Made by a program: the position numbers and the translations under genes | The notes under the pieces: model-generated | The model's input: the letters and a program-made list of their open reading frames with translations, nothing else | Told to the model about the DNA's origin: nothing | Databases searched by the model: none | Part shown: positions 1 through 64,000 of the stretch, piece by piece | Numbering within the stretch: position 1 is the first letter of the stretch | Layout of the letters: the number at the start of each line of letters is the position of its first letter | Source of the DNA: Bacteroidota bacterium | Lineage (GTDB): Bacteria; Bacteroidota; Bacteroidia; AKYH767-A; OLB10 | Assembly: GCA_024643795.1 (NCBI GenBank) | Contig: JAHEMF010000009.1 | Coordinates: forward strand, 15,955 to 79,954 | Reading direction: 5' to 3' | Length of the DNA stretch: 64,000 nucleotides

Positions 1-984
1 TTAATTGAAAGAAGAGCTGAGTCTATTATAAATACAACTGTTCCTGCCAACACGTTAAGAGTAGTAACACCTGCTAATTTACCATATGAACCATATACTC
101 CTAATATTCCACAAACTACCGGAATAGCATTCCTTATCTCATTATTTATGGCTACAATAATAGGACTATTTCGCACATCCAAGACCGTTAGTATCAAGAC
201 AAGGCAGGAGCTTGAGTCGGAAACAACTATTCCATTCATTGGTAATATTAAGAAAGATAAACACTCCAATTCAAGTTCTGTAGAATCATTCAGTGAGATT
301 TGTACTCGTTTGTTAATGAGAAACGAAACCCGTGATTCTCAAGTAATTACAGTAACCTCAACTCTTGCCGGAGAAGGAAAAACATATGTTGCAACCAACC
401 TTGCTAAATCGCTTGCAGCCATTGATAAAAAGGTGTTACTGATTGATATGAATATCAGAAAACCTGAATTAAATAAATTATTTAATATCACTTCCCAATA
501 CACTTTAGCAGATGTACTGGATAGTAGAATTAACATCCACGAAGCGGCAGGAATAACATCAATACCAAACCTGGAAGTTATAAACGGAGGTGAATTTAAA
601 TCAGGTATTAACTCACTCTTAACATCTGGCAAAACTTCTGAAGTGTTGAATGAATTGAAAAAACATTACAATGTTATCATCATTGATACGCCGGAAACTG
701 GAACATATATAGATGCTGTTCCCTTGATGAGAATGAGTGACCTGAGTTTATATGTTGTGAAGGCAAGTGCAAAAACAGATAGTCAAGTTATCAACGCTGA
801 ACTTATCTGTAAAGATTACGACATCCATAATATGCACATAGTATTGAATTCCGTGAAAACAACCCACAATCATGCGGGTTTAAGCCGAACCGGAACCTAT
901 AAATTGCCGGTATATTCTGAAGGGCATGAAATAGTTGGTGAACAACATGGATTTCTCCGCAAAATTGCACTGTGGTTTTACTAA
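1..984 (+). CDS. Polysaccharide biosynthesis tyrosine autokinase (Wzc/CpsD-like), C-terminal part; 5' end lies outside the window
   Basis: Frame 1 is open from nt 1 and reads ...VRVVTPANLPYEPYTPN... plus a TM helix, which is Wzc-like. The P-loop ATPase motifs are present: Walker A TSTLAGEGKT, A' LLIDMNIRKPE and B VIIIDTPE. The C-terminal tail is Tyr-containing. Confidence 0.8.
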   Translation, partial: LIERRAESIINTTVPANTLRVVTPANLPYEPYTPNIPQTTGIAFLISLFMATIIGLFRTSKTVSIKTRQELESETTIPFIGNIKKDKHSNSSSVESFSEICTRLLMRNETRDSQVITVTSTLAGEGKTYVATNLAKSLAAIDKKVLLIDMNIRKPELNKLFNITSQYTLADVLDSRINIHEAAGITSIPNLEVINGGEFKSGINSLLTSGKTSEVLNELKKHYNVIIIDTPETGTYIDAVPLMRMSDLSLYVVKASAKTDSQVINAELICKDYDIHNMHIVLNSVKTTHNHAGLSRTGTYKLPVYSEGHEIVGEQHGFLRKIALWFY

Positions 985-1019
985 ATCATCCGTAACTTTG
1001 AACAGAAGTTATTGGATTG

Positions 1020-1793
1020 ATGCCTGAAGAAAAAATCCCCCACAGGAATCTGTTTTTAGATTCTTTTATCAAGTCCTCCTCTGATCTGGAAGTTATTTTT
1101 CTGAACCATTCTGGTTCACCTGAAAAGCTACTTACGGACATCCAGTCAATCGACCTTTTGGCCGAAAAGGAATATAGTGTTCGTACAATTGATCACATTA
1201 AAACTCATCCGCTTGTAGCAAAGGTGCGGGTAGTTCCACAATACCGCTACAGTGATGTTTGGGTAGAATTTAAAGATCACACAGCTCTTCGCTTTCGATT
1301 AATAAGAACACTCATACGTAGAGGTTTAAGATTTTTAACCCCTGCAGAGATCAGAGCCACCAAGACCATCAATAATTTTGGCATGCCAATTCCATCAGAA
1401 GGGATTCATTTTGAGTATCTTATACTGACTGCACAATTCAATAAGATCCACCTTGCCGATCGGTATCGCAATCACTTTAATTCACTTGAATTCAAAAACC
1501 GGTCTGAGATATTTGGTCACATCCATCAACGATTAAGCCTAGTTATTCACAAGCTGGACGATCTCTATGAATATAGTTCAAGTATGCTTTTCCGAATTAC
1601 AGTAGCGTTACGAAAAAGAAAAGGGAATTCACTTTTACGGTTAGTGTTTCGATTAACAGAACAAGCTGCTTTCGGATTAACTAAAAATCTCTTTTTCAAG
1701 GAACAGATTTTCCAATCGCAGTATGTTCCGGTGCCACCTGTCGAAAAGGATTCGACTAAGAGTGAAATCCAAACTGGTACTACAGGAATATAG
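1020..1793 (+). CDS. Hypothetical protein (about 257 aa), co-directional with wzc
   Basis: Clean ORF. Position 1017 of the ORF track is a TTG, and the ATG follows at 1020. I recognise no motif. Confidence 0.5.
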   Translation: MPEEKIPHRNLFLDSFIKSSSDLEVIFLNHSGSPEKLLTDIQSIDLLAEKEYSVRTIDHIKTHPLVAKVRVVPQYRYSDVWVEFKDHTALRFRLIRTLIRRGLRFLTPAEIRATKTINNFGMPIPSEGIHFEYLILTAQFNKIHLADRYRNHFNSLEFKNRSEIFGHIHQRLSLVIHKLDDLYEYSSSMLFRITVALRKRKGNSLLRLVFRLTEQAAFGLTKNLFFKEQIFQSQYVPVPPVEKDSTKSEIQTGTTGI

Positions 1794-2103
1794 TTTTTTT
1801 GATTATCGGCCTGATCGCTTCAGCACAATAGTGCAATCATAAGGGCTAGTTTACCCTCCATACAACATCTTTTAAGTAAAAGAGCGTAAAATGCCTGAAA
1901 ACCTTACATCAACAAGAGGTTAGACATTGAAATTCCTTCAACCTTAACCCCTTGTTTATCAATATTTTAAACTATCCATAGGTTTGTAAAATTGATACAA
2001 AAGCAAGAATTCTTTCATCTGCAAGGTTCCGTGGTTATACAAAAAGCCTTTGTGCGGCCGCTATGTATAATACGGAGAAAACCAACAATCAACCTTGTAC
2101 CGG

Positions 2104-5061
2104 ATGAAAGCAATAACATGGCTTTTAATGATATTGATATCTGCAACTGCAGGAGCACAAACTGTAAGTACCGTAGCAGGAATTGCCGGTGTGGTAGGAT
2201 CAGCTAATGGCCCTGCTGCAACTTCTTCATTCAACAACCCGCATGGAGTTGCTTCAGACAAACAGGGTAATGTATATGTAGCAGACCGATATGGTCATAA
2301 GATCCGCAAAATAACACCGGCAGGTGTTGTTTCAACTATAGCCGGATCAAGTTCTCCGGGATTCACAAACGGACCGGGAGTAAGTGCTTCTTTCAATGAA
2401 CCATGGGCGGTAGCATGCGACACAGCAGGCAACATTTACGTTGCTGATGCAAAAAACTATGCGATAAGAATGATTACGCCTGGAGGTGTGGTCAGTACTG
2501 TGGCTGGCACAGGAACATTTGGTGTTACAAACGGTCCTGTTTCTACAGCACAATTTGGATTTCCTTCAGGCCTGGCGGTTTCGCCAAATGGACTAACCAT
2601 TTATGTGTGCGACCGGATGACTCACACTATCCGTAAAATCTCCGGGGGAAATGTTACTACATTGGCAGGAACTGCATTCTCTGCCGGCTCGGCTGATGGC
2701 ACAGGAGCTTTGGCCAGGTTTGATCACCCTTATTCAATTGCCCTCAGTGTACAAGGAAATATATTAGTTGCTGATGAATGGAATAATAAAATACGCCATG
2801 TAACACCTGCAGGAGTTGTTACAACTTATGCAGGGTCAGGTATACCAGGTTCAACCAACGGTCCGGCACCAACTGCTTCATTCAATGGTCCATGGGGTAT
2901 AACCGTAGCATCTAACGGTGAGGTATATGTGAGTGAAGGGAATAATTTCCTCATTCGACTTATTACTACTTCAGGAAATGTTACTACATATGCAGGACAA
3001 GATGGTGTTCCGGGGTTTGCTAACGGACCTTTATTGCAAGCCACATTTAATGGCGTTAGTTCTATGTGGTATGATTCAAATGACGGTACTATTTATCTTT
3101 GTGATCCATACAGTCAGTTAGTTAGAAAAATAGGAGCTTCAGCTCCACCACCATTAACTTTATCATCATCTGCAATAAATAATAATGTTTGCAATGGAAG
3201 TAATGTTACCGTTACTGCTGTTCCATCAAACCTTGTTTCATACACTTTTTATGAAGGTCCGAATGTACTTGGAACTTCTTCAAATGGAAGTATTGTTCTT
3301 ACCGGATTATCGCAGGGAAACCATACTATTACATGTTCAGGTACCAATTCTCAGGGGCAGACTGTTAATTCTAACTCGCTGGTTTTAAACTTCTTACCAC
3401 CTCTTTCAGTAAGCATTACCGCTAACGGACCTACAACTTTATGTCCGGGCGATTCTGTGCAACTCAGCGCAACCAATGGTACGAGTTACATTTGGTCCAA
3501 TGGCGCAGTAACTCAAAACATTTATGCTACAGGTAATAACACTTATACTGTAACCATAACCGATGCAAATAGTTGTTCGGGCATTTCAAATTCACTGCAA
3601 ATATCAGAATTGCAAGCTCCAACCGCTTCTATCACACAAACACCATCCGGTCCAGTTTGTACGGGTGACACAGTAACTCTAGTAGCAAGCAGTGCTGTTT
3701 CTTGGCAATGGTCAACAGGGGCTACCACACAATCCATATCAATAATTGGTAATGGAAATTATACCGTCCTGGTAACAAACAATGCAGGTTGCAGTGCTAT
3801 TTCTTCACCGGCAAATATTTCTTACTTGCCACAAACTAATGCATCAATTAATCCTTCTGGATCCATATTGATCACACCAGGTCAAAGTGTTTCCTTGTCA
3901 GCAAACAATGGAACAGGTTATGCGTGGTCTAACGGAGCAACAACACAAAATATTAATATCTCCAATCCTGGCACATATACAGTAATCGTTACAGACCCCA
4001 ATGGGTGTTTGTCAACTCCCGCAACTGTCAACATCACGTTACAAGATCCGGCTACCATGGCTATAGCATTAGGTTCCACAAACATTTGCGATGGAGATTC
4101 TGTAGAAATATTATCCTCATTCCCAACTGGTAATCAATGGTTTAGGAATGGCATCGCTATTTCTGGTGCTACAGCTCAAACATTTTATGCTAAACAATCA
4201 GGAGCATATTATCTAAAAGTCATTCAGGCAAATGGAGGTCCTGATCTATACTCTGATACTATTAACATATCGATAATAGTCTTACCATCTACCATCACAG
4301 CTATTGAGGATTCTGCATGCAAAGGACAGCCGGTCTATTTAAGCATTACTCCACAATCGGGGATAACATATTCATGGTACGATCAACCAACAGGTGGAAC
4401 CCTACTTACCACAGGATCAAGCTTTACCACGCCGGCATTAAACGGGTCACTTACCTTATACATAGAGTTATCCGATAACAATGGCTGTGTAAAAAATAAC
4501 CGATTCAACATTACTGCATTTCAATTGGAAACACCTGTAGCAGATTTTGTGAATAATAATGCACAACCTGTCAGTGGCGGTTTTCAGATATCTTTTCAAG
4601 ACGCAAGCACATTTGCCGACAACTATTTTTGGGATTTTGGTGAACCAGGTTCATCAGGCAATACATCAACAATTTCCAGTCCATCACATATATACGCTAA
4701 CGTTGGAGACTATTTGGTTACTCTAACAACTACCAACAATTCGGGTTGTTCAGATCAGATACTCAGAACGATATCGGTTAATAGAAGCAATAACATATTC
4801 ATTCCCAATGCATTTACACCAAATAACGATGGGAGTAACGATCTGTTCAGAGTTCGTGGAAACAACATCGCATATTATGATCTAAGCATCTTCAGCTCCT
4901 GGGGACAACGGATCTGGTTCTCACCAAAAGAGACCACAGGATGGAATGGAACAGTCAATGGGGATTTGGTTCCGAATGGAACATACTCTTATGTGGTTGA
5001 AGTGTTTTTTGAAGATGGCAACAAAGAATTGTATAAAGGAAATATAAGTGTTATCAGGTAA
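2104..5061 (+). CDS. Secreted NHL-repeat beta-propeller protein with tandem Ig-like repeats, a PKD domain and a T9SS type-B C-terminal domain (gliding motility-associated CTD)
   Basis: Signal peptide MKAITWLLMILISATAGAQ. Six NHL repeats ending in the YVAD..IRKI pattern. About seven repeats of roughly 85 aa of the form C.G..V.L.A...YxWSNGATTQ. A PKD-like DFGEPGSSGNT...YLVTLTTTN segment. The C-terminus NAFTPNNDGSNDLFRVRG...YSYVVEV is the type-B CTD signature. The track start at 2095 is a TTG. Confidence 0.85.
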   Translation: MKAITWLLMILISATAGAQTVSTVAGIAGVVGSANGPAATSSFNNPHGVASDKQGNVYVADRYGHKIRKITPAGVVSTIAGSSSPGFTNGPGVSASFNEPWAVACDTAGNIYVADAKNYAIRMITPGGVVSTVAGTGTFGVTNGPVSTAQFGFPSGLAVSPNGLTIYVCDRMTHTIRKISGGNVTTLAGTAFSAGSADGTGALARFDHPYSIALSVQGNILVADEWNNKIRHVTPAGVVTTYAGSGIPGSTNGPAPTASFNGPWGITVASNGEVYVSEGNNFLIRLITTSGNVTTYAGQDGVPGFANGPLLQATFNGVSSMWYDSNDGTIYLCDPYSQLVRKIGASAPPPLTLSSSAINNNVCNGSNVTVTAVPSNLVSYTFYEGPNVLGTSSNGSIVLTGLSQGNHTITCSGTNSQGQTVNSNSLVLNFLPPLSVSITANGPTTLCPGDSVQLSATNGTSYIWSNGAVTQNIYATGNNTYTVTITDANSCSGISNSLQISELQAPTASITQTPSGPVCTGDTVTLVASSAVSWQWSTGATTQSISIIGNGNYTVLVTNNAGCSAISSPANISYLPQTNASINPSGSILITPGQSVSLSANNGTGYAWSNGATTQNINISNPGTYTVIVTDPNGCLSTPATVNITLQDPATMAIALGSTNICDGDSVEILSSFPTGNQWFRNGIAISGATAQTFYAKQSGAYYLKVIQANGGPDLYSDTINISIIVLPSTITAIEDSACKGQPVYLSITPQSGITYSWYDQPTGGTLLTTGSSFTTPALNGSLTLYIELSDNNGCVKNNRFNITAFQLETPVADFVNNNAQPVSGGFQISFQDASTFADNYFWDFGEPGSSGNTSTISSPSHIYANVGDYLVTLTTTNNSGCSDQILRTISVNRSNNIFIPNAFTPNNDGSNDLFRVRGNNIAYYDLSIFSSWGQRIWFSPKETTGWNGTVNGDLVPNGTYSYVVEVFFEDGNKELYKGNISVIR

Positions 5062-5065
5062 GCAT

Positions 5066-6985
5066 ATGAAGAGAACTTTACTTCACATATTCACGCTTTC
5101 ATTGTTCTTGCCTGCATTAAGTGTAGCTCAGGACGCAAGGTTTAGTCAATATTATAATAACCCATTGCTCTCAAGCCCTGCAATGGCCGGGAATGGGATT
5201 GAATACATCCGGGTAACCGCAACATATCGCAGTCAATGGGCAGGCCTGGGTAAGCCATTCAGCACTCAGGGTTTATTCGTTGATAAGGTTGTATCACGTG
5301 TAGGAATAGGCGGATACATAGTTCGTCACGGTGCAGGAGATGCTGGAATAAAAACCATACAAGCAGGAGGTAACTTTTCATACAACCTACCTGTGGGATA
5401 TGAAAAAAACAACACAATAACAGGAGGCATTCAGCTTGGATTGCTAAATAAAAGTTTTGATCAATCGTCCTTAACATTTGATAATCAATATACTCCGGAT
5501 GTAGGATACGATCCAAATATTGCATCAGGAGAATATTTTGCCAATACAAGTATCACAAGGCCGGATATCAGCATTGGATTTATGTGGCAAAGAGGATGGA
5601 CAAATAAAGACATCCGCTTCAAGCCATATGCAGGTATATCTTTTGCGCATGTGAATAAACCTAAAGAGATTTTTATTGAAGAGGCTGCAGTGCATCCAGT
5701 AAAAACAACGTATCATTTAGGTGCAGCATACCAGCTAAACGAAAAGACAGAGATCAGGCCCAGTCTTCAGGCTATGAATCAAGGTCCGTTTACTGAAACA
5801 ACTTTTGGAACAATGCTTTCCTATACTTTGCCAAATGAAAATCATGTACAGCTAGGCGTTTATGACAGAGTTAATGATGCTGTAATTGCCTATGCAGGAT
5901 ATCAGGTCAATCAGCTTATGCTGGGATTTTCATATGATGTTAACACATCTGCTTTGAGCACATCGGGCAAAGGCGTTGATGCTTTTGAACTTTCACTAAC
6001 GTGGTCGCCTAAACCCAAACGTAAGAAAACTCCAAAAGAAATTGAAGATATAAAAGAGAGTATTAAGCCACGTGAAAAAGTAGACATCAGTATCGAAGAA
6101 TCCATTGAGGTAACTTCTATTGAATTACCTGAAGATTCACAACCGGAGTTGGCACTGGAGCCATCAGCCAGGATTATAATTCCTGAAAAGGTAGCGCCTG
6201 AAAAGGAGCCTATTGAAGAGGCTATCATGCTGGATACCACACCTTTAAATATTGCGCCTATTGAGATTGAGACCATAGCAGAGTTTATACCAGATGAGAT
6301 CCCTGAAAGAGAATCGATCTCGATAATGGATAAGACTGTTACAGATCAGCTAGCTGTGAATTCCGGTATGGAAATCGCATCTGATCCGGATGTTGTTGTC
6401 AACACCGAGTACATTCCTGCCAAACCTATTGCAGTAGAAGATACCGACCAGGATGGCGTGAATGATGAACAGGATGAATGCCCATTCATATTTGGCAGTC
6501 CCGCAACACACGGTTGTCCGGATTCTGATAATGATGGCATCATAGATCAGAACGATGATTGTCCGATGGATGCAGGCACACTTGCCTTGAATGGTTGTCC
6601 GGAAAAAGAGCTTTCAAAAGAAGCCGCAACAGGTCAAACCACCATCAAGAGCTTTAATAACATACTGTTTGATACAGGGCGCGACAAGCTAAGAACTGAT
6701 GACATTTTTGAAATCATTGAAAGAGCTATAGACCTTATGTATGCCAATCCTGATGCACAGGTTATTTTGTCAGGACATACTGATTCAGAGGGTGATCCTC
6801 GCAGTAATATGTATTTGTCTCAGGCAAGAGCCAACATTGTAAAGAAATATATGATGAAGCAAGGTGTTGAAGAAGACCGTATAAGTATTGTAACATACGG
6901 AGAAAGTATGCCTCTTGTGAATAATAAAACAGAAGAAGGGCGTCAGCAGAACCGTAGAGTAGAAATAAACATAATTAGGAAATAA
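5066..6985 (+). CDS. PorP/SprF-family T9SS membrane protein fused to thrombospondin type-3 Ca-binding repeats and an OmpA C-terminal peptidoglycan-binding domain
   Basis: N-terminus FSQYYNNPLLSSPAMAG...RSQWAGLGKPFST matches PorP/SprF. TSP3-like DTDQDGVNDEQDECP and DSDNDGIIDQNDDCP. OmpA C-terminal domain NILFDTGRDKL...SGHTDSEGDPRSNMYLSQARA...NRRVEI. The track start at 5048 is a GTG; signal peptide MKRTLLHIFTLSLFLPALSVAQ follows the ATG at 5066. Confidence 0.85.
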   Translation: MKRTLLHIFTLSLFLPALSVAQDARFSQYYNNPLLSSPAMAGNGIEYIRVTATYRSQWAGLGKPFSTQGLFVDKVVSRVGIGGYIVRHGAGDAGIKTIQAGGNFSYNLPVGYEKNNTITGGIQLGLLNKSFDQSSLTFDNQYTPDVGYDPNIASGEYFANTSITRPDISIGFMWQRGWTNKDIRFKPYAGISFAHVNKPKEIFIEEAAVHPVKTTYHLGAAYQLNEKTEIRPSLQAMNQGPFTETTFGTMLSYTLPNENHVQLGVYDRVNDAVIAYAGYQVNQLMLGFSYDVNTSALSTSGKGVDAFELSLTWSPKPKRKKTPKEIEDIKESIKPREKVDISIEESIEVTSIELPEDSQPELALEPSARIIIPEKVAPEKEPIEEAIMLDTTPLNIAPIEIETIAEFIPDEIPERESISIMDKTVTDQLAVNSGMEIASDPDVVVNTEYIPAKPIAVEDTDQDGVNDEQDECPFIFGSPATHGCPDSDNDGIIDQNDDCPMDAGTLALNGCPEKELSKEAATGQTTIKSFNNILFDTGRDKLRTDDIFEIIERAIDLMYANPDAQVILSGHTDSEGDPRSNMYLSQARANIVKKYMMKQGVEEDRISIVTYGESMPLVNNKTEEGRQQNRRVEINIIRK

Positions 6986-8067
6986 TGGTCCTGAGTAAAC
7001 TACTTCACTTTGTTTTGCCTTTTGGGCTGGCCATGATCATAACATTTGTACTCACACCATTTTGGATCTCTGTGTGCCGAAAGTGGAACTTATTTGATGA
7101 GCCTGATAACAGAAAGCATCACCAGCATCTCACTCCTAGCATGGGAGGTATAGCACTCTTTGCAGGACTGATCATTTCATTTTTATCATTTTCGGAAATT
7201 GAAGATTACTCAAAAATGCAGTATTTATTGGGCGGTTTGGTGATATTGTTTTTCACGGGATTTTTTGATGATCTGATGAACATACCGGCAGCTAAGAAAA
7301 TGTTGTTTCAGCTTGCCGCAGGGGCAATTATATACTTTGGCGGATTTAGGTTAGATCTATTTCCAGGCTTCGAATCATTTGGAAAAATACCAGATGTATT
7401 TAGCTTTCCCCTGACATTGTTTGCAGTAATAATGTTTACGAATGCTTATAATTTCATTGATGGGGCTGATGGCTTGGCATGCAGTATTGGGCTTATAATA
7501 TCGGCATCTTTGGGTATGGTATTTTTGATATTAGGACGAATAGATTTTGCAACAATTTCATTTTGTCTGACCGGGGCCCTTCTTGGATTCTTATTCTTCA
7601 ATTTCCAACCCGCAAAGATCTTTATGGGCGATACGGGGTCATTAGTAGTAGGCTTTTTATTAATTGTTCTTGCCCTGGAAGCAATACAAAGCACTGCCAT
7701 AACATCAGATGTGGCTATTAATCCAAGTCTCATTTATGCAATTCTTTTTGTGCCAGCATTTGACCTGGTACGGGTTTTTGTTATCAGAGTAATGAATGGT
7801 GACTCTCCACTTGACGCTGATAGAAATCACTTACATCATCTTGTTATGAAGAATGGTTTTGGCCATGGTAGTACCACAATATTAATTTGCCTTTACACAA
7901 CATCCGTTATATCGTTACAACTTACACTTCTGTCACATATGTCTGTGATTTTGTTTTTGATGATAGTATCTGTTTTTTCACTTTTAGTCATGAATTCAAA
8001 AGTCCTGGGGCTGCTAGCACAAATTAGAGATTGGGCGCTTTCAACGATTTCATCAGAAAAGATCTGA
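6985..8067 (+). CDS. Glycosyltransferase family 4 (WecA/MraY-like undecaprenyl-phosphate HexNAc-1-phosphate transferase)
   Basis: Polytopic membrane protein with the NAYNFIDGADGL motif and FDDLMNIP. Its ATG overlaps the preceding stop (TAATG). Confidence 0.8.
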   Translation: MVLSKLLHFVLPFGLAMIITFVLTPFWISVCRKWNLFDEPDNRKHHQHLTPSMGGIALFAGLIISFLSFSEIEDYSKMQYLLGGLVILFFTGFFDDLMNIPAAKKMLFQLAAGAIIYFGGFRLDLFPGFESFGKIPDVFSFPLTLFAVIMFTNAYNFIDGADGLACSIGLIISASLGMVFLILGRIDFATISFCLTGALLGFLFFNFQPAKIFMGDTGSLVVGFLLIVLALEAIQSTAITSDVAINPSLIYAILFVPAFDLVRVFVIRVMNGDSPLDADRNHLHHLVMKNGFGHGSTTILICLYTTSVISLQLTLLSHMSVILFLMIVSVFSLLVMNSKVLGLLAQIRDWALSTISSEKI

Positions 8068-8097
8068 TTTTGTAATTTGGCGCATTCACATCGAACA

Positions 8098-9486
8098 ATG
8101 CGCAGAATACTTCTACTCTCGATACTGTTACTAACAGCCACTTCCTCAGGAGCGCAAAATGCTACTGATTCATTGATTATTAGACAGATACATGATTTTT
8201 CATTGGTAAATGGCAAAGCCTATGACTGGTTGAATCATATTTGTTTAAATATTGGCGGTCGGCTGGCGGGGTCTCCTCAATCTGAAAAAGCAATACAATA
8301 TACCTACGAGGTTATGGACAGCATTGTACCAGGCAATGTAAGTTTACAGGAGGTGATGGTCGTAAACTGGAAGAGAGGGGAAAAGGAAAACTGTTATACA
8401 ACAGATAAAAAGGGGAATAAAACTCATTACAGAATCACATCACTTGGTAATAGTGTAGGCACACCGTTAGATGGAATAACTGCACCTGTAATTAAGTTAA
8501 ATTCTTTTGCAGAACTCAACTCACTTTCAACAGCTGATGTGCAAGGTAAGATCGTTTTTTATGATGAGCCTATGGATCAACGGTTTATTAATTCATTTAG
8601 CGCATACAGCAGCTGTGGATCTATCAGATGGTACGGTCCAAAAGGCGCAGCTCCTCTTGGAGCTCTGGCAACCATCAACCGGTCGCTCACACATGCCTCC
8701 GACGACCACCCGCACACCGGAAGCATTGTGTACGTCGATTCCATTCCAAAGATCCCGGGGGCTGCAATAAGTACATCGGGAGCTGATTTATTGAGTAAGG
8801 CCCTGGCAGAGGATCCTGACCTGACCCTTACTCTGGAAATGGATTGTAAAATGCTGGACGATATTAAATCCTACAATGTTATTGGTGAGATCAAGGGAAC
8901 TGAACACCCCGAAGAGATCATAGTGGTAGGAGGCCATCTTGACGCCTGGGACAACGGAGGACAGGGTGCTCATGATGATGGTGCAGGCTGTGTACAGTCC
9001 ATGGAAGTTCTCAATATTTTTAATTCATTGAACATCCGTCCCAAAAGAACTATTAGAATAGTAATGTTCATGAACGAAGAAAATGGTGTTAGAGGTGGTA
9101 AAAAATACGCTGATAATGCAAAAGAAAAAAATGAAAAACATATCGCTGCAATTGAATCAGATGCGGGAGGTTTTTCACCGAGAGGCTATTATATGGATGG
9201 GGATGCAGACAAATTAAGTATGGTAAAAAAATGGATACCTTTATTTCAACCTTATTTACTACATAGTTTTGATCAGGTAGGAGGGGGTGCTGATATCAGT
9301 GGATTGAAATCGCAAGGCGCAGTTGTAATGGGGCTATATCCTGACTCACAACGTTATTTTGATTACCACCATGCCGAAACAGACACTTTTGATAAAGTAA
9401 ACAGAAGAGAGTTACAGTTAGGTGCTGCGGCTTTGGCATCTATGGCATACCTGATTTCAGAATATGGCCTGGATAATATTCCTTAA
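8098..9486 (+). CDS. M28-family zinc aminopeptidase with PA domain, secreted
   Basis: GGHLDAWDNGGQGAHDDGAGC and NEENGVRGG motifs. Signal peptide MRRILLLSILLLTATSSGAQ. The track start at 8077 is a TTG. Confidence 0.8.
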   Translation: MRRILLLSILLLTATSSGAQNATDSLIIRQIHDFSLVNGKAYDWLNHICLNIGGRLAGSPQSEKAIQYTYEVMDSIVPGNVSLQEVMVVNWKRGEKENCYTTDKKGNKTHYRITSLGNSVGTPLDGITAPVIKLNSFAELNSLSTADVQGKIVFYDEPMDQRFINSFSAYSSCGSIRWYGPKGAAPLGALATINRSLTHASDDHPHTGSIVYVDSIPKIPGAAISTSGADLLSKALAEDPDLTLTLEMDCKMLDDIKSYNVIGEIKGTEHPEEIIVVGGHLDAWDNGGQGAHDDGAGCVQSMEVLNIFNSLNIRPKRTIRIVMFMNEENGVRGGKKYADNAKEKNEKHIAAIESDAGGFSPRGYYMDGDADKLSMVKKWIPLFQPYLLHSFDQVGGGADISGLKSQGAVVMGLYPDSQRYFDYHHAETDTFDKVNRRELQLGAAALASMAYLISEYGLDNIP

Positions 9487-9524
9487 TAATCTTCATTTCA
9501 TTTCCCCACTATCCCGTAAGGAAA

Positions 9525-9935
9525 TTATTCCATAGTACTCCGAAGTTTTTTTAATTCTCCGCGCAATTTTTTTTGCCGCAACCTTGATTCGTCAGCCGAC
9601 TTTGATTTCACTGTAGATTTGCGAACCTTTTGCTTTTTTAATGCAGTATTAATAAGAGCAGCAAATTTATCCAGCACTTCCTTTCTGTTCACATATTGAG
9701 TTCTGCCAGAAGATGCAACTATTCTAATTAAACCTTGCCCTGATATCTTGTTGGCCAACCGGGTATTTAATAGCTCCTTGGTTTTTGCGTCGAGGAATTT
9801 TGAGTTGATAATATCAAAATATAACTCAACTCTTGTTGCAACTTTATTAACGTTCTGCCCGCCCTTTCCACCACTTGTGATAGCTTTTAGTTTACATTCC
9901 GTAAGCAAGTTATGTATCAAGCCTTCGTTTATCAT
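9525..9935 (-). CDS. arfB: Alternative ribosome-rescue factor ArfB (peptidyl-tRNA hydrolase, RF-1 domain)
   Basis: SGGKGGQNVNKV GGQ motif, about 136 aa, basic C-terminal tail. Confidence 0.8.
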   Translation of the reverse strand: MINEGLIHNLLTECKLKAITSGGKGGQNVNKVATRVELYFDIINSKFLDAKTKELLNTRLANKISGQGLIRIVASSGRTQYVNRKEVLDKFAALINTALKKQKVRKSTVKSKSADESRLRQKKLRGELKKLRSTME

Positions 9936-10726
9936 ATTTTGATCTTGAATTGATCTCTGTCTTTAAGGAATGGCAGCCATTTCCGGTTTTTTACAACCTC
10001 TTCATGTTTGAGTATCACTGTTTCTATCCGGGAACTGCCGGACGGTAGTTTTTTAACATATCCCCCCAAAGGATCAATTATCGCTGAATCGCCTTTATAA
10101 GTGATTCCTAATCCATCCTTACCAACGCGGTTTACTCCCACAACAAAAGCAAGATTTTCAATAGCTCTTGCAATTAACAACTGGCTCCAAGCATGGCGCC
10201 TTCTCTCTGGCCAGTTGGCTATAAAAATGGCAAGATCATAATCACAATCGTTGCGAGACCATACTGGAAATCGGATGTCATAACAGATAAGCGGAAGGAT
10301 CGTCCAACCTTTCAATGAAACAATCAAACGCTTTTTCCCTGCTGTGTATACTTTGTCTTCTCCGGCCATCCCGAACAAATGCCGCTTATCGTAGAAGCTA
10401 ACTTTACCATCGGGGTCAACCCATACCAGCCTGTTGAAAAAGCTGTTCTTTTCTTTGATAACAAGGCTTCCGGTAACTACAGCCTTTTTACTTAAAGCAA
10501 TACTCTTCATCCACTGAATGGTAGGCCCATCCATACTTTCGGCCACTTCAGAGGCATTCATGGTGAACCCTGAATTGAACATCTCAGGCAGAACTATCAA
10601 GTCAGTTTCTTTAGGTTTCAGCCCAGAAAGACTTTTATGGAATTTAGACAGGTTTGACTCCCTATCTTCCCATACTAACGAAGATTGCACAAGTGTTATT
10701 CTGAGATCACTGTTGATCTTTTTCAT
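9932..10726 (-). CDS. Carbon-nitrogen hydrolase family protein (omega-amidase YafV-like)
   Basis: Nitrilase-superfamily fold with an E...K...C triad context (LPEMFNSGF, LICYD). It overlaps arfB by 4 nt (ATGA). Confidence 0.8.
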   Translation of the reverse strand: MKKINSDLRITLVQSSLVWEDRESNLSKFHKSLSGLKPKETDLIVLPEMFNSGFTMNASEVAESMDGPTIQWMKSIALSKKAVVTGSLVIKEKNSFFNRLVWVDPDGKVSFYDKRHLFGMAGEDKVYTAGKKRLIVSLKGWTILPLICYDIRFPVWSRNDCDYDLAIFIANWPERRRHAWSQLLIARAIENLAFVVGVNRVGKDGLGITYKGDSAIIDPLGGYVKKLPSGSSRIETVILKHEEVVKNRKWLPFLKDRDQFKIKI

Positions 10727-11868
10727 ATCAGATTCAATTTATCCGTTGCCCTTTTTAATGTGTCTTCATCTTTTGCAAAACAAAATCTGATAAAGTTATT
10801 TGACTCGGGTTTTTTATAAAACACAGATATTGGTATACCGGCAACTTTATGATCAACCGTTAATCTCTTCACAAATTCTGTGTCAGGCTCATTACTTATA
10901 GCCGAATAATCAACCGTTTGAAAATATGTTCCCCTACAAGGAAGTAATTTAAATCTTGAGCTTTGTAAGTTGGACCTAAAAAAATCTCGTTTAGATTGAT
11001 AAAACTCCCCAAGCTGCAAATAATTCTTTCTGTCATTCAAATATTCACATAGAGCATGCTGAATGGGTGTATTTACACTGAATACCAGAAATTGATGAGC
11101 CTTCCTAAATTCTTCTGTTAAGTTTCCGGGAGCAACACAATAGCCTATTTTCCAGCCTGTTATATGAAATGTTTTGCCAAATGAAAAGATAACAAAGCTT
11201 CTGGCAGCCAGTTTTGGATATCTTATTACACTTTGATGTTCAAGCTGATCAAATATCAAGTGCTCGTATACTTCGTCACTTAAAATGATGATCTCTGTTG
11301 AGTCTGTGATCTTCTGAAGCTGTAACATGTCCTCCGCCGTTAGTACGCTTCCGGAAGGGTTATGTGGCGTATTTAGAATGATCATTCTTGTGCGTTGGCC
11401 CACCACTTTTTTAACTTCACTCCAATTGATCCTGAACTCAGGTCCATTCATTCTAATGTGTATGGGTATGCCTCCGTTATATTCAATTGCAGGCACATAA
11501 CAATCGTATGCCGGGTCAAATACAATCACCTCATCTCCTTCTCTTATAATTGCAGTGATAGCAGTGTATATTGCCTGGGTAGCTCCTGCTGTAATTGTAA
11601 TTTCATCCTCAGGTAAATATTTATGCGAGTATGATTCCCTTATTTTATCAGACAGCCTTTCACGTAACTCAAAAACACCGGCGCTAGGAGCATATTGGTT
11701 TTGCCCACCCTTCATATGCCTGTTAACAAGTTCGATAAGTTTTCCGTCTATCGGGAAATCGGGGAACCCCTGCGACAAATTTATAGCTCCGGTTTCTTTA
11801 GCCAGAGCCGACATCACACTGAATATTGTAGTTCCCGATCTGGGTCTTTTTGATTTAATATTTAACAC
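10723..11868 (-). CDS. PLP-dependent aminotransferase class I/II (methionine aminotransferase YbdL-like)
   Basis: SGTTIFSVMSALA...AINLSQGFPDF N-terminus aligns with E. coli YbdL. SFGKTF contains the PLP lysine. Apparent GTG start. Overlaps the downstream gene by 4 nt. Confidence 0.8.
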   Translation of the reverse strand: MLNIKSKRPRSGTTIFSVMSALAKETGAINLSQGFPDFPIDGKLIELVNRHMKGGQNQYAPSAGVFELRERLSDKIRESYSHKYLPEDEITITAGATQAIYTAITAIIREGDEVIVFDPAYDCYVPAIEYNGGIPIHIRMNGPEFRINWSEVKKVVGQRTRMIILNTPHNPSGSVLTAEDMLQLQKITDSTEIIILSDEVYEHLIFDQLEHQSVIRYPKLAARSFVIFSFGKTFHITGWKIGYCVAPGNLTEEFRKAHQFLVFSVNTPIQHALCEYLNDRKNYLQLGEFYQSKRDFFRSNLQSSRFKLLPCRGTYFQTVDYSAISNEPDTEFVKRLTVDHKVAGIPISVFYKKPESNNFIRFCFAKDEDTLKRATDKLNLI

Positions 11869-11949
11869 GGCTGTTTGTTGAAATCGGTGTGTTAAATTTA
11901 TGTATTTCTTATCGTGCCTTGGGTTTTTTTGTAACTATCTTTCGAAGAC

Positions 11950-12840
11950 ATGAATGGAAGTATGATCCCGGAGGATTTAGAAGAAAGTATTCAAAAATAC
12001 TTGAACCCGAATGGCGATGTAAGTATAACATCGTCAACGCCTTTGTCAGGTGGAAGCATTAATAATACCTTACAATTTGAGCTTTCAAATGGCAGCAGGT
12101 ACTTCCTAAAATATAACATCGATAAAATGCATCCCGGCATGTTCAATGCTGAGGCAAGTGGTCTTAAGCTACTTAAAAACACCAATACAGTGAATGTTCC
12201 GGAGGTGATTCATACTGGGAAAGCTGGTATCTATAGCTACTTGATTCTGGAATTGATAGTTCAAGGTTCTATTTCAAAAAAATTCTTTACCGATCTGGGG
12301 CAGCAAATGGCACTACTGCATCGAACTACTCAGGTTGAATTTGGCCTTGATCATGATAACTATATCGGCTCTTTGCCTCAATTGAATACTCCGTCAAGAA
12401 CTTTTACTGATTTCTTCATTTCACACAGGCTGCAGCCTTTAATTGCCCGGGCTGTTAAACTGAACCAGATGCCCGTACTCATTCAAAGTAGTTTTGAAAA
12501 GCTCTTTGAAAAGCTGGATGAGCTTATGCCCACTGAGGACCCGGCATTGCTTCACGGAGACCTTTGGAATGGAAACCGGATCATTGGACCCGACGGTAAT
12601 GCATGGCTTATTGATCCGGCAGTATATTTTGGACACAGAGAATCTGACATTGCTATGAGCCTTCTGTTTGGTGGATTTGATGCCGATTTTTATAAAGCTT
12701 ATAATGAGGAATATCCTCTGAACTACGGCTGGCGGGAAAGAGTTGATCTATTTAACCTGTATCCGCTATTGGTTCATCTGAATTTGTTCGGCTCAAGTTA
12801 TTTACCTCAGATCATTCAGACTTTGGGTAAGTTTTCATGA
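11950..12840 (+). CDS. Fructosamine/ketosamine-3-kinase family protein
   Basis: LHGDLWNGN catalytic motif; phosphotransferase fold; about 296 aa. Confidence 0.8.
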   Translation: MNGSMIPEDLEESIQKYLNPNGDVSITSSTPLSGGSINNTLQFELSNGSRYFLKYNIDKMHPGMFNAEASGLKLLKNTNTVNVPEVIHTGKAGIYSYLILELIVQGSISKKFFTDLGQQMALLHRTTQVEFGLDHDNYIGSLPQLNTPSRTFTDFFISHRLQPLIARAVKLNQMPVLIQSSFEKLFEKLDELMPTEDPALLHGDLWNGNRIIGPDGNAWLIDPAVYFGHRESDIAMSLLFGGFDADFYKAYNEEYPLNYGWRERVDLFNLYPLLVHLNLFGSSYLPQIIQTLGKFS

Positions 12841-12943
12841 TCAGTGTGTGTATATATCATGATAAATTACCCTGTTTCTAGAGTTTATATTCAAATTCTT
12901 GCTATTTTTGCACACCTGTTGAAAAAACAGGGTCTTATTATAT

Positions 12944-13017
12944 TCCTCGGTAGCTCAGTTGGTTAGAGCATCTGACTGTTAATCAGAGGGTCGCTGGTTC
13001 GAGCCCAGCCCGAGGAG
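12944..13017 (+). tRNA. tRNA-Asn (anticodon GTT)
   Basis: Cloverleaf folded by hand. Acceptor TCCTCGG/CCGAGGA, D-arm GCTC/GAGC, anticodon stem TCTGA/TCAGA with loop CTGTTAA, T-arm GCTGG-TTCGAGC-CCAGC, discriminator G. CCA is not encoded. Confidence 0.9.
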
Positions 13018-13053
13018 CTGCAACTGTCACTATATGGTGGCAGTTTTTTTTTA
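13018..13053 (+). terminator. Rho-independent terminator after tRNA-Asn
   Basis: Imperfect stem-loop of about 9 bp (CTGCAACTGTC...GGTGGCAG) followed by T10. Confidence 0.5.
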
Positions 13054-13171
13054 TCCGGATTGTACATCTACATCTCCTTTAACTCAGTTGTCTCACTTGC
13101 ATCCTTTGTACTTATAGAAGCCCTGAGAAATTCTTTATTACTTTTACCCTCTGAACTTTCAACCCTGATCT

Positions 13172-14098
13172 ATGAGCCTTTTAGTAATAGGAACTGTTGC
13201 ATTTGATGCCATTGAAACGCCTTTTGGCAAAACTGATAAGATAATTGGAGGAGCCGCTACTTACGCTTCAATTGCTGCTTCATATTTTACCGATAATATT
13301 AATCTGGTTTCCGTTGTAGGTGACGATTTTCCTAAAGAAGCTATCAATAATATTAATGAACATGGAATAAATACTCAAGGGTTACAGGTAAAGAAAGGTG
13401 AAAAGTCTTTTTTCTGGTCCGGCCGGTATCATAACGATATGAATACACGAGATACTCTGGCAACAGAGCTGAACGTGCTGTTAGAATTTGATCCGGTGAT
13501 TCCTGATGAATATCAGGACTGTGAATTTTTGATGTTGGGGAATCTGAGTCCTGCTGTTCAGATGACAGTTATGGACCGAATAGTGCGCAGGCCCAAACTA
13601 GTAGTTTTAGATACCATGAATTTTTGGATGGATTCCGCATGGGACGACCTTATCAAAGCCATTTCCAGGGTGGATGTTCTAACTATTAATGATGCAGAAG
13701 CTCGCCAGCTTGCGAATGAATATTCCCTTGTAAAAGCAGCTCAAAAGATCCTATCGATGGGGCCTAAGTATCTTATAATAAAGAAAGGCGAACACGGGGC
13801 CCTTCTGTTCAACAAAGAGCAAGTATTTTTTGCTCCGGCATTGCCACTTGAAGATGTTTTTGATCCAACAGGGGCCGGCGATACTTTCGCTGGTGGTTTC
13901 ATAGGATACCTTGCACGAACAAGAGATATTTCATTTGACAACATGAAAAGAGGAATTATTTTCGGATCGGCAATGGCATCCTTCTGTGTAGAAAAGTTTG
14001 GGACAGAGCGATTGATTGAGCTAAACACAGACGAAGTTGATGAAAGGGTTCAGGAATTTATAGACCTGGTGCAATTTGATATCACTCTGGTAAAGTAA
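13172..14098 (+). CDS. PfkB-family carbohydrate kinase (ribokinase superfamily)
   Basis: DPTGAGDTFAGGFIGYL anion-hole/ATP motif; about 308 aa. Confidence 0.8.
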   Translation: MSLLVIGTVAFDAIETPFGKTDKIIGGAATYASIAASYFTDNINLVSVVGDDFPKEAINNINEHGINTQGLQVKKGEKSFFWSGRYHNDMNTRDTLATELNVLLEFDPVIPDEYQDCEFLMLGNLSPAVQMTVMDRIVRRPKLVVLDTMNFWMDSAWDDLIKAISRVDVLTINDAEARQLANEYSLVKAAQKILSMGPKYLIIKKGEHGALLFNKEQVFFAPALPLEDVFDPTGAGDTFAGGFIGYLARTRDISFDNMKRGIIFGSAMASFCVEKFGTERLIELNTDEVDERVQEFIDLVQFDITLVK

Positions 14099-14186
14099 AC
14101 GCTGTTAATTTTTTCTGCCAAACGGTTATGTAGACAGAATTATATAGCCAGAGTTTTAACATCCTGTGTTAAAATATGGCGAGGTT

Positions 14187-14906
14187 TTATTTGCCCAACG
14201 CAAGTCGTTTGTTCACTTCATTCCAGTTGATAACCCTCCACCAGCTGTCAATATAGTCGCCTCTTTTATTTTGATATTTAAGATAATAGGCGTGCTCCCA
14301 AACATCAATTCCAATCAAAGGGAACCCTTTTAAGTCTGACACATCCATCAGTGGGTTATCCTGGTTGGGTGTACTTCCTACTTCAAGTTTGCCATTATTA
14401 GAAACAAGCCATGCCCACCCGCTTCCAAATCTTGTTTTGGCTGCGTTGTTAAAAAGTTCCTGAAACTTCTCAAAACTCCCAAATGATGCATCAATAGCAT
14501 CTGCAATAGGTCCGGAAGGGTCTCCTCCCCCTGCAGGGGTCATCAGCTTCCAAAACAAACTATGGTTGTAATGCCCGCCGCCATTATTACGTATTGCATT
14601 GCTATACTTTGAAACACCGCGTAACAGTTCGTCAAGAGAAATGGCAGATAGTCCATCCGATTCAACTGCTGAGTTTAAATTCTTCACATACCCGGCGTGG
14701 TGACGATCGTGATGAATTTGCATAGTTTGTTCATCAATGTAAGGCTCAAGGGCCGATGTTGCATAAGGTAGTGGAGGTAGTTCATATTTCGTATCATTAA
14801 GTAAATATGAATATCCCTTTGTAAAAGGCCCCACAGAAAATACTGCTCCTAAACCAAGGGCAGATAATTTGATGAAATCTCTTCTTTGTGTTCCTTTATT
14901 TTTCAT
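14187..14906 (-). CDS. Fe/Mn superoxide dismutase with Tat signal peptide
   Basis: N-terminus MKNKGTQRRDFIKLSALGLGAV is a twin-arginine motif. HHDRHHAGYV and DVWEHAYY metal-ligand motifs. Confidence 0.85.
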   Translation of the reverse strand: MKNKGTQRRDFIKLSALGLGAVFSVGPFTKGYSYLLNDTKYELPPLPYATSALEPYIDEQTMQIHHDRHHAGYVKNLNSAVESDGLSAISLDELLRGVSKYSNAIRNNGGGHYNHSLFWKLMTPAGGGDPSGPIADAIDASFGSFEKFQELFNNAAKTRFGSGWAWLVSNNGKLEVGSTPNQDNPLMDVSDLKGFPLIGIDVWEHAYYLKYQNKRGDYIDSWWRVINWNEVNKRLALGK

Positions 14907-14913
14907 GATGGAT

Positions 14914-15417
14914 TTATTGAAACTCTATGAGTACCTGATTTTTTTCTACCGCATTACTCTTCTTAACATTGATCTTTTTAACAACCCCATCTGATGTGGC
15001 TTTGAGTATATTTTCCATTTTCATTGCTTCAAGCACCAGCAACTTGTCGCCTTTTTTCACTTCCCCTCCTTCTGAGACCGCCACTTCAACAACAAGGCCG
15101 GGCATTGGAGCTTTAAGATCTCCAGCTTTTTTGGACAGTGCCGAATCCATACCCAAGTCATGCAAGAGTTGATCATACTTATCCTGTAATTTAATTCTTG
15201 TTACCTTGCCATTGACCTTTAGCGTAATGGTTCTTTCGCTTTGATCATAACCCAGTAACTCAGCTGAATATGAATGGTTATTTAGCAAAACGTGTATTTT
15301 ATGTTTGCTGATCCGCTGGGTGTCGGGGTCAATTACTTTGCCATTGATCTTAAGCCTTCCATTGGGGTCATAGACGGCTTCATGGACATTACCTGAAGAA
15401 TGAAATATCTTTATCAT
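14914..15417 (-). CDS. Biotin/lipoyl-attachment domain protein (biotin carboxyl carrier-like)
   Basis: C-terminal LVLEAMKMEN biotinyl-lysine motif; 167 aa; no carboxylase partner nearby. Confidence 0.75.
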   Translation of the reverse strand: MIKIFHSSGNVHEAVYDPNGRLKINGKVIDPDTQRISKHKIHVLLNNHSYSAELLGYDQSERTITLKVNGKVTRIKLQDKYDQLLHDLGMDSALSKKAGDLKAPMPGLVVEVAVSEGGEVKKGDKLLVLEAMKMENILKATSDGVVKKINVKKSNAVEKNQVLIEFQ

Positions 15418-15491
15418 TACCTACAAATTTAACCAATTGAACAGAAGTAACACAGAGGCTGTCTACTTTTACATATATATGCACCTTAAAT

Positions 15492-17798
15492 ATGGCAAAA
15501 AATAAAAAACATAAAGCAAACGGATCAAATGAACAGGAGCTATATAGTGCCCTTACAGCCATATTGGTAAAACACCCTACCCGGGCCTTTAACCATAAGC
15601 AGGTATCTAAATTGCTTCTACAGAACTATCCTGAGCTAGCATCTCAATATTTGTTTTTAGATGATAAAGAAAAAAACAGGCAACTCATTCTAAAAGCACT
15701 GGACCAGTTAACAAGCTCCGGTGATGTTGAAGAGGTTGACACAGGTAGATATCGAATTGTTCCTGTGGAAGAATTCGTTGTTGGAGAAATACAAATGACG
15801 TCTACCGGTGCGGGGTATGTGATGAATGAAAATCATGAACAAGATATTCTTATCTCACAATATAACACCGCATCTGCATTGGATGGTGATACGGTGAGGG
15901 TGTTGCTGTTTGCGCGGAAAAGTGGAAGGAGACAAGAAGGAGAAGTAGTAGAAGTTATCAAGAGAAGCCGGTCGCTCTTTGCCGGAACTTTAAAAGTTCA
16001 ACATAAATATTCTTATGTAATCCCCGATTCAACAAGGGTAAACCTTCACATTCAAGTGCCATTTGGAAAAATGAAAGAAGCCCGGCCGGGCGACAAAGTG
16101 GTGGTAAATATAACTCAATGGCCCGATGATGTTAATGAAGCAGAAGGTGAGATAGTTGAGATCCTGGGTAGGCCGGGCGACAATAATGCTGAGATGCATG
16201 CCATATTGGTTGAGTACGGATTTCCTACTCATTTTCCTAAGTCCGTTGAAAATCAGGCGGAATTGATCCCTTATGAAATCCCGGAAAAAGAGATTGCAAA
16301 GCGAAGAGACTTGAGAACAACAACAACATTTACGATAGACCCTGTAGATGCAAAAGATTTTGATGATGCGCTATCAATAAATAAAATTAATGATGATGTG
16401 TACGAAGTTGGTGTACATATTGCAGATGTGTCTTATTACCTTAAGCCCGAAACTGAAATGGATGAAGAGGCATTCTCCAGAGCAACTTCAGTATATCTGG
16501 TAGACAGGGTAGTGCCTATGCTACCGGAAAAATTAAGCAACCATGTTTGCTCACTCCGGCCCAACGAAGATAAATTATGCTATTCCGTAGTATTTAAAAT
16601 TGATGAAAGCGGTTATGTACACGACACTTGGTATGGCCGAACTGTTATTCACTCAGATAGAAGATTCACCTATGAAGAGGCGCAAGAGGTCATTGAAGGA
16701 GCAGATGCCGAGCTTTCAGATGAGATCCTTTTACTTGACCGGATTGCTAAAAAACTAAGGGCAGAGCGATTTAAAAAGGGTGCGATCTCCTTCGAGCGTG
16801 AAGAGGTAAAATTCAAGCTTGATGAAAATGGCATTCCTCTGGGTGTCTATACAAAAGAAAATAAAGATTCAAATAAGTTAATTGAAGAGTTTATGCTTCT
16901 GGCCAACAGGTCTGTTGCTGAATTCATAGGTAAAAAGCATGCGGGCAAGACCAGGAGTGATATGCCACAAAAACCTCCTGTTTTTGTTTACAGGATTCAC
17001 GATTCTCCGGTCCCCGACAAGTTGAAAACATTTTCTGGTTTTGCCGGCAGGTTTGGCTACAAGGTCAGTGTATCAGGAGACAAAGACATTGCCCGGTCAT
17101 TGAATAAGCTGTTAAAGGATGTAAGGGGAAAAGCCGAGCAGAATGTGTTGGAACAATTAGCGATCAGAACCATGGCCAAAGCAGTTTATACCACCGAAAA
17201 TATTGGTCATTATGGTCTGGCTTTTGAATACTACACTCATTTTACGTCACCTATAAGAAGATACCCGGATGTACTTGTACACCGTTTGCTGGATCATTAT
17301 ATGCACGGAGGCAAGTCGGTCTCACAAAAAGAATATGAGCAGATGTGTCAGCACTCCACCAACATGGAGATCAAAGCAAGTGAAGCTGAAAGAGCAAGTA
17401 TAAAATACAAGCAGGTAGAGTATTTGCAGAGTAAAAAAGGTGAAGTCTTTGATGGTATAATTTCAGGAGTTACAGAATGGGGCTTTTATGTAGAGTTGGC
17501 GGGTAATAAATGCGAAGGAATGGTTCGCATGAGAGACCTTGTAAATGACTATTACAACTTTGATGAAAAGAGTTATGCTATAGTCGGACATCGAACCGGA
17601 ACAACATACAGGCTTGGCGATGAGGTTAAAGTTGTTTTAAAACAAACCAACCTTGAAAAAAGACAGATTGACTTTATTCTTTACACCACCGGTAGTATTG
17701 AATCAGTTAGTTCCAGAGATAAACACGATAGTTGGAAAGGCCGTAAGAAGTCTGATAAAAAGTCCTCAGGAGGAAAGTCTAAACGAAAAAAACGATGA
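15492..17798 (+). CDS. rnr: Ribonuclease R
   Basis: RNB catalytic-domain motifs, including HYGLAFEYYTHFTSPIRRYPD. C-terminal S1 domain and a Lys-rich tail; 768 aa. Confidence 0.9.
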   Translation: MAKNKKHKANGSNEQELYSALTAILVKHPTRAFNHKQVSKLLLQNYPELASQYLFLDDKEKNRQLILKALDQLTSSGDVEEVDTGRYRIVPVEEFVVGEIQMTSTGAGYVMNENHEQDILISQYNTASALDGDTVRVLLFARKSGRRQEGEVVEVIKRSRSLFAGTLKVQHKYSYVIPDSTRVNLHIQVPFGKMKEARPGDKVVVNITQWPDDVNEAEGEIVEILGRPGDNNAEMHAILVEYGFPTHFPKSVENQAELIPYEIPEKEIAKRRDLRTTTTFTIDPVDAKDFDDALSINKINDDVYEVGVHIADVSYYLKPETEMDEEAFSRATSVYLVDRVVPMLPEKLSNHVCSLRPNEDKLCYSVVFKIDESGYVHDTWYGRTVIHSDRRFTYEEAQEVIEGADAELSDEILLLDRIAKKLRAERFKKGAISFEREEVKFKLDENGIPLGVYTKENKDSNKLIEEFMLLANRSVAEFIGKKHAGKTRSDMPQKPPVFVYRIHDSPVPDKLKTFSGFAGRFGYKVSVSGDKDIARSLNKLLKDVRGKAEQNVLEQLAIRTMAKAVYTTENIGHYGLAFEYYTHFTSPIRRYPDVLVHRLLDHYMHGGKSVSQKEYEQMCQHSTNMEIKASEAERASIKYKQVEYLQSKKGEVFDGIISGVTEWGFYVELAGNKCEGMVRMRDLVNDYYNFDEKSYAIVGHRTGTTYRLGDEVKVVLKQTNLEKRQIDFILYTTGSIESVSSRDKHDSWKGRKKSDKKSSGGKSKRKKR

Positions 17799-17799
17799 T

Positions 17800-20700
17800 C
17801 TACTGATGTGTGAGTTTAGAGGAATAGGTCTTTTCTCCGTCCGTGATCTGAATCAAATAAATCCCGCTACTTAAGATCGATTGATCAAATGTAAGTTTAC
17901 ATGCTATGTCATTAGGGTTGAATAGCCGCTTGTAAATAACTTTGCCTGATAGCTCATATACACACACCGTTATTTCTCTGTTGATAAGGTTTCCAAATAC
18001 AACATTAAGCTCGTTTTTAAATGGATTTGGAAATACAAAACTCACCAGGTTTTGGTTTGAAATAGTCCTTTCAAGTAATATTGAACCTGAGTATTTATAA
18101 TCCCCATTCTGGTCTATCATCTTCAGTCTGTAATAGTAAGACCTATCACCTTCAACCATGTCAACATATTGATAATTATTGGGTTGTGAGCTAAATCCGG
18201 CGGCCTTTACCGCAGCTATCTTTGTATAATCAACCCCGTTGAGTGACCTTTGAAGCTCAAAACCTGAACTATTCACTTCCGTTAAAGTTAGCCATTCCAA
18301 CACATTTCCTTCATCAATTACTTCGCCAGTAAATGAAACCAGTTGAACAGGTAGCGGACCATTTGTAGCTCCGAGGATCTGGAAGTCGTCTATAGCAACC
18401 CCAACTCCTGTCACAAAGGCGTCACTTTTAAACCGTATCCTAAACCCTACATTTGGGTTGCCGGCTAAAAACGAAATGTCATATTCACATAATGAAAAAG
18501 ATGATCTTGTTCCATTAAAAAATGGTTGATTGAGTGGAAATGCTGTTGTGTTTGTAGTGTTTGCAAAATCATACCAGTTTGCAGAAACTATTCCTAGCGG
18601 TGTCCATAATTCTCCTTTATCAAGAGTGTATTCTACAGTCATTCCGTCCCAACTTATCTCAAAAGAATTTTTTCTGTAAAACCTGAGTGTATAAGTTCCG
18701 GGTTGTGATAAGTTATAGTTAGGTGACCACAGTCGTGTATCAGTATTGTTGGCATAATTTGAGGCGGTTAAACCTGTTACCCATGCCGTAGAACCGGAGC
18801 GTGTTCCATTTTTGCCACCTATTGATGAGTTTCCTTGCTCGAATGATGTGCCATATGTTGTTTCGGACCCAAAGTCAAGTGGATTTGCTTCAAAATTTCC
18901 GCCAGCAGGCAGGTCATAAGGAGTGCCTCGGTTAGGTAAAACATGAATATATGAGGTTTTGGTTCTTGTAAAGGCCCCTGAACCATTTATCTGCAATGTA
19001 ACCGTGTAAAGTCCCGGATTTGTATAAGTATGAGACGGATTTTGGGTGGCTGAAGTATTCCCATCACCAAAGTCCCAATTCCATGCAATTGCCTTGTATG
19101 ATACATCAGAAAATGCGATCAGTTTACCGGTATAAGCAATCTGTTTATCAGATACAAACTCTGCATAGGGGTCGGAGAAGACATCCGAAGAGAATAATCC
19201 GCGACCATGTGTTGCTGCAATAACTAGCTTATCTGAACTCCGGATCTGAAGCATGTCTGTTCTTACATTAGCCATACCGTTATTAGATGGCCCCCAAACT
19301 GTTGCGCCACCCATAAGGTTGTCTGTTGTCCACGTTCCTAACTCTGTTGCTAACATAGCCTGTGTCGCATCATTTGGATTAAACAACGCCCATCGCACAG
19401 GCATATCAGGTAAATTTCCTTCCACGGAAGTCCAGCTTGTGCCACCGTTGGTGGTTTCCCAAACACTGGTTACACCATAGTTAGAATATGTTACTAACAA
19501 GTGGTTATCATTACCGTCTTCAATTGCAATACATGAAACACTACCGGAAGGCATGCTGCCTCCTGTAATATCTGTACCTGATGGAGAGGCTGTGTGCGCA
19601 TTATCAACTCTTACTACACGTCCATTTGAAATCCCAAAGAACACCCTGTTATTTGTATTTGGAGAAACGGACACATGTGTTACACTACCTCCTCCAAATG
19701 CTGCAACATTACGGCTATTTAATGCATTTGACGCTGGTGCATTGGCAAGAATATAGTAGTTGCCTGAGCCATTACGCAAATACATATTGTTGTTAGCGTT
19801 ATCATAATCTGACGGGTTTACAAATGCCCCATTGTTGTTGTTAGTTATCCTCGTAAAAGTGGCTCCGCTATTTGTTGATCTGTAAATGTTACTATACACA
19901 TAAGAAGTGAATTGATACTGCGGCTGATCCTGATCTATGTGTGTGAAACAACCATCGCCACCTGTAACTTCTACAGTTGAGTTGATACCAAGTGTACTAT
20001 ATTTTTGAGAGCCATTATCCTGTGCTCCGGCAATGAATTCAGAAGAGTAGGCCACAGGGCTCATAGAGCAAGCATAATACTGAGTAACATTATAGTTCTG
20101 GCTCACATGGCCAATTGAAGGTATTGATGCGGTTCCATTAGAAGATCGGTATATTCCACCATCGTTACCGAAATATAAAATGCTTGAGTTGCCTGGCTCA
20201 AAGCAGATCTCATGCTGATCGGCATGTACCTCCTGAAACCCAAACCCTCCATACCAATGGCTTATCTGTTGCCACGACCCTGCACCATTGGTAGATTTGA
20301 AAAGGTCAACTCCGCCTGCATAAAGTACATTGGAGTTGTTAGGGTCTACCGCAGCAGTAAGATCGTACCAGGCCTGTCCTCTTGTGAAATCAGCACCTAT
20401 GCCTGGGTCAGCGTCTGTCGGATTGGAGCGGGTAGACCAGTTAGCTCCGCCGTCAGTAGACCTGTAAATTGCTGATATTCCGTAACCGGTTCCCTGTGCA
20501 AGTGCATATATAACATTAGCATTAGATGGCGCACAAGCAAGTTCGATACGGGTAAAGCCAGTAGTTGGAAACCCGTTAGTGCCGTTATTTAGCTTGGTCC
20601 ATGCGCCAGAATTTCCGGTTGCGGATTTATAAATCCCGTCTGTTTGAAACAACCCTAACGCTACGTATATACTATTATCGGCTCCTATTTCAAGGTCGCT

Positions 20701-21519
20701 GACTCTGTTGCTGGACGCTCCAGATCCGGTATTAAGTACAGCGCTCCATGTTGTGCCCCCGTTTGTTGACCTGAACAATCCATTACGTGTTCCGGCATAT
20801 ACATCACCAGTTACCGGATGAACTTTTATCCTTTGTATGTAATAATAGTTGCCTGACGATGCTGTTGCAGCAAGTTGTGACCACGTGATACCGCCATCGG
20901 TCGATTTCCATATACCATTCCCTCTTATCGCATCACCATTAAAAAACCCTTCACCTGTTCCAAAATACATTGTAAGAGGATTGGTAGGATCATGCGCAAT
21001 ACATGTGATCGCAAGGTTATTAAAAAGGTCGTCCACCGGTTGCCAGTTTGGCGGAGTGGCAGTTATGTCTGTTGTCTTCCATAGTCCTCCACCAACACCG
21101 GCCGACCATACTGTCTTAAAAGTTGGGTCATTCGGGTCAACCATTATAGCTCTTGTTCGCCCGCCAACATTGTTGGGACCACGCTCAAGCCAGGTAACTC
21201 CAGGTATGGCGCCCATGGCTTTTCCGATCGCAGATTGTTCCTGAAGGCTTCGGGTATATTGATATGCCTGAATCAGTCGTTCCTTAGGTACTTCCAGAGT
21301 AGCAGGGTCGCGTGTTAATTCGATCTCCTGAAGGATCGCAAGATCCATTCTATCACGTAATGGGATTTCACTCTCTCCTTCTTCCCTATCCAAGCTTTTC
21401 GCATCCTTCTTAAAATCAATGCCTTTGGATGACTGGGGAGCATAAAAATCGATAATACCTGTCATAAAAACAGATATAATCAAGGCTGAAAGTGATATGG
21501 AATATTTAGAGGTTTTCAA
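17800..21519 (-). CDS. Secreted BNR/Asp-box repeat protein with PKD domain and T9SS type-A C-terminal sorting domain
   Basis: Multiple S-x-D-x-G-x-T-W Asp-boxes (STDGGITWS, STNGGTTWS, STDGGANWS, TTNGGTSWTS). PKD-like DFGDGNTSATQNPSHTYTNPGLYTV. CTD FVFPNPFKNELNVVF...GIYLIQI. Apparent TTG start followed by a plausible signal peptide. Confidence 0.8.
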   Translation of the reverse strand: MKTSKYSISLSALIISVFMTGIIDFYAPQSSKGIDFKKDAKSLDREEGESEIPLRDRMDLAILQEIELTRDPATLEVPKERLIQAYQYTRSLQEQSAIGKAMGAIPGVTWLERGPNNVGGRTRAIMVDPNDPTFKTVWSAGVGGGLWKTTDITATPPNWQPVDDLFNNLAITCIAHDPTNPLTMYFGTGEGFFNGDAIRGNGIWKSTDGGITWSQLAATASSGNYYYIQRIKVHPVTGDVYAGTRNGLFRSTNGGTTWSAVLNTGSGASSNRVSDLEIGADNSIYVALGLFQTDGIYKSATGNSGAWTKLNNGTNGFPTTGFTRIELACAPSNANVIYALAQGTGYGISAIYRSTDGGANWSTRSNPTDADPGIGADFTRGQAWYDLTAAVDPNNSNVLYAGGVDLFKSTNGAGSWQQISHWYGGFGFQEVHADQHEICFEPGNSSILYFGNDGGIYRSSNGTASIPSIGHVSQNYNVTQYYACSMSPVAYSSEFIAGAQDNGSQKYSTLGINSTVEVTGGDGCFTHIDQDQPQYQFTSYVYSNIYRSTNSGATFTRITNNNNGAFVNPSDYDNANNNMYLRNGSGNYYILANAPASNALNSRNVAAFGGGSVTHVSVSPNTNNRVFFGISNGRVVRVDNAHTASPSGTDITGGSMPSGSVSCIAIEDGNDNHLLVTYSNYGVTSVWETTNGGTSWTSVEGNLPDMPVRWALFNPNDATQAMLATELGTWTTDNLMGGATVWGPSNNGMANVRTDMLQIRSSDKLVIAATHGRGLFSSDVFSDPYAEFVSDKQIAYTGKLIAFSDVSYKAIAWNWDFGDGNTSATQNPSHTYTNPGLYTVTLQINGSGAFTRTKTSYIHVLPNRGTPYDLPAGGNFEANPLDFGSETTYGTSFEQGNSSIGGKNGTRSGSTAWVTGLTASNYANNTDTRLWSPNYNLSQPGTYTLRFYRKNSFEISWDGMTVEYTLDKGELWTPLGIVSANWYDFANTTNTTAFPLNQPFFNGTRSSFSLCEYDISFLAGNPNVGFRIRFKSDAFVTGVGVAIDDFQILGATNGPLPVQLVSFTGEVIDEGNVLEWLTLTEVNSSGFELQRSLNGVDYTKIAAVKAAGFSSQPNNYQYVDMVEGDRSYYYRLKMIDQNGDYKYSGSILLERTISNQNLVSFVFPNPFKNELNVVFGNLINREITVCVYELSGKVIYKRLFNPNDIACKLTFDQSILSSGIYLIQITDGEKTYSSKLTHQ

Positions 21520-21582
21520 GGGAAATGTAATTACCCAACGTAAAGATAATCAACAAATTAATAAATAGTTGAGTTAAAGTCA

Positions 21583-21628
21583 AACGCCGGATTTAATACA
21601 TCCGGCGTTGAACTTTTTTCTAGTTTTT
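21583..21628. terminator. GC-rich hairpin with flanking A- and T-tracts (bidirectional intrinsic-terminator-like), just 3' of the OmpA-family gene
   Basis: Perfect 10-bp inverted repeat AACGCCGGAT-ttaatac-ATCCGGCGTT, followed by GAACTTTTTTCTAGTTTTT. Confidence 0.5.
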
Positions 21629-23773
21629 AAGAACCTTGAATTCAGTCCTTCTATTTTCCTGATGTTCCGATTCCGAACACTTAATTCCGTTGTGACACCT
21701 GTTGAGCAACAGCGATTCGCCATAGCCCTTTCCTGTTATTCGCGATTTGTCTATTCCGCCTTGATCAATAATATATTTAGCAGCCGACTTTGCTCTTTTG
21801 TCAGAAAGCGTCATGTTGTATTTGTCGCTTCCCCGGCTATCTGTATGAGAACTAAGCTCTATGATTATCTTAGGGTTGTCCATCATTACTTCGATGAGCT
21901 TATCGAGTTCTTTTGCTGCGTCTGAACGTATGTTCCATTTATCAAGATCATAATATATGTTATCAAGCCTGATAGGTTTGTTAATAATAAGTTTCTCAAG
22001 TACAAGATTCACTCGTTGAACTCCGGGCTCAACACCCCTTGTAGAAACCATCTGACTTTTTGCAAAATAACCATCATGAGAAGCCTTTATTCTGTAGGCG
22101 TTATCCGGTTCAAGTGCAAAGTAATAGTAGCCATCAGCCCCAACAGTTGCAGTGTTTAGTACCTTACCATCTGAAGACATTAATTCAACAAGAGAAGCAT
22201 CCAGGGGCATTCCTGTTTCTTTTGCTGATACCACTCCTTCAACAGCATATGTAAGCTGCTCAAGTTGGAAATCCTGTCGTAATGTTGTTGCAGGAGGATT
22301 AATTGTTGATACCGGAGCAGACGATTTTGAATATTGCGGCTTTGATGCTTCAACAATAAAATCTTTTCCGAATTCCAGTTCTGTACGGTAATTGCCTTCA
22401 GCATCGGTGGTTACCTTACCAATTTCCTTACCTTCTTTATCACGAACAGTTATAATCGCTTCAGCAATAGGCTCATTTGATTTTTTATCTGTAACAGTAC
22501 CTTCAAGAATTATAACTTTAAAGATCTGCACCGCATAAATGTCATCATCACCACTACCTCCGGGCCTGTTTGAAGAAATATAGCCGTCAGTACCTTGTTT
22601 GTTCAATACCAATCCGAAATCATCCTGACTTGTGTTGATTGGGAATCCCATATTAACGGGGCTTCCCCACTCCTCATTTTCAAATTTTGAATAGTAAACA
22701 TCCAATCCACCTAAGCCAGTATGGCCATTTGACGAAAAGTATAATGTTTTATCGTCGCTTACATAAGGAAAAAGTTCGTTGCCTTTTGTATTAACTGAGC
22801 TGCCTGCGTTTATTGCATCTCCCCAACCCCCTTCTTTTTTACGATCAGAATAGTAAATGTCCATACCCCCATAACCTCCGGGCATATCTGAAGTAAAATA
22901 TATCCTGCTGCCATCTTCAGTACAATATGGGTGAGCAACATTATATTGATCGCTGTTAAAGGGTAGATGTTCAACATCTTTCCACTTTCCTTCAACCAAT
23001 TTTGCTCTTACAATTTGAAGCTTAACAACTTTATCTTCTTTATTATTTACACCGCTGCTGTTTCTTGTAGTGTACATTTCTGAACCGCCATTGAACAAAC
23101 ATGCCGGCCCATCATTGAATTTTGATTCCAGATTTTCTGCAAATACAATTGGTGGTTCAAGCTTATCAAGCTTTCCTTTTGAATAATACAAAGCCAGGAA
23201 TGGTTTTCCGGTCCATAGGTGTTTTTTATCTTTCGCTCCACCTATCCTGTTCGAAACAAACACGATGCCATCGTTGTAAACAACCGGACTAAAATCAGCT
23301 TCAGGTGAATTTATACCAACCTTAAGTACTCTTGACCTTGCACTATCAGAATAGAACTGATCCATTTTTGAAAGCGCATCAAGAGCATGCTTGGCGCGTT
23401 CATCAAACATTGCCTTCATTGAATACTTGAGGTAAACATCCCTTGCAGTATCATAGTCGCCGTTGTACATCAACGATTGCGCGTAATAATACATTTCAAT
23501 GGACTGAGCATCCGGAAGTCGGCTTAGCTTACCATACATAGAAGCTGCTTTCCCGTGATCGTTGGTTAAACGATAACACTCGGCAAGCTTTCGCATTATC
23601 GTAACATTGTTAGGATCTGCAGAAAGAGACTTTTCATATTCAGGAATAGCCTTTGTATAGGCATACTCTTCATAGTATTTGTCAGCTTTCCAGGTGGGGT
23701 TTTTTTGCGAAAATGCATCACCTGCCATAAAAATATAGGTGGCAAGGAGGCATAAAAACAGGCGGTTCTTCAT
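21620..23773 (-). CDS. OmpA-family outer-membrane protein with TPR repeats, a TolB-like beta-propeller, a carboxypeptidase-regulatory-like domain and a C-terminal OmpA domain
   Basis: Signal peptide MKNRLFLCLLATYIFMAGDAFSQ. The TPR region begins near the N-terminus (EYEKSL...). WD40-like beta-propeller repeats. OmpA C-terminal domain NIYYDLDKWNIRSD...SHTDSRGSDKYNMTLSDKRA...RRTEF. The track start at 23788 is a TTG. Confidence 0.8.
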   Translation of the reverse strand: MKNRLFLCLLATYIFMAGDAFSQKNPTWKADKYYEEYAYTKAIPEYEKSLSADPNNVTIMRKLAECYRLTNDHGKAASMYGKLSRLPDAQSIEMYYYAQSLMYNGDYDTARDVYLKYSMKAMFDERAKHALDALSKMDQFYSDSARSRVLKVGINSPEADFSPVVYNDGIVFVSNRIGGAKDKKHLWTGKPFLALYYSKGKLDKLEPPIVFAENLESKFNDGPACLFNGGSEMYTTRNSSGVNNKEDKVVKLQIVRAKLVEGKWKDVEHLPFNSDQYNVAHPYCTEDGSRIYFTSDMPGGYGGMDIYYSDRKKEGGWGDAINAGSSVNTKGNELFPYVSDDKTLYFSSNGHTGLGGLDVYYSKFENEEWGSPVNMGFPINTSQDDFGLVLNKQGTDGYISSNRPGGSGDDDIYAVQIFKVIILEGTVTDKKSNEPIAEAIITVRDKEGKEIGKVTTDAEGNYRTELEFGKDFIVEASKPQYSKSSAPVSTINPPATTLRQDFQLEQLTYAVEGVVSAKETGMPLDASLVELMSSDGKVLNTATVGADGYYYFALEPDNAYRIKASHDGYFAKSQMVSTRGVEPGVQRVNLVLEKLIINKPIRLDNIYYDLDKWNIRSDAAKELDKLIEVMMDNPKIIIELSSHTDSRGSDKYNMTLSDKRAKSAAKYIIDQGGIDKSRITGKGYGESLLLNRCHNGIKCSESEHQENRRTEFKVLKN

Positions 23774-23905
23774 GAGAGTTAAGCTCAATAAATAGTTAAT
23801 TTCTAATTACTTATATCAATTCTATCGATTTTCACAGAATTTGATAAGTCCTTTAACTAAAAAATGCCTGAAAGGGTTACAGATTTGAACTTAAATGAAA
23901 AAATG

Positions 23906-25432
23906 TCAGTTCCCTGGAATATCAGGGATTTTCTGTCCATCAATCTTTGATTCGCGGCCAGCTATATAGGTTGTTGTAATTATTAATTCTCCGGTAATAT
24001 CATATGACCGCCATTCACCGTCACGAATTCCAAGTTTATAGTTTCTGATCTCGCGAATCTTGCCATTATCATAATAATACTTGTGTTCGCCATTTTCATA
24101 CCCATCTCTATAGCTGCCCTCAAAAGCCAGTTCTCCGTTCTTGTAAAAACCTTTCCACTCACCATCTTCATAACCATCAATAAAACTTCCTTGTGAATTA
24201 TACTCGCCGCTATTATATTTCCACGAGCCGTCCTTTCTTCCTTCAATATAACCTCCTGTTGCAATTACATTTTCCTTTTCATCAAACTCGTTCATAATAC
24301 CGGTTTCTTTACCTTTTATGAAAGATTCTTCTCTTAAAAGTTTGCCATTTTCAAAAAACCACTTCCATTCGCCATCAGGCTTGCCTTGTATGTAATTTCC
24401 GGTTTGTTCCATCTTGCCAGACGGGTAATAAAACTTCCATAAACCCTCTCTCTTTCCATCAGTATAATTTCCTTCAGACCTTAAGTTGCCATTCTTGTAA
24501 AATTCCTTCCACGGTCCCTGATATAACCCATTACCATCTACTAATCCCTCTCCAACAACATTATCGTCTTTGTAAATGCGAGAAGTAGTTATTTCCCCCG
24601 TCCTGTCATACTCTCTATACACTCCCTGCTTAACCCCATTAATAGTATTCACAGACGATTTCACCCTTCCGTTATTATGATAATCGCGCTCAATCTCTAA
24701 CACCACATCTTTACTCTCGTCAACAACAAGTTCTCCGTTCTTATACACTTCCATTTTTAAGACCGATCCATCCTGGCGATATTCCTTATAAACCCCATCA
24801 AGTTTATCATCCTTATAGTTAGCCTCAGTCTTAACTATTATATCTTCATAAAACTCTTTCCAGATCCCTTGCTTCATTCCGAACTTATCTTGTCGGTTTA
24901 TTTTTTCTTCCCGAACAAAATACCCTTTATTAAATGTAGCTATTGCCACAATCCTGCCATCTTCAGAATACGTTAGTGCCTGCCCCTGTTCAACGCCATT
25001 TTTAAATTGAACCTCTTTGAATAAATAGCCTGATTCGTTATAATATTTTGATAATCCTTCTTTTATGCCATTCTCAAATTGCTCTTCTGATAACAGGGTG
25101 CCATCTGTAAAATACTCCATTTGTAATCCCTGTTTTATATCGCTCTTATAGGAATATCTGGCTGTTGGAATGCCTGCCTCAGAATAAAAAACCCAAATGC
25201 TGTCTAACAACCCATTGACACGATTGCCTTCTGATTTCAATTTGCCGTTCTCATAATATGCCTTCCAATAACCATCTGGTTTTCCATTAACCAGTGCTCC
25301 TTCGCTAGATAACTGACCTCCTGGATAATAAAAATTATTATATCCATTTGGATCAACATCTTTTCCGGGCTTCTGAGCGACAGCCTGAAGCGAAAAAATA
25401 ATTCCAAAAAATAACAGATAAAGTGATTTCAC
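23906..25432 (-). CDS. MORN-variant repeat protein (YwqK-like)
   Basis: About 20 degenerate repeats of roughly 23 aa of the form G.WK.YY.NGKL..EG....GK.DGEW. Signal peptide. Apparent GTG start. Confidence 0.7.
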   Translation of the reverse strand: MKSLYLLFFGIIFSLQAVAQKPGKDVDPNGYNNFYYPGGQLSSEGALVNGKPDGYWKAYYENGKLKSEGNRVNGLLDSIWVFYSEAGIPTARYSYKSDIKQGLQMEYFTDGTLLSEEQFENGIKEGLSKYYNESGYLFKEVQFKNGVEQGQALTYSEDGRIVAIATFNKGYFVREEKINRQDKFGMKQGIWKEFYEDIIVKTEANYKDDKLDGVYKEYRQDGSVLKMEVYKNGELVVDESKDVVLEIERDYHNNGRVKSSVNTINGVKQGVYREYDRTGEITTSRIYKDDNVVGEGLVDGNGLYQGPWKEFYKNGNLRSEGNYTDGKREGLWKFYYPSGKMEQTGNYIQGKPDGEWKWFFENGKLLREESFIKGKETGIMNEFDEKENVIATGGYIEGRKDGSWKYNSGEYNSQGSFIDGYEDGEWKGFYKNGELAFEGSYRDGYENGEHKYYYDNGKIREIRNYKLGIRDGEWRSYDITGELIITTTYIAGRESKIDGQKIPDIPGN

Positions 25433-25453
25433 AGAAGAGTCAATTGATAAATT

Positions 25454-26461
25454 CTAAATACTTAAGTCCCTCGATAATTCAAGCATCTTTATTAAAGGAG
25501 ATAGAGCCTTTTCACACAGATGGGATGGAATGCTAATTTCAGGCCGTTCATATTTTAGGGTTAAATATACCTTTTCCAAGGTATTTAATTTCATATGAGG
25601 GCATTCATTACATGCACATGTGTTCTCTGGAGGTGCAGGAATAAATGTTTTGTCCGGAGATAGCATTTGCATTTGATGAATTATACCCGGTTCAGTTACA
25701 ACTATGAATGATGAGCTTTCGGATTCCTTGGTGTACCGTAACAATGCACTTGTGCTGCCGATAAAATCTGATATGGCCAAAACATGTTCCTCACACTCTG
25801 GATGTGAAATGATCTTCGACTCAGGATATTCCTTATGTATTTTAGATATCTTTTCAAGAGAAAAAATTTCATGAACCATACATGAGCCATTCCATAAAAG
25901 CATGTTCCTTCCTGTCTTCTTGTTAATGTACGCACCCAGGTTTTTATCAGGGGCAAAAATTATAGGCTGCGATTTCGGAAAAGATTCCACTATTTTAACA
26001 GCGTTTGATGAGGTGCAAATTATATCACTAAGTGCTTTTATTTCTGCAGTACAATTAATATAAGTAATTACAACATGGTCAGGGTGTTCTTCTCTGAATT
26101 TTTTAAAATCATAAGGCGGACAGGAATCTGCCAATGAGCAACCGGCTCTTAAATCGGGGATTATTACTTTCTTGTTTGGGTTTAATAATTTTGCTGTTTC
26201 AGCCATAAAGTGAACTCCGGCAAACAAGATTATATCTGCATCAGTCTCCATTGCCTGTCGAGCTAATCCAAGACTGTCTCCTCTGTAGTCGGCTACATCC
26301 TGAATATCAGCATCCTGATAATAATGAGCAAGTATGATTGCATTCTTTTCTCTTTTTAAAGTTGCTATTTCATTGAAAAGATCCAGCGTCGGATCAATAT
26401 TTTCCGCAATGTAGCCAATCTGATACACTTCCTCTTCAATAGCTTTTTGTACACTATTCAT
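25454..26461 (-). CDS. nadA: Quinolinate synthase A
   Basis: [23 protein letters not shown]-terminal signature, conserved Cys ligands, about 335 aa. Confidence 0.9.
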
Positions 26462-26893
26462 TATATATTTATTCTTTTATAATTTAAAGATGTATTATTA
26501 TATCTGTTAGTTCAGTTCATATCATTTTTAATATTTACTTGTATTTACGGTTATGAACAATTGATGAACAGTATACACTATGTATTGTTAAAACTATTAG
26601 CTTGAATATCAATGAAATCTACATTTTAATATTAATATCTATTTTGAGGTATTGTTAATGATTAGATAAGTTTTTCTTGTGTAAATTGTTCATTTAAGTG
26701 TTCAAATTTGATCGTAATTAAAGTAAATTATTTCTTGTAATATAAGTTGCTTATGATAAGTACAAACAGATATGAACAATCCTAGTTTTACTTATATAAA
26801 GTTATCAAACGCTTTTTTATTTTTTAACAACAAAAGTGTTGATTAACTTTAATGCTGATTATTAGGAGAGTAATAACTATTTAACCAGAGAAC
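26462..26893. promoter_or_regulatory. AT-rich 430 bp divergent intergenic region between nadA and rpiB with repeated ATGAACA/TGTTCAT words
   Basis: No ORF. By eye it is far more AT-rich than the rest of the window. I see seven or more copies of the GTTCAT/ATGAAC hexamer, including the direct repeat ATGAACAATTGATGAACA. Confidence 0.4.
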
Positions 26894-27337
26894 ATGAACC
26901 ATATTGTGATAGGCTCAGACCACGCGGGCTTTAAATGTAAGGAGTTAATTAAAGCTATGCTTGAATCGGCAGGCTACACTGTAGAGGATAAAGGAACATT
27001 GAGTGAAGACTCAGTAGATTATCCCGATTTTGCACACAAGGTAGCAGAGGCCGTATTAACTGAAAATAATACAACCGGGATACTCTGCTGCGGAAGCGGG
27101 AACGGGGTTGCCATGGCCGCAAATAAACATCAGGGAATTAGAGCTGCCCTTTGCTGGAATATGGAGATAGCCTCTTTAGCCATCAAACATAATGCTGCAA
27201 ATGTGTTATGTATACCTGCTCGTTTTGTTACAACCGATGAAGCATACCAGATAACCAATGCCTTTTTGAATGAAAAATTTGAAGGGGGACGTCATCAGAA
27301 CAGGGTCAATAAAATTGACTGTATTTCAGATTTATGA
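26894..27337 (+). CDS. rpiB: Ribose-5-phosphate isomerase B (RpiB/LacAB family)
   Basis: IVIGSDHAGF...CCGSGNGVAMAANK motifs; 147 aa. Confidence 0.85.
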   Translation: MNHIVIGSDHAGFKCKELIKAMLESAGYTVEDKGTLSEDSVDYPDFAHKVAEAVLTENNTTGILCCGSGNGVAMAANKHQGIRAALCWNMEIASLAIKHNAANVLCIPARFVTTDEAYQITNAFLNEKFEGGRHQNRVNKIDCISDL

Positions 27338-28872
27338 AAGGTAATTTTTTTACACTGTACTGCTTCTTCTTTAGTTCATTTTTACCCTCCACTGCTCAGC
27401 AAATTAATTCGATAGCACTGGACCTTTCCAATTCAATTGACAGTGCAAGTGTTTGTAAATACATAAATATACTTTCTTCAGATTCACTTTTGGGTCGCGC
27501 CACTTCAACAACAGGGATGTTAAAAGCTTCAAACTTCGCAGCTCAAATTTTTAACAAAAATCAACTATCAAAGCTTAATAATGGCACCTACTTCCAGGAG
27601 ATACCTTTAGTAAAGCTTGGCCTAACTAAATTAGAACTCAGATCAAAAGTAAAGTCATATGAAAATGTATTAGACATATTCACTTATGGAGGATATGGGG
27701 ATAGAAAACTAGGCGACAAGTCTGTGGTATTCGCTGGTTATGGTATAAAAGATTCGTTGTGGGATGACTATGCCGATATAGATGTTACTGATAAGATTGT
27801 TATAATACTTGCGGGTACTCCCGAAATAGATTGTAATAAAATATTTAAAAGCAAATACACAGGAAATAATGGAAAGGTCAATAAACATAACATTGCCAAA
27901 GAAAAAGGGGCAATAGCTATACTATATATACCCGAAAATTATTCGGAGGAATATTTAGAGTCTCAAAAATATTTTAACACCTCAGATTACTTAAGACTAC
28001 CTGACGATAAAGATGCCCCATTTATTTACATTTCTGATAAGATCGCAGATGATATTTTATCAGCGCAACATTATTCTTTATCAAAGTTCAGACGCAGCAC
28101 AAATAAACACTGTCGCCCAAACAGTATTGAATTAAAAGCAAAACTCCGGATCAATACCAACGATGAAACGGCATCGGTAAAATGTCGGAATACAATAGGA
28201 ATTCTTCAGGGGAGTGAGTTTCCTGATGAATACATAGTCGTTTCGGCCCATTTAGATCATTTGGGTGAACGTAATGAGCAGATATATCATGGTGCCGATG
28301 ACAACGCATCGGGTTCGGCTGCGCTGCTGGCCTTAACAGATTTGTTCAACAGGGCACATGACATGGGCTATACTCCCAGGCGAAGTATTTTATTTGTTTT
28401 GTTTTCCGGAGAAGAGAATGGTTTGCTAGGCTCCAAATATTATACGGAAAGCCCTGCGGTCCCATTAATTCAAACAATGGTCAATCTGAACATTGACATG
28501 ATAGGAAGGACCGACACCTTGCATTCTAAGGGTGAAAAATATGTATATCTAATTGGAAGCAACCGAATGAGCAGCGATCTGCATCAAATAAGCGAAAACA
28601 CAAATAGCTCATACTGTAACTTAACACTTGATTACACATACAACGATCCAGATCATAAATTAAATCTTTACCGGCGTTCAGACCATTATAACTTTATAAA
28701 AAAAGGAGTTCCTGCAATATTTTATTTTTCAGGACTTCATGCCGACTACCATAAGCCAACCGACACTTTTAATAAGATCGAAGGCGAGCTACTGGCAAAG
28801 AGAACGCAATTGGTTTTTCTGACCTTGTGGGAACTTGCAAACCGTGTTCATAAAATAACACTGGATGATTAG
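27334..28872 (+). CDS. M28-family zinc peptidase, secreted
   Basis: SAHLDHLGE...HGADDNASGSAALL and FSGEENGLLGS motifs; signal peptide. Overlaps the rpiB stop by 4 nt (ATGA). Confidence 0.8.
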   Translation: MKGNFFTLYCFFFSSFLPSTAQQINSIALDLSNSIDSASVCKYINILSSDSLLGRATSTTGMLKASNFAAQIFNKNQLSKLNNGTYFQEIPLVKLGLTKLELRSKVKSYENVLDIFTYGGYGDRKLGDKSVVFAGYGIKDSLWDDYADIDVTDKIVIILAGTPEIDCNKIFKSKYTGNNGKVNKHNIAKEKGAIAILYIPENYSEEYLESQKYFNTSDYLRLPDDKDAPFIYISDKIADDILSAQHYSLSKFRRSTNKHCRPNSIELKAKLRINTNDETASVKCRNTIGILQGSEFPDEYIVVSAHLDHLGERNEQIYHGADDNASGSAALLALTDLFNRAHDMGYTPRRSILFVLFSGEENGLLGSKYYTESPAVPLIQTMVNLNIDMIGRTDTLHSKGEKYVYLIGSNRMSSDLHQISENTNSSYCNLTLDYTYNDPDHKLNLYRRSDHYNFIKKGVPAIFYFSGLHADYHKPTDTFNKIEGELLAKRTQLVFLTLWELANRVHKITLDD

Positions 28873-28877
28873 GACCG

Positions 28878-31370
28878 CTACTCCTGATAGTATACTCGTT
28901 TCACTCTATGAGATACTGAAGTTAAAATTTCATAAGGAATAGTATCAAGATCTCTGGCCATATCAATTATAGTATAGCCGCTCCCAAACACTATTACCTC
29001 ATCACCCTCTTTTGCATCTGCACCTGTAACATCCAGCATGCACATATCCATGCATACGCTTCCAACAATAGGGCACAACATCCCGTTTATCACCATTTTA
29101 CCTGTACCATTTCCTAGTTTTCTGTTGAGGCCATCAGCGTAGCCGATAGATACGGTTGCTATTTGTGCATCTTTAGAAAGAACACCTTTTCGGTTATACC
29201 CCACTGTTGTACCGGCATTAACAGTTTTTATCTGTGAAATTGAAGTTTTGAGTGTTGATACAAATTCGAGTTGGCTTTGTTCAGATCCGGTTGCAGCTAT
29301 ACCGTGCAAACCGATTCCCAAACGAACCATATCAAACTGATATTCCGGGTAACGCAAGATGCCTGCAGAATTTAACACATGCCGCAGAATTTTTCTGCTA
29401 AAATGATTGCAGACACCATCGGCCATTTGTTTGAAAAGCTCACATTGTTGTCTGGTAAAATCGTCATGTGCAGGATCATCACTGGCGGCCAGGTGTGTAA
29501 ACACAGAAACAACTTTTAAATGCTTCAGGTTTTTTATACGAACCACCAGCTCATTGATATCTTTCTGAGTGAAACCAAGCCGGTGCATTCCGGTATCCAG
29601 TTTGATATGAACAGGCATCCTGGCTTCGGGATCTTTGATCGTTCTCTTCACAGCATCGCTAAAAAGCTGCAGTGTGCGAAAGCTGTAAATCTCAGGTTCC
29701 AGGTTATAGGTAACCATGGAATCAAAGCTCTGTTCCTCAGGGCTCATGACCATGATGGGAGAAGTGATGCCGGCTTTTCTAAGTTCGACCCCCTCATCTG
29801 CGTAAGCTACAGCCAAATAATCAACCTTGTGGAATTGAAGAATGTTGGCGATCTCATAACTGCCACTTCCATAAGAAAGTGCTTTTACCATGGCCATTAC
29901 TTTGGTTTCGGAGTGGAGTCGTGCCCGATAATAGTTAAGGTTATTTATCAGCGAATTGAGGTTTATTTCAAGAACCGTTTCATGCGCTTTTTGTTGCAGC
30001 ATTTTACTGATCCGTTCAAACCCAAACATCCTTGCACCTTTTAACAGTATGGTTTCATTGTGAAATGAAATACCTGAAATATCGTTCAGCAGCTCATCCG
30101 TATTTTTATAAAATGTTTTTTCAATACCAAATAATTCTGCTTGTTCTGATATGTGTTCCCCAACACCTATAAGTCGGCTTACGCCTTTTTCACGCAAAAG
30201 TGCAGCAACATCCGCATACAAGGTCGCATCTTTTCGTCCGCTTTGGAGGATATCGGACAGTATAAGTGTTTTACGCGAGTGCTGTTTTTGTTGATTTAAA
30301 AAATCCAGTGCAATAGTAAGAGACCCTATATCAGAGTTATAACTATCATTAATAATGGAACAGTTGTTTATGCCCTCCTTCAGCTCCAGGCGCATGGCTA
30401 CCGGGCTCAACATTTCCATACGACGAGAGATCTCATCCTGGTCAAATTTCATTAACAACATTGTTGCCCAGCAGTGGATGGCATTTTCAACGGAGGCATC
30501 ATCAGTAAATGGAATTCGTATAGAGATAAATGAATTGTCAAATACGGCCTGAATAAGAGTATCTGAAGTTGACTTTGAAACCCTTCCTATTTGCAAGTGC
30601 GCACGTGTTTTGCGTGACCAGGTAAATAAATGTCCGCCATCAGAGATGCCATCAGATTCTTTAATGATCTTGTGTATGGGCAAATAGTCTTTACAGTAAA
30701 TAACCTCTTCACAATTTTTGAAAAGATTCAACTTTTCTAAAACTTTAGCGTCAACCGATTCAAAATTTTCGGCATGTGCCTCTCCTATATTGGTTATGAT
30801 GCCAATAGTAGGCTTTATGATTTTTTCAAGGGTAATCATCTCCCCAGGGCGGCTTATACCCGCCTCAAAAATCCCAAGATCATCATCAGGTTTGATCTGC
30901 CACACTGATAATGGAACACCGATCTGAGAGTTGTAACTCTTTGGGCTGCGAACAATGTTGTGATCTTCTCTCAATAGTTGATAGAGCCATTCTTTAACCA
31001 CAGTTTTACCATTGCTTCCTGTAATGCCAATCACAGGGAATGAGAACTTTTGCCTGTGTGATGAAGCCAGTAATTGCAATGCAAGAAGTGTATTCTTTAC
31101 TACAATAAAATGAGCTTCGGGAAATTTTTCAATCCAGTTTGCTTTGGTTACAACAAAATTTTTAACCCCTGCCTTACACAAATCACCAATGAATTCGTGA
31201 CCATCACGCCGATCGCCTTGAATAGCAAAAAAAAGTGATGCCTCGGCGTTTATTATCTTACGGCTATCTGTCAAAAGGTACTTAACAGGACCTGCGCCAG
31301 CCGACCCTGCATGCAAGTCGCCCCCAGTTATTTTTGCTACCTGCTCTAAAGTATATATATCAGGATTCAT
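28878..31370 (-). CDS. murF: Bifunctional UDP-MurNAc-tripeptide:D-Ala-D-Ala ligase (MurF) / alanine racemase (Alr) fusion
   Basis: N-terminal Mur ligase with P-loop GITGSNGKT. C-terminal alanine racemase domain (MVKALSYGSGSYEIA... with a PLP-Lys region). 830 aa. Confidence 0.85.
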   Translation of the reverse strand: MNPDIYTLEQVAKITGGDLHAGSAGAGPVKYLLTDSRKIINAEASLFFAIQGDRRDGHEFIGDLCKAGVKNFVVTKANWIEKFPEAHFIVVKNTLLALQLLASSHRQKFSFPVIGITGSNGKTVVKEWLYQLLREDHNIVRSPKSYNSQIGVPLSVWQIKPDDDLGIFEAGISRPGEMITLEKIIKPTIGIITNIGEAHAENFESVDAKVLEKLNLFKNCEEVIYCKDYLPIHKIIKESDGISDGGHLFTWSRKTRAHLQIGRVSKSTSDTLIQAVFDNSFISIRIPFTDDASVENAIHCWATMLLMKFDQDEISRRMEMLSPVAMRLELKEGINNCSIINDSYNSDIGSLTIALDFLNQQKQHSRKTLILSDILQSGRKDATLYADVAALLREKGVSRLIGVGEHISEQAELFGIEKTFYKNTDELLNDISGISFHNETILLKGARMFGFERISKMLQQKAHETVLEINLNSLINNLNYYRARLHSETKVMAMVKALSYGSGSYEIANILQFHKVDYLAVAYADEGVELRKAGITSPIMVMSPEEQSFDSMVTYNLEPEIYSFRTLQLFSDAVKRTIKDPEARMPVHIKLDTGMHRLGFTQKDINELVVRIKNLKHLKVVSVFTHLAASDDPAHDDFTRQQCELFKQMADGVCNHFSRKILRHVLNSAGILRYPEYQFDMVRLGIGLHGIAATGSEQSQLEFVSTLKTSISQIKTVNAGTTVGYNRKGVLSKDAQIATVSIGYADGLNRKLGNGTGKMVINGMLCPIVGSVCMDMCMLDVTGADAKEGDEVIVFGSGYTIIDMARDLDTIPYEILTSVSHRVKRVYYQE

Positions 31371-31377
31371 GTGATTG

Positions 31378-31962
31378 TCAAGACCTGTTTAAGAGTTCTT
31401 CATTGAAACAACTTCTACAAAGAGGTTTATAGCTTTCCTTTTCACCAAGTTCAATCAACGAGTTTCCTGGTGTTGTCCTGAATGAATGATGCGCAAGGTC
31501 GCCACAATGTACACAAATGGCATGCACCTTAGTAACATAATCGGCAATAGCCATAAGCTGTGGAATAGGACCAAATGGTTTGCCCCTGTAGTCAAGGTCT
31601 AGCCCGGCAACAATAACGCGAATGCCTTCACGAGCCAACCGCTCGCATACGTTAGGCAATTCAGGATCAAAAAACTGTGCTTCATCAATTCCTATTACGT
31701 CAACTCCGCCCGAAAGTAGCAAGATGTTTCCCGATGAAGGAACAGGAGTGGAGTGAATAGAATTAGAATCGTGTGAAACTATATGTTCTTCTGAGTATCG
31801 GGTGTCAATGCCCGGCTTAAAGATCTCAACTTTCATGCGTGCGATCTTTGCGCGTTTGAGTCTTCGTATCAATTCTTCGGTTTTACCCGAAAACATGGAA
31901 CCACAAATAACTTCAATAACGCCACGTGAGCGGGAAAGACGACCCGGATTATCAAGAAACAT
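31378..31962 (-). CDS. tdk: Thymidine kinase
   Basis: [16 protein letters not shown]-loop and C-terminal Cys zinc ribbon (CVHCG...CRSC). Confidence 0.9.
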
Positions 31963-32322
31963 ATTGCAAAATTAAGGGGAACTTAGCTCGATAGAAAGCC
32001 CTTATTCGAAATAACCGAAACAAGGCAACGAATGATCGTTGTATAACGACTTTCGAAGACCCAGATGTAACTCTGAAGTTTTATAATTATCGCCTGAGCA
32101 AAACATAGAATATGTTCTCTGGCTTACACTACTGGAAGCAATATTGCTTAATGAGACGAACTCCATGATCTCCTTTTGCAACTGAATAAACAGCGCAAGA
32201 GAATGTTGAAAGGGGTATACTTCGGGGGTTAGCATAGCCATCCCCGAAAGTAATAACTCACAGTGAAATTAACAATTGAATAATTAGAGGGATTCGTTAT
32301 TAATGTACCCCGCAACACATAA

Positions 32323-33579
32323 CTATTTGATTTTTAAAAACTTAGATTGAGAAATTTGACTCCCCGACTTTAATATGATATTGTAAAAACCAGGCTCCAA
32401 ACCAGAAATATCCAGAGTTACTGTTGACAACCCAGCACCTTTATTAACAAATTCATTTCTAACTACCTGTCCGGTTGATGAGCATATTATTACCTCAGCC
32501 GAAGGTTTGTCCAAGGCTGTGACAATATTAAGCTGGTCATATGTAGGGTTGGGGTATATTTTAATAAAAGGGATATTATTCGATGCATCATTCAATCCAG
32601 TGACCGAGACTAGTTCTTTGGCGAACTCAAACTCACCATTTGCAGAACCTCCGAATGCTGTGAACATCATCTTCCAGATCTGTCCTGACCTATCTTTTAC
32701 AAAGTAAATTGTAGAATCAGCCAAAACCCAAGAAAAACTACTTAGGTCGAAACTCTTCCAATCATAACCAATACCATTAATATTTCCGGAATAAGAGTTT
32801 GACCATGGGTTTGCAATTGAAAAATCAACAGGATATGCTTTTGCAACTTCCACACTATCGTTACTTAATACACCGGTAACCTTATAAATTATTGGAGTTA
32901 TAGCCAGGTATTGATGGAATACAAGATCCCAGTCTGTGCTTAAAGGTTCACGGTCAAGGGTGGTATTGTTGACAATGGAATAATAACCAAAATTTTTACC
33001 TGAAAATGAAGATTTATCCAATGTTGCAATAACTTCATTTGTACCATCTACGTTAGCATGTCTGAATGTGTATACATTACCCGCCAAAGACTCTATCCAA
33101 ATTTTTTTAACATCGCCAGTAGGCATTATCATGAAATAAATAGAATCGCCGGTCACAATTTGTGTATTTACATCATAAAACCCCCAGCCCTTATCATAAA
33201 CATTTGATGCATCAAGGCCATGGTTAAACGCACCAAACCACCATGTCGTGTCGCTGTTGTATAGCTCATAGTTGGTGTTAAATATACCCACAGTATCGAG
33301 TGAAATAATATTTGTCCAGTCAACAGAAGCAAACCCGGAGCTGAACAACCTGACGTTATTTTTAGAGTTGACCAATATTGAGGATTCGGCTCCGTTTATC
33401 TGAAATGCCATATCCCAGTTCAAATTATTTTCACTGCCGATCTCACCCATGGACATATTATAATATACCTGATCAGTATATCCGGCGCCTATTGACACAA
33501 TGTCAAAAACAGGTTGCGCTTTTGAGGATGTAATTACAATTAAAGAGAGTAGAATAGTAGTTTGATAAAGTTTTTTCAT
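32323..33579 (-). CDS. Hypothetical secreted protein with T9SS type-A C-terminal sorting domain
   Basis: Signal peptide. C-terminus IKIYPNPTYDQLNIV...GFYNIILKS. I recognise no catalytic motif. Confidence 0.7.
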   Translation of the reverse strand: MKKLYQTTILLSLIVITSSKAQPVFDIVSIGAGYTDQVYYNMSMGEIGSENNLNWDMAFQINGAESSILVNSKNNVRLFSSGFASVDWTNIISLDTVGIFNTNYELYNSDTTWWFGAFNHGLDASNVYDKGWGFYDVNTQIVTGDSIYFMIMPTGDVKKIWIESLAGNVYTFRHANVDGTNEVIATLDKSSFSGKNFGYYSIVNNTTLDREPLSTDWDLVFHQYLAITPIIYKVTGVLSNDSVEVAKAYPVDFSIANPWSNSYSGNINGIGYDWKSFDLSSFSWVLADSTIYFVKDRSGQIWKMMFTAFGGSANGEFEFAKELVSVTGLNDASNNIPFIKIYPNPTYDQLNIVTALDKPSAEVIICSSTGQVVRNEFVNKGAGLSTVTLDISGLEPGFYNIILKSGSQISQSKFLKIK

Positions 33580-34067
33580 TATTAACTATAAAATAAAGAT
33601 TTCATATGCCCAAATCCTTTGCAAGCAACTTTTGATGAATTCACTAATGCATAACAGCCTCTTCTGAAAACTATTTTACGGCCTGATACGCTTCTGAAAA
33701 ATCAAAAAGAACCTTTAAAAAGAAGCATCATTTTTTCAAGGTGCGAAACTAAGGAGCATAATTATTAATAACAGGAATAGAAATGCCCAAACCGGTTCAA
33801 ACGGAGTTGAAATGACAACCGTATGACAATGCAATATTTTGAACTACACTTGTTTTTTCTTTGGCTAAACCGGTCCAGGCTTGTAACCGATGAGTAGGTT
33901 AAAATCCCACCGAAAGAACAAATATTTGATAATCAGTTAGTTAATAACTCACCACGCTTCACTGGTTTTCATAAGTTTATATAGCAATCCTGTTAGATAC
34001 CTGAAGTAATTAATTTTCGTTATTAATATAAGTTGAGGTAGTTTTACATTCAATAAACCAATGACCA

Positions 34068-34742
34068 ATGAGCATTAATAAACAAATTGAAGAGTTAAGT
34101 GAGATCTGTAGAGAACTTGGATCGGTAAATTCTATTCATAGAATAGAAAAAGATATAATGCTTTCCAAAATAAGAGAAGCATATGAACTTGTATTAATGT
34201 TGAACACAAAGGTTGAGCAAGCTGAAGCACAACAAAATGAGCCGCATACTGCAATTGTAGATTCAAATGAAAACACAGGCATTCAGGAAATGAGCATAGC
34301 AGAGCCTGCTATAGCTCCAGCAAAAACTCAATCGGAACCGGCACTACCGAACTCAAGAACCGAAAAGATATCATCGGCAACAGGCACTTTGTTTGATGAA
34401 ACACCATCAGATGGTAAGCATCTGATAAGTGCAGTTTCATCATTGAATGAAAAAAGACAAACTGCCGTTTTGGATATGAGCATTGGAGAGAAGCTTGGGA
34501 AAAAGCCCTTGATAGACTTAAAGAAGTCGATTGGCATCAATGAAAAGTTTTTGTTTGTAAACGAATTATTTGATGGTAATCTTCAGGAGTATAATGAATG
34601 TATAGATGTTTTGAATCAGGCCGCCAGCAAGGAATCGGCTATGGAGTTATTAGATCAGAATTTTATTCAGAAATATAATTGGGATTCAGAGAATGAGGCC
34701 AGAGTACTACTTTCCGAACTTGTTTCAAGAAGATACTCGTGA
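34068..34742 (+). CDS. Hypothetical protein (224 aa)
   Basis: Clean ORF with a coiled-coil-like N-terminus. No recognisable motif. Confidence 0.5.
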   Translation: MSINKQIEELSEICRELGSVNSIHRIEKDIMLSKIREAYELVLMLNTKVEQAEAQQNEPHTAIVDSNENTGIQEMSIAEPAIAPAKTQSEPALPNSRTEKISSATGTLFDETPSDGKHLISAVSSLNEKRQTAVLDMSIGEKLGKKPLIDLKKSIGINEKFLFVNELFDGNLQEYNECIDVLNQAASKESAMELLDQNFIQKYNWDSENEARVLLSELVSRRYS

Positions 34743-34763
34743 AATGTAATTGAAAATGTTTAG

Positions 34764-36029
34764 ATGAATATTATTAAAACACTTTGCATATTCATCATTT
34801 TTGAGGCAAGCTCGCATACTCTCTCTTACTCGCAAACCTTAGTTTTTGATACTCTTTCCGTGCGTAAGGACATGATTGCACTTTCAGGTAAAAAATTCTG
34901 TGGCAGAGGGTATGTACAAAATGGCGATCTAAAAGCTTCTGAATATATCCGTAAAAAATTTGATCGTTTTGGATTAAGTTATTTTTCAGATCAACCATAT
35001 CAATATTTTAAATTTAATGTCAACACATTTCCGTCTGCCCTTAAGTTGACAGTGAACGGCAATAAATTGTTGCCGGGAAAAGATTATCTCATCCACCCTT
35101 CCAGCCCATCATACAATGGGAATGCTGTTTTATCGGCCTCTGATAATAAAGTTGACAATAGCTTTGGTGTTGCCAAGCTTAAAGGGGTTTCAGCAAAAGA
35201 CAGGAAAGCATTCATAGATAGCCTGGCAGGTTTAAATGGTCTGTATGACGGTATAATTATAACGGATGAAAAGAAGTTGACATGGTGGGTGTCAGATAAA
35301 CAGAATGAGGTTCCGGTGATCCTTGTCAGGGATAGTGTGATCTTTGAAGAACAAGGAGGCTGTAAACTTCATGTAAAGTCAAAACTAAAGGAGCACGAAG
35401 CAAGAAACGTAATAGCCTATGTTCCCGGTGTCGTAAAAAGCAGTAAAAAAATCGTTATCACAGCACACTACGATCATCTGGGTAAAATGGGCAAGCATTG
35501 TATGTTTCCCGGTGCAAACGATAATGCCAGCGGCACATCTTTACTGATGGAACTCGCAAGGTTCTATATGCTTCCTGAGAACAGAACAAACACTACCATT
35601 GTTTTTATGGCTTTCGCAGGTGAAGAGGCGGGTTTACTGGGATCGAAATTTTTTGTGGAAAACCCATTGTTCCCATTAAATGAAATTAATTTTCTGATCA
35701 ATCTGGATCTGCTTGGAACAGGAGAGGATGGAATGATGGTAGTTAACGGAGAGGTTCATAAAGAACAATTTGAACTGCTGGATTCATTAAATACATCGGG
35801 AGGATATTTTGGTAAACTATCAAAAAGGGGCAAGGCTGCCAACAGCGACCATTATCCTTTTAGTGAAGCAGGCGTTCCATCATTCTTTTTTTATACCATG
35901 GGCCCCAGAACAGCATATCACGATATAAATGATACAAATGAAACCCTCGACTTCCCAAAAATGATCGAATCTTTAAAGTTGATAACTGATTTCATAAAAA
36001 TATTGGACAACCGGTCAGATGTTAATTAG
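34764..36029 (+). CDS. M28-family zinc peptidase
   Basis: TAHYDHLGKMG...PGANDNASGTSLLMELAR and FAGEEAGLLGS motifs; signal peptide. Confidence 0.8.
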   Translation: MNIIKTLCIFIIFEASSHTLSYSQTLVFDTLSVRKDMIALSGKKFCGRGYVQNGDLKASEYIRKKFDRFGLSYFSDQPYQYFKFNVNTFPSALKLTVNGNKLLPGKDYLIHPSSPSYNGNAVLSASDNKVDNSFGVAKLKGVSAKDRKAFIDSLAGLNGLYDGIIITDEKKLTWWVSDKQNEVPVILVRDSVIFEEQGGCKLHVKSKLKEHEARNVIAYVPGVVKSSKKIVITAHYDHLGKMGKHCMFPGANDNASGTSLLMELARFYMLPENRTNTTIVFMAFAGEEAGLLGSKFFVENPLFPLNEINFLINLDLLGTGEDGMMVVNGEVHKEQFELLDSLNTSGGYFGKLSKRGKAANSDHYPFSEAGVPSFFFYTMGPRTAYHDINDTNETLDFPKMIESLKLITDFIKILDNRSDVN

Positions 36030-36062
36030 TTAAGTAATTTTGTTCTTGAAATTTTACAAATT

Positions 36063-37439
36063 TTGAAAGAACAATTTCAGCAATTCAAATCCCGGGTTAG
36101 TGCAGCGTTGGCGGATGCTGAGATGCAAGAAAATATTCAGTCCGCAAGGGCAAACTATCTAAAAGCTTTTCGCAAATCGTCGGGAACAGTTGCTAACCTC
36201 GAAACCATACGGAAGAGAGCTGCATTTACCCGATGGAAGTCTATTGAAAATCTCGATAAATATTTAATAGAATTCGAATCAAACTTTATCCGTAAAGGCG
36301 GAAAGGTAATATGGGCTCAGGATAATCTTGAAGCAGTAAGTGAGATCATTGGTATAATTAATCGCTCAGGGAGTAAGCTTGTTGTGAAGTCGAAAACGCT
36401 GACTTCAGAAGAGATCGGACTTGACGAAGCCTTGCTTCATCTTGGTAAAGAGTGGGTTGAAACCGACCTAGGGCAGTATATTTTGCAACTAAGCGATGAA
36501 AAACCTTCACACATGGTCATGCCTGCTATTCACAAGTCAGCTGAAGATATTTCGCAACTTTTCTCCAACAAACTTGGAATTGATGAAACGCATGACATTG
36601 GCAAGTTGGTCCATTCCGCATCAAACTTTATAAAAGAAAAATATAAGACAGCCGGTGTTGGAATCACCGGAGCAAATTTTTTGATCGCAAACCCAGGAGC
36701 CATTTCCATTACGGAAAATGAAGGTAATGCCTGGATCACTTCATCAAAACCCAAAGTGCATATTGTTATTGCCGGTATCGACAAAATAATACCAAACCTG
36801 AATGATCTATCACACCTACTGCCATTGTTAAGTATGTACGGCACAGGCCAGCCTTTAACAGCATATAATTCTATCATTTCAGGCCCCAAAAAAGCCGTAG
36901 AGAAGGATGGCCCTGAAGAAATGTATGTGATACTTATTGATAATGGAAGGTCTAAAGTGCTTGACAGAGAGCTTGAAAGGAAAGCCTTGTATTGTATAAG
37001 GTGTGGTTCGTGCCTTTACAATGATCCCATATTCAGAGTAATAGGAGGTCAGGCATATCAATCAACCTGGATGGGGCCTATTGGCACAGCTGTTTTACCG
37101 ATAATGGATGGCCAAAAAGCAACAGGATTTTTATCTGAGCTTACAACTTTGAGCGGCGCAGACAGCGAAGGGTGTCCGGTTAATATTCCTTTTAATAAAA
37201 TTTTGCTGAATCAAAGAAAAAAACAAACATCAAAAAGTACGATCAATTCTACTGAAAAGATGTTTTTCTATTTGTGGAAAAAAGCAATGTTAAAAAGAGA
37301 GATCATTAATTGGAAAAATATCAGGTCGCGCAATTTTCTATTTAAGAAACTATTTTTGAAATCACCTGATAATTTACGCGAAATGCGTTTGCCGGCAAAA
37401 GTTTCATTCAATGAATCGTACCGACAAAAGTTCAAATAA
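36063..37439 (+). CDS. LutB-like iron-sulfur protein (LUD/DUF162 domain plus 4Fe-4S motif), stand-alone
   Basis: The N-terminus aligns with LutB/YkgF. CIRCGSCLYNDP ferredoxin-like cysteine cluster. Apparent TTG start. The basic, low-complexity C-terminal 80 aa are atypical. Confidence 0.65.
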   Translation: MKEQFQQFKSRVSAALADAEMQENIQSARANYLKAFRKSSGTVANLETIRKRAAFTRWKSIENLDKYLIEFESNFIRKGGKVIWAQDNLEAVSEIIGIINRSGSKLVVKSKTLTSEEIGLDEALLHLGKEWVETDLGQYILQLSDEKPSHMVMPAIHKSAEDISQLFSNKLGIDETHDIGKLVHSASNFIKEKYKTAGVGITGANFLIANPGAISITENEGNAWITSSKPKVHIVIAGIDKIIPNLNDLSHLLPLLSMYGTGQPLTAYNSIISGPKKAVEKDGPEEMYVILIDNGRSKVLDRELERKALYCIRCGSCLYNDPIFRVIGGQAYQSTWMGPIGTAVLPIMDGQKATGFLSELTTLSGADSEGCPVNIPFNKILLNQRKKQTSKSTINSTEKMFFYLWKKAMLKREIINWKNIRSRNFLFKKLFLKSPDNLREMRLPAKVSFNESYRQKFK

Positions 37440-37442
37440 AAA

Positions 37443-38693
37443 TTACCGAACTATTTGTATCAGTTTCCCTGCCCTTTTCCCCGAGTCGTCTAAAAGGTGT
37501 ACCACATAACTTCCTTTAGAAATTTTTGATGGTATCAGAAAGTGCAGAAAGGCGGTATTATTATATGGCAGCTCATACACTATTCGTCCTGCCAGGTCTG
37601 AGATAATTACAACACCACTTTTATTGCCGGGCTGCAGTACAATATTTAAATAATCGCTGGCAGGGTTAGGGTAAACACGGATCTGTAATGAGTTCAGATC
37701 ATCAGAGATGCCCGACAGTAGTGACTCGTCGAGTCTTGCCAATCCACCCGTTTGCATACCAACCCATATAACACCTGCTGAATCTGATCTTATACATTGC
37801 ACAAAATTATCGGGCATCAAGGAGTTTTGAGTGTTATAAACAATAAAATTCAACCCTGACTTTTTAACCAACCCTGAATCTAGTGTGCCAGTCCAGATAC
37901 TACCATTACTTCCTGCCGTAATGCTTGTTGTGCTGTTTGATGGAATAGACGATGACAAAGTATTATATGTTAAGAAAGATACTCCTCCTAAGTGTGCTGA
38001 TATTCCCGATGCAGCGGTAGAGATCCATAGAATGTTTTGATCATCTCTTACAAGACCTAATAATGAATTATCAGGCAATGAAGAATTTGCCAACGTATAT
38101 TGAGACCAGTTAGAGCCATTTTTAAAACTAATTCCACCGTTTATGGTGCCTACCGTCAATATGTTTGTTATGGTGTCTACATTCAGCGAAGCTATGTTAC
38201 TGGAGCCGATAAGAGAATTTGATGCATCATAAAGAGTCCACACACCTGCGCTGTCAAGGCTAGCCAGGCCTCCGATAGTGCCTATCCAAACAGTTTTAGC
38301 CGTATCGACAGCCAGAGATTTTACATAATTATCAGGTAATAATGAATTGGATGTATTAAATACTGTCCAGGTAACTCCATCATACTTTGCCACTCCTCCA
38401 TTAAAAGTACCTACCCAAAGATTACCGGAATGATCACTAACCAATGCGCGTACTGAATTGTCAGGTATGCCAGAATTAAAAGTTTGGTAAACCACCCAGG
38501 CTTGGTCATCATATGACGCAAGCCCAAAGTCGGTACCGATCCATTTAACATTGTTTTCATCGATCAAAATTGCTCGCACAGAATTTTCAGGTAAAGGCGA
38601 GTTGATGTTATTGAAAATGGTCCATGCATTTTGAGCAATTGCCGGGCTCATAAACAAAACAAGAACAAAAAGATAGATGATTTTTTGCCTCAT
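37443..38693 (-). CDS. Two-component-regulator-propeller (Reg_prop) repeat protein with T9SS type-A CTD
   Basis: Repeats of the W.GT..GG.A.Y type. Signal peptide MRQKIIYLFVLVLFMSPAIAQ. C-terminus VYPNPASDYLNIVL...GSYVVHL. The track start at 38732 is a TTG. Confidence 0.7.
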   Translation of the reverse strand: MRQKIIYLFVLVLFMSPAIAQNAWTIFNNINSPLPENSVRAILIDENNVKWIGTDFGLASYDDQAWVVYQTFNSGIPDNSVRALVSDHSGNLWVGTFNGGVAKYDGVTWTVFNTSNSLLPDNYVKSLAVDTAKTVWIGTIGGLASLDSAGVWTLYDASNSLIGSSNIASLNVDTITNILTVGTINGGISFKNGSNWSQYTLANSSLPDNSLLGLVRDDQNILWISTAASGISAHLGGVSFLTYNTLSSSIPSNSTTSITAGSNGSIWTGTLDSGLVKKSGLNFIVYNTQNSLMPDNFVQCIRSDSAGVIWVGMQTGGLARLDESLLSGISDDLNSLQIRVYPNPASDYLNIVLQPGNKSGVVIISDLAGRIVYELPYNNTAFLHFLIPSKISKGSYVVHLLDDSGKRAGKLIQIVR

Positions 38694-38760
38694 GATACCT
38701 GACAAGATACAACTCCAATAAAGCCTTATCAATGACCGGGGTCATTTTTTCAAACAATGG

Positions 38761-41277
38761 TCACTTAAGGATCAAAGGAGCGTTGATAGAAGTTTTTCCG
38801 TTATGGATCCTTATAATATAATGTCCCCTGGCCAGTTCTTTTGTATCGAGCATAAGGTGATTGGCTGTGCTGTTGGCAGGTAATATGACTTTTTCGTGCA
38901 ATTGACCCAACAGGTCAAGCACCTCAATATTAACTACTTCATTTTCGTTCCACAGAAAATCAACTTCACAGGCATCTGTTGCTGGATTGGGATACACATT
39001 AATTTTCAGAGCATCATCAAATACAAATGCCTCCCTGCAGGAAATATCTACAAAGTATGAGTTTGACCCTCTGGCACATCCGTTGCTACTTGTTACTACA
39101 ACCTTATATTTTCCGGGATCATATGCTACATAATCAAGTCCTGTCTCACCCGGAATATCATTTGCATATTTTTTCCATTGGTAGGTAAGCCCGCTTCCCG
39201 AGTTTGCGGTGAATGTAACACTGTCTCCTACACAAATACTGGTTGGGCCATTTGCAGATATAATGGCGCTTGGAAGTGGCAGCACATTAACGGCAATTTT
39301 ATTTGAAGTTCTGGAACAACCAAATGGATCTGTGACAATGCAACGATATTTGCCATTGCCATATGCAAGATAACTTGCATTAGAAGCGCCATTAATAATA
39401 TTACCATATTTTTTCCATTGAAAATCGGTGCCAGTATCGGTGTTAACGCTCAATGTTACGTTATCTCCTTTGCAAATTGTAACCGGGCCGTTTGCACTAA
39501 CAGATGCTTTTGGAAGTTTATGAACATTTAAAGTTGCAGGAGTTCGGCTGCTGACACAAACTTGTCCTGACACCCCAATCTCCCAATCGTAAAAGAAATA
39601 ATAGAAATCTGTTCCGGCAGTTGAATTATGTATGGACAAATAGCCGGGAATTGTATAAGGATAATTTACACCACTATTGTTCCTATACAATGCAAATGTA
39701 TCAGCTCGAGTAATGGCATAGTTGGTTCCTGGCGAAAGGTACCAGTCAAGATTTACACGGCTTTCGCCGGATGGTACATTTACGGTAAGTGAGTCGGCAA
39801 TGACTCCTCCCGAATTGCGCAGCTCAACAGTCATGTCGCCTGCAGTTTGAGCAAATATTTTAACAGACTTTAATGTAAAGCCCGAAAGCACATCAAAAAT
39901 CAGACTTTGGCTGCTTGCAAAAAATGAACCAACGCCAATGCTATTATCAACAGGAAGACATTTGTTGATAAAAGGAGGGATGCTGTCAGTTACTTCAGCA
40001 TAGTAAGTAGTACTTGTATTCAAAAGAGGTGTTATTAGATCATTTCCTGTTGCGATCGGGCTACCTCCTGTAGCTATATCGTACCATTTAATTGATCCAC
40101 TCCCGCTAGCATGAAGTGTTCCAATGCCTTCAACACATACATGATCATCAGTGGTAATTGGCGCAGCACCAACCTCAGTAACCTGGAATGGTTGCGAAAT
40201 ACTGGAACCGCAGGCTGATGTAACAGATACTGTATACGTTCCCTGAGTGCTAACATTAATATTTTGTGTTGTTTCTCCTGTAGACCATTGGTATGAATAA
40301 TTGGGGCCATTTGGTGTTTCCAGGGTCATGCTGGTGCCAGAACAAAGAGATGAGATTCCGGATAGAGAACTAATATTTGCAGGAGGTGCACTTTCCTGCA
40401 GAGTGAGCGTATATGGTACGGCAATCACATTGTTGTTTTCATTTTCTTCTAAAAAATAATTGTGAGGGTCCAGCTCAACAACTATATAATAATCACCATT
40501 ACAAGTTCCGGGTGGAATGTCAATATACATGCCGGTAAGGCCCTGATAATAAATATCGGTGAACCCTGATGAGATTCCTTGTACTACCTGAGAACAGGAG
40601 TAAGCTCCACCCCCAAGCCCATAGTTTGGGAAACTGGAATTTGTAAGCACATTACCTAAGGAATCAACACAATGGCCGTTGTATCCCGAACATGTTCCAT
40701 AGTCCATAAGGCAGAATGCAAGTTTAGCGCCATTGCCAACAATTGGCCATGTAAGAGGATCAGGATTACTGGTTGCAGTGCGAAGGCTGAAGATGCCCCA
40801 ATCGTCAACGTGCATATGACCGTGAGAAGGATGATATGTCATGGAGCCTGCAGCTCTTTCGTAATATGACATAGCATTACCATTTTTATGGTAAACTCTC
40901 TGAACCAGGAGCTGTGTGGGCGGAAGCCCGGTGTTAGGACACGTAGCAGGAGCGGTCCCTGTTATGGTATCGGTTCCGCATATGTATTGTGTGGTTGTTC
41001 TCACTTCCAGCGGACCATGCCCAATGTTAGGTGTTGAAACAGAAATTCTGAGCTGACCATCATTCGCCCCATTTCCCGATTGGGAATATTCAATAACGCC
41101 GGCACTGCCATTTACCAGCAATGGCGGGCGGGCGGCAATGATATCTGGCAGAAGATCACAATCTGTGGTTGATGAAGACTCACAAACACACGAAGTGCCA
41201 TTTGATGTGGTACACTGAGCGGAAGCCATGTATGAGGTAACAGGCAACAGCAATCCCAGCAAGAGAAGTTTTTTCAT
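38761..41277 (-). CDS. Secreted lysyl-oxidase-like (LOX catalytic domain) protein with Cys-rich N-terminus, Ig-like repeats and T9SS type-A CTD
   Basis: Signal peptide MKKLLLLGLLLPVTSYMASAQ. The segment RVYHKNGN...YHPSHGHMHVDDWGIFSL...GAKLAFCLMDYGTC...QGISSGFTDIYYQGLTGMYIDIPPGTCNGDYYIVVELDP...ENENNNV lines up with the human LOX domain RVKNQG...[21 protein letters not shown]...GHKASFCLEDTSC...[38 protein letters not shown]...ESDYTNNV. Three Ig-like repeats follow. The CTD is VYPNPATDACEVDF...GHYIIRI. The track start at 41349 is a TTG. Confidence 0.75.
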   Translation of the reverse strand: MKKLLLLGLLLPVTSYMASAQCTTSNGTSCVCESSSTTDCDLLPDIIAARPPLLVNGSAGVIEYSQSGNGANDGQLRISVSTPNIGHGPLEVRTTTQYICGTDTITGTAPATCPNTGLPPTQLLVQRVYHKNGNAMSYYERAAGSMTYHPSHGHMHVDDWGIFSLRTATSNPDPLTWPIVGNGAKLAFCLMDYGTCSGYNGHCVDSLGNVLTNSSFPNYGLGGGAYSCSQVVQGISSGFTDIYYQGLTGMYIDIPPGTCNGDYYIVVELDPHNYFLEENENNNVIAVPYTLTLQESAPPANISSLSGISSLCSGTSMTLETPNGPNYSYQWSTGETTQNINVSTQGTYTVSVTSACGSSISQPFQVTEVGAAPITTDDHVCVEGIGTLHASGSGSIKWYDIATGGSPIATGNDLITPLLNTSTTYYAEVTDSIPPFINKCLPVDNSIGVGSFFASSQSLIFDVLSGFTLKSVKIFAQTAGDMTVELRNSGGVIADSLTVNVPSGESRVNLDWYLSPGTNYAITRADTFALYRNNSGVNYPYTIPGYLSIHNSTAGTDFYYFFYDWEIGVSGQVCVSSRTPATLNVHKLPKASVSANGPVTICKGDNVTLSVNTDTGTDFQWKKYGNIINGASNASYLAYGNGKYRCIVTDPFGCSRTSNKIAVNVLPLPSAIISANGPTSICVGDSVTFTANSGSGLTYQWKKYANDIPGETGLDYVAYDPGKYKVVVTSSNGCARGSNSYFVDISCREAFVFDDALKINVYPNPATDACEVDFLWNENEVVNIEVLDLLGQLHEKVILPANSTANHLMLDTKELARGHYIIRIHNGKTSINAPLILK

Positions 41278-41383
41278 ATAGATTAATACCCGGATATTGA
41301 ATATGAAAGGTAGCACATAATGCTGTCCGAGACAATTTTTTTCCGCCAACAGGCGTTTTTTTTTGGTGATGGTGGGCTGAGAC

Positions 41384-42550
41384 TCAATGTTTTAAAAGGG
41401 CCCCCAACTCCTTTTCAAATGATCTTACGAACTCAGTGTAGGCCTCACCTGTAGCGGGCCCACTGAATCCTGCATGTACTTTGTGTACCCGATGATCCCT
41501 TGAAAGGACAATTGTGGTTGGGAATGCCAGGAAATTATGGATCTGAGGCATTACCTCTTTTAGACGCGATCTATTGGTTGCTACCAGAACAGGATACTGG
41601 ATAGAAAATCTGCTTTTTAATCTTTCAACATTTGATGCAGCACGGTTAAAGTCGTCTGTTTTTTCAAAGGCAAGACCAACCACCTGCAATCCTGAATCCT
41701 TGAACTTCGCATAGAGTTCATTGAGATATTTTGATTCATCCAGACAATTCGGACACCAAGTACCCAGAATTTGAACAATGACAATTTTGTTTAAAAATAA
41801 ACTGTCTTTCAGGCTTACCAGCGTACTGTCTGTATTTGGAAATTCAAAATTAAATATTGGGTCAGCCGTAATCACAGAAGTTATAGAATCCGGATTGGCA
41901 ATTTCAAACGTAAGGTCATAGTACCCATTCCATATTTTTTTATTTCCCCATCCTGAACAATAAATGCCGGTTAATTTATTTTCTTGTACAGAAGCTTTGA
42001 ACAGATATATGAATGTTCCGTCAAAGCCTGATAAATAAAGGCTGTCGTCCTTAACCACGCCACTCAAATATCTGTAGTCGCCACTGGGGTGTAAAAATGT
42101 TCCATTAATAATTTGCCTTCTTTGTTCAAATACTCCAATTGCATTTGGCGAATCTTCTTCACCAAGAGTTACGGCGTAACGAGATCGTATTTGTGCAACC
42201 TTTTGATTTGCACTTTTTTGAGAAGGGTATTTTTCAGAGACTCCGAAAACAGCATTGAAAGGCATTGTGTTATTTTCGGTGCGGGTATGATTAATAAATA
42301 CTCCCGAAAGAGTTTTATGGTCAGTTATAGCAGCACGTAATTCAGTTTCATAAACAGGGAACTGCATGATTACAGAATCCTGCTCTACGGAAACATTTTC
42401 CATTTTTATAACCTCTTCACCATTGATCAATTCAATGGTATATGTATCATGATCGAGCGTAACATTGAAATTGAAAGGCAACTCATCCCCGCAAGGAAGT
42501 GACAAAACGGCCCTCCATAGACCCGTGGAAATTATGATCGCGTTTAGCAT
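41384..42550 (-). CDS. TlpA/AhpC-like thiol-disulfide oxidoreductase with N-terminal domain of unknown function
   Basis: WCPNC CxxC motif in a thioredoxin fold (ILGTWCPNCLDESKYL). An N-terminal domain of about 250 aa, uncharacterised, precedes it. Confidence 0.8.
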   Translation of the reverse strand: MLNAIIISTGLWRAVLSLPCGDELPFNFNVTLDHDTYTIELINGEEVIKMENVSVEQDSVIMQFPVYETELRAAITDHKTLSGVFINHTRTENNTMPFNAVFGVSEKYPSQKSANQKVAQIRSRYAVTLGEEDSPNAIGVFEQRRQIINGTFLHPSGDYRYLSGVVKDDSLYLSGFDGTFIYLFKASVQENKLTGIYCSGWGNKKIWNGYYDLTFEIANPDSITSVITADPIFNFEFPNTDSTLVSLKDSLFLNKIVIVQILGTWCPNCLDESKYLNELYAKFKDSGLQVVGLAFEKTDDFNRAASNVERLKSRFSIQYPVLVATNRSRLKEVMPQIHNFLAFPTTIVLSRDHRVHKVHAGFSGPATGEAYTEFVRSFEKELGALLKH

Positions 42551-42575
42551 ATATTATTCTTAACAAGGGGGAAAT

Positions 42576-43166
42576 TCAATCTTTGTTTAATAAAATAGAA
42601 CCTTCAATACGCAACAAAATAGGCTCACCGGTTCGGATTTTATTCTCTATCTGAATCACATACCCTTTAATGGGTTCGTAAGTCATTGTTTCGTACGAGG
42701 TATAATAAAAGTTTTTCTTTGAATGAACTGCCGTGAATCGAATCAATTTATTATCGGCAAATGTGATGGTTATATTCTTGAACTCAAGTAGCGAATCAAT
42801 GGCAGAATAAATCAAAGTCGATTTTTGACCCTCACTAACAGTATCTATTGTATAAGCTTGTTGCAATGCAGGTTTATTAAGGTCTATATCAATGAAGCTG
42901 CGTAGTTCATTATGCCAATCAACTGTTTTAATTATTTTGCTTTCAGACTCACCATTTGAGTCAACAATTTTTTCCAGGAATCGACCTTCATCTGAAAGGC
43001 GCTCAGCTTCGGATTTAAAATAATTTGGAATGTCAAAAAAGGTGACAGCAGGTGTATGGATATCCTGAGAATTCTCGCTTGAGCATGAACAGCAAAATAC
43101 ACATAGAATAAAAAAATAATTAAAGGCTTTGTGCCCTGTCAATATATTCCTGCCCTTTACTTTCAT
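42576..43166 (-). CDS. Hypothetical lipoprotein
   Basis: Lipobox-like FCCSCSS after a hydrophobic N-terminus. Overlaps the upstream gene's 3' end by 47 nt in a different frame. Confidence 0.5.
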   Translation of the reverse strand: MKVKGRNILTGHKAFNYFFILCVFCCSCSSENSQDIHTPAVTFFDIPNYFKSEAERLSDEGRFLEKIVDSNGESESKIIKTVDWHNELRSFIDIDLNKPALQQAYTIDTVSEGQKSTLIYSAIDSLLEFKNITITFADNKLIRFTAVHSKKNFYYTSYETMTYEPIKGYVIQIENKIRTGEPILLRIEGSILLNKD

Positions 43167-45234
43167 CTCCTAAAATTTTATAAGTTATCCCTAAGTTAAT
43201 CAATGCTTTTTTATTGTATGGTTCCTTTTCCACAACAATTTCAAAATACCTGATAGCTTGAGAATAATTTTGCATGGCAGCATAACAGTTGCCCATATTC
43301 AGCGTTGCATCAGTATACCCTGGATCTTGTTCCAATGCTGTCTGATATGCCTGGATGGCCTTGTCGAATGAATTTACAGCGGCATATGTATTGCCTTTGT
43401 TATACCATGCCTGTGGAAACTGCGGTTTTAATTTGATAGCTATTTCAAGTGAAGTTAAAGCACTATCGGCCACACCTTTTTCTGAATAGTACAGCCCAAG
43501 GTTATTATATGCTTCTGCATTTTCAGGTTCCATTGAAATAGCGATGTTAAGATCGCTGATAGCACTATTATATTTTTTTACCATTCCATATGCAATTCCT
43601 GATGAAACATAAAAATCAGCTTTGTCAAATGTTTTTTGACTTCTCGCGGTTTCAAATGCAGATACTGCCTTATCGCCATTACCTCTTTCTTTATAAGCGA
43701 GCCCAAGGTGATACCAGGCTTCAGAGTATGTAGATAAAATGGAAACGCCTTTTTCTAGTTGCACTATGCTTTTATCTAAATATAAATTTTTCTTTGAGAT
43801 ATCATTTTCTTTAAGTGCAAATTCTATCAATAATGCACTGCCGTATGCATATCGTATACGGGCACTGTTTGGACAAGTTCTGACATCCTTTTCCAAGAGA
43901 GTTATATTATCCTTCCAGTAACTATTTCTGTTAATTGTTAGAGTTCCATAGCCAATGACAATAGGTGCAAGGATCAGAATTGATAATGGTTTTGCTTTAA
44001 GCGAGGGCCATATATTATTTCCCTTGACTGTGCCAATTCCGCTTAGCTTTTGAATACCCCAACCAGCGGCAATGCAAAATCCTACCGAGGGAATGTATAA
44101 AAATCGTTCGGCCATGGTTGATTCTATCAAAAAAATAAGATTTGATACAAGCGATAATGTGATGGCAAAGAACAATATACCAAAGGCAGCAGCATTTCTG
44201 CTATATAAATTGCAGAACGCCCATGCAAGAGCAGCAACTACAATGATCATAGGGATCAAAGAAGGGGTGCTGAAGAGGTCAACCAGTTTTATCTGATCGT
44301 ATGAGTAATCAAATGATAAAGGGAAAGGTATGAACAACAGGTACAGGTATTTTCCTATTACCATGAAAGCACTCCCCAACTGTTGACCAAATGAGGTTGC
44401 TCCCAATAAAGAGTTGTTGATCAGCTGATGTTCGGCCGAGCCGGTAAGTGAACCAAGAATACTCAGGCGGAGGCCAATGTAAACAGCAGTTATAAATATA
44501 AATACAGTTAATGGAATCAATTGATCTTTAAACTTGACCCCATCCTTATACCAAACTATTAGTGGAACAATGCCTAAAAGAGTAACCGCACTTTCTTTGG
44601 ATAGGAAGCAAATAAAAAATGTAGAGGCTGAAATGATCAGAGCGGTACGCTTTTTATGATCAATATAGTTGATAAGGTAAACCAAGCTTAATAAACCGAA
44701 TAGTAAACAAAGTATTTCGTCTCTGCTTTTGATGTTTGCAACTACCTCCGTATGTATAGGGTGTATTGCAAATAAGAGGGTTGAAAAGAAGGCCAGCATA
44801 ACACTATTTGTTCCAAATAATGTAAAAATGAACCGGAATAATATCATTACAGTGATCGCAAAAAGTAAAATATTTATCAAGTGACCCGGAATTGGATTTT
44901 CGGGCCATATTTGATACTCTATTGCGAACATGGCGATACTAAGAGGCCTATACATTCCTTCATCCCTATCCCAAAAGCCAGCTCTGTATGAAGAAGTAAA
45001 GATCTCAGGTAATGCACTTACTCCTTTTTTGGTAATATCATTTCTGGAGATTACTGTTGCATCATCAACTGTAAAGTCGTGACCTGTGGTGTTGATGAAT
45101 AAAACCAGTGAAAGGACAGCACATATGATAGCCGGAGATAATACAAAGCCATGATTCACTGAATCAGGAGTTGCAGAAGCTACAGTTACTGTGTGCGATT
45201 CTTTTGGTGCTTTTTTCTTTCTGGATTTTTGCAT
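43120..45234 (-). CDS. Polytopic membrane protein with C-terminal TPR repeats (TMTC/PMT-like, DUF1736-type putative O-mannosyltransferase)
   Basis: About 10 TM helices. The DUF1736-like region is from my recall. About 8 C-terminal TPR repeats (AWYHLGLAY, AEAYNNLGLYY, AWYNKGNTY). Confidence 0.65.
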   Translation of the reverse strand: MQKSRKKKAPKESHTVTVASATPDSVNHGFVLSPAIICAVLSLVLFINTTGHDFTVDDATVISRNDITKKGVSALPEIFTSSYRAGFWDRDEGMYRPLSIAMFAIEYQIWPENPIPGHLINILLFAITVMILFRFIFTLFGTNSVMLAFFSTLLFAIHPIHTEVVANIKSRDEILCLLFGLLSLVYLINYIDHKKRTALIISASTFFICFLSKESAVTLLGIVPLIVWYKDGVKFKDQLIPLTVFIFITAVYIGLRLSILGSLTGSAEHQLINNSLLGATSFGQQLGSAFMVIGKYLYLLFIPFPLSFDYSYDQIKLVDLFSTPSLIPMIIVVAALAWAFCNLYSRNAAAFGILFFAITLSLVSNLIFLIESTMAERFLYIPSVGFCIAAGWGIQKLSGIGTVKGNNIWPSLKAKPLSILILAPIVIGYGTLTINRNSYWKDNITLLEKDVRTCPNSARIRYAYGSALLIEFALKENDISKKNLYLDKSIVQLEKGVSILSTYSEAWYHLGLAYKERGNGDKAVSAFETARSQKTFDKADFYVSSGIAYGMVKKYNSAISDLNIAISMEPENAEAYNNLGLYYSEKGVADSALTSLEIAIKLKPQFPQAWYNKGNTYAAVNSFDKAIQAYQTALEQDPGYTDATLNMGNCYAAMQNYSQAIRYFEIVVEKEPYNKKALINLGITYKILGDESKGQEYIDRAQSL

Positions 45235-45310
45235 TTGCCTAGGGGATAAACTTATGTAAAATCACCCTACACCTAATATCGCAAAGAATCAGGTTATTAA
45301 AACGTAATTG

Positions 45311-45934
45311 TTAATTCCCTTCCTTGATCAGAAAGTAGGAAACCGACTCATTCAGATCATCATATGTAACAGGCGAAAAGCCCTTCTTGCTGTACATATA
45401 GCTAAGAATCCCAAAATCTCCCGCACACATGGCATTATGAAAGAAAAGGCAAGCTGTTGTTGCTAAGATAATATCGGGGTCATTTGTGATAAAGAGAAGC
45501 AGTCCGATTGAGTTAATGACAATGAAAGGCGCCAGACCTATAAGCATGAAGTTTTTATAGTTTGCAATGAAATTGTGTGATGCAGCAGTAAAATACAGAG
45601 GCTTCCAATTTACACCAAAGGTAACATGCTTTGCTCCTGCCAGATAGTATGCCAACGCATGCACTCCTTCATGCAAAGGGATCAATAAGATAGTTGTTAA
45701 AACACCAAAGATTGCAGGAATTGCAGATGAAAGAAAGCCTCCTACAATCCATGATCTAATAAAGAAGAAACCAAAGGCACAAATGCCCATTACATTTACA
45801 AAATTGAAAAACTTAGTGAGCGGGTTTTTCCGGCGCAGATTTTCTATGACAAATGGAAATATTTCAGTGTGCCTCAAGCGTGCATCAATCCTGTAGCCTG
45901 CATTTATAAGTGAGAGCGGTTCACTATTTTCCAA
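45311..45934 (-). CDS. DUF3267-like membrane protein (putative zincin peptidase)
   Basis: PLHEGVHALAYY HExxH motif between TM helices; 207 aa. Confidence 0.6.
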   Translation of the reverse strand: MENSEPLSLINAGYRIDARLRHTEIFPFVIENLRRKNPLTKFFNFVNVMGICAFGFFFIRSWIVGGFLSSAIPAIFGVLTTILLIPLHEGVHALAYYLAGAKHVTFGVNWKPLYFTAASHNFIANYKNFMLIGLAPFIVINSIGLLLFITNDPDIILATTACLFFHNAMCAGDFGILSYMYSKKGFSPVTYDDLNESVSYFLIKEGN

Positions 45935-45948
45935 AATGAAATCAACTA

Positions 45949-46515
45949 TTAAGAGTAATCAAAAGAATGATCGGTTGAGTTGTTGTATTTATCGCCAGCA
46001 ACTCTTGTAAGGATACGGTTCAACTCTTCGGGCTTTCTGGTGCCGAGTAATTTTTGTTTTCCACTGCGGGTTGAGATCAATACTGCAAAATCCCCACCTA
46101 AATAATGCACCTCGCCATATTTACTGTTTCTGCCCCAGCCAGGCCAAACATTGTTTAACTGAATGATTGTTATTTCAGTGATAGCACTCCAATCATATAT
46201 CTGATATTTTTTTCTGAATGGGGTCCACCTAAAAAATATCCCATCATCATTGATTATGGTTTCCAGGCGCGTGATCAGGTAAAATACTAAAAATGGAGTT
46301 GGTATGAATAAGATCATTGAAATTAGCAATCCGGTATCAAGAGGTTTCATCCCCCACAATCTACTTGAGAGTTCTTGTTCCACAAAAGCATAAATAAAAA
46401 CCAGCTCAAGGAAGATCAAAAATGCAAGCAAATATTTATTATTGAACCGTTGCTTTTCATAAAAATTGAAGCTGGTTCGTTTGAATCCATGCCGGGTTGT
46501 TAGTACCTTTCCCAT
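45949..46515 (-). CDS. Hypothetical membrane protein with bacterial PH-like domain
   Basis: Two TM helices followed by a PH-like beta-rich segment. The internal ATG (MGKVL) is chosen because the longer track ORF overlaps the csaA-like gene on the other strand. Confidence 0.45.
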   Translation of the reverse strand: MGKVLTTRHGFKRTSFNFYEKQRFNNKYLLAFLIFLELVFIYAFVEQELSSRLWGMKPLDTGLLISMILFIPTPFLVFYLITRLETIINDDGIFFRWTPFRKKYQIYDWSAITEITIIQLNNVWPGWGRNSKYGEVHYLGGDFAVLISTRSGKQKLLGTRKPEELNRILTRVAGDKYNNSTDHSFDYS

Positions 46516-46572
46516 TTCCCAAAAATAAGCATACAGGTAACAGGGCGCAATACCTGATAAAGATATATTGAT

Positions 46573-46914
46573 ATGAAGCCAACGATCACATTTGAGCATT
46601 TTACTACTATTGATATCAGAACAGGCACTATTGTTAATGCCGAACCGTTTCACAATGCCAGAAAACCAGCCTACAAGCTTCTGATAGATTTTGGGAATGA
46701 GATTGGCCAAAAGAGGTCTTCTGCACAAATCACAGAACTGTATGGCCCCGAAAAATTAATTGGTCAACAAGTTATTGCGGTAATAAATCTGGCACCCAAA
46801 AAAATTGCCAATTATATTTCTGAGTGCCTTGTATTGGGTGTGCATACTACCGAATCAGATGTGGTTTTGTTGGTGCCTGAGAGAACAATTGAAAACGGAC
46901 TGATTATTTCATGA
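46573..46914 (+). CDS. csaA: tRNA-binding protein (CsaA/EMAP OB-fold)
   Basis: FTTIDIRTGTIVNAEP...KLLIDFG...VIAVINLAPKKI is the canonical CsaA pattern; 113 aa. Confidence 0.8.
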   Translation: MKPTITFEHFTTIDIRTGTIVNAEPFHNARKPAYKLLIDFGNEIGQKRSSAQITELYGPEKLIGQQVIAVINLAPKKIANYISECLVLGVHTTESDVVLLVPERTIENGLIIS

Positions 46915-47615
46915 CGAGCAAGATCTATTTAAATGAAGGAGTCTCAGCAAAAGAGTATTTTTTGGGAATCGATCTGTTGTTCAGGCAGAATGCGAATGAA
47001 CAATATGCAGTTCAAATGCAGAGATATATGAAGGATATATCAATGTTCTATGGAATAAAAGCAACAGACAGAAAGCAACTTAGCAAGGATTATATAATAA
47101 AAAACGGGATTCCCCCCATCGCTAAACTGCCGCAAATTGTAAAGTTATGCTGGGATGCTCCGTATCGCGAATTACAATATTTTGGCATGGAATTAATGAA
47201 TAGGTACAAGAGAAAATTCAGCTTGAATAACATAACGGAGATTGAATATATGATATTGCACGCTGCATGGTGGGATACAGTTGATTTTATATCCGTTCAT
47301 TTGGCCGGCGAATGGGGTATGAGGTTCCCCGATAAAATTGAGTCGGTTACCCGGTCATGGAATAAGGATAAAAATATTTGGCTGGTTCGGGCAAGCATAC
47401 TTTGGCAACTTAAATACAAAGACCAACTAAACAGTGAATTATTATTTTCATTGATAGAGCCACACACGAGCTCTCGTGAATTTTTTATCGCAAAAGCTAT
47501 AGGATGGGTACTACGGGAAAGATCAAAAAGCAATCCGGATGAGGTTAAGGATTTTATGGGAAGGGTAAAGCTTCAGCCTCTGAGCATACGCGAAGCCAGT
47601 AAATATCTTAATTAA
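46911..47615 (+). CDS. DNA alkylation repair protein (AlkD-like HEAT-repeat glycosylase)
   Basis: AlkD-family N-terminus (VSAKEYFLGI...QMQRYMKDISMFYGIK) and HEAT-like repeats. Overlaps csaA by 4 nt. Confidence 0.7.
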   Translation: MTSKIYLNEGVSAKEYFLGIDLLFRQNANEQYAVQMQRYMKDISMFYGIKATDRKQLSKDYIIKNGIPPIAKLPQIVKLCWDAPYRELQYFGMELMNRYKRKFSLNNITEIEYMILHAAWWDTVDFISVHLAGEWGMRFPDKIESVTRSWNKDKNIWLVRASILWQLKYKDQLNSELLFSLIEPHTSSREFFIAKAIGWVLRERSKSNPDEVKDFMGRVKLQPLSIREASKYLN

Positions 47616-47991
47616 GGCCAATTGCAGTAAGAACCCGGGCTTTTAACTCATTAAAATCAACCGGCTTAGCAATAAAATCATCAGCACCTGACTTTTGTGC
47701 CATTGACCGGTGCTCTTCATCATTGTAGGCACTGACCATAAATACTTTTAGGTGCGGAAAATCGTTTTTCAGGATCTTTAATAATTCAATTCCGGATCTA
47801 CCGGGCATGTTAATATCAGAGAGAACCAAAATAATATCCGTAGATGGCATATTGCGAAGTACTTCCAGTGCTTCATCCGCCGAAAAAGCAAAGTTAAACT
47901 TGATGATGCCTTCTTTAATTTCTTTTCTGAACTTTTGTACAAATAAAAACTCTACATCAGCTTCGTCATCAACAATTAGAATATTTTTCAT
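47608..47991 (-). CDS. Stand-alone response-regulator receiver domain (CheY-like)
   Basis: ILIVDDE...DINMP (phospho-Asp)...KVFMVSA...GADDFIAKP; 127 aa; no output domain. Confidence 0.8.
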   Translation of the reverse strand: MKNILIVDDEADVEFLFVQKFRKEIKEGIIKFNFAFSADEALEVLRNMPSTDIILVLSDINMPGRSGIELLKILKNDFPHLKVFMVSAYNDEEHRSMAQKSGADDFIAKPVDFNELKARVLTAIGLN

Positions 47992-48023
47992 ATATGATGA
48001 ATGTTATATACTATTTAGTAATG

Positions 48024-48482
48024 TTAATGCTGATCTGTAGCAAACCATTCAGAGAAAGAATGGGGTGTTTCTTTCAGCTTCATGCAAACAAGTTCTATAT
48101 TATTTGGAAGCAGCTTTTGAATCCTGTGTGCAAAATCATTTAACATATTTTCGCAGGTAGGCTGGTAATCTACAAATATCACGTTCTCGAAATTTTTATC
48201 AAGATCCGGGATGTTTTTGTGTGGTGAATTTCCATTCAGGATCAGGGCGTGGTCAAGGCGGTCTACGATCTGCTCTTTTACGATCCCTTTTAGGTCGGTA
48301 AAGTCCATGACCATTCCATGCTTTGGGTTAGAAGGGTCGTTAACAGGAACTCCCGAAATGGTTACTTCCAGTGCGTAGGAGTGGCCATGAATATTTCGGC
48401 ACGGACCATCATAGCCGAATAAGGCATGCGCCATCTCAAAATGAAAGATCTTAGTAAGCCTGATTTTAGCCATCTGATGCAA
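48024..48482 (-). CDS. queD: 6-carboxy-5,6,7,8-tetrahydropterin synthase
   Basis: IFHFEMAHAL...CRNIHGHSY zinc-binding CxxxHGH motif. The true start may be the MAKIRL ATG at 48473. Confidence 0.8.
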   Translation of the reverse strand: MHQMAKIRLTKIFHFEMAHALFGYDGPCRNIHGHSYALEVTISGVPVNDPSNPKHGMVMDFTDLKGIVKEQIVDRLDHALILNGNSPHKNIPDLDKNFENVIFVDYQPTCENMLNDFAHRIQKLLPNNIELVCMKLKETPHSFSEWFATDQH

Positions 48483-48557
48483 ATTACAGATTAAACTTTA
48501 TTATTTCAAAGCAGAATGTAATAGTAATTTGAAGTGTAACGGCCATTAAGTACATTT

Positions 48558-49037
48558 GTGATTATTAAACACAAAAAGATGAATAACAAACTGATCTTAA
48601 TAACAATTGTAGCTGTTTTAGCGCTTGTTTCATGCGGTAGCCCCTATAAATACATAGGCAAGTCGTACGCCCCAACCCCTCAAGCTGAGATGTTTTTCAG
48701 AGAAGCGGATGTGCCTGAGCCATTTGAATTAATGGGGAAATTGGAAGTAGAATTGCCCGATTCAAAAAGCACGGAAAAGATCCAGAACAAGGTTATGCAG
48801 ATTGCAGCTACCAAAGGCGCTGATGCAGTGCTGATTGATAATTTTGATTTTACAACCGGCGGATTTACATCCGGAGGTGTGGGAGCAGGAAAGTCAGGCA
48901 AAAAAGGCGGCAGTGTTGGTGTATCCACATCTAAAACTAAAATTGATAAAAACATAAATATCAAAGCAACCCTTCTGAAATACAAATCCAGAATCGGTTC
49001 CCGTAGTAACAATCAGGGCGGCGATGAAGGACAGTGA
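48558..49037 (+). CDS. Hypothetical lipoprotein with Gly-rich C-terminus
   Basis: LALVSCGS lipobox. The start may be the MNNK ATG at 48579. Confidence 0.5.
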   Translation: MIIKHKKMNNKLILITIVAVLALVSCGSPYKYIGKSYAPTPQAEMFFREADVPEPFELMGKLEVELPDSKSTEKIQNKVMQIAATKGADAVLIDNFDFTTGGFTSGGVGAGKSGKKGGSVGVSTSKTKIDKNINIKATLLKYKSRIGSRSNNQGGDEGQ

Positions 49038-49141
49038 GTTGGTAAAATAACCGGATCTTTTGGATCCAGTATTGACCTAAACACTTTTTCAAAAGGTTTT
49101 TTATTTTCGTTTCAAATTCAGAGCTAATTTTATTTTTCAGG

Positions 49142-49948
49142 ATGAATTATCTGGATCTGCTTTTAGAACCTTTACTGCCCGGACCGGAGTTTAGTTATCT
49201 TCCATATACCATCATGTTATATTTGGTATTGATAACTGCAGCCTTTTGGTTTCTTGTCGTTTATTTCAAAAGGGCACTGCTAACATCCGGCTGGACTGCC
49301 CGCAAACAGTACAACACGATCAGAATTTTTATACTAATTGTTATTTCTTATGCCACCATTAGTCTAATAATTGGTAGGACAGAAATAATTGATGACCCTC
49401 AATTTATTAAAATAGGCTTAGGCTTCATTATGCTGATTCCGTGTCTGGCAATACTATTCTTAACCAGAAATAAATCAGCGGTACAGCTGCTTGATATAAT
49501 GCCCGATGCATTGCTGATAAATGCCAATATGTTCAGGGTAATTATTGAACCTTCAGCGTATTTATTAAATCTTGAAGAGCAGATCCCCAGGTCAATTACC
49601 ATTCAAGGTGATAATCCCGAGATTATGATCGCATTCAGTGCTCCAATAATGATCGCGTTGTTTTTTAATGACGATGTTAAACGTTACAATATTGCTATTG
49701 CCTGGAATTTTTTAGGATTGATGTCTTTGGGGTATTTTATTTATTTGATCCTTAACATGTCGCCAGACTTTAACAGATACTACATCGTTGGCGACCCGGC
49801 ATACATAATGACGTCCTTTCCATTTATTTTGTACTCCTCACTTTATGTACCTGTAGCATTTGGGCTGCATGCGCTTTCCATTAAACAACTGCTAAGAGAT
49901 AAAAAGAACCCGATCAAGTATGATATTTCATATCTGAATCCTGAATGA
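49142..49948 (+). CDS. Hypothetical polytopic membrane protein
   Basis: About 6 to 7 TM helices; no motif recognised. Confidence 0.5.
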   Translation: MNYLDLLLEPLLPGPEFSYLPYTIMLYLVLITAAFWFLVVYFKRALLTSGWTARKQYNTIRIFILIVISYATISLIIGRTEIIDDPQFIKIGLGFIMLIPCLAILFLTRNKSAVQLLDIMPDALLINANMFRVIIEPSAYLLNLEEQIPRSITIQGDNPEIMIAFSAPIMIALFFNDDVKRYNIAIAWNFLGLMSLGYFIYLILNMSPDFNRYYIVGDPAYIMTSFPFILYSSLYVPVAFGLHALSIKQLLRDKKNPIKYDISYLNPE

Positions 49949-49955
49949 TCAGACC

Positions 49956-52430
49956 TTACTCAGGCCCAAGAAGCCCTTTAAAACCAAAGACCACCCCTGA
50001 TTTAACATGCCCGTTTTCATCAAAAGCAGTCACGAAATCAACACGAATAAAACCCAGTTTTTCCAACCCAAATCCAACTTCAAAATGGTCGTTAAAAGTT
50101 CCGGATCTGAGATACCTGGCCGATACAACTTCATTGAGCTTTAGCTTTCTTAAAAGAGGAACTTTATTCAAAATAAAACCTCCGAAACCATGTGAAACAG
50201 AAGCAGTGAAATAGTTGTCATTAGTAGAATACGCATAGTAATCAAGGTTTTCAAACCTGCGATCAGAGAAAGAAGAAACAATGGTTTGGTTGCCGTTAAA
50301 ATGCCGAAAGTCATAAAAATAATCAGGAGAGCTATTTAAAAAGCTGCCATATGCCAACCTGTATTCAAAGGTGCCAATGAGTCCCAGGTCAAGGTCGTCA
50401 GTAACATTAAACTCATAAAATAAGAAATCATCATCAGACCTGATCACATTCTTTAATGCAGAACAAACATTTAATCCAAATTTCGGATAAGGCGACCCAA
50501 GTATATATTTTATATCCGGCCTGGATATGTATTGCTGGCCTGGAACATATGTTATGTTCAGGGTTGTTAAAAATGCGGTGTTGGCTTCATAAGCCACAGG
50601 ATCTGCATTCAGGTTCAAGGGCGTGTTAGTGGTATAATCTCTTGAAGTGGATTTAGAAAAAGAATAGTCAGTTGTGTTTTCAACGGGAGAACGTTCAGCA
50701 TATGTCAAATTCATATCAAGCTTGAAGCCATTGAAAACTTCAATACCTGCATCCAGAGAAATATAATCTTTACGATAGAGTTTCATATAATTTTTTCTGT
50801 CTGCCAGCGAGTATATGGTATTAATGAGCGGAGTTATAGGAGCATCTTCATTAAACTGATTCAAAATTGTTCCTCCGGAAATACCAATAGAGCCAAATCT
50901 TTTTGGGTTAAATTGATATGTTGCGCCTCCAATAAGATTAAGCCGTTCATTCGAGAACCCATAGCGTCCTAAAGCAAAGATCCTGTATTCCTTACGGTCT
51001 TCAAAATCTTTTGTTTTTGATAACTCCAATGCAGCATTCCATCCTTCAACAGTGTTGAACTGAATGCTGTTTATCGGAGAACTCACAGAATAACTCGTTT
51101 TCTTTTTACGGTTTCTAAAAGTATAACCTGTGAGCAGATTACCAAACTCAGGCTTGTTTGATCTATGATCCAGTGAATCCAGATAAACATCAGATTCCCT
51201 CAAGACCCTGAGGCTATCTCTTTTGGTGTAATCCTGAATTTCAATATTTGTAAGAGGTACAGGTCTTATTTGTTGCCAGTAAACACTATCTCTCTTGTTA
51301 GATCCCTTTTGAACTTTCATGAACTCTCCTTTTGAAAATAGTTTTTTAGGAAACATAGGTGTAACGTTATATTTGGAATAGACCGCCAGATAATCACCAC
51401 CACCTTTAAAACCCATAAAACTGAAACCAAAATGGAATGAGGCTGACCCTCTCATCCAGATCTCCTTCGTGTTGTCAACAGGAATGTAAACCTGATTGAT
51501 ATAGAGGCTGTCTACAAATTCGATCTGAGCTTCTTTAGTGATCCATAAGCCTGCACCATGCAATCGCCAGGTACTATCCTGGATGAATATATGTCCTCTG
51601 AAAACAGGATCATTTTTTCTTCTTGGTATAACTTTTATTTTGTTGATAACCACACCATCTTCCACATATGTTGCCTCTAATTGATATTTATAGAAGAACA
51701 ATGCATTTGAAGCTAAAGGTGAAACAAAACCTCGTTGACTGATATCTCCAAAATCCAATAGATTCTCATAGAAATTGAGGTCCATAGAGGCTGCCTGGTT
51801 AAAGCTGAACGACTTGTTACTTCCGCTTACTTTAGACGAGATCATCTCTTCATGGACCTTATCCGGGTACTTAAAGTTGTATTTTGAAACAGACTCCGAG
51901 AGATAAATGATCCCGGTTTTTTCATCAACAAACTCTGAAAGGTCAACTTTTATTCCTAAAATTCTCTTGGGATATTCAATGATCTTTTGAATCCCTTTGA
52001 TATAAACATCACAGGAATATTCTTTAACCTCCTGCAGAAAATATTTTCTTTTAGCAATTGCCTTTCTGATGATCTCATACGCCGGATCTTCTTCGCCTGC
52101 GGTGATAACAACCTGTTGGATGGTATAATTTTCTGATGTTAGAGTAACATCTTTTTGCTGTTCAACAGAAAACGAATCAAAATGAATTGTCTTGGTTTGA
52201 TACCCCAAGAATTTAAACACAAGTTCAGAAGGCTCGCGTGTAAGTTCGATCTTATAGTATCCTTCTTCATTTGTGGTAGTACCGTTAGTTGTACCATTTT
52301 CATAAACATTGGCATAGCCCAGAGGCTCCCCTCTTTCATTTTTTACTCTGCCATGAATGATTTGACCATAGGTTGGTTCTGCGAAAAGCAGAATAGTAAG
52401 TACCCAGAAAATAATATGTTCTTTTCGCAC
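49956..52430 (-). CDS. Carboxypeptidase-regulatory-like domain plus DUF5686-type outer-membrane beta-barrel protein
   Basis: N-terminus GRVKNERGEPLGYANVYENGTT...EGYYKIE is CarbopepD_reg-like. An amphipathic beta-rich segment of about 700 aa ending in an aromatic residue follows. Confidence 0.65.
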   Translation of the reverse strand: MRKEHIIFWVLTILLFAEPTYGQIIHGRVKNERGEPLGYANVYENGTTNGTTTNEEGYYKIELTREPSELVFKFLGYQTKTIHFDSFSVEQQKDVTLTSENYTIQQVVITAGEEDPAYEIIRKAIAKRKYFLQEVKEYSCDVYIKGIQKIIEYPKRILGIKVDLSEFVDEKTGIIYLSESVSKYNFKYPDKVHEEMISSKVSGSNKSFSFNQAASMDLNFYENLLDFGDISQRGFVSPLASNALFFYKYQLEATYVEDGVVINKIKVIPRRKNDPVFRGHIFIQDSTWRLHGAGLWITKEAQIEFVDSLYINQVYIPVDNTKEIWMRGSASFHFGFSFMGFKGGGDYLAVYSKYNVTPMFPKKLFSKGEFMKVQKGSNKRDSVYWQQIRPVPLTNIEIQDYTKRDSLRVLRESDVYLDSLDHRSNKPEFGNLLTGYTFRNRKKKTSYSVSSPINSIQFNTVEGWNAALELSKTKDFEDRKEYRIFALGRYGFSNERLNLIGGATYQFNPKRFGSIGISGGTILNQFNEDAPITPLINTIYSLADRKNYMKLYRKDYISLDAGIEVFNGFKLDMNLTYAERSPVENTTDYSFSKSTSRDYTTNTPLNLNADPVAYEANTAFLTTLNITYVPGQQYISRPDIKYILGSPYPKFGLNVCSALKNVIRSDDDFLFYEFNVTDDLDLGLIGTFEYRLAYGSFLNSSPDYFYDFRHFNGNQTIVSSFSDRRFENLDYYAYSTNDNYFTASVSHGFGGFILNKVPLLRKLKLNEVVSARYLRSGTFNDHFEVGFGLEKLGFIRVDFVTAFDENGHVKSGVVFGFKGLLGPE

Positions 52431-52507
52431 GTTTAGGAATCTGAAACCGGATACAAAAATAAAACCCGACCTGAAAGGGCCGGGCTATATGTTAAAGATA
52501 AATAAGA

Positions 52508-52903
52508 TTACTTAGCATCTTCTTTCATTTGTTGAATGCGATTCCACTCTTCAGATGTTAATCCGCGAAAGGCAAATGTGGTTGTTTGGCCATTTCGTGT
52601 GCTGGTGATCTGACCGTGAATAGTCACGCCGTCAATAGTTCCATTCATTGTAACAGTTTCGCCACCGGACTTAGAAAAGCTGGCGGTAAATTCACTGCCG
52701 TTTTCCTGGAAACTTCCTTTAGAAAAGGTCTTACTGTTGATCTCAGAATTATTAACAGTTAAAACATCCATGATCTCATCACCACCATTTTCATCAACCA
52801 TTACGATGTTGTAGGATTGCCCGGTCAAACGGTCACTTTGTGCGTTTGCAGAGAACATGGCGCTAACAAAGGCCACTACCATAAAGAGTCTGAATATTTT
52901 CAT
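52508..52903 (-). CDS. Hypothetical small secreted protein
   Basis: Signal peptide MKIFRLFMVVAFVSAMFSANAQ; 131 aa. Confidence 0.5.
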   Translation of the reverse strand: MKIFRLFMVVAFVSAMFSANAQSDRLTGQSYNIVMVDENGGDEIMDVLTVNNSEINSKTFSKGSFQENGSEFTASFSKSGGETVTMNGTIDGVTIHGQITSTRNGQTTTFAFRGLTSEEWNRIQQMKEDAK

Positions 52904-52980
52904 TGTAAATTAGTTTAACAGAATTAGAACGTATAAAGATAATGATGTTTTTATATAATTGTCAATGGGGAGACAAGAGG

Positions 52981-54909
52981 TTATGCAAACACTTCATTAT
53001 CAACCAGTTGCCGAATGGCATTGACGATAGATGCAGTGTCAAAACCACATTCGGTATATAATTCAGGCTGTTCTCCATGTTCTACGAACCTGTCGGGGAT
53101 GCCAAGCCTTACCACTTGCGCATGATATCCTTTGTCTGCCATGAATTCAAGAATGGCACTTCCGAACCCTCCACTTATACAACCATCTTCAACAGTAACA
53201 ATGCGGGTATACTTTTTAAATACTTCATGCAATAATTCTTCGTCCAATGGTTTTACAAACCGCAGGTCATAGTGAGCAGGTTTAAACCCTTCCTCTTGTA
53301 AAATGGCACAGGCTTCTACTGCAAAATTTCCCGGGTGTCCGATAGACAATATTGCAGCATTTTCACCATCACAGATCTTGCGTCCTTTTCCTGGAGGGAT
53401 CTCGATAATTGGAGTGCGCCAGTCAGTTAATACCCCATTTCCTCTCGGATATCTAATAGAGTAAGGTCCATTATGAATAGTGGCTGAATACATCAGGTTA
53501 CGTAATTCAGATTCATCCATAGGAGCCGATACAACCATGTTTGGAATACATCTGAAATAGGCAAGATCAAATGCTCCATGATGTGTGGGCCCATCAGCCC
53601 CTGCGAGCCCACCTCTGTCAAGACAAAATATCACATGTAGGTTTTGAAGCGCAACATCATGTACTACCTGATCATACGCCCTTTGCATAAACGAAGAATA
53701 GATGTTACAAAATGGAATAAGTCCGCTTGTGGCTAATCCGGCCGAGAATGTTACAGCATGCTGTTCAGCAATACCAACATCAAACGCCCTTTCGGGGATC
53801 TCCTTCATCATAATATTAAGAGAACACCCTGAAGGCATCGCAGGTGTTACACCTACGATCTTTATATTTTGTTTTGCTAACTCTACAATCGTGTGTCCGA
53901 AAACATCCTGATACTTTGGAGGTTTTGGACCAGAACTGGCAGGTTTGAAAATTTCACCTGAGATCTTGTCAAATAATCCTGGCGCATGCCACTTTGTTTG
54001 ATCCTTTTCGGCAAGCTCAAAACCCTTTCCTTTTACTGTTAAGCAATGGAGTATCTTAGGTCCGGGTATGTCTTTCAGGTCGCGAAGTACTTTGGCAAGG
54101 TGATTAACATCATGCCCATCAATTGGGCCAAAATATCTGAAACGCAGTGACTCAAAAAGGTTACTTTGTCTTAGCAGGGCAGACTTGACGGCATTCTCAA
54201 CTTTTTGAGCTATCGACTGCGCATTGGGTCCAAACCGACTGATCTTTCCTAATATTTTCCACACCTCGTCCTTAACGGCATTGTACGTATGCGAAGTAGT
54301 TATATCAGTAAGATATTCTTTTAGTGCACCAACATTGGGGTCAATGCTCATGCAGTTATCATTTAATACAACAAGCAAATTGGAGTCTTCAACGCCACCA
54401 TGATTAAGGCCTTCAAATGCCAATCCGGCGGTCATAGCGCCGTCACCTATCACAGCAATGTGCTGACGTTTAGTATCACCGTTAAGTCGGGCGCCGACAG
54501 CCATACCCAAGGCTGCTGATATGGAGGTAGAAGAATGGCCAACGCCAAATGTATCGTAAGGCGATTCAGAGCGCTTGGGAAATCCACTAATACCCTTATA
54601 TATCCTGTTAGTATGAAAAACCGGTCGCCTTCCTGTAAGGATCTTGTGGCCATAAGCCTGATGACCCACGTCCCACACCAGCTGATCATTTGGGGTATTA
54701 AAAATGTAATGTAGGGCTACCGTTAGCTCAACAACACCCAGGCTGGCACCAAAATGACCTCCATTAACCGAAACAATATCTATTATGTAATTACGTAACT
54801 CTTCTGAAATCTGTTTAAGCTGTGATTCATTTAGCTTACGCAGATCAGAAGGCTCATTAATGGTACTTAATAAAGGGCCTGCCTTGACTTCCATGCAACT
54901 GCTTTTCAA
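52981..54909 (-). CDS. dxs: 1-deoxy-D-xylulose-5-phosphate synthase
   Basis: GHFGASLGVVELTVALHY...DVGHQAY...GDGAMTAG thiamine-diphosphate motifs; 642 aa. Confidence 0.9.
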   Translation of the reverse strand: MKSSCMEVKAGPLLSTINEPSDLRKLNESQLKQISEELRNYIIDIVSVNGGHFGASLGVVELTVALHYIFNTPNDQLVWDVGHQAYGHKILTGRRPVFHTNRIYKGISGFPKRSESPYDTFGVGHSSTSISAALGMAVGARLNGDTKRQHIAVIGDGAMTAGLAFEGLNHGGVEDSNLLVVLNDNCMSIDPNVGALKEYLTDITTSHTYNAVKDEVWKILGKISRFGPNAQSIAQKVENAVKSALLRQSNLFESLRFRYFGPIDGHDVNHLAKVLRDLKDIPGPKILHCLTVKGKGFELAEKDQTKWHAPGLFDKISGEIFKPASSGPKPPKYQDVFGHTIVELAKQNIKIVGVTPAMPSGCSLNIMMKEIPERAFDVGIAEQHAVTFSAGLATSGLIPFCNIYSSFMQRAYDQVVHDVALQNLHVIFCLDRGGLAGADGPTHHGAFDLAYFRCIPNMVVSAPMDESELRNLMYSATIHNGPYSIRYPRGNGVLTDWRTPIIEIPPGKGRKICDGENAAILSIGHPGNFAVEACAILQEEGFKPAHYDLRFVKPLDEELLHEVFKKYTRIVTVEDGCISGGFGSAILEFMADKGYHAQVVRLGIPDRFVEHGEQPELYTECGFDTASIVNAIRQLVDNEVFA

Positions 54910-55045
54910 TTGTCAAATTTACGATTTTGCCTGAGAATTAACCCTTTTAACGGGGGATTTGGGTATTTATGTCACTAACAATTAAAATAATACCAATGTT
55001 TTGAATCTTTTCTCAAAGCAGGGTTAGCCAATAATTAATCTAACT

Positions 55046-56218
55046 TTGTCAGTCAATTTATTACCTCAAAATATGACCATGAAATTCGGAACAAAAGCTA
55101 TACATGCAGGTCAGGAACCTGACCCCTCTACAGGGGCAATAATGACACCCATTTATCAAACCTCTACCTATGTTCAGGAATCGCCGGGACAAACTAAAGG
55201 TTATTCTTATGCAAGAGGTAAAAACCCTACACGTTCGGCGCTGGAAAAGAATTTAGCTGCACTTGAAAATGCAAAGCATGGCCTTTGTTTTTCTAGCGGC
55301 ATGGGAGCAAGTGATGCGGTCATTAAAATGCTAAAACCCGGCGATGAGGTTATTGCAAGCCGCGATCTGTATGGTGGCTCTTACCGCATGTTCACTAAGA
55401 TATATGCACCGTTCGGGATCAAATTTCACTTTGTGGATATGCATTCAGTTAATGACCTGAAACCTCACATTAACTCCAACACCAAACTGCTTTGGGTTGA
55501 AACGCCAACCAACCCAACCATGCAGATCACTGATATCAAAGCCTGTTCCGCAATTGCGAAAGAACATAAGCTTATAATGGTGGTTGACAACACTTTTGCA
55601 TCACCATATTTACAAAACCCCTTGGATTTAGGTGCTGATATAGTGATGCATTCTGTTACCAAATATCTGGGAGGACACTCTGATGTGGTGATGGGAGCCT
55701 TGTGCACCAACTCTGATGACCTTTATGAAAAGTTGGCTTTCATTTTAAATTCCAGCGGTGCAAACCCGGGACCTATGGATTCATTCCTGGTTTTGAGAGG
55801 CATCAAAACTTTACATGTTAGAATGGATCGTCATTGTGCTAATGGAAAGAAGATCGCACATTTCCTTCGTGAACATCCCAAAGTTGACAAAGTATACTGG
55901 CCCGGATTTGAAGATCATCCAAACCATCTGATTGCAAAATCACAAATGAAAGATTTTGGCGGCATGATCTCCTTCACCCTAAAGGGAGACAGCAAGGAAG
56001 ACGCTTTCAGAATGGCATCTTCCACCAAAGTATTTTCATTGGCCGAATCACTCGGTGGTGTGGAGTCACTCATTGGGCACCCTGCCACCATGACTCATGC
56101 AGCTATCCCCGCAGAAGAACGTGCAAAAACCGGGGTTACCGATTCTCTTATCCGCTTAAGCGTTGGAATTGAAGATATTGAAGACCTGATTGAAGATCTG
56201 AAACAGGCCATTGGCTAA
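55046..56218 (+). CDS. Cys/Met-metabolism PLP-dependent enzyme (cystathionine gamma-synthase / gamma-lyase family)
   Basis: MKFGTKAIHAGQEPD...TPIYQTSTY; PLP-Lys in SVTKYLGGHSDV. The start may be the ATG at 55073. Confidence 0.8.
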   Translation: MSVNLLPQNMTMKFGTKAIHAGQEPDPSTGAIMTPIYQTSTYVQESPGQTKGYSYARGKNPTRSALEKNLAALENAKHGLCFSSGMGASDAVIKMLKPGDEVIASRDLYGGSYRMFTKIYAPFGIKFHFVDMHSVNDLKPHINSNTKLLWVETPTNPTMQITDIKACSAIAKEHKLIMVVDNTFASPYLQNPLDLGADIVMHSVTKYLGGHSDVVMGALCTNSDDLYEKLAFILNSSGANPGPMDSFLVLRGIKTLHVRMDRHCANGKKIAHFLREHPKVDKVYWPGFEDHPNHLIAKSQMKDFGGMISFTLKGDSKEDAFRMASSTKVFSLAESLGGVESLIGHPATMTHAAIPAEERAKTGVTDSLIRLSVGIEDIEDLIEDLKQAIG

Positions 56219-56244
56219 TAAAAACTGTTTAAAACGCACCTGAT

Positions 56245-56940
56245 ATGGCACAGAATAAATTTGCAGTTATTGGTTTAGGACAATTTGGTAATGCTATTGC
56301 CCGCACTCTGGCTTTGAGAGGAGCGGATGTTTTGGCTATTGATAGCGATGAAGAGCATATTGATAACATAAAAGAAGATGTTTCTTATGCAGTATGCCTG
56401 GATGCTACTGATATCAAGGCCCTAAGATTACAGAATATTCAGGATATGGACGGTGTGGTTGTAGCTATTGGCGAAGACTTTGAAGCCCTCTTGCTGTGCG
56501 TTGTGCAATTGATGGAACTTAACGTTACCCGGATTATGGCCCGGGCAAATGGTAAGCACCAGCGAATGATTCTTGAAAAGATCGGAGTAAGTGAGATTCT
56601 TTCACCTGAAAATGATGTAGGATTGGCTGTGGCCGAACGATTGATTAACCCCAATATCCTTACCTCGTTGATGCTTCCCGACAATTATGAAATTGTTGAG
56701 ATAAAGACTCCTAGAACAATGGCTAACAGGAACTTAGGGGATATTAACCTCCGGTCAAAGTACAACCTTAACCTAATCACAATAAAGCGGGAAACCGAGG
56801 TCATCAGCGGAGGAGAGGTTATTAAGGAAGGACATATCATGGGTGTGCCAAATTCGGAAACAGTCCTCATAGAATCAGATACTATCATAGTTTTTGGCTT
56901 AGTGCGTGATATTGAGCGGTTTATAGAAATAAACAAGTAG
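56245..56940 (+). CDS. TrkA/KtrA-family potassium-transporter NAD-binding subunit
   Basis: VIGLGQFGNAIARTL Rossmann motif and a C-terminal TrkA-C domain; 231 aa. Confidence 0.8.
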   Translation: MAQNKFAVIGLGQFGNAIARTLALRGADVLAIDSDEEHIDNIKEDVSYAVCLDATDIKALRLQNIQDMDGVVVAIGEDFEALLLCVVQLMELNVTRIMARANGKHQRMILEKIGVSEILSPENDVGLAVAERLINPNILTSLMLPDNYEIVEIKTPRTMANRNLGDINLRSKYNLNLITIKRETEVISGGEVIKEGHIMGVPNSETVLIESDTIIVFGLVRDIERFIEINK

Positions 56941-57184
56941 AATTCCGCCACAGACCGCTTTTCATTACTTTGACCTGACACTGTGACCCTGGTTACTTAT
57001 ATTTCTCGCATATTATCAGTAAATTAGCACCATTAATTCAGTGTGTGTAAATGTTAATTTGGGGTGTTTGGTCGATATATGGATTGAACATCCTTTTTTA
57101 ATCTTCGCTCACTTAAACCATCCAGTCAGATGAATGGTTTAAATAGCAGATCAACCTCAAACAAAATCACCTAAAAAAATAACA

Positions 57185-59344
57185 ATGAACCTATTCTTTA
57201 CCCGTGTTTTAGGAATTGCAGCTGTATCCATACTCATGTTGCAAATACCCGGTTATACTCAAACTGCAGCAGAGCTGACCAACGATTGGTGTGTAACACA
57301 TGAAATGTATGAACAGCAACTTAATATTAATCCCGAACTAAGAGCTAAAGTTGAGCAGTGGGAAAAGGAGGGGCAGGAAAACATGAACAAAGTGCTCAAC
57401 AATAAGAGTACGCAGAGCACGCAAAAAGGCAGCTCGGTTGTGAAGATCATTCCTGTAGTGTTTCATGTTATTCACGAAGGCGGTCCAGAAAATATTTCAA
57501 GAGCACAGCTTGAGAATCAGATAGACATATTAAATGCCGATTTCAGAAGATTGAATGCCGACACATCTGCTACACCTGCTGTGTTCAAGCCACTAAGTGG
57601 AGATACTGAAGTTGAATTTAAAATAGCTACTCTCGATCCTAATGGAAATTGTACCGATGGAGTTGTGAGGGTTTACTCCTCGTTAACCAACAGTGCCAGT
57701 CCACGTGATCTTGTCAAAGGCTTGAGTTACTGGCCAAGCAATAAGTATCTCAATATCTGGATCGTTAAATCTATCGCTCCATCATCAGGAACAGTTGGAA
57801 TTGTAGCGGGTTACGCACAGTTTCCCGGAATAGGTTCAACAACAACTGACGGGGTCGTGTTCCGTCATGACTTCACAGGCGCTATTGGCACTGCAAATGC
57901 TTCAAATGCAGGCAGAACAGCAACACATGAAGTAGGTCATTGGCTGGGACTTTATCATATATGGGGTGACGATGGCACTGCGTGTACAGGTTCAGATCAG
58001 GTTTCTGATACACCAAATCAGGCTGGACCAAATCAGACCACCTGCCCCTCATGGCCAAAAATATCTTGTAGTAACGGTCCCAATGGTGAGATGTTCACGA
58101 ACTATATGGACTATACCCGTGGCAACTGCCAAAACATGTTTTCGGTAGGGCAATCAAACAGAATGAATGCAGTTCTCAACGGCTCATTTGGAGGACTTGC
58201 AGCAGGTCGGCCGAATTTGTATACACCTGCAAATCTTATAGCCACCGGTACAGATCCCGGATCAACACCAACACTTTGTGCTCCGGTAGCGGCATTTAAT
58301 TTTCAAAATCAAACTATTTGTGAAGGCACCAGCTTAACTTTTACTGATGGTTCATGGAACGGCACACCTGATACCTGGAGCTGGAGTTTCCCGGGAGGAA
58401 CACCTTCAACTTCTAGCGACCAAAATCCATTTATAACCTATAACACTCCCGGGGTATATGATGTTACTCTTACTGTATCAAACGTCGCAGGTAGTGATAC
58501 TTACACGGCTACCGGAATCATCAAAGTTGAACCTGCTGTTGGCTCTTACGGAATCCCTTTTGCCGAAAGCTTTGAGAACATTGCATTTCCCGGGACAGAT
58601 TGGCAGATCGAGAATGAAAACGGTAATACCTGGGAGCAAAATACACTAGCAGCTAAAACAGGAGCTAATTCTATTTACATAAATAATTATTCGGGAAATC
58701 CCCCGGGAACGGATGTATTCATCACTCCGGCGTATAATCTCTCATGGTCCACAGCTCATTCGCTGACCTTTGAACTTGCATTTGCAATTCGTTCAACATC
58801 GTCAACCGATCAGTTGAAAGTGTATGCTTCTACAACATGCGGACAAATTTGGAACATCAGATATACTAAAGCCGGCGCAAGTCTTGCCACAGCAGGTTTA
58901 GTATCACAACCATTCTTTCCAACAGCGGGTCAGTGGGCTACACAATCAGCCAGCATTTCTTCTTCATCATACAACAACAAGCCGAATGTTCGTTTCAAAT
59001 TTGAATACACTCAAAATTCCGGTAACAATATTTTCATTGATGATATAAATATTGACGGCACAGTTGGCATTGACGAATCATTTGCCGAATCACTAAACCT
59101 GAATGTGTATCCGAACCCGGCACAGTCTGTTGCTACAGTAAGTTTTAATCTGGAAGGATCACACAAGGTATATATCGATGTTATTGATGTGATGGGAAAA
59201 GTGGTTAACAAGATCACGGAAATGGAACTCAATGCAGGAGAATATCAATTTGAACTCCCGGCGAATCTGGCCAACGGATTGTACAGCGTTCGTTTGTTTA
59301 TCGATGGTCGCTCTACCTCTAAGAATATTCTTATTAACCAATAA
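57185..59344 (+). CDS. M43-family (cytophagalysin/pappalysin-like) zinc metalloprotease with PKD-like domain, beta-sandwich domain and T9SS type-A CTD - paralog 1
   Basis: Signal peptide plus propeptide. HEVGHWLGLYHIWGDD (HExxHxxGxxH) and Met-turn NYMDY. C-terminus LNVYPNPAQSVATVSF...GLYSVRLF. Confidence 0.8.
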   Translation: MNLFFTRVLGIAAVSILMLQIPGYTQTAAELTNDWCVTHEMYEQQLNINPELRAKVEQWEKEGQENMNKVLNNKSTQSTQKGSSVVKIIPVVFHVIHEGGPENISRAQLENQIDILNADFRRLNADTSATPAVFKPLSGDTEVEFKIATLDPNGNCTDGVVRVYSSLTNSASPRDLVKGLSYWPSNKYLNIWIVKSIAPSSGTVGIVAGYAQFPGIGSTTTDGVVFRHDFTGAIGTANASNAGRTATHEVGHWLGLYHIWGDDGTACTGSDQVSDTPNQAGPNQTTCPSWPKISCSNGPNGEMFTNYMDYTRGNCQNMFSVGQSNRMNAVLNGSFGGLAAGRPNLYTPANLIATGTDPGSTPTLCAPVAAFNFQNQTICEGTSLTFTDGSWNGTPDTWSWSFPGGTPSTSSDQNPFITYNTPGVYDVTLTVSNVAGSDTYTATGIIKVEPAVGSYGIPFAESFENIAFPGTDWQIENENGNTWEQNTLAAKTGANSIYINNYSGNPPGTDVFITPAYNLSWSTAHSLTFELAFAIRSTSSTDQLKVYASTTCGQIWNIRYTKAGASLATAGLVSQPFFPTAGQWATQSASISSSSYNNKPNVRFKFEYTQNSGNNIFIDDINIDGTVGIDESFAESLNLNVYPNPAQSVATVSFNLEGSHKVYIDVIDVMGKVVNKITEMELNAGEYQFELPANLANGLYSVRLFIDGRSTSKNILINQ

Positions 59345-59431
59345 TTCATAAAAAGCTGTAGTATCAGATCGCTATCAGCTTTATAAATGTTTAAACCTAT
59401 CAGCCTATGTACAGCTGATGAATTTACTTGC

Positions 59432-61564
59432 ATGAAAAAATCTACTTACCTGTTTACAGTTTTTATTTCATTAACAATATTACTGCTTGTAAATAATTCT
59501 CTTGCACAAACTTCAGGCGTAGAAAAGGTTTGCGGATCAACGGAATATTTTGATCAAATGTCAAAGGCCGATCCTGATTTTGTGAGAAACCTGCAGACCC
59601 TTGAAGATGAAACAGCAAAGCATGTAGGCCATTATTTGGAACAAAGAAAACTCAGGGCCGGGCAAAAAAGCAGTGGCTCAGCTATAAAGACTATACCGGT
59701 TGTGTTCCATATTATTCATTACGGGGGTGTTGAGAATATTTCAAAAGCCCAGATCCTTAGTAGTATGGAAGTTTTGAATGAGGGTTTCAGAAAGCAGAAT
59801 GCAGATACAGTAAATATTCCTGGCGTGTTTAAACCGCTCGCTGCCGACAGTGAAATAGAATTCAAACTGGCAACACTTGATCCTAACGGTAACTGTACGG
59901 ATGGCATTGTACGTATTTTCTCTGCATTGACATATGGAGGTAGCAACAACCTTAAGGGTCTTAATTATTGGCCGAGTGACCAATATTTAAATGTATGGGT
60001 AGCCAACTCTCCTATCTCAGCGGGCTCAGGTAATCCTGTTGCCGGATATGCTCAGTTTCCTGGAGGTAATCCACTTACTGATGGCATAGTGATGGCGTAT
60101 GATTATGTAGGAACAGTTGGAAATGTAAATGTGGCAAGCGCAGGACGGACCATAGTTCACGAAGTTGGACACTGGTTAAACCTGCGACATATATGGGGAG
60201 ACGATAGCGGGGCATGTACAGGAACTGATTTTGTTAATGATACACCTAACCAAGGAGATAATAATTTAGGCTCTTGCCCAACATGGCCAAAGATATCTTG
60301 CAACAATGGGCCTAATGGAGAGATGTTCTCAAATTATATGGACTACACAACAGGCACCTGCAGGCTTATGTTCTCTCTCGGACAGTCTGCTCGTATGGAC
60401 GCAGCACTGAATTCTTCGGTGAGTGGAAGAGATAACTTGTGGTCCGCATCTAATTTGATTGCTACAGGTACTGATCCCGGAGCAATCAGTTCATTGTGTG
60501 CGCCTGTTGCTGCTTTTAATGACCAAAGTCAACTAGTATGTGAAGGAGCCACACTTATTTTCAAAGATGGCTCATGGAATGGTGATGTAGCATCCTGGTC
60601 ATGGAGTTTTCCGGGGGGAACACCTGCAACTTCTACAGACTCTATTGTTTCTGTGACATATAACACTGCCGGTGTATACGACGTTACACTCACCGCAACA
60701 AATGCATCAGGATCTGATACATATACCGCTAATGGAATCATTACGGTTGTACCTGCCATAGGACAAAATGGGATTCCATATTCTGAGAGTTTTGAAAACA
60801 TAACTTTTCCCGGATCAGAATGGACCATAGAAAATGAATTTGGTAATACCTGGGAACAGAACACACTGGCAGCGAAGAGCGGAAGCAACTCTGTTTACAT
60901 CAACAACTTTTCCGGAAACCCTCCGGGTACAGATGTCTTCATCACCCCATCTTACAATTTATCCTGGTCAACATCGCACTCCATGACGTTTGAGCTGGCA
61001 TTCGCAATTCGTTCAACATCTTCAACCGACCAGTTAAGGGTTTATGCATCTACAACCTGTGGACAGATTTGGAATATAAGATATACAAAAGCCGGGCAAA
61101 ATCTGGCTACAGCCGGACTGGTTTCTCAGGCATTCTTCCCGGGTTCAAATGACTGGGCTACCCAATCAGTGAGTATCTCATCATCATCTTATAATAACAA
61201 ACCCAATGTCCGTTTCAAATTTGAATACACTCAGAATTCAGGGAACAATATCTTTATTGATGATATTAACATCAACGGGACTGTGGGAATTGATGAAGCA
61301 TTTGCTGAATCATTGGATATGAATGTATATCCAAATCCTGCACAAGCGGTTGCAACTGTCAGTTTCAATCTCGAAAGCTCCCATAAAGTATATATAGATG
61401 TTGTGGATGTGATGGGAAGAGTGGTGAATCAGATCACCGAGGTAGAACTTAATGCAGGGGAATATCAATTCGAACTTCCCGGCAACCTTGCTAACGGCTT
61501 GTATAATGTAAGATTATTCATCGATGGCAATTCTGTCTCAAAGAAGATATTGATCAATAATTAA
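59432..61564 (+). CDS. M43-family zinc metalloprotease with T9SS CTD - paralog 2
   Basis: HEVGHWLNLRHIWGDD; NYMDY. The C-terminal 270 aa or so are about 90% identical to paralog 1 by eye. The ATG follows a 15-codon upstream extension in the track. Confidence 0.8.
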   Translation: MKKSTYLFTVFISLTILLLVNNSLAQTSGVEKVCGSTEYFDQMSKADPDFVRNLQTLEDETAKHVGHYLEQRKLRAGQKSSGSAIKTIPVVFHIIHYGGVENISKAQILSSMEVLNEGFRKQNADTVNIPGVFKPLAADSEIEFKLATLDPNGNCTDGIVRIFSALTYGGSNNLKGLNYWPSDQYLNVWVANSPISAGSGNPVAGYAQFPGGNPLTDGIVMAYDYVGTVGNVNVASAGRTIVHEVGHWLNLRHIWGDDSGACTGTDFVNDTPNQGDNNLGSCPTWPKISCNNGPNGEMFSNYMDYTTGTCRLMFSLGQSARMDAALNSSVSGRDNLWSASNLIATGTDPGAISSLCAPVAAFNDQSQLVCEGATLIFKDGSWNGDVASWSWSFPGGTPATSTDSIVSVTYNTAGVYDVTLTATNASGSDTYTANGIITVVPAIGQNGIPYSESFENITFPGSEWTIENEFGNTWEQNTLAAKSGSNSVYINNFSGNPPGTDVFITPSYNLSWSTSHSMTFELAFAIRSTSSTDQLRVYASTTCGQIWNIRYTKAGQNLATAGLVSQAFFPGSNDWATQSVSISSSSYNNKPNVRFKFEYTQNSGNNIFIDDININGTVGIDEAFAESLDMNVYPNPAQAVATVSFNLESSHKVYIDVVDVMGRVVNQITEVELNAGEYQFELPGNLANGLYNVRLFIDGNSVSKKILINN

Positions 61565-61616
61565 TATCCGGATTTAAGGTGCCTAAATCTTTGATTCGGA
61601 ATAAATAGCAAGTTGT

Positions 61617-63743
61617 ATGAGAATAAGTCTACGAGCAATTGTTGAAGTAATTTTTGTTTCAACGCTGATGATGCCCGGTCGTTTGTTTGCACAGGAAATA
61701 TTGCCATGCGGAACATCTGAGAACCACGCAATACTTTTACAGTCCGACCCTCAATTCAGTGAAAATCAGAAGCAGCTTGAAGAATTTACCAACGCACATG
61801 TTGAACAATATTTAACAGACCGTTTACAAAGAGGGTCTCAAAAAGGAAGTGCATCGGTAGTAAAAACTATTCCTGTGGTATTTCATATCATCCATTACGG
61901 AGGGCTTGAAAATATTTCAAAAGCACAGGTACAAAGTGCAATAGATGTGTTAAATGAGGATTTCAGACGCCTCAACTCAGATACGGCGAATACACCCCCG
62001 GCATTTAAGGCAATTGGAGCGGATACTGAGATAGAATTCAAGCTCGCAACACTTGATCCAAATGGTAATTGTACCGATGGAATAGTAAGGGTTTATTCGG
62101 CTTTAACTTATGCAGGCAACAATACAGTTAAACCTCTCAGCTATTGGCCGAATGATATGTACCTGAATGTTTGGGTTGTTGATCAGGCATATCCGTCACC
62201 TAATGATCCAAGAGTTGGATACTCACAATTTCCGGGAGGTAATCCACTTACCGATGGAATAGTAATGTCACACGATTATACTGGAAGAATCGGAACGGCG
62301 GCAAATGGCGAACTGGGCAGATGGATATGCCATGAGGCCGGTCACTCATTCAACTTAAGACATATCTGGGGAGATGCAAATTGTGGTAACGACTTTGTTT
62401 CTGACACTCCTCCGGCAGAAGGATCTCACAGCGGATGCGGCGCTTACCCGTACCATGTGAACTTGTGTGGCGCAGGCAGCAGCCCTGATGGAGAGATGAA
62501 TACCAATTATATGGACTATTCATCAGGAGGATGCCTGAATATCTTTACACTGGGCCAGTCAGCCCGCATGGATGCTGCGTTAAATTCTACTATCAGCGGA
62601 AGGGATAACTTGTGGAGCCCATCAAATCTCACTGCTACCGGAACAGCACCGGGAACACCTCCTTCTGTTTGTGCACCTGTTGCAGCTTTCGCGGATAAAA
62701 ACAGAATTGTTTGCGAGGGAAGTGTGGTTCAGTTTTTTGACGGCTCATACAATTCAGATACTATAAGCTACAGCTGGAGTTTCCCGGGTGGAACACCGGC
62801 AACATCCACAGACAAGGATCCGGTAATTACCTATAATACTACCGGTACTTATGATGTAATTTTAACAGTTTCAAATGCTTTTGGAAACGACACTTATACC
62901 GCAACAGGTATCATTGAGGTTTTGCCCGCAAACGGCCAATACAATGTTCCTTATTGGGAAAGTTTTGAGAATATCACCTTCCCGGGCACAGAATGGCTGA
63001 TTGAAAATGATGGAGGTAACACATGGGAGCAAACCAGTTTGTCGGCCAGAACAGGAACCAATTCTATTTATATAAATAATTACAGTGGAAACCCTCCGGG
63101 GCAAGATGTGTTTATTACACCCACTTACGACCTGTCAGGAACATCTCAAAATTATTTGACTTTTGAACTGGCTTTTGCCATCAGGACCACAGCATCAACA
63201 GACCAATTAAGAGTGTTTGCTTCCACAACGTGCGGCCAATTATGGAATATAAGATATAACAAATCAGGGGCATCACTTTCTACTGCAGGAATCATTTCAT
63301 CACCATTTTTCCCAAATGGGAATCAATGGGCATATCAATCGGTTAATATTGCTTCGTCATCGTATAACAATAAACCCAATGTGAGATTCAAGTTTGAATA
63401 CACACAGCAGTCGGGCAATAATATTTTTATCGATGACATTAATTTGCATAGCCCTGTGGGGATTGAAGATGTTGGTTCAAACGTGAAGGATCTTGAGGTT
63501 TACCCTAATCCCGTACAAACTTTTGCGACTGTAGAGTTTACACTTGATGAGCCTTGTCAGGTATATATTGATGTTGTGGATGTAATGGGGAAAGTAGTTA
63601 ATAAGATTTCAGAAACGCGATTGGATGCAGGGGAATATCAATTTGAATTACCAATGGAACTTCCTGCAGGATTATATAATGTGAGAATATTTACAGACGG
63701 CAAATCTGTATCTAAGAAGATAATTGTAACAGATAATAATTAA
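61617..63743 (+). CDS. M43-family zinc metalloprotease with T9SS CTD - paralog 3 (most diverged)
   Basis: HEAGHSFNLRHIWGD; NYMDY. The Cys pattern around the active site differs (GDANCGNDF...GCGAYPYHVNLCGAG). CTD LEVYPNPVQTFATVEF. Confidence 0.8.
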   Translation: MRISLRAIVEVIFVSTLMMPGRLFAQEILPCGTSENHAILLQSDPQFSENQKQLEEFTNAHVEQYLTDRLQRGSQKGSASVVKTIPVVFHIIHYGGLENISKAQVQSAIDVLNEDFRRLNSDTANTPPAFKAIGADTEIEFKLATLDPNGNCTDGIVRVYSALTYAGNNTVKPLSYWPNDMYLNVWVVDQAYPSPNDPRVGYSQFPGGNPLTDGIVMSHDYTGRIGTAANGELGRWICHEAGHSFNLRHIWGDANCGNDFVSDTPPAEGSHSGCGAYPYHVNLCGAGSSPDGEMNTNYMDYSSGGCLNIFTLGQSARMDAALNSTISGRDNLWSPSNLTATGTAPGTPPSVCAPVAAFADKNRIVCEGSVVQFFDGSYNSDTISYSWSFPGGTPATSTDKDPVITYNTTGTYDVILTVSNAFGNDTYTATGIIEVLPANGQYNVPYWESFENITFPGTEWLIENDGGNTWEQTSLSARTGTNSIYINNYSGNPPGQDVFITPTYDLSGTSQNYLTFELAFAIRTTASTDQLRVFASTTCGQLWNIRYNKSGASLSTAGIISSPFFPNGNQWAYQSVNIASSSYNNKPNVRFKFEYTQQSGNNIFIDDINLHSPVGIEDVGSNVKDLEVYPNPVQTFATVEFTLDEPCQVYIDVVDVMGKVVNKISETRLDAGEYQFELPMELPAGLYNVRIFTDGKSVSKKIIVTDNN

Positions 63744-63749
63744 ACCTTG

Positions 63750-64000
63750 ATGAAAATTTTTAAAATAATTGTAATCCTAGTTTTAACTTCATTCAGCTCG
63801 CTGTTTGCCCAGTCAGGTTATCGGGTTTGTGACACCGAGAATATGGTTAAAAAAGCGTTGCAACAAGATCCAAACTATGCAATTGAAAGAGCAAAGTTGA
63901 ATCAATTCACTTCAGCATACGAAGCAACAAATAGCGCACTTAAAAGCAGCAAAGGAGTGCCATTGTATACTATTCCTGTTGTAGTGCATGTAATACATAA
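63750..64000 (+). CDS. M43-family zinc metalloprotease - paralog 4, N-terminal fragment (3' end beyond window)
   Basis: Signal peptide MKIFKIIVILVLTSFSSLFAQ. The propeptide is collinear with paralogs 1-3, including the conserved IPVVVHVIH. Confidence 0.7.
   Translation, partial: MKIFKIIVILVLTSFSSLFAQSGYRVCDTENMVKKALQQDPNYAIERAKLNQFTSAYEATNSALKSSKGVPLYTIPVVVHVIH

Follow-up and report, generated by a model that had tools for sequence, protein, structure and literature searches.

Type-B T9SS cargo proteins need a SprF-like carrier that is encoded just downstream, and Flavobacterium johnsoniae has operons that encode a cargo, a SprF-like protein and a PorE-like protein (PMC12618676; PMC9143113). 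In Fjoh_3952-3951-3950 of F. johnsoniae and PG1035-PorP-PorE of P. gingivalis, the PorP/SprF gene directly follows the type-B cargo gene, as in the DNA described here, and an OmpA-type peptidoglycan-binding partner, also present here, is proposed to make the complex static (PMC12618676; PMC9143113). The sprB-sprF pair of F. johnsoniae has the same cargo-then-carrier gene order, with carrier-dependent export and anchoring, which are predicted for our pair too; SprF has a periplasmic Cys-X-Cys tail, through which a disulfide bond ties it to GldK on the moving track (PMC12635249). Type-A T9SS cargo depends on a lipid-linked glycan initiator to stay on the cell surface, as found for WecA in Paraprevotella clara (PMC9477747) and for A-LPS in P. 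gingivalis (PMC3684754). In those systems the C-terminal sorting domains (CTDs) are type A and are joined covalently to LPS by PorU, and the genes are not adjacent, whereas the system described here is type B and its link to a glycan is genetic only.

Surface proteins and glycan genes also meet in other settings. The F. johnsoniae adhesin RemA, a type-A cargo that has a lectin domain and whose genes are not known to be linked to wza/wzc, reportedly depends for its function on secreted Wza/Wzc polysaccharide. In streptococci, WecA (GacO/RgpG) and a GacB/Cps2T-type enzyme initiate rhamnose-containing glycans; we know of no T9SS genes involved in this initiation. PEP-CTERM/exosortase EPS loci encode sorted surface proteins, among them NHL-repeat proteins like ScyF, amid EPS genes with a Wzc-like kinase.

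In the 64-kb stretch of DNA that we analysed (the window), we found the following features near the start:

1..984, + strand: wzc-like gene (PCP/P-loop protein), C-terminal fragment (327 aa) truncated at the window start; the source genome encodes about 746 aa
993..1000, + strand: TAACTTTG, candidate -7 promoter match inside the wzc-hyp gap
1020..1793, + strand: hyp, 257-aa "hypothetical" protein, ATG start
1794..2103, + strand: 310-nt spacer between hyp and the NHL gene
2012..2025, + strand: CTTTCATCTGCAAG, degenerate palindrome copy
2065..2075, + strand: GTATAATACGG, 11-nt motif that may be a promoter or 5'-leader element for the NHL unit
2104..5061, + strand: NHL/Ig/PKD/CHU_C type-B T9SS cargo, 985 aa, ATG start
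about 2164-3129, + strand: NHL beta-propeller
about 4798-5058, + strand: CHU_C type-B CTD
5066..6985, + strand: PorP_SprF + TSP3 + OmpA fusion, ATG start
about 5126-6001, + strand: PorP/SprF carrier barrel
about 6437-6590, + strand: two TSP3-type Ca-binding repeats
about 6665-6955, + strand: OmpA-like peptidoglycan-binding domain
6985..8067, + strand: WecA-like PF00953 transferase
8098..9486, + strand: M28 peptidase, secreted, di-zinc, ATG start

The genes, ORFs, junctions and domains of the initial annotation were borne out by the ORF coordinates and by curated domain models. It had described five co-directional genes; all five are present, but a sixth, the M28 peptidase gene, had been omitted. 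The wzc-hyp gap is 35 nt, the WecA-M28 gap is 30 nt and the PorP stop overlaps the WecA start at 6985 (TAATG); junction lengths are kept in three relatives.

In the NHL protein, we found a CHU_C domain (PF13585; 60.6 bits vs 27) and a type B sorting domain (TIGR04131; 59.2 vs 35) at residues 902-988, with Ig-like repeats, Ig_7 and PKD between the propeller and the CTD. A Sec signal peptide can be read from the sequence as MKAITWLLMILISATAGA|QTV (predicted cleavage AGA|Q), and the hydrophobic N-terminus and the mature AQ-V-ST start are conserved in relatives. By its sorting domain and signal peptide, the protein is a T9SS type-B cargo with predicted secretion. The propeller matched generic NHL propellers only. 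The downstream protein matches PorP/SprF models (TIGR03519, 179.8 bits vs 90.55; PF11751, 144 vs 22.3), and its OmpA domain scores 69.7 bits vs 27.2. The pairing of a type-B cargo with PorP/SprF noted initially is real and as in F. johnsoniae, with a gap of 4 nt and an order kept in 26/26 related loci with a visible upstream region.

Unlike in the PorE operons, OmpA and the PorP barrel form one protein, joined by a long acidic, Pro/Glu-rich linker and the TSP3 repeats; WecA and M28 genes follow the pair, and PorE's TPR, propeller and CarboxypepD_reg parts are missing. The fusion shares only OmpA with the PorE architecture (TPR + beta-propeller + CarboxypepD_reg + OmpA) and scores 56 bits vs 600 against NF052230. 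A separate PorE-like gene lies elsewhere in the window (21620..23788, minus strand). No Cys-X-Cys tail was found in the PorP fusion, where the sole cysteines (472, 484, 499 and 511) all lie within the TSP3 repeats. Because this motif is missing and a cell-wall anchor is present instead, the carrier is predicted to be immobile.

The WecA-like protein matches PF00953 (134.7 bits vs 27), and the motifs FFDD, NAYNFIDGADGL (NxxNxxDGxDGL), MGDTGS (MGDxGS) and HLHH are readable in its translation. The label "GT4" that had been given to it should be Pfam Glycos_transf_4 (the MraY/WecA polyprenyl-phosphate HexNAc-1-P transferase family), not CAZy GT4. Its score against the equivalog TIGR02380, 164 bits, falls short of the 326 needed to assign the substrate. 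The M28 protein matches PF04389 (91.7 bits vs 21.3), has a signal peptide (SGA|Q) and carries the motifs HLD, HDDG, NEEN, SDAG and YHH, which we take to be metal ligands.

In the Wzc-like protein, the BY-kinase domain (TIGR01007) scores 112 bits vs a cut-off of 108, and the protein retains Walker A (GEGKT) and Walker B (IIIDTPE). Its Walker A′ is D-M-N, not DxD (IDMNIRKP, as compared to IDADMRRG in BceF and DGDMRKP in CapB); of 12 distinct clade members compared, 11 have D-M-N, locus L105 has D-M-S, and the outgroup locus L119 has DMDIRRP. There is no C-terminal tyrosine cluster, as the final 30 residues contain between 0 and 3 tyrosines, and these are scattered; the conserved C-terminus is FLRKIALWFY, and L119 ends in GYRKYAKYSYA. 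With the DxD motif and the tyrosine cluster missing, "tyrosine autokinase" was an overstatement, and the gene is, by these motifs, degenerate. In the source genome and seven relatives, no Wza/OPX partner adjoins the wzc-like gene, and upstream of it is a divergent thioredoxin gene, with mnmG beyond that gene where the sequence extends far enough. In contrast to the RemA system, the window has no wza and no lectin domain. Its likeness to PEP-CTERM/exosortase loci is an analogy only, as the sorting system and phyla differ and the Wzc-like protein scores 112 bits against TIGR03018, below the cut-off of 230.

The next gene, hyp, has zero Pfam or NCBIfam matches. Its product is homologous to the N-terminal domain of the first gene product of related glycan operons, which is 434 aa long (or a fused 880 aa) with a thymidylate-kinase-like domain; hhalign against the 434-aa form gave a probability of 99.4% and E 9.5e-22. 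A nucleotidyltransferase (NTase)-like fold is weakly indicated for hyp, and its DxD motif is degenerate (SIDLL).

Between these genes, we found elements that bear on how they are transcribed. The sequence TAACTTTG, 20 nt ahead of the hyp ATG, matches the Bacteroidetes -7 promoter consensus TAnnTTTG and is unchanged in L084 and L088. In each of the nine clade-A loci that we compared, the GTATAATACGG motif sits 30-42 nt 5' of the NHL start codon, invariant or with 1-2 base differences. This motif is closer to a sigma-70 -10 box than to the Bacteroidetes TAnnTTTG element. The palindrome is partly conserved, and the L002 counterpart of CTTTCATCTGCAAG is a perfect palindrome, CTTACATATGTAAG. In most relatives the position of the spacer is taken by a reverse-strand beta-carbonic anhydrase gene, which lies between hyp and the NHL gene in 8/11 loci with wzc-hyp. 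There are probably two adjacent transcription units, not one five-gene operon, because the carbonic anhydrase gene intervenes in those relatives and the GTATAATACGG motif precedes the NHL gene; these boundaries rest on spacing, on an intervening gene in relatives and on a motif of unproven function. Reading wzc to wecA as one operon, as had been proposed, agrees with the NHL-PorP-WecA junctions, where no separate promoter was found, but not with the wzc-to-NHL junction, with its conserved promoter-like motif and interrupting reverse gene.

When we compared the contexts of 31 non-redundant PorP/OmpA loci, we found WecA 3' of PorP in 24, where the two genes overlap by stop/start or lie no more than 36 nt apart, and M28 after WecA in 17/21 loci with that position visible. 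Where WecA is missing, M28 directly follows PorP; WecA is dispensable at this site because five loci (L093, L101, L104, L105 and L107) keep NHL-PorP-M28 without it. The NHL-PorP-WecA order is kept down to 34% PorP identity in differing flanking contexts (L092 lies beside SprA; L091, L100 and L113 differ again), and wzc-hyp is present in 11 and missing from 9 of the 20 loci with a visible upstream region. The conserved core is the NHL type-B cargo, then the PorP/SprF–OmpA fusion, then the WecA-like transferase, usually followed by M28, and this NHL-PorP-WecA module is common to many uncultured Bacteroidota. WecA and PorP distances co-vary (Mantel r 0.84, reached by 0/2000 permutations). Synteny in the lineage extends to functionally unrelated neighbours (RF-1, CN-hydrolase and aminotransferase), so a shared gene order by itself argues only weakly that the genes are functionally linked.

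In two basal clades, the NHL-PorP pair lies between a Cps2T-like glycosyltransferase and WecA, inside a true glycan operon (kinase/NTase, acetyltransferase, three GT1 genes). The synteny comparison placed this operon directly 5' of the NHL gene in four loci (L094, L095, L116 and L120), with a junction of -4 to +9 nt, and found one collinear operon without the pair (L175), in which every gene is 37-54% identical to L094/L095. As in streptococcal initiation, these related operons pair a PF00953 initiator with a DUF1972-GT1 enzyme for the second sugar; the Cps2T-like match (NF046071) scores only 190 bits vs an equivalog cut-off of 500. In the outgroup L119, an NHL-PorP pair has a canonical wza-wzc pair 6 kb away. 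We found no wza, wzx, wzy or further glycosyltransferase gene anywhere in the 64-kb window, nor in close relatives to a distance of about 10 kb, and the clustered flippase, polymerase, exporter and several glycosyltransferases of a Wzx/Wzy-dependent locus are not present in the window, where the sole other glycosyl-transfer gene encodes a PMT_2-TPR protein (43120..45234). With these genes missing, a degenerate Wzc-like protein and wzc-hyp missing in 9/20 loci, the frame of a "Wzc/WecA polysaccharide operon" had to be given up. The module looks like a remnant of an older sugar-chain operon, not an insert in a Wzc/WecA capsule operon, a polarity that is read from a midpoint-rooted NJ tree and one empty-site locus (L175).

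Taken together, these data lead us to lean, by somewhat more than an even chance, towards two units: the degenerate wzc-like gene with hyp, and an NHL-PorP-WecA-M28 module with its own upstream element, tied to a WecA glycan and derived by reduction from a glycan operon. T9SS would export the NHL cargo and pass it to its PorP barrel, which its own OmpA domain would pin to the cell wall; the result would be a static anchor in which one chain does the job of PorP and PorE together. WecA would prime an undecaprenyl-linked glycan with a functional tie to the NHL protein, whether as ligand, substrate or modification of that protein. The window lineage may be a reduced derivative of the ancestral glycan operon, with hyp as a leftover of its first gene.

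The WecA-like and M28 genes could instead be housekeeping genes beside an ordinary type-B cargo/PorP pair, in a slowly rearranging block with no functional link. Plain vertical descent is expected to make WecA distances track PorP distances, five loci lost WecA from the site yet kept NHL-PorP, and the unrelated convergent genes (CN-hydrolase and aminotransferase) are kept beside the module in most clades. We consider this explanation unlikely, however, as PorP and WecA keep their stop/start overlap or single-digit spacing even where identity is about 35-60%, the NHL-PorP-WecA order survives a change of both flanks (L092, L100, L113 and L095), and in four loci the pair is wedged, with overlapping codons, between the second-step glycosyltransferase and the initiating transferase of one pathway.

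It is distinctly improbable that the WecA-primed oligosaccharide O-glycosylates the NHL protein or the PorP linker and does not form a separate surface polymer. The related operons consist only of an initiator, three to four glycosyltransferases and modifying enzymes, and no flippase, polymerase or exporter was seen within about 6 kb upstream of them, a pattern that points to a short glycan; genes for a flippase or polymerase could, however, sit beyond the stretches examined. The NHL protein has six D[ST][AILVMT] motifs, but this is a raw count over 985 residues, and the module has no oligosaccharyltransferase gene.

A bolder idea, to which we give little credence, is that the NHL protein and the PorP/OmpA anchor are the dedicated surface part of a WecA-primed glycan pathway without Wza/Wzx/Wzy in view, delivered by the T9SS, pinned to the cell wall and acting as a receptor, ligase or processing enzyme for the glycan, with wzc-like/hyp as a degenerate cytoplasmic-membrane partner; if true, glycan display and type-B T9SS cargo would be one machine.

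Very doubtful is the model of the initial annotation, in which a single wzc-to-wecA operon makes a lectin-like adhesin together with the Wzc-dependent exopolysaccharide that it binds, like RemA: the genes are co-directional with no predicted terminator in the 310-nt spacer, wzc-like and hyp adjoin the module in 11 loci, a gene of the ancestral glycan operon is a relative of hyp, and L119 has wza-wzc nearby, but in the window wza, wzx, wzy and glycosyltransferase genes are all missing, the Wzc-like protein has neither the DxD motif nor the tyrosine cluster, a reverse-strand gene splits the units in 8/11 relatives, a conserved element lies 5' of the NHL gene, and 9/20 loci carry the module but no wzc. 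The proposed link between an adhesin pair and a glycan, although not to a Wzc/WecA operon, does keep its basis in the tight coupling of the pair to WecA and in its position inside a glycan operon in distant relatives.

Six genes, all on the + strand, occupy positions 1..9486 of the window.

Genes in 1..9486
1..984, +, Wzc-like gene fragment, truncated by the window start; 35-nt gap to hyp
1020..1793, +, hypothetical gene (hyp, 257 aa); 310-nt spacer before the NHL gene
2104..5061, +, NHL/Ig/PKD/CHU_C gene (NHL); 4-nt gap to PorP
5066..6985, +, PorP_SprF–TSP3–OmpA gene (PorP); TAATG overlap with the PF00953 gene
6985..8067, +, PF00953 transferase gene (WecA); 30-nt gap to M28
8098..9486, +, M28 peptidase gene, missed in the initial annotation

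Curated models agree with the type-B C-terminal sorting domain, PorP/SprF–OmpA and PF00953 identities proposed initially, and they uphold the M28 assignment. The "GT4" label given to the transferase corresponds to Pfam Glycos_transf_4, that is, the MraY/WecA family.

From contig look-ups, a metagenome scan and our own ORF/BLAST labelling, we compiled 31 non-redundant loci in which PorP identity to the window is about 25–60%. The PorP–OmpA fusion family is well populated, with more than 110 clusters (90% identity) having both domains. NHL lies directly before PorP in 26/26 loci where this position is visible, with a gap of –4 to +7 nt (27 nt in the outgroup L119), and WecA lies directly after PorP in 24 of the 31 (gap –4 to +36 nt). 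M28 follows WecA in 17 of the 21 loci where this is visible; in five loci WecA is absent and M28 comes directly after PorP. The NHL–PorP–WecA trio is kept amid changed flanks in L092 (where it sits beside SprA), L091, L100 and L113. Distances among the WecA proteins correlate with those among the PorP proteins (Mantel r 0.84, reached by 0/2000 permutations), consistent with co-inheritance. Gene order alone argues only weakly for a functional link, because the unrelated convergent genes for a CN-hydrolase and an aminotransferase are also widely syntenic with the module. When we scanned genomes using WecA, 80 loci were recovered and the only true relatives among them were L002 and L003. The other 78 WecA-homologue loci mostly carry a Chitinophagaceae or Puia label. 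Searched by tblastn with the window's proteins out to 10 kb, they gave no match to wzc, PorP or M28, an isolated OmpA-domain match in one locus and NHL-like matches in four. In L002 (5332..8284), a frameshift near 5950 splits the NHL gene, reflecting either an assembly error or a pseudogene.

The initial annotation had placed the NHL–PorP pair inside a Wzc/WecA polysaccharide operon, and the gene content argues against this. Apart from these six genes, the 64-kb window encodes housekeeping functions and numerous type-A T9SS cargo proteins; wza, wzx and wzy are missing from it, and so are ordinary glycosyltransferase genes. In source-organism contigs of 2–4.5 kb, a divergent thioredoxin gene lies upstream of the 746-aa Wzc-like gene, and in relatives mnmG and a methyltransferase gene lie beyond the thioredoxin gene. 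The description of the Wzc-like protein as a tyrosine autokinase also goes too far. The protein can be aligned with the kinase domains of BceF, CapB and Wzc, and at their Walker A′ DxD position it has IDMNIRKP; the site reads D-M-N in clade members and D-M-S in L105. The tyrosine cluster is missing in the clade's Wzc-like proteins, which have just 0–3 scattered Tyr. Because both DxD and the tyrosine cluster are absent, we treat the window protein as a Wzc-like paralogue that probably does not autophosphorylate, and a "Wzc" annotation can mask a protein without kinase hallmarks.

In place of the tyrosine cluster, the Wzc-like C-terminus is a conserved (F/L)LR(K/R)(I/V)ALWF(Y/F), encoded at 955..984 in the window and seen in the window, L002, L084, L088, L089, L090, L093, L097, L099, L103 and L105. 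The canonical Wzc of L119, which adjoins Wza, has DMDIRRP and a GYRKYAKYSYA tail. L119 is the most distant NHL–PorP/OmpA locus; its Wza (Poly_export + SLBB) and Wzc (DxD, Tyr cluster) genes occupy 16035..19347, 6 kb downstream of NHL–PorP, and a reverse-strand DUF1972-GT gene is immediately upstream of its NHL gene.

In all nine loci examined from clade A (the close relatives of the window), GTATAATAC(G/A)G is present with at most 2 mismatches 30–42 nt 5' of the NHL start, both in loci with another gene on the upstream side and in those without one. In 8 of the 11 loci that have wzc-like and hyp, a reverse-strand β-carbonic anhydrase gene splits hyp from NHL; the window, L084 and L088 have no such gene and retain a hyp–NHL spacer of 310–360 nt. 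A perfect Bacteroidetes –7 motif, TAACTTTG, occurs in the wzc–hyp gap in 3 of the 4 sequences compared. Our best reading of these sequence features is that wzc–hyp and NHL–PorP–WecA–M28 would be separate units. A scan of 1..10000 for sigma-70 promoters and intrinsic terminators gave counts at or below those of shuffled sequence and none at the junctions, and an Rfam scan of the same interval returned two sub-threshold chance matches only, leaving the spacer empty. TAnnTTTG is not enriched window-wide (56 observed vs 72 expected), and the copy in the spacer at 1979..1986 was dropped as an NHL promoter because it is not conserved. In L090 (5397..6036), the β-carbonic anhydrase gene is in two pieces, again either an assembly error or a pseudogene.

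In L094, L116, L095 and L120, which form two basal groups in neighbour-joining trees of PorP and WecA, co-directional glycan genes precede the NHL gene with a junction of –4 to +9 nt.

Genes of the glycan operon upstream of NHL (L094, L116, L095, L120)
APH-like kinase
434-aa protein with a thymidylate-kinase-like C-terminal domain
methyltransferase (only in some of the four)
WbbJ/WcaF-like acetyltransferase
two GT1 enzymes
DUF1972-GT1, related to rhamnosyltransferase Cps2T

A profile search with hyp recovered 207 relatives, many of them 430-aa or 880-aa proteins in which the hyp domain is followed by a thymidylate-kinase-like domain, and hyp matches the N-terminal domain of the 434-aa protein with an hhalign probability of 99.4%. 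An 884-aa relative of hyp is the first gene of an operon in L175 whose order (kinase/NTase, acetyltransferase, GT1, GT1, DUF1972-GT, WecA) is collinear with L094/L095, each gene being 37–54% identical to its counterpart there. In L175, the NHL–PorP pair is absent between the last GT and WecA. Thus, since L175 is without the pair and L094/L095 have it, insert-free and insert-bearing loci both exist, but the frame is a GT–WecA rather than a Wzc–WecA operon. The pair is recurrently linked physically to a WecA-initiated glycan pathway, with one locus without it for contrast. By sequence, the window seems to be a reduced descendant that no longer has GT genes next to it on the upstream side and in which hyp persists as a truncated relative. 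The AlphaFold2 model of hyp is poor (mean pLDDT 52); its top PDB matches are all nucleotidyltransferase folds, with TM-scores of 0.2–0.35, only a hint that hyp may have this fold.

The 884-aa fusion combines APH-like, hyp-like NTase-like and thymidylate-kinase-like domains, and the GT–WecA operon that it heads (L175 1207..9401; L174 6933..13973) sits divergent from mraZ of the dcw cluster. The ~880-aa proteins, numerous among the 207 hyp relatives, belong to no named Pfam or NCBIfam family.

The propeller is the best-conserved part of the NHL protein: identity is 82–83% with close relatives and 49–61% with the most distant ones, where the carrier has 34–44%, and indels are almost absent. So strong a constraint would fit a fixed ligand or an enzymatic activity better than a variable adhesin. 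The PDB matches of the propeller are generic NHL propellers only, and nothing found here points to a lectin. Work on type-B T9SS cargo and their PorP/SprF carriers is recent and, to our knowledge, confined to F. johnsoniae and P. gingivalis. That such cargo pairs with a carrier is already known; a type-B cargo/PorP pair linked to WecA or to a GT operon is not described in the literature that we searched. For surface retention, a dependence on WecA is on record just for type-A cargo (PMC9477747); if the link described here is functional, glycan dependence of T9SS display would reach type-B beyond type-A cargo.

By analogy with F. johnsoniae and P. gingivalis (PMC12618676, PMC9143113, PMC12635249), Sec would export the NHL protein, with Gln as its predicted mature N-terminus, and the protein would then pass through the T9SS and be held by its cognate PorP barrel. 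A Cys-X-Cys tail couples SprF to the gliding track (PMC12635249). Because the periplasmic extension of PorP has TSP3 repeats and an OmpA domain in place of a Cys-X-Cys tail, a static wall-pinned complex is predicted, the equivalent of PorP plus PorE. PorP and PorE are separate proteins, whereas here OmpA is naturally fused to the PorP barrel, and this fusion is a test of the static-anchor idea for the PorP–PorE complex. The WecA-like enzyme has all family motifs and probably primes undecaprenyl phosphate with HexNAc-1-phosphate, and the resulting glycan could be the ligand, substrate or modification of the NHL protein.

Predicted signal cleavage leaves an N-terminal Gln in all three secreted module proteins, in keeping with the Bacteroidetes 'Q-rule'.

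Predicted signal peptides (slash, cleavage site)
2104..2170, NHL, AGA/Q
5066..5140, PorP, SVA/Q
8098..8165, M28, SGA/Q

These Gln N-termini raised the idea that M28 is a glutaminyl cyclase, which we rejected as its complete di-zinc ligand motif set is present.

Elsewhere in the window, a cluster at 17800..25432 contains a gene with PorE architecture (TPR + PD40 propeller + CarboxypepD_reg + OmpA) and its two neighbours; further genes are listed with them.

Other genes in the window
17800..21519, –, Sortilin/PKD protein, 1239 aa, type-A CTD; adjoins the PorE-architecture gene
21620..23788, –, PorE-architecture gene
23906..25432, –, MORN-repeat protein; adjoins the PorE-architecture gene
28878..31370, –, 830-aa fusion of Mur-ligase (middle + C-terminal domains) and a complete alanine racemase
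32323..33579, type-A cargo, HmuY-like
37443..38732, type-A cargo, Reg_prop
38761..41349, type-A cargo, Ig_7 + weak lysyl-oxidase match
43120..45234, –, 704-aa protein, N-terminal PMT_2 (GT-C type glycosyltransferase), C-terminal TPR repeats; the window's only glycosyl-transfer gene besides the WecA-like gene
57185..63743, +, three tandem paralogues, 708–725 aa, Peptidase_M43 + PKD + type-A T9SS sorting domain

M28 peptidase genes number three in the 64 kb (8098..9486, 27334..28872 and 34764..36029), and those outside the module are ~35% identical to the module M28 or unrelated to it beyond the M28 domain.

Follow-up and report, generated by a model that had tools for sequence, protein, structure and literature searches.

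A divergent lysyl oxidase domain at the head of a predicted T9SS cargo protein from a Bacteroidota bacterium

The window is the whole 64,000-nucleotide (64-kb) stretch of Bacteroidota DNA that was analysed. It contains a gene for an 838-residue protein with an N-terminal lysyl oxidase (LOX) domain; NCBI has a record of the exact 838-residue product, on an 84.8-kb contig. The features of the gene and of its two immediate neighbours are as follows.

38761..41277, minus strand: whole gene, encoding an 838-residue T9SS cargo protein (ORF list, Pfam, NCBIfam)
41218..41277, minus strand: Sec signal peptide, residues 1-20 (MKKLLLLGLLLPVTSYMASA followed by Q), with Gln21 as the mature N-terminus (read from the sequence)
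40384..41217, minus strand: lysyl oxidase catalytic domain, residues 21-298
41158..41217, minus strand: clade-specific N-terminal Cys cap, residues 21-40, before a conserved DLLPD motif (Cys invariance, model)
40810..40833, minus strand: copper-binding His cluster H149-x2-H152-x-H154-x-H156 (alignment to LOXL2 H623/H626/H628/H630)
40723..40725, minus strand: K185, predicted lysine of the lysyl-tyrosylquinone (LTQ) cofactor, LOXL2 K653 (alignment, invariance)
40597..40689, minus strand: clade-specific Lys-Tyr insertion, approximately residues 197-227, with C203 and FPNYGLGGG (alignment gaps)
40549..40551, minus strand: Y243, predicted LTQ tyrosine, LOXL2 Y689 (alignment, invariance)
40165..40383, minus strand: Ig-like repeat A, residues 299-371 (weak PKD-like Pfam match; 35% identity to repeat D)
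39988..40164, minus strand: Ig_7 (CHU_C-associated Ig-like) domain, residues 372-430 (PF19081, E 4.7e-19)
39553..39987, minus strand: jelly-roll beta-sandwich module, residues ~431-575 (PHR-domain-like, CBM-like fold)
39274..39510, minus strand: Ig-like repeat C, residues 590-668 (48% identity to repeat D; weak Ig_2 match)
39028..39273, minus strand: Ig-like/PKD repeat D, residues 669-750 (PF00801 PKD, 30.4 bits)
38764..38997, minus strand: T9SS type A C-terminal sorting domain (CTD), residues 761-838 (PF18962, TIGR04183)
37443..38693, minus strand: downstream partner, a Reg_prop beta-propeller protein of ~416 residues with its own T9SS CTD (Pfam)
41384..42550, minus strand: upstream TlpA-like redoxin with a WCPNC motif (Pfam Redoxin/AhpC-TSA)

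Computationally, the layout is that of a LOX head on a stalk with no propeptide, the head (278 residues) following the signal peptide directly. The signal peptide was assigned by eye alone, from MKK, the hydrophobic stretch after it and ASA before Gln21, and a junction of the form ...AQ-C(T/S)T is common to nearly all homologs. No Pfam match was obtained for the jelly-roll module (residues ~431-575), and no second LOX copy was present within the 64-kb window. The CTD (residues 761-838) scored 46.8 bits against PF18962 (cut-off 27) and 42.4 bits against TIGR04183 (cut-off 23). A type A CTD was carried by 33 of the 39 full-length homologs; in those without a CTD match, neither a type B nor any other recognised sorting domain was found. 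Seven ORFs in the window bear a CTD. The combination of signal peptide, Ig-like repeats and T9SS CTD proposed in an earlier reading of this DNA made from the sequence alone was borne out. That reading also knew of no LOX described as T9SS cargo, and no paper connecting LOX with the T9SS turned up in our literature search either.

Membership of the LOX family was assessed using Pfam and alignment to human LOXL2, the reference sequence of which was verified against PDB entry 5ZE3. The protein matched PF01186 with 26.7 bits (E 5e-6), above the gathering score of 20.4, and the domain has the LOX catalytic-domain fold. Counting against the assignment, the match is weak and partial, covering profile positions 128-190 only. 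All 39 full-length homologs matched PF01186, the best with E 1e-11. A single-sequence phmmer search of the domain against PDB sequences missed LOXL2 and returned chance matches only (E>0.3); a single sequence was not enough, and the relationship was recovered by profile alignment (hhalign). The identity of the domain to LOXL2 is ~21-23%.

In both the hhalign and the HMMER alignments H152/H154/H156 were aligned with LOXL2 H626/H628/H630, K185 with K653 and Y243 with Y689. The copper-binding histidines, K185 and Y243 are invariant in 84 of 84 homologous domains, as is H149, the fourth 'talon' His. Since these domains diverge to 49% identity, this invariance points to purifying selection on catalysis. 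The copper His cluster and the cofactor Lys and Tyr, all of which the sequence-only reading had placed in a LOX catalytic domain, were therefore confirmed by alignment, and residues 21-298 apparently form a divergent but intact LOX (copper amine oxidase) domain.

Ten cysteines are invariant among the 84 domains of the clade. Four of them (C22, C30, C32 and C40) lie in the N-terminal cap, which was modelled with a pLDDT of 92-95 (model residues 1-20) and is absent from the simple prokaryotic LOXs in homolog alignment A1. C189 and C228 align with LOXL2 C657 and C673, and the position of LOXL2 C685 is occupied by Phe. In this alignment one disulfide of the two that LOXL2 has there is kept; the apparent absence of the other, C663-C685, counts against the assignment. 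The probable partner of C196 is the clade-specific C203, and published alignments show that the number of disulfides varies among LOXs. The distance from K185 to Y243 is 58 residues, compared with 36 from K653 to Y689 in LOXL2. The resulting 22-residue insertion, seen as gaps in both alignments (hhalign and HMMER), is absent from the simple prokaryotic LOXs in alignment A1; its residues N218, G222 and G223 are invariant in alignment A2. The insertion could alter the active site, a further point against the assignment.

The beta-propeller gene begins 67 nt after the LOX stop codon on the same strand, and no terminator-like hairpin was found in the spacer. A sigma-70 promoter scan gave results no better than those from shuffled sequences, using a model unsuited to Bacteroidota promoters. 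At 38 loci, among them the most divergent ones, a full-length propeller ortholog follows the LOX gene directly, and the pairing is kept even where the remaining synteny is lost. The two genes are probably co-transcribed and their products co-secreted to act together. The partner propeller contains no invariant lysine. The redoxin gene ends 106 nt before the LOX start codon; among 72 evaluable loci, 34 have it immediately upstream, mainly those of closer relatives, and its association is weaker than that of the propeller. Dispersed paralogs are followed by different genes (AAA ATPase, M43 protease, cytochrome-c-like). Pairing with a propeller as a general property of all T9SS LOXs was considered and ruled out, as a P-domain subfamily has no such neighbour. 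Secreted proteases (M43 x3, M28) are abundant among the surrounding genes.

The clade is widespread in Bacteroidia MAGs, with 647 cluster representatives at E<=1e-10, and homologs were found at 79 loci in MAGs of Bacteroidota. The earlier description of bacterial LOX homologs as patchily distributed is thus misleading for this lineage. The clade shows paralog expansion, with stalks that vary among paralogs. For some members the NCBI name already reads 'lysyl oxidase family protein'. A 2015 paper noted LOX in Bacteroidetes (PMC4448552), and Grau-Bove et al. described three multi-domain prokaryotic LOXs (PMC4448552); the supplements of that paper contain no Bacteroidetes, Flavobacter-, Cytophag-, Sphingobacter- or Chitinophag- names as text (PMC4448552). 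The clade is a large, uncharacterised family already labelled as lysyl oxidase in databases, so that the find is real and its novelty moderate. What is new is the propeptide-free head-on-stalk layout, the 22-residue insertion, the PHR/CBM-like jelly-roll, the paralog expansion and the propeller partner.

The gene product is probably a copper/quinone amine oxidase that belongs to the LOX family, is delivered by the T9SS and works outside the cell, with lysine side chains or amine polymers as its likeliest substrates. The protein would be exported by Sec to the periplasm, cleaved before Gln21 and folded with about five disulfides. Cu(II) would be bound by H152/H154/H156, and Y243 and K185 would be self-processed to the lysyl-tyrosylquinone cofactor. 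After export through the T9SS translocon and removal of the CTD, the mature protein would either be released or stay anchored on the cell surface, the LOX head forming its distal tip. There it would oxidize primary amines outside the cell to aldehydes, with the formation of H2O2 and NH3; the substrates would most likely be protein lysine side chains or other amine-bearing polymers bound by the stalk modules. The enzyme would probably work with the co-transcribed, co-secreted beta-propeller protein. That a prokaryotic LOX can be active has a precedent in the refolded enzyme from Haloterrigena turkmenica (HTU-LOX), which is Cu-dependent and BAPN-sensitive and oxidizes Lys-containing peptides and many amines (PMC6452851).

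The strongest competitor to this reading, although rather unlikely, is an active enzyme that is not a protein cross-linker and instead oxidizes small amines (lysine, polyamines, cationic peptides, aminoglycosides), free or polymer-bound, for nitrogen scavenging, for the detoxification of cationic antimicrobials or as an H2O2 weapon. The only characterized prokaryotic LOX is indeed relaxed in specificity, accepting glycine, taurine, aminoglycosides and polymyxin (PMC6452851). Neither collagen-like (G-X-Y)n ORFs nor striking Lys-rich secreted proteins were found near LOX in the window or at the 79 loci, which favours small amines and, like the propeller's lack of an invariant lysine, counts against the main reading; the nearby M43 and M28 proteases fit a protein- or amine-scavenging lifestyle. 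The long Ig-like stalk, the jelly-roll module and the co-secreted propeller, however, point to a macromolecular or particulate target more than to amines in free diffusion, and the paralogs with varied stalks suggest diversification of targets. More doubtful still is a two-protein extracellular system for covalent cross-linking or adhesion, in which the propeller and the jelly-roll would recognize, for example, a glycan of the matrix, a particle or the surface of prey while the LOX head turned nearby lysines into aldehydes, locking cell, matrix or floc to the target.

It is improbable that the domain is a non-catalytic LOX-like/CARDB-like beta-sandwich serving adhesion only, with the Pfam match reflecting a shared CARDB-like 'E..E.NN' segment. 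The least credible account, with a very small probability, is recent horizontal acquisition from a eukaryote, which the term 'eukaryotic-type' in the sequence-only reading would imply. In its favour, the domain has all four His of the 'copper talon' (H-x2-H-x-H-x-H), and the first His was reported by Grau-Bove et al. to be absent from bacterial sequences (PMC4448552); this His also occurs, however, in simple prokaryotic LOXs such as P0096. The low identity to LOXL2 argues against such an import, as do the scores: simple prokaryotic LOXs reached ~70 bits against PF01186 (26.7 for the window domain) and 58-66 bits against LOXL2 (41 for the window domain), which indicates a divergent bacterial branch. 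The GC content of the gene is unremarkable and within the range of the window, with no compositional anomaly. The gene neighbourhood is conserved across many MAGs, and the hundreds of Bacteroidia homologs and the paralog expansion likewise argue against an import. The label is accordingly not supported.

Published work on the function of prokaryotic LOXs has called these enzymes 'enigmatic' and 'cryptic' (PMC6452851). The present clade offers functional clues beyond those of single-domain LOXs (predicted T9SS export, the missing propeptide, a binding-type stalk, paralogs and a conserved partner), which together make concrete experiments on bacterial LOX substrates possible. Its carriers, abundant uncultured Bacteroidia, live in activated sludge and in fresh water; covalent cross-linking of the matrix, scavenging of amines and generation of H2O2 would all have ecological relevance there. 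The two-protein system, if real, would be the bacterial equivalent of the matrix cross-linking of animals, with paralog stalks for different targets. Protein cross-linking in biotechnology is another possible use for a robust, secreted LOX of bacterial origin.

Compared with LOXL2 (PDB entry 5ZE3) and other animal LOXs, in which the catalytic domain is C-terminal, the window protein carries it at the N-terminus and has neither SRCR domains nor a propeptide; it adds the 20-residue Cys cap and the 22-residue Lys-Tyr insertion, is predicted to be T9SS-exported and has Ig/PKD/jelly-roll accessory domains. The simple prokaryotic LOXs (Streptomyces, deltaproteobacteria, HTU-LOX) are, like the window domain, PF01186 members with conserved His, Lys and Tyr (PMC4448552, PMC6452851), and P0096-P0101 share 30-35% identity with it. 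They are single-domain proteins of ~260-270 residues, a few of which add a membrane-spanning (TM) segment or an N-terminal stretch that is autoinhibitory, and by their PF01186 scores lie nearer to animal LOX, whereas the window protein is an 838-residue multi-domain T9SS cargo from a paralog family with a partner gene. The P-domain subfamily (P_proprotein-LOX-PKD-CTD, ~610 residues; e.g. P0226, L080) comes from the same phylum and LOX clade, with 35-48% identity and a T9SS CTD; it differs in a proprotein-convertase P-domain of ~175 residues before the LOX domain, a shorter stalk and the missing beta-propeller neighbour. A possible functional analogy is offered by the LodA/GoxA-type oxidases of marine bacteria, which are extracellular, use a protein-derived quinone, act on lysine amino groups and produce H2O2; in sequence, no relationship to them was seen. 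LodA from Marinomonas is a secreted lysine epsilon-oxidase, to which an enzyme for small amines would be functionally akin. The fold of LodA/GoxA is unrelated to that of LOX, their cofactor is cysteine tryptophylquinone and its biogenesis needs a partner flavoprotein.

The gene analysed here encodes a protein with a lysyl oxidase (LOX) fold, intact and strongly conserved catalytic residues, a signal peptide, a type IX secretion C-terminal sorting domain (T9SS CTD) and a binding-type module in its stalk (the domains between the LOX head and the CTD), and it has a conserved partner. The interval 40410-41060 lies within the ORF 38761..41349 (-) of the ORF list. The ATG at 41277 was chosen as the start codon, giving a product of 838 amino acids (MKKLLLLGLLLPVTSYMASA|QCTT...) whose identical sequence is on record in NCBI, on an 84.8-kb contig. 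Its layout is as follows.

Layout of the window protein, 38761..41277 (-)
Signal peptide, followed by mature Gln21 (codon 41215..41217, (-)), MKKLLLLGLLLPVTSYMASA|QCTT
Residues 21-298, LOX domain
Residues 299-371, 590-668 and 669-750, three Ig-like/PKD repeats of one family (C versus D 48% identity, A versus D 35%; PKD 30.4 bits)
Residues 372-430, Ig_7 (CHU_C-associated) domain (E 4.7e-19)
Residues ~431-575, 39553..39987 (-), jelly-roll module, a binding-type fold
Residues 761-838, type A T9SS sorting domain

The sequence-only reading had proposed T9SS export, and both signals were recovered: the signal peptide at the junction listed and the CTD by PF18962 (46.8 bits) and TIGR04183 (42.4 bits). 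Gln is the predicted mature N-terminus in nearly all family members. In Bacteroidota, an N-terminal Gln is cyclised to pyroglutamate after signal peptidase I cleavage (the 'Q-rule'), and the family fits this rule. The jelly-roll seems to be inserted into the Ig_7 domain or fused with it (both together 39553..40164, (-)). The Ig_7 match breaks off at position 65 of the 84 in the profile, precisely where the jelly-roll begins, and the Ig fold may be completed by the final strands of the jelly-roll model (CVSSRTPATLNV).

The window protein matched PF01186 (Lysyl_oxidase) at 26.7 bits (E 5e-6), above the curated threshold of 20.4, over profile positions 128-190 of 204 only, the Tyr-containing half; the match overlaps a near-threshold CARDB match. 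LOXL2 was not found when the domain was used as a single-sequence query against PDB sequences. Because of this miss and the partial Pfam match, 101 homologous proteins were gathered and an alignment of 26 sequences (A1) was built. The A1 profile found human LOXL2 (5ZE3) with E 6.6e-10, the alignment being collinear through the His cluster, Lys, Tyr and C-terminal E..NN motif. Using a LOXL2 catalytic-domain query (228/229 residues identical to 5ZE3), hhalign against A1 gave 97.6% probability (E 2.7e-12), and BLASTP of the two domains gave E 6.6e-8 over 202 residues. The AlphaFold2 model of residues 21-298 was confident (pLDDT 85.4, pTM 0.84). The LOX fold assignment of residues 21-298, as predicted from sequence profiles and this model, is secure; the LOX catalytic domain originally proposed is thus borne out, and its four motifs are all present in the window translation.

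LOXL2 numbering was taken as the 5ZE3 chain index + 317, which reproduces the known H626/H628/H630, K653 and Y689; we take these to be the copper ligands, LTQ (lysyl-tyrosylquinone cofactor) lysine and LTQ tyrosine, respectively, from LOXL2 structure work. Residue roles were also taken from Grau-Bove et al. (2015; PMC4448552).

Equivalent residues in the window protein and LOXL2 (A1-profile and hhalign alignments)
H149, LOXL2 H623, first His of the 'copper talon'
H152, H154, H156, LOXL2 H626, H628, H630, predicted copper ligands
K185, LOXL2 K653, predicted LTQ lysine
C189, LOXL2 C657, disulfide partner of C673 in LOXL2
D192, LOXL2 D660, conserved
C228, LOXL2 C673, disulfide partner of C657 in LOXL2
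Y243, LOXL2 Y689, predicted LTQ tyrosine

Conservation was assessed in 84 homologous domains from 79 genomic loci and the window (pairwise identity down to 49%). H149, H152, H154, H156, K185, C189, D192 and Y243 were each conserved in 84/84, so the copper His and cofactor Lys/Tyr proposed by the sequence-only reading hold throughout; ten cysteines were invariant.

The description of the domain as 'eukaryotic-type' did not stand. Simple prokaryotic LOXs (P0096-P0101, ~265 amino acids, retrieved as distant matches) reached ~70 bits with PF01186 and 58-66 bits with LOXL2, compared with 26.7 and 41 bits for the window domain. The GC content of the LOX gene (0.40-0.43) is inside the range of the window, and its neighbourhood is common to many MAGs. 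These lower scores, the ordinary GC and the shared neighbourhood make a recent import very unlikely. Judged from sequence, the window LOX belongs to a divergent clade, essentially restricted to Bacteroidota in these scans.

phmmer was run exhaustively against 1.84 billion cluster representatives, with 147 matches at E<=1e-30, rising to 647 at E<=1e-10 and to 2111 at E<=1e-3. The weakest include giant repeat proteins matching only a CARDB-like C-terminal segment; in P0192, P0223, P0224, P0225, P0229, P0236, P0237 and P0241 (1600-3350 amino acids), 12-23 repeats each match LOX domain residues ~166-278 only. This similarity hints that the C-terminal sandwich of LOX and CARDB-type repeats are evolutionarily related.

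Scanning one genome per species yielded 79 LOX loci, nearly every one from a MAG of uncultured Bacteroidia, Flavobacteriales or Chitinophagales. The extracted ORFs held 85 LOX genes (460-1520 amino acids), including tandem duplicates in L010, L011, L012, L015, L016 and L031; almost all carry an '...AQ|CTTTNATSC' junction and CTD-like C-termini. Among 39 full-length members, PF01186 matched 39 and Por_Secre_tail 33, and the stalks consist of Ig_7, PKD_6, P_proprotein, fn3 or SprB repeats. More than one locus occurs in several MAGs, with three in HJW.49 (L001/L002/L019), samp_487_concoct_766 (L004/L008/L029) and samp_4448_semibin_214 (L003/L013/L025); within single genomes, tandem and dispersed LOX-T9SS paralogs have conserved heads and varied stalks (680-1400 amino acids). 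A second Bacteroidota architecture, in which a proprotein-convertase P-domain comes before LOX, is P_proprotein (PF01483)-LOX-PKD-T9SS CTD, ~610 amino acids (P0183, P0226 = L080-L082, P0076, P0095). L026, L028, L046 and L048 lack any recognised type A or type B T9SS domain and share another C-terminus, ...D(W/G/H)I(V/I)E..D.S..EN.....(F/Y).(L/M/Q)(K/R)P; the LOX domain is internal in L046 and L048, beginning at about residue 720. Records L047, L057 and L059, titled 'Bifidobacterium', carry the Bacteroidota-type T9SS LOX locus with its full conserved neighbourhood, and these labels are almost certainly wrong.

In many loci the gene order is PMT_2/TPR protein, small hypothetical, TlpA-like redoxin, LOX and Reg_prop beta-propeller with CTD, followed by LUD and M28 genes on the opposite strand. 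The window propeller (PF07494, ~410 amino acids, about 37443..38693 (-)) has its own T9SS CTD and lies directly downstream of LOX. It is the most persistent neighbour: full-length orthologs follow LOX immediately, and on its strand, in 38 loci (L002-L005, L011, L012, L014-L016, L018, L021, L035-L039, L044, L047, L049, L050, L052, L053, L055, L057-L063, L065, L071-L077, L079) and align end to end at 33-49% identity. L071-L077, with the most divergent LOX (~55% LOX identity), keep it at gaps of 0-9 nt with all other synteny lost; in L069 and L078 it adjoins LOX upstream. The 67-nt LOX-propeller spacer of the window contains no terminator-like hairpin. This retention, even where other synteny is lost, together with the terminator-free spacer, suggests that LOX and propeller are functionally coupled rather than merely carried by related genomes. 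The pairing is not universal, the propeller being absent beside dispersed LOX paralogs and the P-domain subfamily.

The redoxin gene, 41384..42550 (-), is directly upstream of LOX in 34/72 evaluable loci, mostly closer relatives, a weaker association than that of the propeller. Its 388-residue product ends in a TlpA-like thioredoxin domain (WCPNC), before which lies an N-terminal part of ~220 amino acids without assignment; it could help the Cys-rich LOX head with its disulfides or copper.

The window region encodes unusually many T9SS cargo proteins. Seven ORFs carry a CTD: 17800..21519 (-), 32323..33579 (-), the propeller ORF (37443..38732 (-)), LOX and three tandem M43 (pappalysin-type) metalloprotease-PKD-T9SS CTD paralogs at 57185..63743 (+) (719, 725 and 708 amino acids); they include a Sortilin/Vps10-like-PKD protein (1239 amino acids) and an HmuY-like protein. 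A similar M43-CTD gene lies directly downstream of dispersed LOX paralogs in L019, L025, L029 and L030.

From general knowledge of LOX and T9SS, the protein would fold, form disulfides and load copper in the periplasm, where K185 and Y243 may generate LTQ autocatalytically. T9SS export with CTD removal would then lead to release or surface anchoring, and outside the cell primary amines would be oxidised to aldehydes, H2O2 and NH3. Refolded Haloterrigena turkmenica LOX (HTU-LOX), which is Cu-dependent, BAPN-sensitive and promiscuous, provides an activity precedent among prokaryotic LOXs (PMC6452851). The architecture favours macromolecular substrates. No candidate substrate gene was found near LOX in the window and 79 loci, and the propeller partner has no invariant lysine.

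LOX was reported in Bacteroidetes in 2015, all but three prokaryotic LOXs being single-domain (PMC4448552), and some members are already named 'lysyl oxidase family protein' in NCBI; the domain thus belongs to a family that is known and already annotated in databases. The sequence-only reading was aware of no LOX described as T9SS cargo, and the literature searched likewise gave no paper connecting LOX with T9SS. The T9SS head-on-stalk architecture, clade-specific insertions, family size and paralogy, and conserved propeller partner are undescribed.

Compared with LOXL2, the window protein adds a 20-residue Cys cap (C22, C30, C32, C40) before the conserved DLLPD motif and has a cofactor Lys-Tyr spacing of 58 rather than 36 (+22 residues), the extra segment of its clade including an invariant FPNYGLGGG stretch. 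Phe takes the place of LOXL2 C685, which leaves only one of the two disulfides that LOXL2 has within the aligned region. The first talon His, described as absent from bacterial LOX (Grau-Bove et al.; PMC4448552), is invariant in the window clade, and P0096 carries one too. Animal LOX and HTU-LOX have an inhibitory propeptide (PMC6452851), whereas the window protein, with its LOX head directly after the signal peptide, has none of that kind.

Follow-up and report, generated by a model that had tools for sequence, protein, structure and literature searches.

A tandem array of predicted M43B metalloprotease genes in a Bacteroidota bacterium combines conserved catalytic lineages with C-terminal parts that were probably homogenised between paralogues

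Results

Gene array and domain architecture

The window, which is the whole 64,000 nt stretch of DNA analysed here, ends in a run of head-to-tail protease genes. Three complete open reading frames (p1–p3; 57185-59344, 59387-61564 and 61617-63743) are followed by a fourth (p4), which begins at 63750 and leaves the window. The genes, and the domains of p1, are as follows.

57185..59344, forward strand: p1, 719 aa; identified from the open reading frame, Pfam, the match to ulilysin (E 1e-73), an AF2 model (pLDDT 85.5) and the catalytic tree
57437..58189, forward strand: p1 catalytic domain, residues 85-335; Pfam, ulilysin alignment and foldseek (TM 0.91)
58280..58516, forward strand: p1 PKD domain, residues 366-444; Pfam PKD_4, E 4e-12
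58547..59080, forward strand: p1 jelly-roll beta-sandwich, residues ~455-632; MAM-like and gingipain cleaved-adhesin-like
59105..59338, forward strand: p1 T9SS type A C-terminal sorting domain (CTD), residues 641-718; PF18962 and TIGR04183 above cut-off
59387..61564, forward strand: p2, 725 aa as called; catalytic domain orthologous to that of L017b, tail p1-like
61617..63743, forward strand: p3, 708 aa; catalytic lineage common to L015b, L017c and P0006
63750..64000, forward strand: first 83 codons of p4, which at full length (P0095) has 688 aa

A preliminary description of this DNA had proposed a tandem array of four genes. Three of these are complete in the window, while p4 is represented there by its 83 codons only; the full p4 protein (P0095) and further p4 DNA (L001) were retrieved from beyond the window, and the architecture matches that of p1–p3. 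Spacers of 42, 52 and 6 nt are correct for the open reading frames as called; translation of p2 probably begins at Met16 (ATG at 59432), giving a protein of 710 aa and a first spacer of 87 nt. An antisense open reading frame inside p2 (60529-60888) has no support and was taken as spurious. A scan for sigma-70 promoters and terminators gave no more hits than in shuffled sequence, the model not being informative for Bacteroidota.

The order of signal peptide, propeptide, M43 domain, PKD-like domain, beta-sandwich and T9SS CTD given earlier for each gene is borne out by Pfam, TIGR04183 and AF2/foldseek. Hydrophobic N-termini of the kind expected for a Sec signal, ending AQ or TQ, are visible in the sequences. 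Peptidase_M43, PKD and Por_Secre_tail exceed the curated Pfam cut-offs in p1–p3, with 40-72 bits for PF05572 (cut-off 23) and 38.7-39.9 bits for the sorting domain PF18962 (cut-off 27), and TIGR04183 matches all four proteins (31.6-43.9 bits, cut-off 23). Further open reading frames bearing a CTD are present in the window. The catalytic domain is 47-49% identical to ulilysin (E 1e-73) and also matches mirolysin (E 5e-66). The model of p1 superposes on ulilysin with a foldseek TM of 0.91, and on the solved M43B members overall with 0.86-0.91. For the beta-sandwich of p1 the Pfam MAM match is sub-threshold (E 0.003), and foldseek finds MAM modules and the K3 adhesin of Kgp (3m1h, TM 0.66). By sequence and predicted fold p1–p4 are therefore classed as zymogens of ulilysin/mirolysin-like M43B (‘unicellular pappalysin’) zinc proteases, and as predicted T9SS cargo.

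Active site, pro-segment and specificity residues

The zinc motifs are HEVGHWLGLYH in p1 (57926-57958), HEVGHWLNLRH in p2, HEAGHSFNLRH in p3 and HEAGHWLNLPH in p4. HExxHxxGxxH, which had been assigned to every gene, is thus found in p1 only; p2, p3 and p4 have an Asn in place of the Gly, like ulilysin. All four satisfy the extended M43B motif HExxHxx(G/N/D)xxH, ulilysin having N and mirolysin D at this position. The NYMDY Met-turn is present in all four and aligns with that of ulilysin (p1 Met308 at 58106-58108). The ‘re-patterning’ of cysteines around the active site of p3 comes down to one added Cys before HEAGH and one Cys displaced by a four-residue insertion, both of which are conserved among p3 orthologues.

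Mirolysin blocks its zinc through Cys23 of its pro-segment (PMC6949598). The pro-segment cysteine of the window proteins, Cys36 in p1, is invariant in 68 homologues, and by homology would be a candidate cysteine-switch residue.

57290..57292, forward strand: candidate cysteine-switch codon, Cys36 of p1; an invariant pro-segment Cys, with the role assigned by homology

A Cys-Gly dipeptide at this position is confined to the p2 and p3 lineages, p1 having CV and p4 CD. Two positions ahead of the cysteine p2 has K, p3 has L/M and p4 has R, and the lineage of p1 and the related ‘A’ genes has D/E. Arg/Lys specificity goes with an Asp at the floor of the S1' pocket (mirolysin D289), which is absent here: Gly replaces it in p1 (Gly313), p2 and p3, and p4 has a two-residue deletion there. 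At the position of mirolysin Thr221 p1 and p2 have T, p3 has W and p4 has S. At sites at least 85% conserved in the A group, 22 lineage-fixed replacements are seen in p2 and 12 in p3, at saturated dS, and some of these lie beside the zinc helix and S1'. For the diversifying selection proposed earlier for the catalytic half such replacements would be indirect signs only. It would seem that the P1' preference probably differs from that of the Arg/Lys-specific M43B members, family membership still being assigned by sequence and fold. The paralogues presumably also differ from one another in substrate preference, and changes in the S1'-lining and pro-segment residues are a plausible source of such divergence. 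The suggestion that a p1 pro-segment Asp pairs with Arg312 in a charge swap was dropped, as Arg, Asn and Thr at that position are not lineage-specific. To call the locus a ‘protease-specificity diversification cassette’ is an overstatement, implying an active diversity-generating device; the data describe a stable array of long-specialised paralogues.

A breakpoint in the beta-sandwich of p1 and p2

Amino-acid identity between p1 and p2 rises from 61% in the catalytic domain and 66% in the PKD domain to 86% and 84% in the beta-sandwich and CTD, respectively. The mosaic previously described, of moderately similar catalytic halves and nearly identical C-terminal parts, is real and non-random, though the ‘about 90%’ read by eye over the C-terminal part is nearer 85-86% (last ~250 residues) for amino acids and 74-75% for nucleotides. 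Within the window, a run test of the GENECONV type picked out the C-terminal part of p1–p2 (p=0.001) and the N-terminal part of p2–p3 (p=0.001-0.003). In a MaxChi comparison with the p2 orthologue the switch falls at p2 residues 473-481 (p1 467-475), at about nt 60803-60829 (permutation p<=0.0005); the onset in p2 had been put at ~60770, so the switch exists and its position is corrected. To the left of it 121 p2 sites match the orthologue only and 18 match p1 only; to the right the numbers are 9 and 35. A second break was detected at p1 residues 502-507, and MaxChi values at the supported breakpoints are 72-86. Uniform divergence along the gene, the outcome named as speaking against a mosaic, is rejected by both tests. 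The two sides of the tract are as follows.

58583..59344, forward strand: p1 side of the tract homogenised with p2, its 5' boundary lying between 58583 and 58705; MaxChi, and a p1+p2 bootstrap of 99%
60803..61564, forward strand: p2 side of the tract, beta-sandwich and CTD; MaxChi site counts

The third gene had been described as uniformly more distant, which is not the case: in the catalytic domain p2 and p3 are 61% identical, exactly as p1 and p2 are, and the catalytic tree joins the p2 and p3 lineages (80% bootstrap). The tail of p3 is older and diverged, and lies outside the homogenisation.

Catalytic domains and tails have different histories

Trees were built by neighbour-joining with a simple distance correction, rather than by maximum likelihood, and included the metagenome arrays of the sister lineage L015/L017. 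In the catalytic domain p2 groups with L017b (bootstrap 100) and p3 with L015b (100), and p1+p2 is never recovered (0). In the beta-sandwich and CTD p1 groups with p2 (99) and L017b with L015b (100), and p2+L017b scores 0. Paralogues of one genome thus lie nearer to each other than to their orthologues elsewhere in just one of the segments, and the switch in topology is supported on both sides (100 vs 99).

The quartets tell the same story. Catalytic-domain sites favour the orthologue grouping by 49:0:0, and sites in the PKD domain, beta-sandwich and CTD favour grouping by genome (17:1:5). The split p1,p2|L017a,L017b is favoured in the tail by 19:1:2, L017a being the presumed p1 orthologue, the catalytic domain of which is missing from the data. 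Quartets with distant outgroups favour conversion only modestly (6:3:4 and 5:3:3), and strict shared-derived sites relative to a consensus outgroup, an under-powered count, number 2 for p1+p2 and 3 for the sister lineage. In other relatives the A and B tails of L006 group together with 90% bootstrap, and CTD identity is raised in L035 and L038; recent tracts were looked for in L006, L035, L038 and L068 and none was found.

The catalytic lineages diverged early and each has been strongly conserved since. Since the catalytic domains follow orthology and the tails follow the genome, the pattern is indicative of interlocus gene conversion, or of unequal crossover, that was limited to the 3' halves and took place in several lineages independently of one another. 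That the 3' halves were homogenised by recombination between paralogues, as first suggested from the window, is supported by these segment-specific trees and quartets.

Age of the exchange

The tract shows no synonymous reduction between p1 and p2, with pS values of 0.81-0.83 within it and 0.67-0.84 beyond it; among the window paralogues pS is 0.65-0.85 throughout and is unusable as a clock. Third codon positions of p1 and p2 give no breakpoint (p=0.34). A nucleotide dot-plot, one of the checks proposed at the outset, and a repeat search over 57000-64000 found 60-80% identity only and no recent tract; a dN/dS or sliding dS comparison of the window paralogues, another of them, meets saturated dS everywhere. 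Because pS in the converted part is ~0.8, the same as elsewhere, the exchange would not be recent: it is ancient, or its reduced-pS signal is not recoverable. With no signal at neutral sites, the case for conversion in the window rests on amino-acid and first- and second-position phylogeny.

The sister lineage has one tract of a different kind. In L015 nt 1-255 and nt 2184-2438 differ at 2 positions (99% identity, pS 0.05), after which identity falls to about 78%; the tract lies at a contig end, and an assembly artefact is possible. Comparison for donor and recipient gave no direction.

Alternative explanations

The tails could be alike through lineage-specific convergence, those of p1/p2 and of L015/L017 having been fitted independently to their own T9SS shuttle, sortase or surface anchor. 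The CTD is a secretion signal that evolves fast between species, and a physical exchange in the window would be one without synonymous-site evidence, both of which would suit convergence. However, the CTDs of p3 and p4 match the same sorting-domain model while being very different from those of p1/p2 (60% and 27-31% identity, respectively), the signal extends over the 180 residues of the beta-sandwich and, in the sister lineage, over the PKD domain as well, and convergence cannot yield the near-identical L015 tract. We consider it very unlikely.

Ancient duplication without exchange, in which the tails are alike merely because purifying selection acts on them more strongly than on the catalytic half, is less likely again. 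It would fit with synonymous saturation being equal along the genes, and with every pair being somewhat closer in the beta-sandwich than in the catalytic domain, including p1–p3 and p2–p3 (69-72% against 56-61%). The constraint is, however, reversed: the catalytic domain is the most conserved part between orthologues (pN 0.07-0.10, against 0.15-0.29 in the tail) and the least conserved between paralogues (pN 0.24 for p1–p2 in a paralogue range of 0.24-0.31, against 0.08-0.10 in the p1–p2 tail). The topology also changes between segments, with 99-100% bootstraps on both sides, and the CTDs of typical A–B pairs are only 20-42% identical.

The same distribution, with catalytic domains grouping across genomes and tails within them, would be expected if the tails recorded the true history of recent lineage-specific duplications and the 5' halves had been laterally replaced between species. 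This we regard as highly improbable, as separate transfers of p2-type and p3-type heads would be needed with the gene order kept in both lineages, the catalytic orthologues are saturated (pS 0.78-0.84) so that no recent transfer is visible, and the p1–p2 tails are not young but as old as the split of the orthologues. Finally, chimeras from collapsed or mis-joined repeats in a metagenome contig have next to no probability: although the source is uncultured, tandem paralogues are difficult to assemble and the L015 tract is at a contig end, the window copies are at most 80% identical in nucleotides, leaving an assembler nothing to collapse, and two independent Logan contigs reproduce the genes across the breakpoint, L018 covering p1 and the 5' part of p2, and L001, which crosses the breakpoint in p2 and codes for an identical protein, covering p2 residues 376-725, p3 and the 5' part of p4.

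Origin of the array

By investigating 99 loci we found one gene at 71, two at 24 and three or more at 4, all 4 of the latter belonging to the window's organism or its relatives. An A+B pair with the same flanking genes is found at seven genome loci and L016. Of the copies, p1 lies nearest in the catalytic tree to the A gene, of which related genomes have one, and p4 is the B-type paralogue present in all related two-gene arrays. The order p2-type, p3-type, B, AHSA1 is common to the window and L015/L017. Since most relatives have only the A–B pair, the window lineage would seem to have expanded A in place. Scans for closer relatives reached at most 58% identity in genomes and 56% with a profile, a first metagenome scan with p3 finding nothing, and the strain-level variation seen amounts to a single one-residue variant of p1.

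Discussion

The account that we favour, and consider likely as a whole, combines in-place expansion of A, conserved catalytic lineages and an old 3' exchange between p1 and p2. The ancestral locus, at a conserved chromosomal position and still found in most relatives, would have held a gene for a Cys/Met-PLP enzyme, accompanied or not by a TrkA-like gene, and then A, B and AHSA1. Duplication of A in place would have given p1 (A-like), p2 and p3 ahead of p4, which corresponds to B. The catalytic domains of p2 and p3 would then have split early, to be kept as separate orthologous lineages by purifying selection, while the 3' parts were overwritten between neighbours, presumably by RecA-type interlocus gene conversion or unequal crossover. 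One old event in the window genome may have given p1 and p2 their similar beta-sandwich and CTD, from about p2 codon 475 onwards, with p3 and p4 spared. The tract of the sister lineage would run from the catalytic/PKD junction, over three copies. We infer that the tract ends were set by divergence or by selection for distinct catalytic heads.

As partial gene conversion within a family of bacterial genes, this is a clean and unsurprising case, not a new kind of system. Its value is as a well-resolved bacterial example of conversion restricted to one half of tandem genes, in which one family carries two histories, of old and stable catalytic lineages and of tails repeatedly overwritten in each genome. 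Among T9SS cargo families orthology will thus be mis-assigned by whole-protein trees or identity values. The four enzymes also offer a panel for the retuning of pappalysin-type specificity at S1' and in the pro-segment.

The recurrent homogenisation of beta-sandwich and CTD might be selected rather than incidental, the two forming a co-evolving module for export, anchoring or adhesin function that tandem T9SS proteases need in common, though we think this rather doubtful. If it were so, the proteins would share, for example, a shuttle or a single surface complex, as the gingipains do, with heads and pro-segments free to specialise in P1' preference, and a general modular rule would join the window family, the KLIKK proteases and the gingipains.

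Comparison with known systems

The KLIKK proteases of Tannerella forsythia are a T9SS-secreted cluster that includes the M43 protease mirolysin (PMC4404884, PMC6949598). As in the window, the tails are shared: their catalytic domains differ, while the C-terminal extension and CTD are virtually identical among the copies of one genome. Mirolysin itself has a homologous catalytic domain and a short pro-segment with a zinc-blocking Cys, for which the window proteins have a candidate, though its S1' Asp is Gly in the window proteins. The KLIKK enzymes, however, belong to several catalytic classes with CTDs 86-100% identical, whereas the heads here are all M43B and the common part is an old beta-sandwich plus CTD of about 85% amino-acid identity. 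The window array also has no upstream potempin-like inhibitor gene between its genes, the spacers being just 6-87 nt. The unexplained identical CTDs of KLIKK gain in this array an environmental counterpart that allows the process to be dated and its limits to be mapped.

In the gingipains RgpA/Kgp and HagA of Porphyromonas gingivalis adhesin modules are shared or rearranged between paralogues by recombination (PMC5266723). These too are T9SS cargo proteases with distinct catalytic domains and recombined C-terminal modules, and the cleaved-adhesin fold of Kgp K3 resembles the window beta-sandwich. They differ in that the proteases are of the cysteine class, are encoded at dispersed loci and carry their adhesin modules in repeats, where the window has metalloproteases with one jelly-roll in a strictly tandem arrangement. 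Ulilysin from Methanosarcina acetivorans (MEROPS M43B) is the best match to the catalytic domain (TM 0.89-0.91), with an NYMDY-type Met-turn and the HExxHxxNxxH variant common to p2–p4; it lacks the PKD domain, beta-sandwich and T9SS CTD, and has the S1'-bottom Asp of Arg/Lys specificity where the window proteins have Gly.

A general model has been described in which tandem paralogues diverge as mosaics under interlocus gene conversion (bioRxiv 10.1101/2025.10.29.685298; PMC3728101). The array resembles it in having islands of divergence in the specialised part, homogenised flanks and tract ends at the diverged region. The cases described are eukaryotic and usually recent enough for dS to be reduced, whereas the exchange in the window would predate synonymous saturation.

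Gene array and protein architecture

The window contains four head-to-tail genes for M43B metalloprotease paralogues, named p1 to p4 in the order of transcription:

57185-59344, + strand, p1, complete ORF
59387-61564, + strand, p2, complete ORF as called
61617-63743, + strand, p3, complete ORF
63750 onward, + strand, p4, first 83 codons, then the window end

With the ORF coordinates as called the three spacers are 42, 52 and 6 nt. p2 as called begins with 15 extra residues (MFKPISLCTADEFTC; window 59387-59431) that are absent from homologues. Its true start is likely to be the ATG at 59432 (MKKST...), which would agree better with the signal peptides of the family and lengthen the p1-p2 spacer to 87 nt. 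An antisense ORF of 119 codons inside p2 (60529-60888, − strand) is without support and was taken as spurious. The complete p4 protein, obtained from the protein database (P0095), has 688 residues and the same architecture as p1-p3; its DNA was partly recovered from an independent Logan contig (L001). A terminator-like hairpin with a T-run lies at 57061-57094, between a TrkA-like gene and p1. Between the four protease genes nothing similar was found, in a scan that overall performed no better than on shuffled sequence; this is compatible with their co-transcription. Elsewhere in the window, tblastn with p1 picked up T9SS-CTD-like segments and one PKD/beta-sandwich-like segment (38806-39021, 37452-37745 and 18517-19191, all − strand), so that the window encodes other T9SS cargo. 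G+C also dips locally at 24001-28000 (0.34-0.38 vs about 0.40), and GC skew is strongly negative (−0.28) at 24-26 kb.

p1, p2 and p3 match Peptidase_M43, PKD and Por_Secre_tail above the curated Pfam cut-offs, and these three and the complete p4 match TIGR04183. The catalytic domain is closely related to the ulilysin (E 1e-73) and mirolysin (E 5e-66) domains, and an AlphaFold model of p1 (pLDDT 85.5) superposes on ulilysin with a TM score of 0.91. Between PKD and CTD lies a jelly-roll domain, like MAM modules and the K3 cleaved-adhesin domain of Kgp; its Pfam MAM match (E 8e-4 to 3e-3) is under threshold. The three zinc histidines, the catalytic glutamate and the NYMDY Met-turn are present in all four proteins. 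The canonical glycine of the metzincin motif is found only in p1 (57926-57958), being asparagine in p2 (60146-60178), p3 (62322-62354) and p4, as it is in ulilysin. In the p3 lineage Trp and Cys stand shortly before the first zinc histidine (GRWICHEAGHS), and both are kept in its orthologues L015b and L017c, genes on two contigs from another lineage. A pro-segment cysteine is present in all four proteins and invariant across 68 homologues; by homology with promirolysin (PMC6949598) it is likely to be a cysteine switch.

Catalytic domains and tails have different histories

The p1-p2 identity rises from 61% (catalytic domain) and 66% (PKD) to 86% (beta-sandwich) and 84% (CTD); for p3 against either of them it is 56-61% (catalytic), 69-72% (beta-sandwich) and 60-62% (CTD). 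In a GENECONV-style run test the p1-p2 matches were concentrated C-terminally (p=0.001) and the p2-p3 matches N-terminally (p=0.001-0.003), so divergence along the genes is not uniform. The mosaic noted in the preliminary description is thus borne out, and its observation as a whole holds with minor corrections.

The catalytic domains group by orthologue. p2 is 88% identical to L017b and p3 83-84% identical to L015b and L017c, while window paralogues share 56-61% among themselves; p1 is 71-73% identical to the p1-like (A) genes found in single copy. Informative sites in the quartet p2, p3, L017b, L015b were 49:0:0 for the orthologue grouping, with bootstraps of 100% for p2+L017b, 100% for p3+L015b and 0% for p1+p2. 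The tails, beta-sandwich and CTD, group by genome: bootstraps were 99% for p1+p2, 100% for L017b+L015b and 0% for p2+L017b, and the quartet p1, p2 | L017a, L017b gave 19:1:2 for amino acids and 32:1:2 for first and second codon positions. By MaxChi, p2 switches at residues 473-481 (permutation p<=0.0005). To its left 121 sites match the orthologue only and 18 match p1 only; to its right these are 9 and 35. In L017b the switch falls at residues ~332-360, the catalytic/PKD junction, and the different 5′ switch points imply separate events in the two lineages.

Two other explanations of the p1/p2 tail similarity were considered. That the tails converged on a secretion signal peculiar to the genome is unlikely: the CTDs of its p3 and p4 share only 60% and 27-31% identity with the p1/p2 ones. 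Nor can stronger purifying selection on the tail account for the similarity. Orthologues differ less in the catalytic domain (proportion of nonsynonymous differences, pN, 0.07-0.10) than in the tail (0.15-0.29), the paralogues p1 and p2 differ more in the catalytic domain (0.24) than in the tail (0.08-0.10), and tail constraint is unable to yield such a reversal.

Growth of the array and timing of the probable exchange

Seven loci with tandem pairs came out of a genome scan, each with an A gene nearest p1 followed by a B gene nearest p4. Metagenome contigs added three further informative loci, L015 and L017 representing one lineage:

L016, syntenic with the window: DUF5686, DXS, Cys/Met-PLP, TrkA, then A, B
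L015 and L017, both from one other lineage: partial gene, p2 orthologue, p3 orthologue, B, AHSA1
L019: partial gene, p3-type gene, B

The ends of the L019 contig (3-30; 3420-3457) translate to MCIRDRYL and CLLYTSPSPRDI and resemble adapter- or transposase-derived assembly residue. AHSA1 comes after B in eight loci, and in several the Cys/Met gene lies ahead of A, which indicates that the array expanded in situ from an A-B pair. Of 99 loci, most hold a single gene (71) or two genes (24); arrays of three or more occur in only four, each of them from the window's organism or its relatives.

The best reading is that the A gene was duplicated in tandem, that the catalytic heads would have diverged early and been conserved afterwards, and that interlocus gene conversion or unequal crossover then recurred only in the 3′ parts. 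Most economically, the A-type tail of p1 would have replaced that of p2, p3 retaining the older tail. Tracts may end where catalytic divergence starts either because homology is too low there or because homogenised heads are selected against. Since the p1+p2 clade excludes all L015/L017 tails, the p1/p2 event is later than the split from that lineage, and it is old enough for synonymous sites to be saturated: the proportion of synonymous differences (pS) between p1 and p2 is 0.81-0.83 in the tail, equal to elsewhere in the genes, and four-fold-site identity is 36% in either half. No nucleotide tract above about 80% identity was found between window copies, and there is no recent event between them at the nucleotide level. 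The earlier proposal of conversion homogenising the 3′ halves is supported by the segment phylogenies of the relatives, but as an ancient rather than an ongoing process.

Neutral-site evidence for exchange comes from one relative, L015, where nt 1-255 differ from nt 2184-2438 of the next gene at two positions (pS 0.05) and identity then drops to about 78%, ending abruptly near the beta-sandwich/CTD junction. The tract opens a MEGAHIT contig, so its upstream part may be cut off and an assembly effect is possible. CTD identity in ordinary A-B pairs is 20-42%. Tails are closer than other segments in the A and B genes of L006 (10001-14216; tail bootstrap 90%, beta-sandwich 73% vs catalytic 53%) and in the tandem M43 pairs of L035 (3846-8005; CTD 68% vs beta-sandwich 43%) and L038 (5986-10205; CTD 91% vs catalytic 76%); recent nucleotide tracts were sought in these three and none was found.

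Substrate specificity

At sites at least 85% conserved among A genes there are 22 fixed replacements in the p2 lineage and 12 in the p3 lineage, including positions 245-247, just before the first zinc histidine, and 316-317, which follow the Met-turn loop. The residue corresponding to mirolysin Thr221, in the S1′ wall, is Thr in p1 and p2, Trp in p3 and Ser in p4, and the one corresponding to Thr287 is Thr, Thr, Ser and Ala respectively. In promirolysin Arg21, two residues before the switch cysteine, occupies S1′ (PMC6949598); the corresponding residue is lineage-specific, being Asp/Glu in A genes and p1, Lys in p2, Leu/Met in p3 and Arg in p4. These changes may be indirect signs of specialisation, as hypotheses based on homology. 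The S1′ aspartate of ulilysin, mirolysin and PAPP-A is replaced by glycine in p1 (Gly313, window 58121-58123), p2 and p3, and glycine occupies this position in at least 90% of the 68 homologues. Judged from such residues, the Arg/Lys P1′ preference known from characterised pappalysins is probably absent from this Bacteroidota subfamily. dN/dS is not estimable for the array genes, and the label of a specificity 'diversification cassette' is not supported.

Comparison with known systems

M43 proteases are already known as T9SS cargo, for example mirolysin and cytophagalysin, and the model of mosaic divergence under interlocus conversion is a standard one. By analogy of evolutionary pattern, the two closest systems are the KLIKK proteases of T. 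forsythia, whose gene clusters encode different catalytic domains with virtually identical CTDs, the origin of the common CTD having been left open by the authors (PMC4404884), and gingipain/HagA, where adhesin modules are common to or rearranged among paralogues (PMC5266723). Given these analogues and the standard conversion model, the array is a further, well-documented case of a known pattern.
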